35,729 bases of DNA from Macrostomum lignano. Taxonomy: Eukaryota. Location of the stretch: the NCBI GenBank assembly GCA_002269645.1, contig NIVC01004760.1:1-35729 (forward strand), read 5' to 3'. The translations under genes were made by a program, and so were the position numbers. The notes below the pieces were generated by a model. It saw nothing but the letters and a program-made list of their open reading frames with translations. It ran no database searches and was not told the DNA's origin. This document shows, piece after piece, positions 1-35,729 of this stretch (its first letter is position 1; each line of letters starts with the position of its first letter).

Positions 1-274
1 TTTAAAAAAACTATCAATGGTCTAATTGAGTGTTGATTTTTTTCTCTAGCACTTTTATTAGCTGAGTTATGGCCCATCACGTGGTGATATCTATGGCCAT
101 AAATTGCAATTCACTAGCTGCGCGGTGACAGATTGCAGTCTAAAGCTGCAAATTGCAGCATCAAATCTCAGTCTACCCTGCAATCCCTCTGCTTAATCAG
201 TCTTTAAGCAAATCAGTTCAACAATTGGCACAAGTTAACCATTCAGTATGCTAAATTTTACTAAACAACACAAG

Positions 275-412
275 ATGGCCATCAGCTTCAAAGAAAGACC
301 TCAAACCAACAGTGCGTGGCATCATTCGCTTCTGGATTGACAGCGGACGCCACAAATGTAGCTGAAATGCACGCAGAGCTTGTTGCGACATATGGAGATG
401 TTTGAAGAATAG
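275..412 (+). mobile_element. Degenerate mariner-like transposase N-terminal fragment
   Basis: Manual translation across a frameshift gives TVRGIIRFWI...ATNVAEMHAELVATYGDV, resembling the mariner N-terminal R.VIRF..G...EIH..L..YGD pattern. No TIR or catalytic domain seen. Confidence 0.45.
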
Positions 413-707
413 TTGTGTCCCCTTGACCCTCCAATCCTAGTGGCTTTAAACTTTTATCTTTCAGCAGCTGGTGAAAATCGCAATTTATCGAAAAAGGGCT
501 GAAAAAATGCTAAAAAGTGGCCATAAAAGAGGGTCACTTTTAGTGGCTGAAGGAAGGACACTTTCAGTCCCTCACCAGCCACTTACAACGGCCACCTCTC
601 GACACTTTTTCAGCCACTTTTAATTTACAGTGAATAATTTTATGACATGTTATTAAATGATTTTAAGGATAGTAGGTATATTCTAACAAGCGAGTCGCCA
701 TCAAAGG

Positions 708-1041
708 TGTGCAATGGCACAAGCCCGGCCTGTGTACCTTTATGTCTGTTCTGTTGTTGAATTAACGAAAGCAGAACAAGATAGATAATTATCTGGGCGC
801 CCAGCGGCACCAAAAGAGGGCTTGGCCAATAGGAGGGCGGCTCTAGAAGGAAAGTTCTAGAAAGACCGGGAGAGGAAACTTCTGGAACTATGCGTAAACA
901 AGTCCTGCTGTGGAAGTTTCTAGAAACCCTGTCCCCGAACTACCCCTACGCATTGCATGCCTTTGCAATACACAACAATGTCAAAGTGTGGCGATGTTTC
1001 GGAGCGGTAAAAATTGTGCTCAGCATTGGCACAAGCGCACA
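708..1041. mobile_element. Possible solo LTR (~334 bp)
   Basis: Begins TGTGC (708-712) and ends GCACA (1037-1041). Contains a CCAAT box, a GC box and three HSEs. No target-site duplication visible. Confidence 0.35.
826..926. promoter_or_regulatory. Three perfect heat-shock elements (nGAAnnTTCnnGAAn) with CCAAT and GC boxes
   Basis: gGAAagTTCtaGAAa (849-863), gGAAacTTCtgGAAc (874-888), gGAAgtTTCtaGAAa (912-926), immediately preceded by ccaat and gggcgg. Confidence 0.7.
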
Positions 1042-1994
1042 CTTTATAGACTCTGTGTTGAAATAGACAGCGTAGTCTAAGTTTTGCGCATGCAGGAACT
1101 ACTTATTCAAGTAGTCTACTACCCGCCTAATATAGCCAAGCAGGCTGAAAGACAAAAGACAAAAGGCTGAAAAAATTGCACCTTATAACAGCAGCCAATC
1201 ACGTCACCCGTGCTTCCCAGTGTGCCGCACTCCACAAAGTAAATCTCTACTTTCAAAAGCAACTAAAACGGCTGACCTGAGTCCTTTCAGGGTATCTTTG
1301 ACGGCATCTGCCTGGACAAGCGGCTCCATGAAGCCATGAAAAACTGTCATAGGATGCTACTCAAGATAGAGGCCATCGAGAAGATCAATGCGTCTAATTA
1401 AAAGGACGCTACGAGCTGCTTTTTTGTTCTCTCCCGCTTCCAATGGACGAGCGTACAAGCCATGCGTTTTAGTTAGCGTTAGGGTTAAAGCTTATAGCTT
1501 AAGAGGAGCTGCTGAGATGCCAGCAATCACTGTGGAATGCTTTTAACTTTGTCCTTAAGAAACTAGCAATATAGTGACTGTAGAAGGCTGAGAAATACAC
1601 AGTCATTTTAGCGCTAGTTCAAGGACGAACGACCCATCCTGACTAGCAAATGCATTGGAACTTTCCCACTTGTTTACGCGATAATTTACAAATATGAGCT
1701 GTCAATATTCGTTGCCGATTGGCTGCAAGGACTCCATTCTGCCTCTCAACCCACTGCCGCACCCAATACGGAACCGTTCCGTTTAATGAGCAGTCGATCC
1801 TACTCTGCATTACTTCAATAAACAAAGAAACTCCAATGAGCTGATGTGGAATTCGAACTTAATTTCTCTAATTTGTCGTTCGAAACTGAAAACCACCAAC
1901 AGACCAAGTGAATTAATAGGTATTAAATCTGATTTCAACGTAGTCAAGTGTATTTGAAATCTAGCTATCTATGAGAGCACAGCCAGCAGAGCAT

Positions 1995-2147
1995 TTACAG
2001 CTTGATGCAGCTGATGATCTGGATGGCGTTGCCGCCGCACTTGCTGGCCAGGCAGGTGGCCAGCTTGCTGATGTTGGTGCCGCTGGAGAAGAAGCAGGTG
2101 ATCAGGTTGCTCACCAGGCACGTCACGGAGTCGATGCCGTGCTGCAG
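1995..2147 (-). pseudogene. 5'-truncated paralogue (copy E) of the secreted 6-Cys protein
   Basis: Encodes LQHGIDSVTCLVSNLITCFFSSGTNISKLATCLASKCGGNAIQIISCIKL*, i.e. Cys2-6 of the family. Signal peptide and Cys1 are replaced by sequence matching the FANCL 3' end. Confidence 0.85.
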
Positions 2148-2460
2148 GACTGTCAGGATTGAGCCGCCAGCTGTCATCAATAAGTCAGCCAAGTAGTCCC
2201 GCTTTGCCATTCACTGCAAATCTTGTAGTAAACAAAAAGTGTCGAAGACAAGCCATGAATTTTATGCATTTGAACCCTGTGTCCGAGTTCGAGTTCCCAC
2301 TTGCACTTTAAATTCTATCGCGTGCGACTAAATAAAAATATAAAGTCAATTAAACAGTGAGTTTTGATAGTTTAATTAATATTTAAGCTGGCGCTTTCCA
2401 CTGTTCCAGATTGCGCTCAGCAACCGAATTGTATTTCTATGCATTGATAGAAAACTGCAT

Positions 2461-2748
2461 TTACAGCTTGATGCAGCTGAGGATCTGGATGGCGCTGCCG
2501 CCGCACTTGTTGGCCAGGCAGCCGGCCAGCTGGCTGATGTTGGTGCCGTGGGCGAAGTAGCAGGAGGCCAGGTTGGAGATCAGGCAGTTCACGGAGTCGA
2601 TGCCGTTCTGCAGCAGGCAGTTGGTGTCGATGCTGATCACGGGAACGACTTCGTGAATGATGTCGTTCACGACCTCGTTCTTCTGCTCCGGAGTGTAGGC
2701 GGCGGCGGCGAAGGCCACGAGAGCGAACAGGCAGACGACGTTGTACAT
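2461..2748 (-). CDS. Secreted 6-cysteine protein, copy A (95 aa, intronless)
   Basis: ATG at 2748 in gcagccATG context; MYNVVCLFALVAFAAAA signal peptide; C-x10-C-x7-C-x13-C-x4-C-x9-C; strong GC3 bias; close paralogues in the window. Confidence 0.85.
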   Translation of the reverse strand: MYNVVCLFALVAFAAAAYTPEQKNEVVNDIIHEVVPVISIDTNCLLQNGIDSVNCLISNLASCYFAHGTNISQLAGCLANKCGGSAIQILSCIKL

Positions 2749-2841
2749 GGCTGCTGAGCTGGGTGCTTTGGTTGCTGGCTTCTTGAGACTGGCTGCTGGG
2801 TTGAGTTGCTGATTGGGTCTCGGGCTCGGTCGCTGGGCTCT

Positions 2842-2877
2842 CATTTATGGTGCCGCTGGTGCCGCTGCAGGTGACGC
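2842..2877 (-). promoter_or_regulatory. Copy A promoter module (GCGTCACCTG E-box + CATAAAT TATA-like)
   Basis: GCGTCACCTG on the minus strand at 2877-2868, 129 nt upstream of the ATG; CATAAAT starts 28 nt after the motif start, as in copies B and C. Confidence 0.55.
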
Positions 2878-3221
2878 GGTCCCGGCCTGTCACGCCGCCC
2901 ACGCCCTGCCAGAGGCAGCTAGTTCTTATCGCTTCAAATTGACTGACTGTCCTGCAGTCGCGGTTCAGCTTAATGTCTTCTCGAATGTTCTTGCAAGATG
3001 ATTCAGCTGTTTTTGCGACCGCTTGAACTATTAGGGTTCTATTGACCGACAAATTCAACACCATTAATAAAGCCCTCCGACAGCTCGGGTAAAAAAGGTG
3101 CAACAATGAGATGCATTCCTTTGAAAAAGCAGGACTTTGGCGAAGTATATTTATTGATCATTTTATCTTCTTGTCGTAAATTTTCCATCTTGTGCGCCAA
3201 GTTTTATATGCGCCAAGCCAA

Positions 3222-3887
3222 GAGACACACTTCATAATGTGCGCTTGTGTCACTGAGACACACTTCATAATGTGCGCTTGTGTCACTGAGACACACTTCA
3301 TAATGTGCGCTTGTGTCACTGAGACACACTTCATAATGTGCGCTTGTGTCACTGAGACACACTTCATAATGTGCGCTTGTGTCACTGAGACACACTTCAT
3401 AATGTGCGCTTGTATTATTGAGACACACTTCATAATGTGCGCTTGTGTTATTGAGACACACTTCATAATGTGCGCTTGTGTTATTGAGACACACTTCATA
3501 ATGTGCGCTTGTATCACTGAGACACACTTCATAATGTGCACTAGTGTTATTGAGACACACTTCATAATGTGCGCTTGTGTTATTGAGACACACTTCATAA
3601 TGTGCGCTTGTATCACTGAGACACACTTCATAATGTGCGCTTGTGTTATTGAGACACACTTCATAATGTGCGCTTGTATCACTGAGACACACTTCATAAT
3701 GTGCGCTTGTGTTATTGAGACACACTTCATAATGTGCGCTTGTATCACTGAGACACATTTCATAATGTGCGCTTGTGTTATTGAGACACACTTCATAATG
3801 TGCGCTTGTATCACTGAGACACATTTCATAATGTGCGCTTGTGTTATTGAGACACACTTCATAATGTGCGCTTGTATTATTGAGACA
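3222..3887. repeat. Minisatellite, 33-bp unit (gagacacacttcataatgtgcgcttgtgtcact), ~20 copies
   Basis: Direct tandem units with variants gtcact / gttatt / atcact. Confidence 0.95.
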
Positions 3888-4399
3888 GCCTTCGGCTTTT
3901 GTGATTTATACGAATAGCTCCCTCGAAAGGCATGTTTAATCTTCTACATAAAACATGGACATGTTTTATGGACAATTTTCGGGGCAATGTTGAATCTAAC
4001 CAAATAGAATCCTGGAAAAGGGAAATAATGTCTTTGGAAATCAGTATAACTATACAAATGGTTGTCTTAATGGCATTTTCTTAAGGATCAAACAGAAACG
4101 TTCGGGTTGTTTTGTTTGGGTTATTTTGAGCATAAAAAGACTCGACTGTAATTAAGCATTCCCAATTTTAAAATCAGGATTCCAAAAGTTATTTCAGAAG
4201 ATATATAACTTCTACAAAAGGAAACAGCATTGCTTTCTCATTTTTACGAGCGTGTTCGAAGTTTTCTCACTTACTATTTTATTGAAGTGATTGCATTAAT
4301 GTAGATACTGCATTCTTGTCCATAGAAATCGGAATTATTTTTCTCCCATTTTGGCTAAACTGTTACAGCGCAAATGTCACCCTGTAAATCGCTATAATG

Positions 4400-5330
4400 A
4401 CAGGAAATTGAGTAAACTCAGCCCCCATCAAGCGTCCCTCAGCTGGGATAGCCATCGCCCAAATTTTTCACCCGAGGCCTTTGCATGGCCATCCAAATTG
4501 CTGCTTCTCCCACCAGCCTCCGGCCTGACGTCCGCCCCAGCCGAGTCCTTCTACTTCACTCCAATCATCATGGACGAGGTCGCTAAGGTCCTGGAGGCAA
4601 TGCGAGCGGACGCTCCGTCTGGAGTTGACGGAATCCGCCCCGAGAGTGCTGAAGTTGCCTGAGCTGCTTGGCACCGTGACCAACCGCCTGCTCAACCGCC
4701 TTGGTGGGGACGAGTCCGCCTCTGCCACCAAGCAGTGGAAGACTTCAAAGATCATCTCCATCCCCAAGAAAGGCAACTCCACCAGACTAGACAACCGGCG
4801 CGGGATTGCAATCTCCCAAAAGCGCTGAACGCCGTGCTGAGAAACCGCGCCTGCTCCCAGCGCTCAGCTCGCGCATGCCAGCTTTTCAGAGTGGTTTTTT
4901 TCTGGCAGATCAACTACTGAGCAGGTGGCGGCAATCATCATCGACTTCCGCAAAGCCTTTGATTCTGTCAGCCGGCTGGCCATAGCCTGGCTGCTCGCTC
5001 AGCATGGAGTGCCACCTCTGCTTGTGCGGGCAGTCATGGACGTGTACAGCAGTTCTATGGCCTTCCAAGCATCCGATGGACCCACTGCAGAGTTTCCAAC
5101 CTACGTGCCCCGAAGGACTCTGCAGGAAGAGGATGGCTTTTTGGTCACCCAGTGCCACGTCTCGCAGCATCCCGAGGTTTGACTCTCCTGCCTGATGCTG
5201 ACCTTACGCGCCCTGGCCGTGAAATTAGTGGAAAACCTTAGTTGGCCAAACTGGCCCATATCGCTGGTGACAGGTCTGACAGGCTGTGGCGCGGCCGTGT
5301 CACGACAGTGTCCCAGACTGTTGTTCCGCT
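4400..5330 (+). mobile_element. Degenerate non-LTR retrotransposon (LINE) reverse transcriptase fragment
   Basis: Frameshifted pieces APSGVDGIRPE, WKTSKIISIPKKGN..LDNRRGIAI and IIDFRKAFDSVSR match LINE RT motifs (PG.DG, W....I.PIPKKG...NYR.I, D..KAFDSV). RT core appears internally deleted. Confidence 0.85.
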
Positions 5331-5477
5331 GCATGAGTATGCTAATTAGGAAGCGTGTAAATTAGCTCTATACTACGCTCATACGCACAGATAAGGGAAG
5401 GAAACGCTACTTGCAGAGCCTTCTGTGACAGTTCTGACAGCTTTAACGGATTGCGCGCGGTGCTGCAGTCCGAGACC

Positions 5478-5512
5478 GCGTCACCTGCAGCGCCACCAGC
5501 GGCACCATAAAT
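5478..5512 (+). promoter_or_regulatory. Copy B promoter module (GCGTCACCTG + CATAAAT)
   Basis: GCGTCACCTG 5478-5487; CATAAAT 5506-5512; ATG 129 nt after the motif start. Confidence 0.55.
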
Positions 5513-5606
5513 GAGAGCCCAGCGACCGAGCCCGAGACCCAATCAGCAACTCAACCCAGCAGCCAGTCTCAAGAAGCCAGCAACCAAAGCACCCAGCTCA
5601 GCAGCC

Positions 5607-5894
5607 ATGTACAAGCTCGTCTGTCTGTTCGCTCTCGTGGCCTTCGCCGCCGCCGCCTACACTCCGGAGCAGAAGAACGAGGTCGTGAACGACATCATTC
5701 ACGAGGTCGTTCCCGTGATCAGCATCGACACCAACTGCTTGAAGCAGAACGGCATCAGCTCCGTGAACTGCCTGATCTCCAACCTGGCGACCTGCTACTT
5801 CGCCCACGGCACCAACATCAGCCAGCTGGCCGGCTGCCTGGCCAACAAGTGCGGCGGCAGCGCCATCCAGATTCTCAGCTGCATCAAGCTGTAA
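5607..5894 (+). CDS. Secreted 6-cysteine protein, copy B (95 aa, intronless)
   Basis: MYKLVCLFALVAFAAAA signal; same Cys spacing; AATAAA at 5918-5923. Confidence 0.85.
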   Translation: MYKLVCLFALVAFAAAAYTPEQKNEVVNDIIHEVVPVISIDTNCLKQNGISSVNCLISNLATCYFAHGTNISQLAGCLANKCGGSAIQILSCIKL

Positions 5895-6522
5895 ATGTTT
5901 CGGTATTGAGGCTATAAAATAAACTTAAAGTACAATATTAACAACGATCTTACTTTACTAATAACTGAATTTCTTTTCTGAGTGCATTTTTTGTTTAGAC
6001 TTGTTGGTATAACAAAGTTAAGAAAACTGGAAACTTTATATCCCCAGATAAGTTAAAGAATTGTCTGATCAAAGGGTGTCTTTAGTTAAAACAAATTAAT
6101 TTATTGGTGTTCTCGGATTTATCAACCAGCTGCTACAGCAATAACACCCTCGATCTGCTATTACTGCTCCTGGATAACTAGTGCTCAAGGACTACTAAAG
6201 TAACGTAATTGTTCCAGTGGTCCTAGCCTACGCGCTTTATCACTGACGATTGCAGAAAACAAGGCTTTGACAATTGCTTTGTCAGATACTGCTGGCGAAA
6301 ATGCTTGCAGTTGATGCTGCTGATAAAATTCTCTCCTAGGGCAATTCCATGTCACCGCTAACATTTGGTCATCTTCACCCAATTGTCAATATTCACCCAA
6401 GATGTCCTGTGTTCTTAAGTCGTCCTTGAATACAAGCGATTGTGCGATCGAGACTGATTGAAGCGAATAAATCTGAAGGGCAACTTGCAGCATGTAGCGG
6501 AGAACTAGCTGTAAGTTTGCGG

Positions 6523-6966
6523 CACAGATACTATAGAATGACTGGATGGGCCACTCAGCACATTTGCGTGTAGGCTACTTTCAGTTCAGTAGTAAGTTAA
6601 ACAGAAGCATTTGAATTCCAAAGCTCGTTTATTGGGTCTTACCCACCAGCTTAAACCCTCCAACCGCGCCTTTCCACACGACACCAACCCCCCCCGCCCC
6701 GCCCCAATTTTTATTGCCTTTCTCGGAATTTCAGCCTAAAGCTGCCATGTACACTTCAGTGGACTGGCTAATGTACATTACTGCTGAACCAATTAGCAAG
6801 TTGCTTACGCCTGCAGGCTTGGGATTCTAAACTTATCAGTCATTTCAGCTGCCTTTATTTTTATAAATAGCTTATATATTCTTCTTTGCTACTGAACTGA
6901 AAGTAGAAAGCTGTTTTACTAAGTATTTATGGCTGAGTGGCCCATCCAGTTAGTTTAGCATCTGTG
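6523..6966. mobile_element. Non-autonomous hAT-type MITE, copy 1
   Basis: Imperfect long TIRs (CACAGATACT...GGGCCACTCAG / CTGAGTGGCCC...ATCTGTG) and subterminal CTACTTTCAGTTCAGTAG inverted repeats; flanks gtttgcgg / gtctgcgg (7 of 8 match, TSD). Confidence 0.85.
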
Positions 6967-7887
6967 GTCTGCGGGCAGAAAACTACAAGCAGAAGACGAA
7001 CCACCATGAGAAAGGTGACAATAACCGTCGCGATAGAGAGAAACTAAAAAACTTAAAAAATCAGGGAAACAAGTACTTGTATAGCTTGTTGCTTCAGAAA
7101 TAATTCCCGCAAGAACATAACAGGCTCATCCACGCTGCGCTATCAAATTAGGCGATTTATGTGTGTTGTTATTCCTTGTAGCTATGTACTTTTTCGTTGC
7201 TTTGCACATTATCCGATTTGTTCAATTTGACAGCGCGTAACTTGATGGCGGCGAGAAGTATCTAGATCTAGTTTTAAAATTATTTTGCAGAAAATTCCAA
7301 ATGTTCAATCTGATTGATTTATCGAGCCAGAATAGTAATAATAATAAAACTGATTACACCTCCCTGATTACACGATTGTTATCGAGCTTGACAATTAAAG
7401 GCTTGTGGCATAGACCAGAGATAGAGACCGCGTCAAGGCATTTCACGGCATAATGGCTACCTAACAAAGAAATCAGTGCATGTCCAATCACAGCTAGTCT
7501 GAAGCGCTCTAAAGTCCACGGCTCGTATACCTGCCCGCGTGCATCACATCGTTGATAAAATACCATGCTTCCCGAAGAAAGCTAGATCACAAACCCGAAA
7601 TATCATAGCTCCGAAAACCAAAATAGCGTTAGGCGTTGCTAGCATTCGGAGTTATGATGTTTCCGGTTTATGATATGGAAAGCACTTTTTAGAGTTGTAA
7701 TTTTTCGGGTTTGCGATGCCCTCCCAGACATGGGGTGGACGAACTTTGGAACATCTTTGGAACGATTCACTAGAAATTTTAAACTAAGTCCTTTATGCTA
7801 CCATATGTATGTCTCCAAAGTATAGCCAAACTACTTGACAAAGTTGCGAAATTATTTTTAGATTCTGCATTCACAAGCGCCGACAAC

Positions 7888-8947
7888 ATGCACTGAGAAA
7901 TAATTATTTACTATGGCTACAAGAGGTTTAAGACAGCAAAAGAGCTTTGAGGAACTTTAGGCAGTTTTTGGCAATAAAGTACCTTCCACTACCACAGTTT
8001 TTGAGTGGTTTGCCGAAGTTCGACATAGCCGACGGAGTCTGGATGATGAAGACTGCAGCGGCTGGCCCACCTCCGCAGCAAGGGATGAGAATATGAGTGC
8101 TGCTATTCAGGCCATGACTAAGAATGATGCCAGGGTAACTGTGGCCCAGATGGAGGCAGAAGTGGGCATCTCATCGGCAGCCATCCGCACGATTCTGCAC
8201 TCAAGGCTCAACCTGAGCAAGATTTCTGCACGCTGGGTGCCTCATCACCTGACAGAGGAGCAAAAGGAGGCTCGGGTGGCTTGGTGCCATGCCATGCTCG
8301 ACAGATTCGATGGTGGCCGCTCAAACTGGATCTGGGAAATCGTCAGTGGTGAAGAATCCTGGATCTACAGTTTTGACCCAGAGACCACACGCAGCAGTCG
8401 ACACAGTGAACACCAGTTAAAGGTGCCCCACGTGGGGCAGCGTGGCAAAGCAGATGTTGGCCGTTTTTGTGACGAAAGCAGCGCACAGTCACTGGCAACT
8501 GGCGTACCGACTACTGCCTGTCAGAAGTGCTGAGTGCTCTCTCCAATTGCCGTTTAAGGACTCGAGCTCGGGGTGTGCTTCTTCATCACAACGCCCCCGC
8601 CCACAAGTCCAGGCAAGTGGTCGAATTTCTGGCTGGAGAACACATTCAAGAGCTCCGCTATCCACCCTACAGCACAGACCTGGCCCCGCGCGAGTTCTTT
8701 GTGTTTCCGCAAACCGAGCAGAAGATGCAAGGCAGTCGCTATTCATCGCCGGAAGCTGCAGTCGAGGCCTTCATCAAGCATGTCAAGGGGGTGCCAAGTT
8801 CAGTGGTCCAGCTGCTTCAATAAGTGGTATGAGAGGATGCAATGGTGCATAGATTCTTATGGAGAGTACCTTAAAAAAATATGACTGTCAGTTGCTCTCC
8901 AACTATTTCAGACTTCGCACATCCAGAAACTTATTGCACACCCCTCC
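7888..8947 (+). mobile_element. Degenerate mariner (DD34D-type) transposon
   Basis: SARWVPHHLT (WVPHEL motif), IVSGEESWIY, LLHHNAPAH, YSTDLAPREFFVF with catalytic aspartates mutated or lost, frameshifts, and a right-end TIR-like ...ttattgcacacccctcc followed by TA (8948-8949). Left TIR not found. Confidence 0.92.
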
Positions 8948-9123
8948 TAAAAACTTGGTTTCGGAAAACCGCCGACAGTGCAAAATATTTGTGAATTAAG
9001 CAGCATGCGCTGATAATCTGACAGCAGCGCAGGCAACAAGACTGTCAAATACCAAAACGCATGATAAGAGATGAGATATTGGAAACCACTAAACAGCAGA
9101 CAAAATAAACCGGTTAAAAACTT

Positions 9124-9212
9124 TGTGACAGTTCTGACAGCTTTAACGGACTGCGCGCGGTGCGGCTGTCCGAGACCGCGTCACCTGTAGCGCCACCAGC
9201 GGCACCATAAAT
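9124..9212 (+). promoter_or_regulatory. Copy C promoter module, shared with copy B
   Basis: 9124 onward aligns with 5424 onward (tgtgacagttctgacagctttaacgga...); GCGTCACCTG 9178-9187; CATAAAT 9206-9212. Confidence 0.55.
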
Positions 9213-9914
9213 GAGAGCCCAGCGACCGAGCCCGAGACCCAATCAGCAACTCAACCCAGCAGCCAGTCTCAAGAAGCCAGCAACCAAAGCACCCAGCTCA
9301 GCAGCCATGTACAACGTCGTCTGCCTGTTCGCTCTCGTGGCCTTCGCCGCCGCCGCCTACACTCCGGAGCAGAAGAACGAGGTCGTGAACGACATCATTC
9401 ACGAGGTCGTTCCCGTGCTCAGCATCGACACCAACTGCTGCTGCAGAACGGCATCGCTCCGTGAACTGCCTGATCTCCAACCTGGCCTCCTGCTACTTCG
9501 CCCACGGCACCAACATCAGCCAGCTGGCCGGCTGCCTGGCCAACAAGTGCGGCGGCAGCGCCATCCAGATTCTCAGCTGCATCAAGCTGTAAATGCATTT
9601 TCTATCAATGCATAGAAATACAATTTGGTTGCTGAGCGCAATCTGGAACAGTTGAAAGCGCCAGCTAAAATATTAATTAAACTATCAAAACTCACTGTTT
9701 AATTGACTTTATATTTTTATTTTGTCGCACGCGATAGAATTTAAAGTGCAAGTGGGAACTCGAACTCGGACACAGGGTTCAAATGCATAAAATTCATGGC
9801 TTGTCTTCGACACTTTTTGTTTACTACAAGATTTGCAGTGAATGGCAAAGCGGGACTACTTGGCTGACTTATTGATGACAGCTGGCGGCTCAATCCTGAC
9901 AGTCCTGCAGCACG
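9170..9914. repeat. Inverted segmental duplication, arm 2 (partner 2138-2885)
   Basis: Near-identity to the reverse complement of 2138-2885; identity stops at 9914, inside FANCL. Confidence 0.9.
9307..9592 (+). pseudogene. Secreted 6-cysteine protein, copy C (two 1-bp deletions; pseudogene or assembly error)
   Basis: Almost identical to copy A but tgcctg>tgctg (~9438) and gactcc>gctcc (~9457); 286 nt against 288. Confidence 0.8.
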
Positions 9915-12130
9915 CACAGCCTCGCCCTGCAGTAGGGGCAGCAGCCGTGCAGTCGGTTGAAGCCCTGCCGAGTGTCCGGCAGGCCGCGCAGCCACTCCAC
10001 TGCGCAGCTGCGGTGGTAGCGACGCCGGCAGCGCTCGCAAGTGACGCAGTCGGGACCATCGGCGGAGCAGTCAGCGTAGCAGATGCCGCAGTCGACATCC
10101 TCGGTAGCGGCCTCGACGCCAGCATCGCCCGCCACCGGCTGCTCGGTCTCGACGGCTGAAGGCTCGGCAAGCAAGGCGGAGCCGCCCAGCAGAGCTCTCA
10201 GGTTGGACACAAAGTCCGCGACGTCCGCGCCTGCTTCCAGGCGGCGGAGTTGGCGGTCACGGCCACTTCGATGGCCTCGGCAGCCGGACCTGCGGCACTG
10301 ACGGATGGCAGGGCAGCCGGGCTGGCGTCGGGGTCCAGCCTGATCAGCAGGCTGCTGGCGCGGCTGCGGGGAGTTGGAGCTGCCTCCGCATCAATATGAT
10401 GTAGTTTTTGTTTTAGTGCGCGATGGCGGCTATTTAGGGTATTCAGTATCTGAGCACACCTGGGGCCGACCTCATGAAGATGGCAGTTGCAATCTTCAAC
10501 AAAAGGATTTGCCATAGACAAAACAGCCTCTGCTAAATCCGATTGCATGTTGGAGATTGGAAGCGGACCTGGACTTCTTGAGCTTTAGGTACATAAAATA
10601 CTTCCGATTTTTTCGCCAGAGTCTTAGAGCAAAAAACTGCAAAAATTACCTTCAGAGTTAACAGGAGCTTAATTTGTAATCTCCTATGTAATTAGTGATA
10701 ATTTGATATAAGCAGGTTCGGAGAATTTTGTGTTTGAAATTTGAAGTTTTTTTGGAATCATACTTTCAACTGTAAAAAATTTCCAAAATTTGATGAAATT
10801 ATTCTAATAAAAACATTTAGAGGGTTCAAATTTTAACTCCGATAAAAATAGTGTCTATTCTAATTTAAATATGCTGACTCAGGGTTCGCCACCCGCCCCT
10901 TACCTCCCGCTTTTTGATTTGCTGTCGTTCTCTCATTGTTGTGCCGACTAGCCGTACATTCTTTACTTGTTTACCTATACTAATTTTACTAATCTGCTTG
11001 TCTCATTCAAGTTAACTACAGCTGCTGATGTCAATTAGTTTTGATAGGATTGTCATTTTTTCTTCATGGAGGTGTTTGATGGCTTGCCGAATTTTTTATT
11101 TAAGCCCCCCTCAGTCTCCGAATTTATCTACCTAATCTACAATAGACTCCCATGCTTCTGTTGAAGTTTATGTACATAAAATCAATCCCCATGAAGATTC
11201 TCCCCACCCTAAAACCCCCATTCCCTATGCCCCGGTGTTGGTTTGAAGCTACGAAAAAACGAAGCTCAATTTGAAATCAGCACCATCAAACCCTAAGGAA
11301 CAAAATTATGATCCTATCAAAACTGCAACAATTTTATACCTACCTAAAGCTCAAGAAGTCCGCGGAGCTGTGTAGTGCAAAAATGCAAATATTTGATTAA
11401 AAACTCAGCTAGAGTCGCCAGTTGCTCAGCAAAAGCCACTCACTCGGCCAGCAGCACCCGTCGGTGAAGCGAGCGCTACGCTGGGCCGGCCGCGGCTCAA
11501 GCACGACCAGCCGGCTGTCCAGCTGCTCCAGCAGCTCCCAGTGCGGCAGCAGCGACCGCGACGCCCCGGCGAACCGGTCGAACAGGCGCCGCAGGCTGCC
11601 GTCGCCGCCACCGCCGCCGGGGATCGGAACTGGCAGCTCCGAGTCGACGAGGCAGAAATTGGGACAGTCGCCAACATCGGCGGCAACGCGAAGCCGGATG
11701 CCCTCCGGGCTGATCAGAGTGGCCGAGGCAAAGTCGGGCGACACGGACTCGATGCAGCCGAGCCCGACGGTCAGGAGTTCGCGCCCGGCGCGGGCCAACC
11801 AGCGCCGATGGCGCAGACGATCGGTCGAAACAGACACTGTCACGTCCTCGGCCGGCGCGGCAGCCTCTTCACCCGGAGTCATCGGGCGTTGAAGCAGGTC
11901 GCGCGCCGTCGCCAGCATTTCGTCGGGGTTTTCTGGTGGCGCGGCCGCCTCGGCCAGCACTGACCGGCCGGACTCGGCGAAGGCCAGCAGGCCACAGCGG
12001 CGCGGCTCCACGGCTAGCAGAAGACGGCCGATATCGGCGCCGCCGGGATTCGAACTCGGATCGTGATTCGGCTGCTGCTGCTCCCGCGGCGCAGGCAGCG
12101 GCAGAAGCAGCCAATGAGCAGCTGTGGCGC
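9890..12130 (-). CDS. FANCL: E3 ubiquitin ligase FANCL (exons ~12130-11444 and 10363-9890; start codon not resolved)
   Basis: SLRRLFDRF..SLLPHWELLEQLDSRLVVLEP (URD) and DCGICY...C..C...YH..C..EWLRGLPDTRQGFNRLHGCCPYC (FANCL RING) are recognisable. GA|GTGAGT donor (11443) and ccgcag|C acceptor (10364) join in phase. Two 1-bp frameshifts (~11470, ~10237). Confidence 0.92.
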
Positions 12131-12489
12131 TGATTGAGGACTGAAGAGCAGTGAATGGTTTGCACTGTGCATTTGTACAGCTCGTATACTCGGACAGGTA
12201 GCGAATCCAGGTGCGCACCCCGTGGCATTCCAGTATAGAGACAGTGCCGCTTATTTTCAGGGACACTGGCGCTGGCAGGGGTGCCTCCATGGATTTTTAT
12301 GGCGTGGGGGGGGGCGAAACTTATTTTGTCGCCCGAAGGAAAACTCTTGGTTTCACTTGATTTCACTATTGATTTCTGCTAGCCTGTGTTCCGAAGCTAG
12401 CAGAACACTAGCCTCTTTTGCTAGTGGTCCTGGGATAAAAAGCATTGACATATCCCCCTGTCTCCCCTGGTGACGAGGTCCCTGAGCGC

Positions 12490-13000
12490 TAATCTACAGA
12501 CATCGGCGCTTGTCTAGAGATACCTATGCTAAGCTAGAGACATTGGCGCCTGTCTAGAAAAACTGGCGCTAGTCTACAGACACTGGTGCTAGGCTAGAGA
12601 CACTGGTGCTAGGCTAGAGACACTGGTGCTAGGCTAGAGACACTGGTGCTAGGCTAGAGACACTGGTGCTAGGCTAGAGACACTGGTGCTAGGCTAGAGA
12701 CACTGGTGCTAGGCTAGAGACACTGGTGCTAGGCTAGAGACACTGGTGCTAGGCTAGAGACACTGGTGCTAGGCTAGAGACACTGGTGCTAGGCTAGAGA
12801 CACTGGTGCTAGGCTAGAGACAACATTGGGGCTAGGCTCTAGAGACATTGGCACTTGTCTAGACATACTGGCACGTATCTAGAGATATTGGCGTTAGTCG
12901 AGAGACACTGGCGCTAGTCTAAAAACATTGGGGCTAATCTAGAGACATTGGCGCTTGTCTAGAGATACTGGCGTTAGTCGAGAGATATTGGCGTAAATAG
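12490..13000. repeat. Minisatellite, 20-bp unit (ctagagacactggtgctagg)
   Basis: Perfect core ~12580-12820 with degenerate flanking units. Confidence 0.95.
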
Positions 13001-13470
13001 CATGTAAAAACTCTATAAACACTAGAAGCCCCTTAAAGACGCTGGAATAACGGGATTATGTCTCCCTGACCAATAAAACCTTGTGTGTACAAAGTAGACA
13101 AAGATAACCCCGATCCTCAAGACAAAAAAGCTCACAACACACTACAATAGATAATTAGACTTTGGTAGTCACAGAAATGCACCCTTACATGCTTGTGGAT
13201 CCCCTTGTGATCAAATTGCGGAATGAAGCTCTTAAAGTGTCGAAAAATCTGCTTAGAAAATATGCGACTACTAAATTCGACTAGCAGTCGGCAAGCGAAC
13301 GCTGACAGTCGAGCTGCATTATCTTGACAGCTGACTTGAAAAAAACACGACAAAGGGCGTGAGTAGAAAAGCTGGCAGTGTCTCACCGTCAATTGGCAGC
13401 CAAGTGGTCTGACCCGACAGGCCGTGGGCGGACCAACAATTTGCGGTGGAGGGGGGGGTCAATCAAAACT

Positions 13471-13480
13471 GCGTCACCTG
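13471..13480 (+). promoter_or_regulatory. GCGTCACCTG motif upstream of copy D
   Basis: Exact 10-mer 122 nt upstream of the copy D ATG, in flanking DNA otherwise largely dissimilar to the A/B/C promoters. Confidence 0.5.
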
Positions 13481-13592
13481 CGACTTATTCAGACATTTAA
13501 GAGTATTTCAATATGCAGTCGGGGGCAAAGGCTGACTGAGCGACGGACCCCAAGCCTGTGGCATCAGCACCAAAGCACCCAGCTCAGCAGCC

Positions 13593-13883
13593 ATGTGCAA
13601 GCTCGTCTGTCTGTTCGCTCTCGTGGCCTTCGCCGCCGCCGCCGCCTACACTCCGGAGCAGAAGAACGAGGTCGTGAACGACATCATTCACGAGGTCGTT
13701 CCCGTGCTCCGATTGGACACCATCTGCTTGCAGCAGAACGGCATCACATCCGTGACCTGCATCGTGACCAGCCTGCTGGTCTGCTTCGTCTCCAATGGCA
13801 ACAACATCAACGAACTGGCTGCCTGCCTGGCCAGCAAGTGCGGCAGCAGCGCCAGCCAGATCATCAGCTGCATCAAGCTGTAG
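13593..13883 (+). CDS. Secreted 6-cysteine protein, copy D (96 aa, most divergent)
   Basis: MCKLVCLFALVAFAAAAA signal, identical acidic segment, same Cys spacing; ATTAAA at 13921-13926. Confidence 0.85.
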   Translation: MCKLVCLFALVAFAAAAAYTPEQKNEVVNDIIHEVVPVLRLDTICLQQNGITSVTCIVTSLLVCFVSNGNNINELAACLASKCGSSASQIISCIKL

Positions 13884-14839
13884 AGGCCCAGCTTCAACGA
13901 TGCAGTCTGATTGAAAGCAAATTAAAAATACACGGCCCACCTGCGTGACTGGTACAGCTCACTGCAGCTTGCCGCAGCGCGAAATGCATTTACTTGCTTT
14001 TGTAGACAAAGCCTTGCCTTTCTGATAGCTCTATTGATATTCATAAAGCTTTTCGTTTAGAAAATTAGGATTCTTTGTTAATTTTATATCCTACATGTAA
14101 TTGTACATGTCCTGTGCCTAAAAATCATTATAAATGGCACGACCCGGCTCATTGGTTTTATGAGTCTTACGAGTATCATCCTTAGCTCAATGACTGAGTA
14201 ACAAAACGTGTAACAGAATGATAAAATAGTACGATTGTATCATTACAATCATATTGTTGTACCTATAAGGCAAGGCATATCAAAATATGAACACTGGGTC
14301 TCCCTTCTATCAAAAGCAATAACAATATTTATATTTAAAGGGGGAACCTGTTTATCTTCGGAATGTATATTCCTATGTATATAAACCTGTCTCCTAAAAT
14401 TTTTCAACTTGTAGTTCTCAACTTGGTGACACACCGACAAGGCCTAAGTAGTATTTGTGCACTCCTGATACAAAATCCCTATAGTCCTACTAGTCTATCC
14501 GTAAAGTTAAATTTGAAAATTAAAACATAGTCAATAGCCGGCGATAGAAAATTAACTGGCAAAAATACACTCAGTCGCTACATCCGTGAAGCAAAACTAT
14601 TCAATATATTTATACATATGGCTATACGAGTCGACAGGAGTGGGTATTTTGCCAATTGTCAATGCGTAAAAATGGGGACAAGCTGCAAATCACGGTCAAA
14701 ATTATGGCAACATCAATTTTCGCGCCTATAGTCTTCACCACACTGTAAATTAAAAGTAGACTAAGACATGGGTGTCAAAGGTGTCTAAGATGTCCGAATT
14801 TTTTGTAGAATCGCTTGTCCAAAAAAGTCCACTATCGAC

Positions 14840-15305
14840 CACAGATGCTAGAATAACTAGATAGGCCACTCGGCACATTTGCGTGCCAGCTACTTTCAAT
14901 TCAGTAGTAAGTTAAACTGAAGCATTTTAATGTTTAATTAATTCTTAAAGACAAAGCTTAATTATTGGCTCTTACCCCCCAAGCTAATTAAACCCTCAAA
15001 CTCCTCATAGAACCTCTACCCCGGCCCGCGACCTAATTTTATTACCTTCTTTGGTTGTTCCAGCCTAAATCTGCCTTGTACTCGTAAATTTCAGTGGCTA
15101 ATGTACATTTTGGCTGCACTAATTAGCAAGCTGTTTACGTCTGCAAGCTTGGGCTTCTATACTTATCAAAGTCATCTCAGCTGCCTTATTCTTATAAAAT
15201 AGCGTGTGTATTCTTCTTTGCTACTGAACTGAAAGTAGACAGCTGTTTTGCTAAGTACGAGTATAATGTGTCTGAGTGGCCAATCTAGTTATTTTAGTAT
15301 CTGTA
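14840..15305. mobile_element. hAT-type MITE, copy 2
   Basis: CACAGATGCTAGAATAACTAGATAGGCCACTC ... GAGTGGCCAATCTAGTTATTTTAGTATCTGTA termini; same internal sequence as 6523-6966; TSD degenerate. Confidence 0.8.
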
Positions 15306-15403
15306 CTTTCCCCCCATCGCTAGAGTTCCAGCTGGCGTGAATTCCAGCATCCCGCTAAAGAAACGTTCAACGCATAATTCCAATCTCAATACTTTATTAA
15401 GTG

Positions 15404-15775
15404 CTAATTGAATTTGTGTCGAGCGGCCGACGAAATAACCGGCGGGCCCAAAACCGGCTCGAGCCAGCCGGTGATGCGGGACCAAGCCGGGTATCTCACG
15501 CTGTCGCTGCTCGATTGAGTCCAGTGCACGGCGTAGGTAAATCTGGCCAACTTAGTCCCAGTTACCATGGCAACCGGATACGGCATCAGGCTGATCAGGC
15601 AGCTAAACAGCCGATCTCTAGCCAGCATTCGTCGAGAGCCGGCATACAGACAGACGGATAAACCGAAAGCAGCCGCGTTGCCTAGCAACAGGGACACAAC
15701 GCGGAAGTAGGGATCCTTGTAGTAGACCAGTGGGTAGGGCAGTGCGGGCCCGTGGCTGTCTGAGCTGTGCGACAT
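15404..15775 (-). CDS. Possible small membrane protein or exon, unknown
   Basis: GC-rich 123-aa ORF with hydrophobic stretches (FRVVSLLLGNAAAFGLSVCLY; LFSCLISLMPYPVAMV). No family recognised. Confidence 0.3.
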   Translation of the reverse strand: MSHSSDSHGPALPYPLVYYKDPYFRVVSLLLGNAAAFGLSVCLYAGSRRMLARDRLFSCLISLMPYPVAMVTGTKLARFTYAVHWTQSSSDSVRYPAWSRITGWLEPVLGPPVISSAARHKFN

Positions 15776-15856
15776 GAAATTTCCAATGTGCTGAGTTTTT
15801 GATTAGCGTATCAGGCATGGAGAGCCATTCAATTAGGATCTGCTCTTGGGGTGCCA

Positions 15857-16615
15857 AGACACCCAGCAGCCCCGCGCCTTCATTCCCATCAGACACCCAG
15901 CAGCTCCGCGCCTTCATTCCCATCAGACACCCAGCAGCCCCGCGCCTTCATTCCCATCAGACACCCAGCAGCTCCGCGCCTTCATTCCCATCAGACACCC
16001 AGCAGCCCCGCGCCTTCATTCCCATCAGACACCCAGCAGCCCCGCCTTCATTCCCATCAGACACCCAGCAGCTCCGCGCCTTCATTCCCATCAGACACCC
16101 AGCAGCCCCGCGCCTTCATTCCCATCAGACACCCAGCAGCCCCGCACCTTCATTCCCATCAGACACCCAGCAGCTCCGCGCCTTCATTCCCATCAGACAC
16201 CCAGCAGCTCCGCGCCTTCATTCCCATCAGACACCCAGCAGCCCCGCGCCTTCATTCCCATCAGACACCCAGCAGCCCCGCGCCTTCATTCCCATCAGAC
16301 ACCCAGCAGCTCCGCGCCTTCATTCCCATCAGACACCAAGCAGCCCAGCGCCTTCATTCCCCAGCAGCTCCACGCCTTCATTCCCATCAGACACCCAGCA
16401 GCTCCGCGCCTTCATTCCCATCAGACACCCAGCAGCCCCGCGCCTTCATTCCCATCAGACACCCAGCAGCTCCGCGCCTTCATTCCCATCAGACACCCAG
16501 CAGCCCAGCGCCTTCATTCCCATCAGACACTCCAGCAGCACCCAGCGCCTTCATTCCCATCAGACACTCAGCAGCTCCGCGCCTTCATTCCTAGCAGACA
16601 CTTTTCATTCCTAGC
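15857..16615. repeat. Minisatellite, 34-bp unit (cacccagcagccccgcgccttcattcccatcaga)
   Basis: About 22 tandem units with ctcc/cccc variants. Confidence 0.95.
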
Positions 16616-17292
16616 AGAATTGAAATGAAACAAAAAGACAAAAGACAGCAAGTGAAAGAGATTAAGGTTTGCATTTAGAACAAAAAGTACTTTTATCTCT
16701 AATGAACAAGAATTTTTATGTAGTTAAGACGAAAGTTAAAAAAACATTAACCTCAGTCACTGGCAGAGAGCCTTGGTTGCATTGATAAAAAATAAATAGA
16801 TAAAAAGGACATCAGGAAGGGACAGATACTTTGAACCCAACTTTGTATTCGGAAATATTACTAAAATATTATACAGTGTAAAGTTCACAGGCATGAATTA
16901 GTATAACACAACACTCGATTTTTTCAGAAATGGGCTGGAGATGTCGCTAGTGCATCTAGTATGCTATCTAGAGGTAATCTGATTCTTACCCTAGCGAATT
17001 TGTCTATGGTAAATTTCTGAGCCCCAAGCTCATTTCTAAGAAAACCCGACTTATAGCAAATTATCCATCCTACTTCAGCTGTCCATGGTAAAGATTTATT
17101 TACAATACCCTGAGTGAGCGCGTGTGGCCCTACGTACGTATCTGTCTCCATGCTCAGGAGCCAGCGGAATGAGCAGAACTGACACGCCTCTCCTCGCACT
17201 TGGACAACAGACGTAGAATTGCACTTTTGAAACAAAAACAGAGACAGATGCCTCCGTTTGAACTATATTATATAATAAGGATCTAAAAAGTG

Positions 17293-18027
17293 CTAATGAG
17301 CGGCAGACTGCTTCTGCCGGGCCAGCGTCACCAGATGCCTCAGCATCAGCGCCTCCGACGGCCGCATCGACGGCAGCGAAGATTCCACGCTAGCCAGTCG
17401 ACGCTCGACATCAACTGAAGCGTCCGCGCCGAGTCTGACTGACGTCGAGTTGGCAACGGCAGAGTTGATGGAGGCGGCGGCCTCCTGACCGTCAGCTGGC
17501 AGCCTCCGATAGTCGCCGCCGTCCAGCTGTCCGAGCAGGCGCTCCAGACCGGCCACTTTGACTCGCAGGTCGGCCAGCTCGTTGGCCAGGGCGGCGCCGC
17601 TCTGCCCGGCCAAGGCCCGCCACTGCTGGCCGGTGTCCAGCAGGCGCAGCCGCTCGGACTCGACCCCGGCCAGCAGGCGGCGCAGGTCGGCGTTCTCTCG
17701 GCCGACTGACTCGGCGGACTGGCGAATCGAGTGCAACTCGTCTGAGCGCCGGCTCAGGCGGGCGCTGAGCTGATCAACTGTGCTCGAATGCCGACGCAGC
17801 AGGCGGACGCGGTCGGCCAGGAGGTCGCGGAGCATCGCTAGGAGGTCGGCCCGGCTGCACTTGTCCAAATCCGACTCGTCTAGCAGAGCCGCCGGTGGCG
17901 GAGGCGGCGGCTGAGGCGCGTCAATGTCAATGTCGAAGTCGACTTCGTTCAAGCCGACGTCCCGGACAGGAGGTTCATCGGCGTCGACATGGGCGCGGTC
18001 GGGTTGGTCCAAGCCGGGCGACAGCAT
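17293..18027 (-). CDS. Coiled-coil protein of unknown family (244 aa from ATG 18027; possibly the last exon of a longer gene)
   Basis: GC3-rich ORF, acidic/proline N-part followed by heptad-like LRDLLADRVRLL...LADLRVKVAGLERLL; tttttcag acceptor 4 nt before the ATG. Confidence 0.7.
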   Translation of the reverse strand: MLSPGLDQPDRAHVDADEPPVRDVGLNEVDFDIDIDAPQPPPPPPAALLDESDLDKCSRADLLAMLRDLLADRVRLLRRHSSTVDQLSARLSRRSDELHSIRQSAESVGRENADLRRLLAGVESERLRLLDTGQQWRALAGQSGAALANELADLRVKVAGLERLLGQLDGGDYRRLPADGQEAAASINSAVANSTSVRLGADASVDVERRLASVESSLPSMRPSEALMLRHLVTLARQKQSAAH

Positions 18028-18068
18028 TTCTCTGAAAAATTTACTCTCAAAAATGTAATGCTGATTGA

Positions 18069-18461
18069 CACCAAGGGGCGCCAGCACCAAGGGGAGCCAG
18101 CACCAAGGGGCGCCCCCGCGCCAGCACCAAGGGGCGCCAGCACCAAGGGGCGCCAGCACCAAGGGGCGCCAGCACCAAGGGGCGCCAGCACCAAGGGCGC
18201 CAGCACCAAGGGGCGCCAGCACCAAGGGGCGCACCAAGCGCCAGCACAAGGGGCGCCAGCACCAAGGGGCGCCAGCACCAAGGGGCGCCAGCACCAAGGG
18301 GCGCCAGCACCAAGGGGCGCCAGCACCAAGGGGCGCCAGCACCAAGGGGCGCCAGCACCAAGGGGCGCCAGCACCAAGGGGCGCCAGCACCAAGGGGCGC
18401 CAGCACCAAGGGGCGCCAGCACCAAGGGGCGCCAGCACCAAGGGGCGCCAGCACCAAGGGG
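18069..18461. repeat. Minisatellite, 16-bp unit (ggggcgccagcaccaa)
   Basis: About 24 near-perfect tandem units. Confidence 0.95.
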
Positions 18462-18499
18462 TCTAAGCCTGATATAAGAAGATGCCAAATTAGTGAGCA

Positions 18500-18590
18500 A
18501 GGGGGCATTGTGATTTAGCTGGCTCCATTTTTATAAAATGTATTCTTCTTTGCTACTGAACTGGAAGTAGAGAGCAGCTGTGTTACTAAA
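18500..18590. mobile_element. Fragment of the hAT-type MITE (right subterminal part)
   Basis: tattcttctttgctactgaactggaagtag matches the MITE subterminal block. Confidence 0.65.
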
Positions 18591-18699
18591 AATAATAATA
18601 GATTACACCTGCTGCAATTGGGCCAGATGTGCAATGGCAACACAGCTACAGCTCTTGTATGGCGCATCTTAAGGCTATATACATGTATAGCTATTCAGT

Positions 18700-18873
18700 C
18701 AAAGGACTAAAAGGTCACCACACACACCCTTAATTACCCTGTTTACAGCTAGGTGAACTGAAGCAATGCAGAATTAAATGTCTTGCTTAAGACAATTTTT
18801 CTAGTGGGATTGGGAATTTAACCCCTGACTTCAATTTGTGAGTCTGATGCTCTAACCACAAGGCTATAACCCC
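18700..18873 (-). mobile_element. tRNA-derived CORE-type SINE
   Basis: Minus strand reads GGGGTTATAGCCTTGTGGTTAGAGC (A box), GGTTAAATTCCC (decayed B box), then CTTAAGCAAGACATTTAATTCTGCATTGCTTCAGTTCACCTAGCTGTAAACAGGGTAAT, which aligns by eye with the CORE/MIR core as I recall it (CTTGGGCAAGTCACTTAACCTCTCTGAGCCTCAGTTTCCTCATCTGTAAAATGGGGATAAT). Confidence 0.7.
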
Positions 18874-19871
18874 AAACTCCAACTCCAGAGATAGTGAATT
18901 TTAATAAACTGGGAATTTAACACTTCATAATATATCATATTTTTTTTATAAATAAAACTGCTTAATCAGTATTATCTTATATCAACATGCTAGAAATATA
19001 AAGTTATTATATATAATTCTGATTTCTATCTTTGCAACTTGTGTTGCAGCAGAATATGCATTTTTGTTAGCAAGACTCTTTCTAACAAAAGTGGGCTCAC
19101 AATTCAGTGATGACACTCTGTTAAAGCTGATTACATTATATACATACTTCAATTGTTGACAATAGCATCTTATTGTGAGCTTCAAGCTGTTTCCCAACTG
19201 TGATTAAATAGTAGCAATTCTGCCTTAATAGATAGATAGATAGGCAGAGACCTAGGCAAGCAGATAAACAGATAGACAAGTGTTGAAGCATTTAAGAAGA
19301 CAAGCAAGCAAGATAGTAGATAGCGTAAGGTAGGTAGTCTAGATCATATTATAATTTTCTAAGGTGGGATTTAGTAATATTTTAATTTTTATATATAGCC
19401 TATTATATATTTTAATTATTTTTATATATATTTTAACTATTATAAGTTTTATATTCTATACAATACTATCTATTATTATATATACTAGCATTAGCAATTA
19501 CATAGTCAAATATAGTCTAATCATATATATATAATCAAACTGCTATATGATATATCTACAAGTTTTTTTGGTTTGGAACTTTGGATAGATATATTTTTTA
19601 TGTTTATATATTCTTTACTAGAGACTCTAGCTAAGGGTTTAGCCAAAAAAAATCCTTGGGTCTTAGGGATACAAATTTTCTAGAGAATTGATATCCTTAC
19701 CCTATAATATAATAAATCTAGTAGGCCAGTAGGCCTAGTGTATTAAAGGGATAGGCTCAAAGGGCCATTGTAGGCCTATTTATTATTTTTCTATTTTAGT
19801 ATGGATAATACATTATAATTTATATATACACATGTATTAATATATAGTATGATATTTTTAGTAGGCCTATA

Positions 19872-19876
<5 letters not shown>

Positions 19877-19902
<26 letters not shown>
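19877..19902. repeat. (AT)n microsatellite
   Basis: Run of about 12-13 AT dinucleotides. Confidence 0.9.
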
Positions 19903-20772
19903 GGCTTTGGTATTAAATCATAGTAAGTTGACTATAGTATAGTCAAGTCAAGGCATAGGTTTATATATATATATATTATAGACTCTATCTTACATTATAG
20001 GTCCTAGCCATAGTCCTAGTTGTAATTGTAGTCACAATAGCCAATTTCCATATACTAAAAATGTTATATTATAACTTTATAAGTAAGATGAAGGCATCAG
20101 AGTTCAGTTGTTAAAGCAAAATTTATAGAAATGATAGGGGCCTAAAACAGGCAAGTAGTATTATTAGTATGATATAAGCATTTAACACATATTTAATAAA
20201 ACAGTTTTGTGTTTAAAAAGGATAAGTTTTCCTGGCATAACTTTCAAGACATGATTATATCAATTAATAATATAATTATTATATATCAAGAAGACAATTT
20301 CCGCGTAAAAAAGTCAGTCTTAAAAGGTTTTCTTAGAAACGAAGTTTTTCGTATATTTTTACGTAGCAAGAAAGCTAGAGTCAATTAGTAGTATCTAGTA
20401 TGAGATCATAAAATCGATGACCACTGTGATTGCTAAAATGCCTAGATAAGAGCCGTTGTAGACGATATGTACACATTTATGCATCCTCAGTGATGCATGA
20501 AACGTGTGATGGTTGTCTTAGAAAAATCTGCATTTCATTGGCGTGTCATGAAAATTAATATCAAATTACGTACATGTATGTAAATGTGGCGATGATCAAC
20601 AATCTGACACCGAGGTTTGTTTAGTAGACTGTACCGCTTACAGCAATCTGACGTCAGCGACGTTTGGCCGACGTTGTTAACGTCTATTATTGACGTCGAT
20701 GACAAATATATGTGCTTTTACATTACATCGATGGATAACGACGTCATATGCAGCTGAACCGTCGGTTGTAAT

Positions 20773-20811
20773 CACAGATACTAGAATAACTAGTTATTTT
20801 AGTATCTGTGG
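20773..20811. mobile_element. Collapsed 39-bp MITE (termini only) with perfect 8-bp TSD
   Basis: GTTGTAAT (20765-20772) | CACAGATACTAGAATAACTAG-TTATTTTTAGTATCTGTG | GTTGTAAT (20812-20819). Confidence 0.9.
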
Positions 20812-20897
20812 TTGTAATGAAAGTACACTCAGCATACGTACAGTGTAAATCTGCCGTTGGCGTCGATACCAAGGACAACTAAAGCAACGTATATACA

Positions 20898-22250
20898 GGA
20901 CGCGACACTCACGTTTCATGGAGAAAGTTTTTGAAGGCCACTTTTCGCCGAAAAATTCCTTTTCTTAGGAACTCCTGCCGAAGCTCGAGGCCGGAGCACG
21001 GCCATTCAGGCAGCGCCAGCGACCGATTCCCCTGCTGCTGAGGGACCATTCGCAACGACAAGATTGGCCAGATGCTTTCGCACGACATCATTAGCCGTCG
21101 AGCTCTCCATGGGCCACGGCATAGTCAAGAAGAAGAACGGAGACATCCGCATCTGCACTGACTGGCGCCAGCTGAATGCCGCTAGGGTCGAGGACGCCTA
21201 TAAATCCGCTCCCACACCTGCAACAAGTCCATGGACGCGCTCTTAGGCTGCTCTTGGTTTACGACAATCGATTGCAAGCAGTGTTTTAATAAAGTGGAAG
21301 TTGAGGAAGCCGACCGCTACAAGACGACGTTTTACTCTACCAGAGGATTCATGCAGTTCAAGAAAATGGGATTTGGAATGTGCAACTCGCCGGCTACGTT
21401 CCAACGGCTAATGGAGCTGATCATGTCTGGCCTCGCGTGGGAGGAGGTCCTGGTCTACATGGATGATCTAATAGTATTCAGCAAGAGCTTTGACCAGCAT
21501 CTAGTCAGTCTACGCCGGGTTTTTGAACGGTTTCAAAGCGCTGAACAAGGCCGGTGAACAAGCTAAACAAGGAGAAGTCCGTGTTTGCATACCGTAGTGT
21601 CAAGTACCTGGGCCATCTTGTCAGCAGCAAAGGAGGCCAGTCCCCAGTAAAGTGGAAGGGAAGCTTTATCGAAGACTCAGACGCCGAGCTCAGCTGAGGA
21701 AGTGAGGCGATTCATCGGCATGCTGGGATTTTACCGGTGATTCATCCACGACTTCAGCAGGATAGCTGCGCCTCTGCATGCAGCTACGCAAAAAACCGGC
21801 TTCACCTGGACGGATGAGTGTGAGCATGCTTTCACCGAACTAGAGGAAAGGATCTGCCAGGCTCCCGTGCTTAGGCTACCAGCAGATCTTTATAGCCGGC
21901 CCTTCATCCTGAGTTGCGATGCAAGCGCATTTGCAATCTGTGCGGTTCTCATGCAGTCAGGCGCACAGAGATGCGGAACTGCCGGTTGCTTTCGCCTCAA
22001 GGACCCTGAATAAGACAGAAAGGAACTATATTCAGCTACCAACAGAGAACTGCTCGCCTTAGTATGGAGCCTAAAACATTTCAAGTCGTACGTGTGTAAC
22101 GTGAAGCACTTTACCGCGTTCACCGATCATCAGCCACTGAAGGGCCTGCTGCAGACTAAGGAACCTGAAGGGCGTCTGGCGCGCTGGCTTGACACGATTC
22201 AGCAGTTCAACTTTACGCTCTGCTGTCGGCCTGTTCGAGAAAATGTCGTC
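20898..22250 (+). mobile_element. Degenerate Ty3/gypsy retrotransposon: gag start fused to RT and RNase H
   Basis: VKKKNGDIRICTDWRQLN, FTTIDCKQCF, MGFGMCNSPATFQR, YMDD, KYLGH, EVRRFIGMLGFYR, FILSCDAS, ERNYSATNRELLALVW, FTDHQPL motifs, with stops and frameshifts. Confidence 0.93.
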
Positions 22251-22329
22251 CGGACATGCTGAGTCGAACCGCCACCACCCAGCTCGACAGCAGCAGGGAT
22301 CAATTGACTTCCTGGAGGAACAGCAACCC

Positions 22330-23105
22330 GATGCACTTAATTCTGCAGAGTGTCTTCAAGGCGCTCTCCGAGCACCTTGTCCAAGAGCGGTCGACAGAAG
22401 TTCGAGAAGTTTTTGGTGGACGGCGGAATTGAGATCGGACCACATGGCGCACTGGTCAGGCAAGGAAACTCCGTTAACCGTGAAGACCATAGGCAAACTT
22501 GCGGGCGTGTTCTTGCTCATCACCAGCTCCAGTCTGGTGGCTCTCTCGATCAGCGTGCCCAGTGTTCATGTATCCGAGTCGCTCTCCTTGAGCAGGGCTT
22601 CGGGTATCCCTGCGCTTAATAGATGGATAATTCTGAACTTGACGTCCCGATCGCGGAGCGTTGGTGGGTCATCCGGGCGGGCTCCCATGTACAGCAGCCT
22701 GAGAGCGAACAAGAGCTTCCTGATTGACTCGCCATTCTTGCGTTGTCGACTTTGGAACTCCTGCGTGGCGATAGCGCGGTGCTGATTCGCAGAACCGCCG
22801 TACTGCTCGGGAAAAAGTACTTTGATTTTCTCATAACTTTTTTTCTCAGCATCTGCATGGCATGTCCCAAACACAGACCTGGGCCTCCCTCTCAGCAGGA
22901 GCCTCACTTTGGAGGAACACTTTGCATCGTACCAATTATTGTTTTCGACGAAGTCTTCAAAGATGCTCAGCCAAAAGTGCACGTTTGATTGGCCGCTAAA
23001 TTGGGCGGTAGCAAACTGGCGTCGTTATCCCTATCTCCGTAATGTATTTTTTGGCGAAAAGTGGCCTTCAAAACAATTTTTCCATAGACGTCGAGTGTTG
23101 CGTCC
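22330..23105 (-). mobile_element. Degenerate Ty3/gypsy gag (capsid-like) fragment
   Basis: HFWLSIFEDFVENNNW...KVRLLLRG...EKIKVLF...QEFQSRQRKNGESIRKLLFALRLL resembles retrotransposon gag. Its 5' end (23046-23105) is an inverted copy of 20898-20955. Confidence 0.75.
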
Positions 23106-23949
23106 TTCTACTTTAGTATTCCTTGTAAAGTAATATTAAAAAAGCAAGAAAGATAGATTCTGCAGTTTTGTAATTTTCATTTCGAATAAATTTCTATTAC
23201 CAATAAGTGAATCGTTTGTTTGTTTATTTAATAATAACAATAATACGTGAATTAGAAACAACCCAGTAGACGCGCATAGTGAACATAATGATCACGGAAA
23301 GCTGTTTGTGAATGCATGTACATGCACGTAGACGTTAGTACACAACCGAAAAATCAAATAAACAGTAGGTGGCAGCACACAGCCAGTGATTTTTATACGA
23401 TTTTTACTCGTAATTGTAAACTGTATAAGCTTGACTATAACTGCTCTCTCTACAAGTTAAGTAAGTAAAGCTATATGCACATGCATATTTAGAACAGAAT
23501 CCATTATGTATGAAAATAATGAAAAATGAAAAAACTGTAACTCCGGTCACATAAGGTCTTTTAATGTGAAAATATTTAGGAAATGGTTAAAAGTGACCCA
23601 TATATAAAGCTATTTTTCTGTTTGACGCAAAGTGCAATTCAAGTAGTTGATGAATGAAGTTTATGGTTTACATTGAGCACACGCGATTATGTGGCTTGAA
23701 ACCGATTTCTATTTTGAAACAGTTTTATGAAAACAAGATTCTAAACTTTTTGGGTGCGATTGAAAATATATTTTTTAAAATGACACGGAGACTCGAAAAA
23801 GTGAAATTAGCGTCTAAAAAGTGCTGTCTTACACAAAATGGAATGCATTACAAACCGTTTTAGGCAAAAGCGCCTCAAAAAATAAGAAAAGTGCAGGAAG
23901 TGACAAGCGAATTAGCACGGCAAAGGTCCATTTATAAACACAAGACTAG

Positions 23950-24225
23950 CTAACTGTCAAACTGGCTTCTGATTGGCTGTTCAATCAAACTTTGCCTGAC
24001 TGCTTCTTATTGGCTGTTAAATCCACCTTTGCACCGACTGGCTTTTCATTGGCTGATTAATCACCAACCTTTGCCCTGGCTGGTTTCTAATTGGCTGATT
24101 AATAACCAACCTCTGCCCTGACTGGCTTCTGATTGGCTGATCAATAACCAACCTCTGCCTTACTAGTTTCTGATTGGGTGCTCAGTTACCAACTCCACCT
24201 TAACCGCATGTCTTTTGATTGGCCA
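23950..24225. repeat. Degenerate ~38-42-bp tandem repeat with one ATTGG per unit
   Basis: Seven units of the form ctggcttctgATTGGctg...accaacct(t/c)tgccc. Confidence 0.8.
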
Positions 24226-24729
24226 AGAGAGTAATCAGCAAAAGCGATAAAAACCTTCAAAAATGACTTATCATTCTCGAACAAGTGCGAAAGATTTTTA
24301 TAACGATGGCAAACGAGCAAAAAAGAAACACTAGCCAAAAAAGTAAAAAAACCTATTTAACAACAAAGACAAAAACGACAAAACTAATACGGTGAATAAA
24401 AAATAACTCAGGAACACTGACTGATTTGTGTGGCTCGACTTGCTTAACTCTGCAAAACAAACAGAGATTCAATTAGTAAAGCAAATTGAGCGCAAGAAAA
24501 GCATAAGAAGCATAAAAAATGTACCAAAGTCACGAGTGAATTATGTAGTCCACAGAGAAACACGTATATAAGTAGTTCCACAACCTTTTATCGATAACAA
24601 TGGGTTCGCGAACACAAGTCTGATATCGCAACAATGAATAATATTGATTTATGACTTCTTATTTTTCCTATTAAAAATTGTTCAAAAAGGCAACTCAATT
24701 CGTTAAAGTAAAGTATAGGAGACACAGAG

Positions 24730-25173
24730 CACAGATACGAGAATAACTAGATGGGCCACTAAGCACATTTGCGTGTAAGCTACTTTCAGTTCAGTAGTAA
24801 GTCGAACAGAAGAATTTTAGAGCATTTTTAAAGCCAAGGCTGATTTATTGGCTCTTACCCCCCCCAGCTTAAACCCTCCGAACGCGCCTTTCCACACTAC
24901 CCTCCCCCGCCCCGCCACAATTTTTATTGCCTTTCTCGGAATTCCAGCCTAAAGCTGCATGTACATTTCAGTGGACTGGCTAATGTACATTGCTGCTGAA
25001 CCAATTAGCAAGTTGATTATGCCTGCAAGCTTGGGCTTCTAAACTTATCGAAGTCATTTTCTTTTTTATAAAATAGCTTATGTATTCTTCTTTGCTACTG
25101 AACTGAAAGTAGAAAGCTGTTTTACTAAGGATATATATGCCTAAGTGGCCATCTAGTTAGTTTAGTATCTGTG
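24730..25173. mobile_element. hAT-type MITE, copy 3
   Basis: Both TIRs present; flanks acacagag / acccagaa (6 of 8 match). Confidence 0.85.
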
Positions 25174-25394
25174 ACCCAGAATGAGAAAATGGAGTAGCCA
25201 GCTCTTCTTCCAAAAACCCTCCATTTCAGACAGTGCAGGCTGATTGTTGCAGTTGTTCAGTTTTTTACGTTAAAAGTTGTGATAGAAAACAAATAATCGC
25301 GTCTTTTGTGTACAAACAGAAAAACTGCAGTCAGCAAACACTCAGCCAACATTAGAACTCCTCTGTGAACTCCACTGCACCCTCTTCTTCCGGC

Positions 25395-28300
25395 TCAGCT
25401 TTCCAGTGAATCCGCAGGCGCCCTGCCGCCGCCGCCGCCACTTCCGGGCCGGATTCGACCTGCTTTGGCGTCGCTAACGGCGCCCCAGAAGTCGAAGACG
25501 AGGCCATCCGGGAAGGCGAACTCGCCGAGGTCGCGATCCACCATCAGAGCGAATTCGTGCGGATTCCCGGCCACCTGGCCGATCTCCCAGATGCTCTGGG
25601 CGAGCTCGGCGTCCGAGATGCCTAACAAGCCTTCGATTAGACGATTAATGGCCTCGATGGCCGCGGCGGCCGCCTGATCCGGGGCCTGGATACAGAGCCA
25701 GTGCGGATTAGAGACGGATTAGCTTTGATTTGGCCTTTCTGGTTACTAACTATAGTATCTAGCTGGGAAATTTTCAGTAAATATGGTCTATCATGCCGTC
25801 TGTTGCTTAATTTGTTAGTCGGGTAACTTGTTGCTAATTAGTTGGCCAGGTAGCTTGTTTTCTAATTAGTTGGCCAGGTACTTTGTTGTCTAATTAGTTG
25901 GCCAGGTAGTTTGTTGTCTAATTAGTTGGCCAGGTAGTTTGTAGTCTAATTAGTTGGCCGGATAATTTGTTGTCTAATTAGTTTGCGAGGTAGTTTGTGG
26001 TCTAATTAGTTGGCCAGGTAGTTTGTAGTCTAATTAGTGGGCCAGATAATTTGTTGTCTAATTAGTTTGCGAGGTAGTTTGTTGTCTAATTAGTTGGGCA
26101 GATAGTTTGTTGCCTAATTATTGGCCAGGTGTTTTATCGCCTACACGCAGTAATTATTCAAATAATGTTGCTTATTGCAGAAGCTGTGTAAGTTCAGATA
26201 GAATCAACTAATTAGTTTTTTTACTGCCAACAGCCTACATGTATACAATATAAGAAGGCTTTCAGGATTATCTATTCACACAGTCTAATTTTGGTCACTT
26301 CTCTGATTTCCATAACAAAAAATTAACCTCGCTAACATCTTCCTCGCCGCCGCCGCCGCCGCCACCCCGCGCCTTCAGGCGAATAGTCTTCTTCCCGCTA
26401 CCGAGTCCGCCGCCCCCGCCGCCGCCACCCGCTGGGTGACCGCGGGAGCCGGAGCGCGGATTCAAATTAGCGTATGGCGACTTCTCCGGCGAAACTAAGC
26501 GCAGCACGAATGTGGTTCCTCTGGGAATTTCTTTTAGACGCTTAGCAACGTCAAAGTGACGCTTACCTGCGATGCGGAAGAAACAGTGGACCAATGCATA
26601 AGAGGAATTTTATAAATTTACACACGTAACCACAGCTACTAGAATAAGATAGATGGGCCACTCAGCCCATTTGCGTATAAACTACTTTCTGTTCAGTAGT
26701 AAGTTAAACAGAAGCATTTTAATGTATTTTTATGACAAGGCTCATTTATGTGCTCTTACCCACAAGCTTAAACCCTCCAACCGCGCCTTCCACACACCCC
26801 CCGCCCCGCCCCAGTTTTTATTGCCTTTCTCGAAACTGCAGCCTAAAGCTGCCATGTACATTTCAGTGGACTGGCTAATGTACATTACTGCTGAACCAAT
26901 TAGCAAGTTGTTTGCGCCTGCAAGCTTGGCTTCTAAACTTATCAGTCATTTCAGCTACCTTTATTTTTATAAAATGTTTATGCACTCTTCTTTGCCACTG
27001 AGCTGAAAGTAGAAAGCTGTTTTCTAAGTATTTATGCCTGAGTGGCCCATCTAGTCATTCTAGTATCTGTGGGTTAAGCCCTCAAACCGCGTCTTTCCAC
27101 ACAAAAACCACCCCCGCCGCCACCCAATTTTTATTGCCTTCTTCATTCAATGTTCCAGCCTAAAGCTAGCATGTACATTTCATTGGCGCTGGCTAATGTA
27201 CATTGTCATTATGGCTGAACCAATTAGAAGGTTGTGTAAATCTACAAGCTTCGCTGGCTTCTAAATATCTAGTTATTCTAGTATCTGGCTTCTAAACTTA
27301 TACAAGTCATTCCAACAGGCAGTTAGAATATTTATCTGTGATGTGTAGTAAAAAAAACCTCTTACCAACGAAATTTTCGCCGTCAATTTTCTCAATGTGA
27401 TCCCCGGGCTGGATGTGGTCAATTCTGTCAATTATGGAGCCAGCCTTGATTCGCTTGATGAAAGCATAACCAGCGCCATTGTCGGTGATGGTGAGGCCGA
27501 GGGCGTCCTCCGACTTTTCTACTTCAATCTCCTTTTTCTGGCCTTTAATGTGGGCAAATAGGAAATCGTCTAGTCCAATTTGGCCACCCAGTAGGTGCTC
27601 CATCTCGATCTTGTGCGTGTTCAGAGTGCAGAAGATGATCTAGGAGAATAAAAGGGCTAAAGGCTAGAAATATTTTTCTAATTGTATCACATACTGGCAC
27701 TGCTGAGTAAATTCTAAATCAATTTAAAGTAAAAGAGGAAAACTAAAAGCATAAACATTCTATTAGTTCTATATTTATAGCCACCAGGAAGGACCAAACT
27801 AGTATAACTACTAAATGTATACTAATCATATACTTACAGTAGAAACCATATAATATATTATACCATTATAAAAAGAATATGAATAATTTCTTCAATATAT
27901 AACTTAGTCAAATTACAAATATAGAAAAATTTTATATGGAAAAAAAAATACAATAAGAATACAAAGCAATGTCCTATTGATGATAGTTCTAAGGTAATGT
28001 ATTATTGATAAACCCTTAGTTCTCATATTATTTATAATATAATAAACTTGAATACTTTGTGCCTAAAAATATGACAACTTTAAAAAGCTCATGGACATTA
28101 CTTTTTTAGGTTCTACATACTTCAAGTTTGAGAGAGTATAATACTATGACTACTTGTTGATTTGTTTCAATAAATATAGTCACTATGATTTTATACATAA
28201 ATAGATCAATTAATATAAAGGCCAATTTATAGAATCTTGTCACTTGGACTAATATAAATAAGACTTGCATAACAAAAATAAACACTAGCAATAAGATAAA

Positions 28301-28935
28301 CAAATTATTCAAGATAAAAATAAAATGTATCTCTGTATTTGCTTTTCATTTTATAATAATACTATATATTATATGAGATAATAGCTGTTAGTTTGTAATA
28401 AAACCAAAAACAAGCAATATGTTATTACAGAATCGAAAATAGCTAAAATCGTTAAAGTCTAACTGAAAAATGCAATATTTTATTTAGACTTCTTTGGTTA
28501 CAAGATAATAAATGAAATAAAGGCTTATAAAATATCTAAAACCATATTATTACTACAGGTCAAAATAAGATAAAACAAGTGATAGTTCTTAGAACTAGTA
28601 TGAACATAGCATAATAACACTGAAATTAAAATAATTTCATGAAGGCTTACATCTGATGACTCAATATTGTAGCACTCTGCAATCTTAGCATAAAGTTCCT
28701 TGACATTAGTGAATCCACTAATTATTCCAGTTGGGCTGCCATGAGCCAATTGGCAATGAAAATTGTACTTTGGGCGAGGTGGATCATAGTATTCTTGATT
28801 TTTACTTTTAGATGGTGAAGTAGGACCATGACCATGATTATGATTGCTGTTTTGGGATGTAGATTTTGTTGGAGAAGTTTGATGGCTTGGACTCTCTTGA
28901 GTAATTTCCCTCTTTTTCTTTCCAAAGAGAGGCAT
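25395..28935 (-). CDS. GIPC: GIPC PDZ-domain adaptor; exons 28935-28651, 27639-27366, 26566-26328, 25685-25395 (362 aa)
   Basis: [35 protein letters not shown] (GH1), [19 protein letters not shown] (PDZ), [22 protein letters not shown] (GH2). All introns GT-AG and phase-compatible; total 1089 nt. Confidence 0.95.
25830..26130. repeat. Minisatellite, ~28-bp unit (ctaattagttggccaggtagtttgttgt), in GIPC intron 3
   Basis: About 10 imperfect tandem units. Confidence 0.9.
26631..27300. mobile_element. hAT-type MITE copy 4 (26631-27071) plus adjacent partial copy, in GIPC intron 2
   Basis: Full TIR-bounded copy followed by a second, rearranged internal segment (27072-27300). Confidence 0.85.
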
Positions 28936-29477
28936 TGCGTGCGTATGCTTTATTAAAATATATCAACCAAGTTGCATACAACTAGGAGCATAAACAAAAG
29001 CCAAAGCAACAAGATCAGATGAAGCTGCTGCTGATCTTCGCAAACTTCCGTCCGGTGGACGTTCGATAATAGAAATTGGCATTCAAATTGTACAATATTT
29101 TTTTCGCATTTTGAAAACAACAGCGTATGTTTTAGCAGAAAAAACTTTCTTCTACTTAAAAAACAAAAGAAACCATTAGTGACTTTACTATTTGTTCAAT
29201 AACTGAGATATAGCTAAAGTAGAATTTGCTTAAATGCTTAGTTCCAAAACAAAAAAAAAATTCAGTTTACAATACTATTCGTTAATTTTCACGTAGGACG
29301 TGAAGCGTCTACAGGCTTTAAGCTTGTCTCAGTTGTCTCACTTGTCTGCAATATATACATGTAGCTTTTCTGTTTGAAAGCTGTAAAATTAGTTATATTA
29401 AATACAATCTATATCTGCAGAGATAACAGGTGACAGCTCGAAGCTCGTAGATTATTATAAATTTGTATACAGTTTTA

Positions 29478-30087
29478 ATGGCTTACGAAAGGAAGAAGGA
29501 TGGAACAAAGTTAGATGCAAATTATGAGTACATTCTTGTACATGAGGAGGAAGAGTGCGACAGCGACTCATCAGACACATTTTTTAATGGACCTAAATTA
29601 AAGAAAGGACAGCGTGGATTCAAAGAATTGTAAGTATTTTGTGTCTTATGATAATTTTGAGATCAGTTTTGATTGATTGTTCAAGTTTTGTTTCATGCAA
29701 TACAGTACACAGAAATAATTCTTAAATATTCACGATTATGTACCAAATCATTTCGGTTTTGCAGCAGTCCTCGTGTTCAAGTGGCTCTGTGCATCATTTT
29801 AATTTTAGCAGTGATTCTGTTTGTCTTTGTGATCTACAACTTTCTGTCCTTCATAATTTCACTTCAAAATGCAATGCATAAATTGCAAGAGAAAATCCCA
29901 TTGAGTAAGTGAATATCATGATTATTATTAAGAATATTACTTGCCCTTTTATTTCCAATCAACCTAAATTTTTACTTTTAACATTTCAGTTTGCAAGACT
30001 GCTCATGCCTTAAATAGCAAATTGGCTCATGGCTTAAAATTCTGCCCAAATTCTACAGCCACTCTTCCAGCCAACATTACTGCCTAA
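29478..30087 (+). CDS. Predicted single-pass type II membrane protein, 129 aa; exons 29478-29629, 29765-29904, 29990-30087
   Basis: Hand-assembled: GTAAGT donors at 29630 and 29905, tttgcag and tttcag acceptors, phases 2 and 1 compatible, 390 nt open. One long hydrophobic helix VALCIILILAVILFVFVIYNFLSFIISL. Confidence 0.7.
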
Positions 30088-31530
30088 GGAAAAGCCTATT
30101 TGCAATTCAACACGACAATTGGTTCACTCTGTCTTTTAATGACCAAACTTTGTATACTGGATTAATTCTATTTTAATTTAGCAACATTGTTTTGTAAATT
30201 ATTTTTCATAAGTTTTTATACTGTTTCTATACCATTATGTATATGCCAGTGATGATCTTTAGTTTTATAGCAACGTGTGATTGTGAATGCATCCTTTAGT
30301 GTATATATCATTAATTATATCTATGAAGTATGAAGCTCGCGTGGTCACACTCATTTACATTATTGTTGATAACTTCATCTTATAGGATGAAGCCTTCTCC
30401 AATGCTAATAAACATTTAAATGATAACAATACTGTCACTGTATAAATTAGTTAATTAATAATGCTTCGCTGTTCTATACAAAATATAATAAACAACCGAC
30501 ACAGATAAAGTTTCTATTTATTCAAAACATGTTTTCTTAGCTCGCACACATGAAACAAGCCCGTCAATTGAACTTTCCGATACCAAGCCAATCATTTATT
30601 TTTTATAGCTAACGTTTTTTATTTTTCTTCGATCTGATAAAAAAAGAGTCAAGCCACACAAGCAAAAGCAGAAGGCACTTGTACACCACCAAGCTGCTCA
30701 ACTGCAGTCTTACAGAATTTGAAAGCAAAAATATACACCAAATAGCAATCCTCTCAGAGTGGAAAGCAAAGGTAGAAAAACACTACTAATAAGGCACAAA
30801 AACTACAAATTAAAAACTAAACTAATGGGCAAAAATAAAATATAGTAAAAAGTATTGAGTTCGAAACAGAACGAGCATAATTTTGATTTATGATACGAAT
30901 AAAAAAACTGGTTGCTGGCAGACAGCTTGAAAACACTTTGCGATGGTTGCCAAAAGGGCATACAGAAAACAAAAGGACACAGTGACATTTTGTACAAAAA
31001 CATATCGGTGCACTGAAGGCACTCGTCTATAGTGTACCATCAATTTACTATGAATGGAAAGTGTGATAAAAAATAAAAACACTCTAGCTACTCGATATTT
31101 GTACTTTTAAAAAGTATGGCACCGATTTAAATACAATAATTATTTCGATGATTAGTTATGCCTTAATAGCAACAGCTCTAACAAGATGGAGCCTACTTAA
31201 ACACTCACTTATATCATTAACTATATTGATGTGAGAAATATGATGAGCAGCTCTTTTTAAAGGAGAAAAGCTTTACCGACTGACAATCCACAACAAATAC
31301 AGATTTGAGTTTATAGCAGTTTTTTTAAAGCAATTATCACTTTTTAAAGCAACAAGCCGTAACAGTGGCTTTCATGATAAGGTAAATCACAGAGGAAAGC
31401 CAGCAAGGCACATTCAAGTGAACTACAGTAGTTTATGTACACATACATATGAGCGTAGGGTCAGTTTAACTTGTATATTTCACTTTTCGAAAACTGCTTT
31501 TTGCTCGCGCTGAAGTTTTGAAAGCTGTAG

Positions 31531-34500
31531 TCATTGATGACCTGCGCTGCTCACACTGCCGGTTCCGCCACTGCTTTCGGCTCTGAAACAAAGAAATGCT
31601 ACGAATTTTAACTGGCTCCAGCCCAAGCACAACCTCCAAACTGGCTCCAGCCCAAGCTGCAACCCCCAAACTGGCTCCAGCCCAAGCACAACCCCCAAAC
31701 TGGCTCCAGCCCAAGCTGCAACCCCCAAACTGGCTCCAGCCCAAGCACAACCCCTAAACTGGCTCCAGCCCAAGCACAACCCCCAAACTGGCTCCAGCCC
31801 AAGCACAACCCCTAAACTGGCTCCAGCCCAAGCACAACCCCAAACTGGCTCCAGCCCAAGCTGCAACCCCCAAACTGGCTCCAGCCCAAGCACAACCCCT
31901 AAACTGGCTCCAGCCCAAGCACAACCCCCAAACTGGCTCCAGCCCAAGCACAACCCCTAAACTGGCTCCAGCCCAAGCTGCAACCCCCAAACTGGCTCCA
32001 GCCCAAGCACAACCCCCAAACTGGCTCCAGCCCAAGCACAACCCCCAAACTGGCTCCAGCCCAAGCACAACCCTCATAATGGCTCCAGTCCTAGCACAAC
32101 CCCCAAAACTGGCTCCAGCTCAAATTGGATCCAGCCCAAGCACAACCCCCTAAACTGGCTGCAGCCCAAGCCCAAGCCCTAAACTGGCTCCAGCCCAAGC
32201 ACAATTACCCCCCCCCCCAAACTGGCTCCAGCACAAGCATAACCCCCAAACTGGCTCCAGCACAAGCACAACCCGTAAACTGGCTCCAGCCCAAGCACAA
32301 CCCCAAACTGGCTCCAGCACAAGCACAACCCCCTAAACTGGCTCCAGCACAAGCACAACCCCAAACTGGCTCCAGCACAAGCCCAACCCCCAAACTGGCT
32401 CCAGCACAAGCACAACCCCCAAACTGGCTCCAGCACAAGCACAACCCCAAACTGGCTCCAGCACAAGCCCAACCCCCAAACTGGCTCCAGCACAAGCACA
32501 ACCCCCTAAACTGGCTCCAGCACAAGCACAACCCCAAACTGGCTCCAGCACAAGCCCAACCCCCAAACTGGCTCCAGCACAAGCACAACCCTCAAACTGG
32601 CTCCAGCTCAAATTGGATCCAGCCCATGCAAGTACAACTCACCGCGAGCGCGCCCTCAGGAACCGGTGCTTAGCCAGGTCCTCGGCGGCAGGCCGGAGCG
32701 CCGGGTCACGCACCAAGCAGCCGGCATAAAAGGAGTGCGCGTCGGCTGAGAATTCTTGTGGCAGAGTCGGCGGCTTCGGCTCGCCGTTGCCAATGGCGAA
32801 GATGGCTGCCATGGGCGGCATGTCGGCGAATGGAGGCCGCGTTGTCGCCATTTCCAACAGGGTGCAGCCGACGGACCAACAGTCGGACTTGGCGCCGTGG
32901 CCGGCTTCAAGGACGACCTCCGGCGCCATCCAGTATGGCGTGCCCTCTAGCGACATCTGCTGCTGGGCGCGCTTGCCAGACAGAGACATCTGCGTGGCGT
33001 GCAGCCGCTTGGCGCAGCCGAAGTCGATCAACTTGATGACCCCGGCGTCCGTCACCATGATGTTGTGGCCCTGAGTGCGGTGATTTGGTGGTGTAATAAG
33101 ATAATTTTTACTAAGGTACAACTTTGTATTTTCAAGTACAAAATTAAACTCCGCCGAAACACGCGAAGCCCCACCAACCTTGATGTCGCGGTGCACAACT
33201 CCGTTGGCGTGCAGGAAGGCCACCCGCTGACCACCTGCCGCAGGTAGCGCCGGCAGACCCGCTCGGACAGCGAGCCGTAGCGGTCCAGGAGTCCCCGGAT
33301 GCTGCCGCCCGGCACGAACTCCATGATGATGTAGAACATGTCGCCATCGCACCGCGTGCCCAGCAGCTGGACAATGTTGCGATGCCGCAGATTGCGCAGA
33401 ATCTCCACCTCTTGACGAATTCGGCGAAGTTCCGTCTCAACGGAGGAGTCCTCGCGCTCGATGCTCACCTGACAGAGTGGAGATCGGTTAGTTTGTATCA
33501 CTTTTACTAAAACACTAGACGGGCCACTCAGGCATAAATACTTAGTAAAACAGCTTTCTATTTTCAGTTCAGTAGCAAAGAAGAATACATAAGCTATTTT
33601 ATAAAAATAAAGGCAGCTGAAACGACTTCGATAAGTTTAGAAGCCAAGCTTGCAGGCGTAAACAACTTGCTAATTGGTTCAGCAGTAATGTACATTAGCC
33701 AGTCCACTGGCATGTACATGGCAGCTTTAGGCTGGAATTCCGAGAAAGGCAATAAAAATTGGGGCCAGGGGGTAGTGAGGAAAGGCGCGGTTGGAGGGTT
33801 TAAGCTGGGGGGGATAAGAGCCAATAAATGTTCTGTTTAACAATTTCTACTGAACGGAAGTAGTTTCATTTTGATTAGCGGAACTGTCTGAAATATTTTG
33901 TACGAAATAGCAAAAGGAGCAAAAATCATTGAATGTTTTTAATAATTTAGGTGCTCTAATCAACGATTGTATAAGGCTATATTTAATTTATAACTTTTTT
34001 TGTTTGTTTGCTATGAAACTGCTGTGAGTTACCAGAAAAGTAAGGATTTTAAGTTGCACTTTCTAATAAATTGTTAGAGAACGTGTGGCGTACAACGGCC
34101 CTGGCTTTCTTAATGTCATTTAGTGCACTCTGTATTGGAGCCATGGGTTCGGCTCTCACGTGGTGATGCCCCAATTTCTTCTAATCAGAATTAGGGATGA
34201 TGCAGCTCACCTGCTTGACCGCGATGATGCGCCCAGCCTCCGTGAGTCCCTGGCGCACCACGCCAAAGCTTCCCGACCCGATCTTCGGCCCCTGGCGCCA
34301 GTAAATCCCGTCGCTGTAGGCGGCATCGTCTCCGTCGCGTCCACTGGCGGTTGAGGACAGACTCGAGATGGTGTCGTTCAGCGGGTCGGAGCCACCGACG
34401 GCGCCGGCGGTTCCGTTCTCAGCGCCGGCGTGGCTGACGAACACAGAGTCTGGTGGCTGCTGCAGCGGCTCATCGCATTCGTCGGCGTCCGTCGTTCAAC

Positions 34501-35729
34501 GTCCAGCATTTCGGGAATCTCGGACAGCAGCGTCCGGTCGTCAGCAGCGGATAAGTTGGAGCCAATGGAGCTGAGCACCGGGTAGCGGCTCAGCCCGGCT
34601 GCGCCAGTCGGCGCCGCGGCCGCCAGCAGCTGGACGCCGCCGCCGCCATCGACCGCGGTGGCCGACACCAGCCAGCCGGGCCCGGCTCCACGCCGGACAG
34701 CTCCACGAGTGACGGCGCCACCGCCTCCTCGCTGGCAGCCTCGTCTGACTGAATCACCGACGGGTTTTTCGTCAGGGCGACCGACTTGGCTGCCGACGGC
34801 TTCTTGGCTCCAGAAGATTGCTGCTTCTGCTGCGGTTGTTGCTGCTTTTTTCGCTGGTTGACGGCACCACCGGCGCCGCGCTTTCGAACTGGCGCCGCGG
34901 TGAGACGCTTCGGCGCCGAGATCGGCTGCCGCTGCTGCTGCTGCTTGCCGGGCTGACTGGCTGACTTGCGACGCCGACTGGCCTTCGCCGACAGCTGCCG
35001 ACAGCTGCCGAGCTTGCCGATGGGCTCGGCTTGGCTTTGGTTGCTTTGGCTGCGGCTTTGCTGCTGGCTGATACGGCAGGAGCTGACGGTTGCGCGTCAG
35101 CGTCTTGTGCAGAAGCTGGGCGGAGGCTGGTGAGGCGGCTGGGAGGCAGCTGGGCGGAGGCTGGAGAGGCAGCTGGGGCAGAAGCTGTGGAGGCGGCTGG
35201 AGAAGTGGCCGTTGGTGCGCGGTGACGGCGTCATTCAATCCGACCGACTGCGGATCTTCAAGTATCTCAACGCTATTTGACAATTCAATCTGCGCTTCCG
35301 TCTTGCTTCTTGTTGTCATGGCGACGACTGAGGAAGCACCGCCGCCGCCGCCGGATCGCTTGACCACCGTGGCTGGCGTCGACATGCGCAGCGGCGCTTT
35401 GGCGATCGGCACACGGCGGCCCAGCACGACTGACTGGCGGGGCAGCTGGCTGGCATCAGATCTCCGGGCCGAGCTCGGCGGCGAGGTCGCCTCGGCAGCC
35501 TCGTCGATCGTCTCGGCGATCGGATTCAGCGGCCCGGCAGTCGATGCCGCCGTTGCCGCCGGAGACGTTGCCGATGCTGACAACGCTGCGGACATCAACG
35601 ACGGAGCCGAAACTGACGATGACAGGGTCAGGAGCGCGGCGTTGCGGCGGCCGAGTCCTCCATGTCCTCCAGACACGTCCGCGAGCTGTTGCGCCCCTCG
35701 GGCGCTGTCCATGCTGGACGCCGCGCTGT
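31531..35729 (-). CDS. MAP3K19: MAP3K19/YSK4-like STE11-family kinase; exons window end-34211, 33468-33179, 33070-32643, 31582-31531
   Basis: WRQGPKIGSGSFGVVRQGLTEAGRIIAVKQV, MEFVPGGSI, VVHRDIKGHNIM, IKLIDFGCAKRL, GTPYWMAPEV closely follow MAP3K19, including its LT..G..IAVKQV and DFGCA.RL signatures. Long low-complexity N-terminal exon (candidate ATG 35712). Two 1-bp frameshifts (~33224, ~34490). Confidence 0.85.
31610..32625. repeat. Minisatellite, 28-30-bp unit (aaactggctccagcccaagcacaacccc), in the last kinase intron
   Basis: About 35 units; the ccagccc variant dominates on the left and ccagcac on the right. Confidence 0.95.
33510..33870. mobile_element. hAT-type MITE copy 5 (reverse orientation, one end truncated), in kinase intron
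   Basis: Reverse complement of the MITE body, with the gggccactcaggcataaatacttagtaaaacagctttc end. Confidence 0.85.

Follow-up and report, generated by a model that had tools for sequence, protein, structure and literature searches.

What kind of protein is encoded by a group of five related sequences lying close together on contig NIVC01004760.1 of the Macrostomum lignano assembly Mlig_3_7, and what might it do? In the stretch of DNA analysed here, 35.7 kb and referred to as the window, four genes and one gene fragment are clustered, all for a small secreted six-cysteine protein. When it was searched by tblastn with five family members as queries, five copies and none further were detected. 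All five had been listed as A to E in a previous inspection of the DNA (the sequence-only reading), and each was found at the position given there:

1995-2147, minus strand: copy E, 3' fragment with the last 47 codons plus stop, without start codon or signal peptide
2461-2748, minus strand: copy A, intact CDS of 95 aa; transcript-based gene model at 2461-2805
5607-5894, plus strand: copy B, intact CDS of 95 aa; AATAAA at 5918-5923
9307-9592, plus strand: copy C, CDS interrupted in NIVC01004760.1 by the loss of 1 nt from each of two homopolymers, near 9438 and 9456
13593-13883, plus strand: copy D, intact CDS of 96 aa; the most divergent paralogue, with 72% amino acid identity to B

Nucleotide identity among the copies far exceeds chance: A and C share 98.3% over 748 bp, B and C 96.9% over 478 bp, and D about 86% with the other copies. 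The locus is present on three near-identical contigs. A sixth copy adjoins the window just outside, and genome-wide at least ten further annotated genes and four divergent subfamilies exist beyond the cluster. The local expansion proposed earlier is thus real and extends over the whole genome. The family has grown by tandem and inverted duplication, and an orthologue (L001) was found in one species besides M. lignano.

Two copies needed reinterpretation. The frameshifts reported in C are deletions of CC to C and of GG to G, and they are the sole differences between this copy and intact versions on two other contigs of the locus. Differences among the contigs are mostly indels, with 46 gap openings versus 26 mismatches over 14.1 kb. 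The breaks resemble homopolymer consensus errors and probably arose in the long-read assembly; C as a true pseudogene was rejected. Since it is intact on two other contigs of the locus, C is probably a real gene. Copy E had been taken for a truncated protein. Its homology to other copies is limited to 1991-2147, and its apparent N-terminus (MAKRDY...) is the 3' flank of A, read through an inverted-duplication junction, so a truncated protein with a novel N-terminus was rejected. A block at 2138-2885 (minus strand) equals 9170-9914 (plus strand) at 98.3% and overlaps the end of the E homology:

2138-2147, no strand assigned: boundary where E meets the inverted A block, with microhomology of about 10 nt (CTGCAGCAC)

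E is a 3' rearrangement relic of a paralogue resembling D and the orthologue, left behind by inverted duplication.

Each gene is compact, about 450 bp, and consists of a TATA-like promoter, an uninterrupted CDS of 288-291 nt, and a short 3' UTR. GC3 of the coding sequences is 0.90-0.95. Every CDS forms a single open reading frame, and the annotated transcripts of close paralogues measure 288 nt, which is consistent with the intronless organisation suggested before. Comparison of the upstream sequences revealed putative promoter elements:

2843-2849, minus strand: TATA-like CATAAAT of A, about 95 nt upstream of the ATG
5477-5512, plus strand: putative core promoter of B, with CGCGTCACCTGCAG (5477-5490) and CATAAAT (5506-5512)
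9206-9212, plus strand: TATA-like CATAAAT of C
13470-13501, plus strand: putative promoter of D, with TGCGTCACCTGC (13470-13481) and CATTTAAG (13494-13501)

All four genes carry the motif in conserved form, and the orthologue has it as TGCGTCAGCTGC plus GCATAAAT. In the transcript-based annotation, the 5'-partial CDS of B begins at 5541, which lies about 30 nt past the TATA-like box. Longer reading frames of 127 aa (MRAQRPSP...) were rejected as the true N-terminus because their ATG lies inside the TATA-like box, the extension is conserved neither in D nor in the orthologue, and the 95-aa form begins with a canonical signal peptide.

The precursor of 95-96 aa comprises a signal peptide of about 17 aa, assigned by eye from its n-h-c layout with AAA before and Y after the boundary, a conserved acidic amphipathic helix, and a hydrophobic, all-helical six-cysteine domain of 58 aa. 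The acidic segment, YTPEQKNEVVNDIIHEVVPV, was found as described; one subfamily (Mlig019425/Mlig026862) is without it altogether. The cysteine spacing 10-7-13-4-9, said to be invariant, is indeed so in every window copy and also in three of the four divergent subfamilies, the fourth showing 10-7-11-4-9. All six cysteines are kept across subfamilies down to about 40% identity. With a GRAVY of 0.56-0.99 and a net charge of 0 to +3, the domain is hydrophobic and near-neutral, as had been noted. The net charge of the mature protein is -3 to -1 in subfamilies with the acidic segment and +3 in one without. No cleavage site was seen between acidic segment and domain. An NIS sequon is a candidate glycosylation site. 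An AlphaFold2 model of the mature protein (mean pLDDT 78.6; domain 85-90; N-terminal helix about 53) is all helical, and secondary structure is predicted to be helical throughout apart from 2-residue bridges. A helical protein with six invariant cysteines, as proposed earlier, is supported.

The family had been presented as unrecognised and lineage-specific, and both statements hold for all databases searched. Scanning Pfam with four and then twelve members at E<=10 returned noise only. In sequence searches of the PDB, single-sequence and profile queries alike gave only chance matches (topoisomerase 2, E=0.19; SecB, E=0.76). Foldseek searches of the PDB with full-length and mature AlphaFold models yielded nothing below E=1; the best value for the mature model was 1.5, and the top matches were BAF and homeodomains with TM values of 0.3-0.4. 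A word-indexed search of 5.8 billion proteins, queried with one sequence as well as a profile of 12 sequences (E<=10), retrieved family members only. An exhaustive HMM search of 1.84 billion representatives gave five matches, all from M. lignano and none outside Macrostomum. Full-text literature searches by gene identifiers and for Macrostomum together with saposin produced nothing relevant, and none of the family identifiers occurred in the supplements to three papers, one on ageing, one on ploidy (2026), and one in Sci Rep (2018). The cluster is part of a transcribed multi-copy family known so far only from Macrostomum flatworms.

UniProt carries the automatic name 'Saposin B-type domain-containing protein' on A0A1I8HA56 and A0A267D9N1, which belong to two different subfamilies; the name presumably stems from the PROSITE saposin B-type profile. 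It would fit a highly derived saposin-like protein (SAPLIP), in which the acidic helix is saposin helix 1 minus its two cysteines, the disulfides have been rewired, and ingested cells are lysed as by flatworm gut SAPLIPs and amoebapores. Members of that class (saposins, NK-lysin, amoebapores, flatworm gut SAPLIPs) are likewise secreted, helical, and hydrophobic, with six cysteines and one C-x10-C; at about 78 aa the mature protein is as long as a saposin domain, its C1-x10-C2 has the spacing of saposin C3-x10-C4, and its C4-x4-C5 comes close to saposin C5-x5-C6. The SAPLIP spacing is, however, about 2-27-10-25-5 with an N-terminal CxxC pair, which is missing here, and of the defining pattern C-x2/3-C ... 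C-x10/11-C ... C-x5-C only C-x10-C coincides. Three tests of the saposin hypothesis failed. None of twelve members matched Pfam SapB_1, SapB_2, or Saposin even at E<=10, while all of six control SAPLIPs did (sequences validated against Pfam, all showing the canonical cysteine pattern). Alignment of the family with a SAPLIP profile by hhalign gave a probability of 0.09%, and an unfiltered SAPLIP HMM (hmmsearch --max) scored the family at -1 to +1 bit, the level of shuffled and reversed controls. No saposin was among the top 30 Foldseek PDB matches of a model whose N-terminal helix is itself poorly defined. Since the putative helix 1 is entirely absent from one subfamily, the 58-aa cysteine domain appears to fold on its own. 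The automatic match must be borderline because near-identical 127-aa entries stay 'Uncharacterized' in UniProt. In these tests, the rejection of a canonical saposin by the sequence-only reading holds in spite of the two names, and a strongly derived relative is unlikely.

Further known systems with comparable properties were considered. CHH, ITP, and latrodectin (HAND) are also all-helical with six cysteines. The spacing of CHH is x16-x2-x12-x3-x8; its C-terminal half is similar to x13-x4-x9 of the Macrostomum family, but the first half differs from x10-x7. Neither a Pfam match at E<=10 nor a PDB fold match to this group was obtained, and bulk expression all over the body (see below) is unlike a neurohormone. 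Hydrophobins and surfactant protein B are small, secreted, disulfide-rich, and unusually hydrophobic as well, without sequence or fold similarity to the family. Hydrophobins have eight cysteines, two CC pairs, and a beta core, whereas six cysteines and no CC pair are found here, in agreement with the earlier exclusion; surfactant protein B is a canonical SAPLIP. CS-alpha/beta defensins and macins, also excluded before, are cationic with a beta-sheet stapled to a helix, unlike the all-helical prediction and low charges of mature protein and domain.

Comparison of the copies among each other revealed two very different modes of evolution within one short gene. B and D show a single difference in the 111 nt of the 5' third but 37 in the 177 nt of the domain (p=6e-8); thus, the first third of D is nearly identical to B while its cysteine domain is 21% diverged. 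The 5' third has been homogenised among paralogues, in our reading by gene conversion. Against the orthologue of the other species, omega of the acidic segment is 0.11-0.15. For the rapidly diverging cysteine domain it reaches 1.3-1.4 in comparisons of paralogue types and 0.6-1.2 in those across species, values that rest on small counts (about 30 nonsynonymous versus 7 synonymous changes). AMP and toxin gene families usually show a conserved signal and pro-region, a variable domain with a cysteine framework, and tandem amplification. Conotoxins and defensin clusters would be comparable in their conserved signal and anionic N-segment, fast domain, invariant cysteines, tandem or inverted duplications, and gene conversion, a likeness in gene-family behaviour and not in homology. 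They differ in that the Macrostomum family has no visible processing site and a nearly neutral domain larger than most such peptides. With a value of about 1, the domain omega would suit relaxed constraint on a structural or filler protein just as well.

A carrier of lipids or small hydrophobic ligands in extracellular fluid or gut, in the manner of nsLTPs, odorant-binding proteins, or secretoglobins, could also present itself as a small, disulfide-braced, hydrophobic domain with predicted helices, and the very high expression documented below would suit it. Yet no similarity to known carrier families was detected in Pfam or by Foldseek, 58 aa are small for a ligand cavity, and such quick domain evolution is unusual among carriers. 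This explanation is improbable.

The absence of transcripts from all copies had been named as an observation against the family; in fact, transcripts are very abundant. The GenBank annotation of the assembly was made from RNA-seq transcripts; it includes models for A, B, and D. The 288-nt transcripts Mlig000320.g3 and Mlig000320.g4, the latter (P0026) sharing the 90% cluster of B, reached 3,575-7,938 reads per body fragment in published RNA-seq data versus about 10-300 for typical genes, counts which are pooled over near-identical paralogues and refer to close paralogues rather than to single window copies. Both fall into the class 'Non-Specific' for the body axis, reach high levels in the head-only fragment already, and carry no neoblast, germline, or social annotation. 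Expression peaks in the testis-level fragment at about 1.75x the head value, as determined by a method that does not separate gut from epidermis or glands. Social group size had no significant effect on close paralogues (padj 0.33-0.85).

These data bear on a signalling role, as a water-borne or contact pheromone, a seminal-fluid protein, or a peptide hormone. Euplotes pheromones and Aplysia attractin are small helical three-disulfide proteins, and fast domain divergence is typical of reproductive proteins. The close paralogues show, however, no specificity for the regions of tail (prostate), testis, or ovary, and bulk-level expression in head fragments does not suit a signal. Euplotes pheromones and attractin are characterised by a helical fold of 38-58 aa, cysteine spacings of their own, and sex-related expression; the cysteine spacing of the family is unlike that of attractin and Er pheromones, neither was among the Foldseek matches, and expression is neither region-specific nor socially regulated. 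Body-wide, socially unregulated expression without gonad or tail specificity speaks against a role in seminal fluid, in adhesion, or as a pheromone; the pheromone, reproductive-gland, and adhesive-gland options raised earlier are disfavoured, and signalling in general is very improbable.

The same expression pattern could indicate a secretion without target-directed activity, that is a bulk component of mucus or rhabdites, or a coat in the manner of hydrophobins or surfactants. Very abundant mRNA all over the body including the head, a copy number fitting dosage demand, a hydrophobic and almost uncharged domain, and an omega pointing to weak constraint beyond the cysteines would all agree with it. 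Small secreted proteins restricted to a lineage are known from flatworm epidermal lineages, an example being the planarian PROG family. Like the Macrostomum family, to which they have no sequence relationship, PROG-type proteins of the epidermal lineage are flatworm-restricted, small, secreted, multi-copy, and highly expressed somatic products of unknown biochemical function. On the other hand, repeats, low-complexity regions, or cross-linking motifs typical of structural secretions are absent from the protein, which is small, disulfide-rich, and, according to the model, compactly folded. Relative expression also climbs from head to testis level, where an evenly spread epidermal product should be diluted by gonad RNA. 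A purely structural role is rather unlikely.

Our preferred reading, held tentatively, is an abundant somatic secretion active on membranes or lipids, serving as a constitutive defence or digestive-lytic effector; the effector function proposed earlier (toxin, pore-former, antimicrobial) remains conjectural. Three disulfides would hold the helical domain together, and widespread somatic secretory tissue, either epidermis or rhabdite glands or the gut, would export it in bulk to act at a lipid or membrane interface. Many gene copies would provide high output, domain divergence may broaden or track targets, and the acidic helix may keep the hydrophobic domain masked, or act as its chaperone, before release. 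Against this proposal stand the domain charge, unlike that of most antimicrobial peptides, as well as the omega near 1, the testis-level peak, the absent cleavage site, and the subfamily without acidic segment. It is conceivable, though doubtful, that the 58-aa domain is a new, macrostomid-only, disulfide-braced helical fold produced from percent-level mRNA, and that it represents a new class of membrane- or interface-active proteins for defence, prey lysis, or surface conditioning with the acidic N-terminal helix as a built-in mask.

A large share of somatic mRNA without name, domain, or homologue outside the genus is a gap in the annotation of M. lignano. This species is a model for regeneration, stem cells, bioadhesion, and sexual selection, for which transgenesis and RNAi exist, and the family is readily testable. 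Its compact, apparently strongly active promoter (about 100-190 bp) could serve transgene expression. If the protein is merely a bulk component of mucus or rhabdites, it would be an ordinary lineage-specific secretory protein. Should the domain be a new helical scaffold acting on membranes, the antimicrobial and lytic repertoire would gain a small fold accessible in recombinant form, and the family would illustrate how a prepro region can evolve in concert while the mature domain diversifies.

Exactly five copies of the family are present in the window, as the ORF listing, alignment and tblastn agree, and the five-copy cluster proposed by the sequence-only reading is thus borne out:

1995-2147, minus strand, copy E, 3' fragment alone
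2461-2748, minus strand, copy A, intact, 95 aa
5607-5894, plus strand, copy B, intact, 95 aa
9307-9592, plus strand, copy C, broken in NIVC01004760.1
13593-13883, plus strand, copy D, intact, 96 aa

The layout described before was found in every copy, a signal sequence (M-Y/C-K-L-V-C-L-F-A-L-V-A-F-A-A-A-A), the acidic segment YTPEQKNEVVNDIIHEVVPV and a 58-aa domain with CIKL at its end, and the cysteine spacing of 10-7-13-4-9 was confirmed. In self-comparisons, A and C formed an inverted pair with 98.3% identity over 748 bp, a block taking in about 320 bp of 3' flank, B and C showed 96.9% nucleotide identity over 478 bp, and D was about 86% identical to the remaining copies. E had been called truncated, and only the last 47 codons are indeed present. 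What looks like its N-terminus, MAKRDYLADLL..., comes from the 3' flank of the inverted A block; this flank recurs downstream of C (9842-9914), and the join at 2138-2147 shows about 10 nt of microhomology. A truncated protein was rejected on these grounds; judged from its sequence, E is a rearrangement relic.

The break in C comes from the loss of one base at each of two sites (CC->C near 9438, GG->G near 9456); these losses are the sole differences from the intact same gene on two other contigs. The locus is contained in three contigs at about 99.4% identity (window 1-14147; NIVC01003085.1, 4458-18622; NIVC01000671.1, 1-13675), reflecting assembly redundancy, either haplotigs or a duplicated large chromosome, plus consensus errors. 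Over 14.1 kb, the window and NIVC01003085.1 (99.4% identical) differ by 46 gap openings and 26 mismatches, and 1-nt indels predominate. Since this pattern looks like long-read consensus errors, which can create false frameshifts, and the Mlig assembly is known for its high redundancy, C is probably an intact gene and the frameshift reported earlier probably a consensus error.

A sixth intact copy is located on NIVC01003085.1, outside the window, about 2.8 kb beyond its start, and adjoins an amine-oxidase gene. The search for more copies and relatives that had been suggested also yielded annotated close paralogues on at least eight other contigs (Mlig018888g1, 018987g1, 020553g1, 004736g1/g2, 021740g3, 025334g1, 013012g2, 000320g4, 003595g1, 003912g2) and four divergent subfamilies with 35-47% identity, all retaining the six cysteines: Mlig029556g2/g3; A0A1I8HA56; Mlig019425g1 with Mlig026862g1-5; and a segment within the chimeric model A0A1I8GVX6. 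One orthologue, 68% identical and likewise uninterrupted, was detected on genomic-looking Logan contigs (SRR31628394 and SRR31628425), presumably from another Macrostomum species. The protein matches bear BOX15_Mlig locus tags. In the GenBank protein Mlig018888g1 (P0003; L003 10001-10384), eight residues of the uninterrupted genomic ORF, VNDIIHEV, are missing, probably because 24 nt were wrongly annotated as an 'intron'. The older gene model A0A1I8GVX6 (P0009, 979 aa) contains a family member at residues about 100-188; the remainder looks like minisatellite-encoded repeats and regions resembling ligand-gated channels and C-type lectins, and the model is almost certainly a chimeric prediction and no real multidomain protein.

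Relatives outside the family were not detected. Pfam gave no match at E<=10, PDB sequence searches gave chance matches only, and a word-indexed search with a 12-sequence profile (E<=10) returned nothing beyond family members. All five matches of an exhaustive HMM search among 1.84 billion representative proteins were from M. lignano. AlphaFold2 predicted an all-helical protein with helices at 3-17, 25-30, 36-50, 54-65 and 69-75 of the mature form (pLDDT 78.6; 85-90 over the cysteine domain), and Foldseek against the PDB produced no confident fold match (best E=1.5, TM about 0.3-0.4). The family had been described as unrecognised, lineage-specific and helical, which agrees with these results; as far as current databases show, it has not been described and occurs in Macrostomum alone. 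Secreted, cysteine-rich families that are lineage-specific and tandemly amplified are a familiar sight in animal genomes.

Two members carry the automatic UniProt name 'Saposin B-type domain-containing protein', presumably derived from a PROSITE profile, but this match is borderline, because near-identical 127-aa entries are left unnamed. For comparison, six saposin-like proteins (SAPLIPs) were used, all matching SapB_1 and SapB_2 in Pfam. The probability obtained by hhalign for the family against the SAPLIP profile was 0.09%, and unfiltered hmmsearch of SAPLIP against family gave -1 to +1 bit, the same as shuffled or reversed controls. The likeness comprises the C-x10-C element and overall length, nothing more, and the acidic helix, the would-be saposin helix 1, is absent from the Mlig019425/026862 subfamily; therefore, the 58-aa domain stands alone. 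The earlier rejection of a canonical saposin-like identity is upheld by these tests, and the family was kept outside the SAPLIPs, with a derived SAPLIP, functionally near our main hypothesis, regarded as an unlikely rival only.

GC3 of the coding sequences is 0.90-0.95, against about 45% GC for the window as a whole. About 95-100 nt 5' of each ATG there is a TATA-like box, which reads CATAAAT in copies A to C, CATTTAAG in D and GCATAAAT in the orthologue. A conserved element, TGCGTCACCTGC (in the orthologue TGCGTCAGCTGC), stands ahead of it. About 60-80 nt 5' of the box, GTGGGCGG is present in D (13424-13431), A (about 2880-2900, minus strand) and the orthologue (contig L001, about 390-400) and absent from B and C. 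GTGGGCGG would represent an EGR- or Sp/KLF-like GC box and TGCGTCACCTGC a CRE half-site plus E-box, and the two may define a compact, strong putative promoter. GenBank annotation of the assembly is transcript-based (StringTie/TACO/TransDecoder), and the 5'-partial CDS annotated on B starts at 5541, about 30 nt 3' of the TATA-like box, where transcription start is expected. Longer ORFs of 127 aa were rejected as real products, their ATG lying within the TATA-like box and the extension not being conserved in D or the orthologue; on sequence grounds, the 95-aa form was taken as the product. An AAATACA motif, which may be a variant polyadenylation signal, is conserved 30-45 nt past the stop codon in A (2420-2440, minus strand), C (9615-9635), D (13915-13930), E (1950-1965, minus strand) and the orthologue (L001, about 880-890); B has a canonical AATAAA (5918-5923) in its place.

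The surroundings of the cluster are those of an ordinary animal genome:

3222-3887, 12486-12993, 15857-16601 and 18069-18461, four minisatellite arrays (units of 33, 20, 34 and 16 bp, 20-25 copies each) yielding long spurious ORFs in several frames
17293-18441, minus strand, ORF containing the 16-bp array and also coding a coiled-coil-like protein
4351-5200, plus strand, ORFs that look reverse-transcriptase-like (Pfam scan of one, 4925-5182, without match)
6522-6967 (between B and C), 14837-15304, 24727-25173, 26629-27072 and 33514-33828, dispersed repeat of about 450 bp, five copies, 76-89% identity, probably a SINE or MITE-like element
8093-8852, plus strand, degenerate, frameshifted Tc1/mariner transposase (HTH_Tnp_Tc3_2, DDE_3) between B and C
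9890-10210, minus strand (extent 9890-10548), FANCL_C/RING gene (Pfam FANCL_C, E=7e-16) directly 3' of C, its 3' region within the block duplicated inverted beside E
21231-21557, plus strand, degenerate RVT_1 reverse-transcriptase fragment
27307-28935, minus strand, GIPC-type PDZ exons (GIPC1_GH1, E=3.5e-17; PDZ)
32639-33501, minus strand, protein-kinase exons (Pkinase, E=1e-30)

The last two, ordinary conserved neighbours, confirm the metazoan context.

Compared with the orthologue, omega was 0.11-0.15 for the acidic segment, which points to purifying selection, and 0.6-1.2 for the cysteine domain. Between paralogue types (A or B versus D), domain omega was 1.3-1.4, with small counts and not significantly above 1. 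The signal and acidic part of B differs from that of D at 1 of 111 nt and the domain at 37 of 177 (p=6e-8), and the interspecies differences are 15% versus 25%; the 5' third is therefore being homogenised among paralogues, and the domain is diverging around cysteines that stay fixed. We infer gene conversion as the homogenising process.

Expression could be assessed from three published RNA-seq datasets re-analysed on the Mlig_37v3 transcriptome (Brand et al. 2020, PMC7336406). Two 288-nt transcripts in its Table S8 belong here, Mlig000320.g3 and.g4, the latter being PAA46020.1 (P0026), which clusters with B at 90%. Counts for head-only, plus testis, plus ovary and whole worm were 3790/7938/5935/3873 (g3) and 3806/7806/5528/3575 (g4), compared to 10-300 for the majority of genes in that table; these are family-level values, because reads must multi-map across near-identical copies, and they are resolved by body fragment. 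Transcripts, whose absence would have spoken against the family, are plentiful, and abundant somatic expression is evident. Both are classed 'Non-Specific', without neoblast, germline or social annotation, and group size had no significant effect (octets versus isolated, adjusted p 0.76 and 0.33; octets versus pairs, 0.85 and 0.51, for g3 and g4, respectively; PMC7336406). A single-nucleus atlas exists for M. lignano (PMC11398382). The expression pattern speaks against a role in the prostate or seminal fluid, the adhesive glands, the gonads or the stem cells, or as a pheromone. The pheromone option raised earlier is thus disfavoured, and a signalling molecule is very improbable.

The N-terminus is of secretory type, as judged by eye, the six cysteines are invariant, the domain is hydrophobic (GRAVY 0.56-0.99) and near neutral next to an acidic helix of -3 to -4, and high gene copy number is combined with very high body-wide mRNA. 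A structural, mucus, rhabdite or surface-active component is conceivable though somewhat doubtful, and a lipid carrier is quite improbable. Our own reading, favoured tentatively, is that a three-disulfide helical domain would be exported in bulk from widespread somatic secretory tissue. At a lipid or membrane interface it would then serve constitutively as an effector of defence or prey lysis, with the acidic helix perhaps masking or escorting it.
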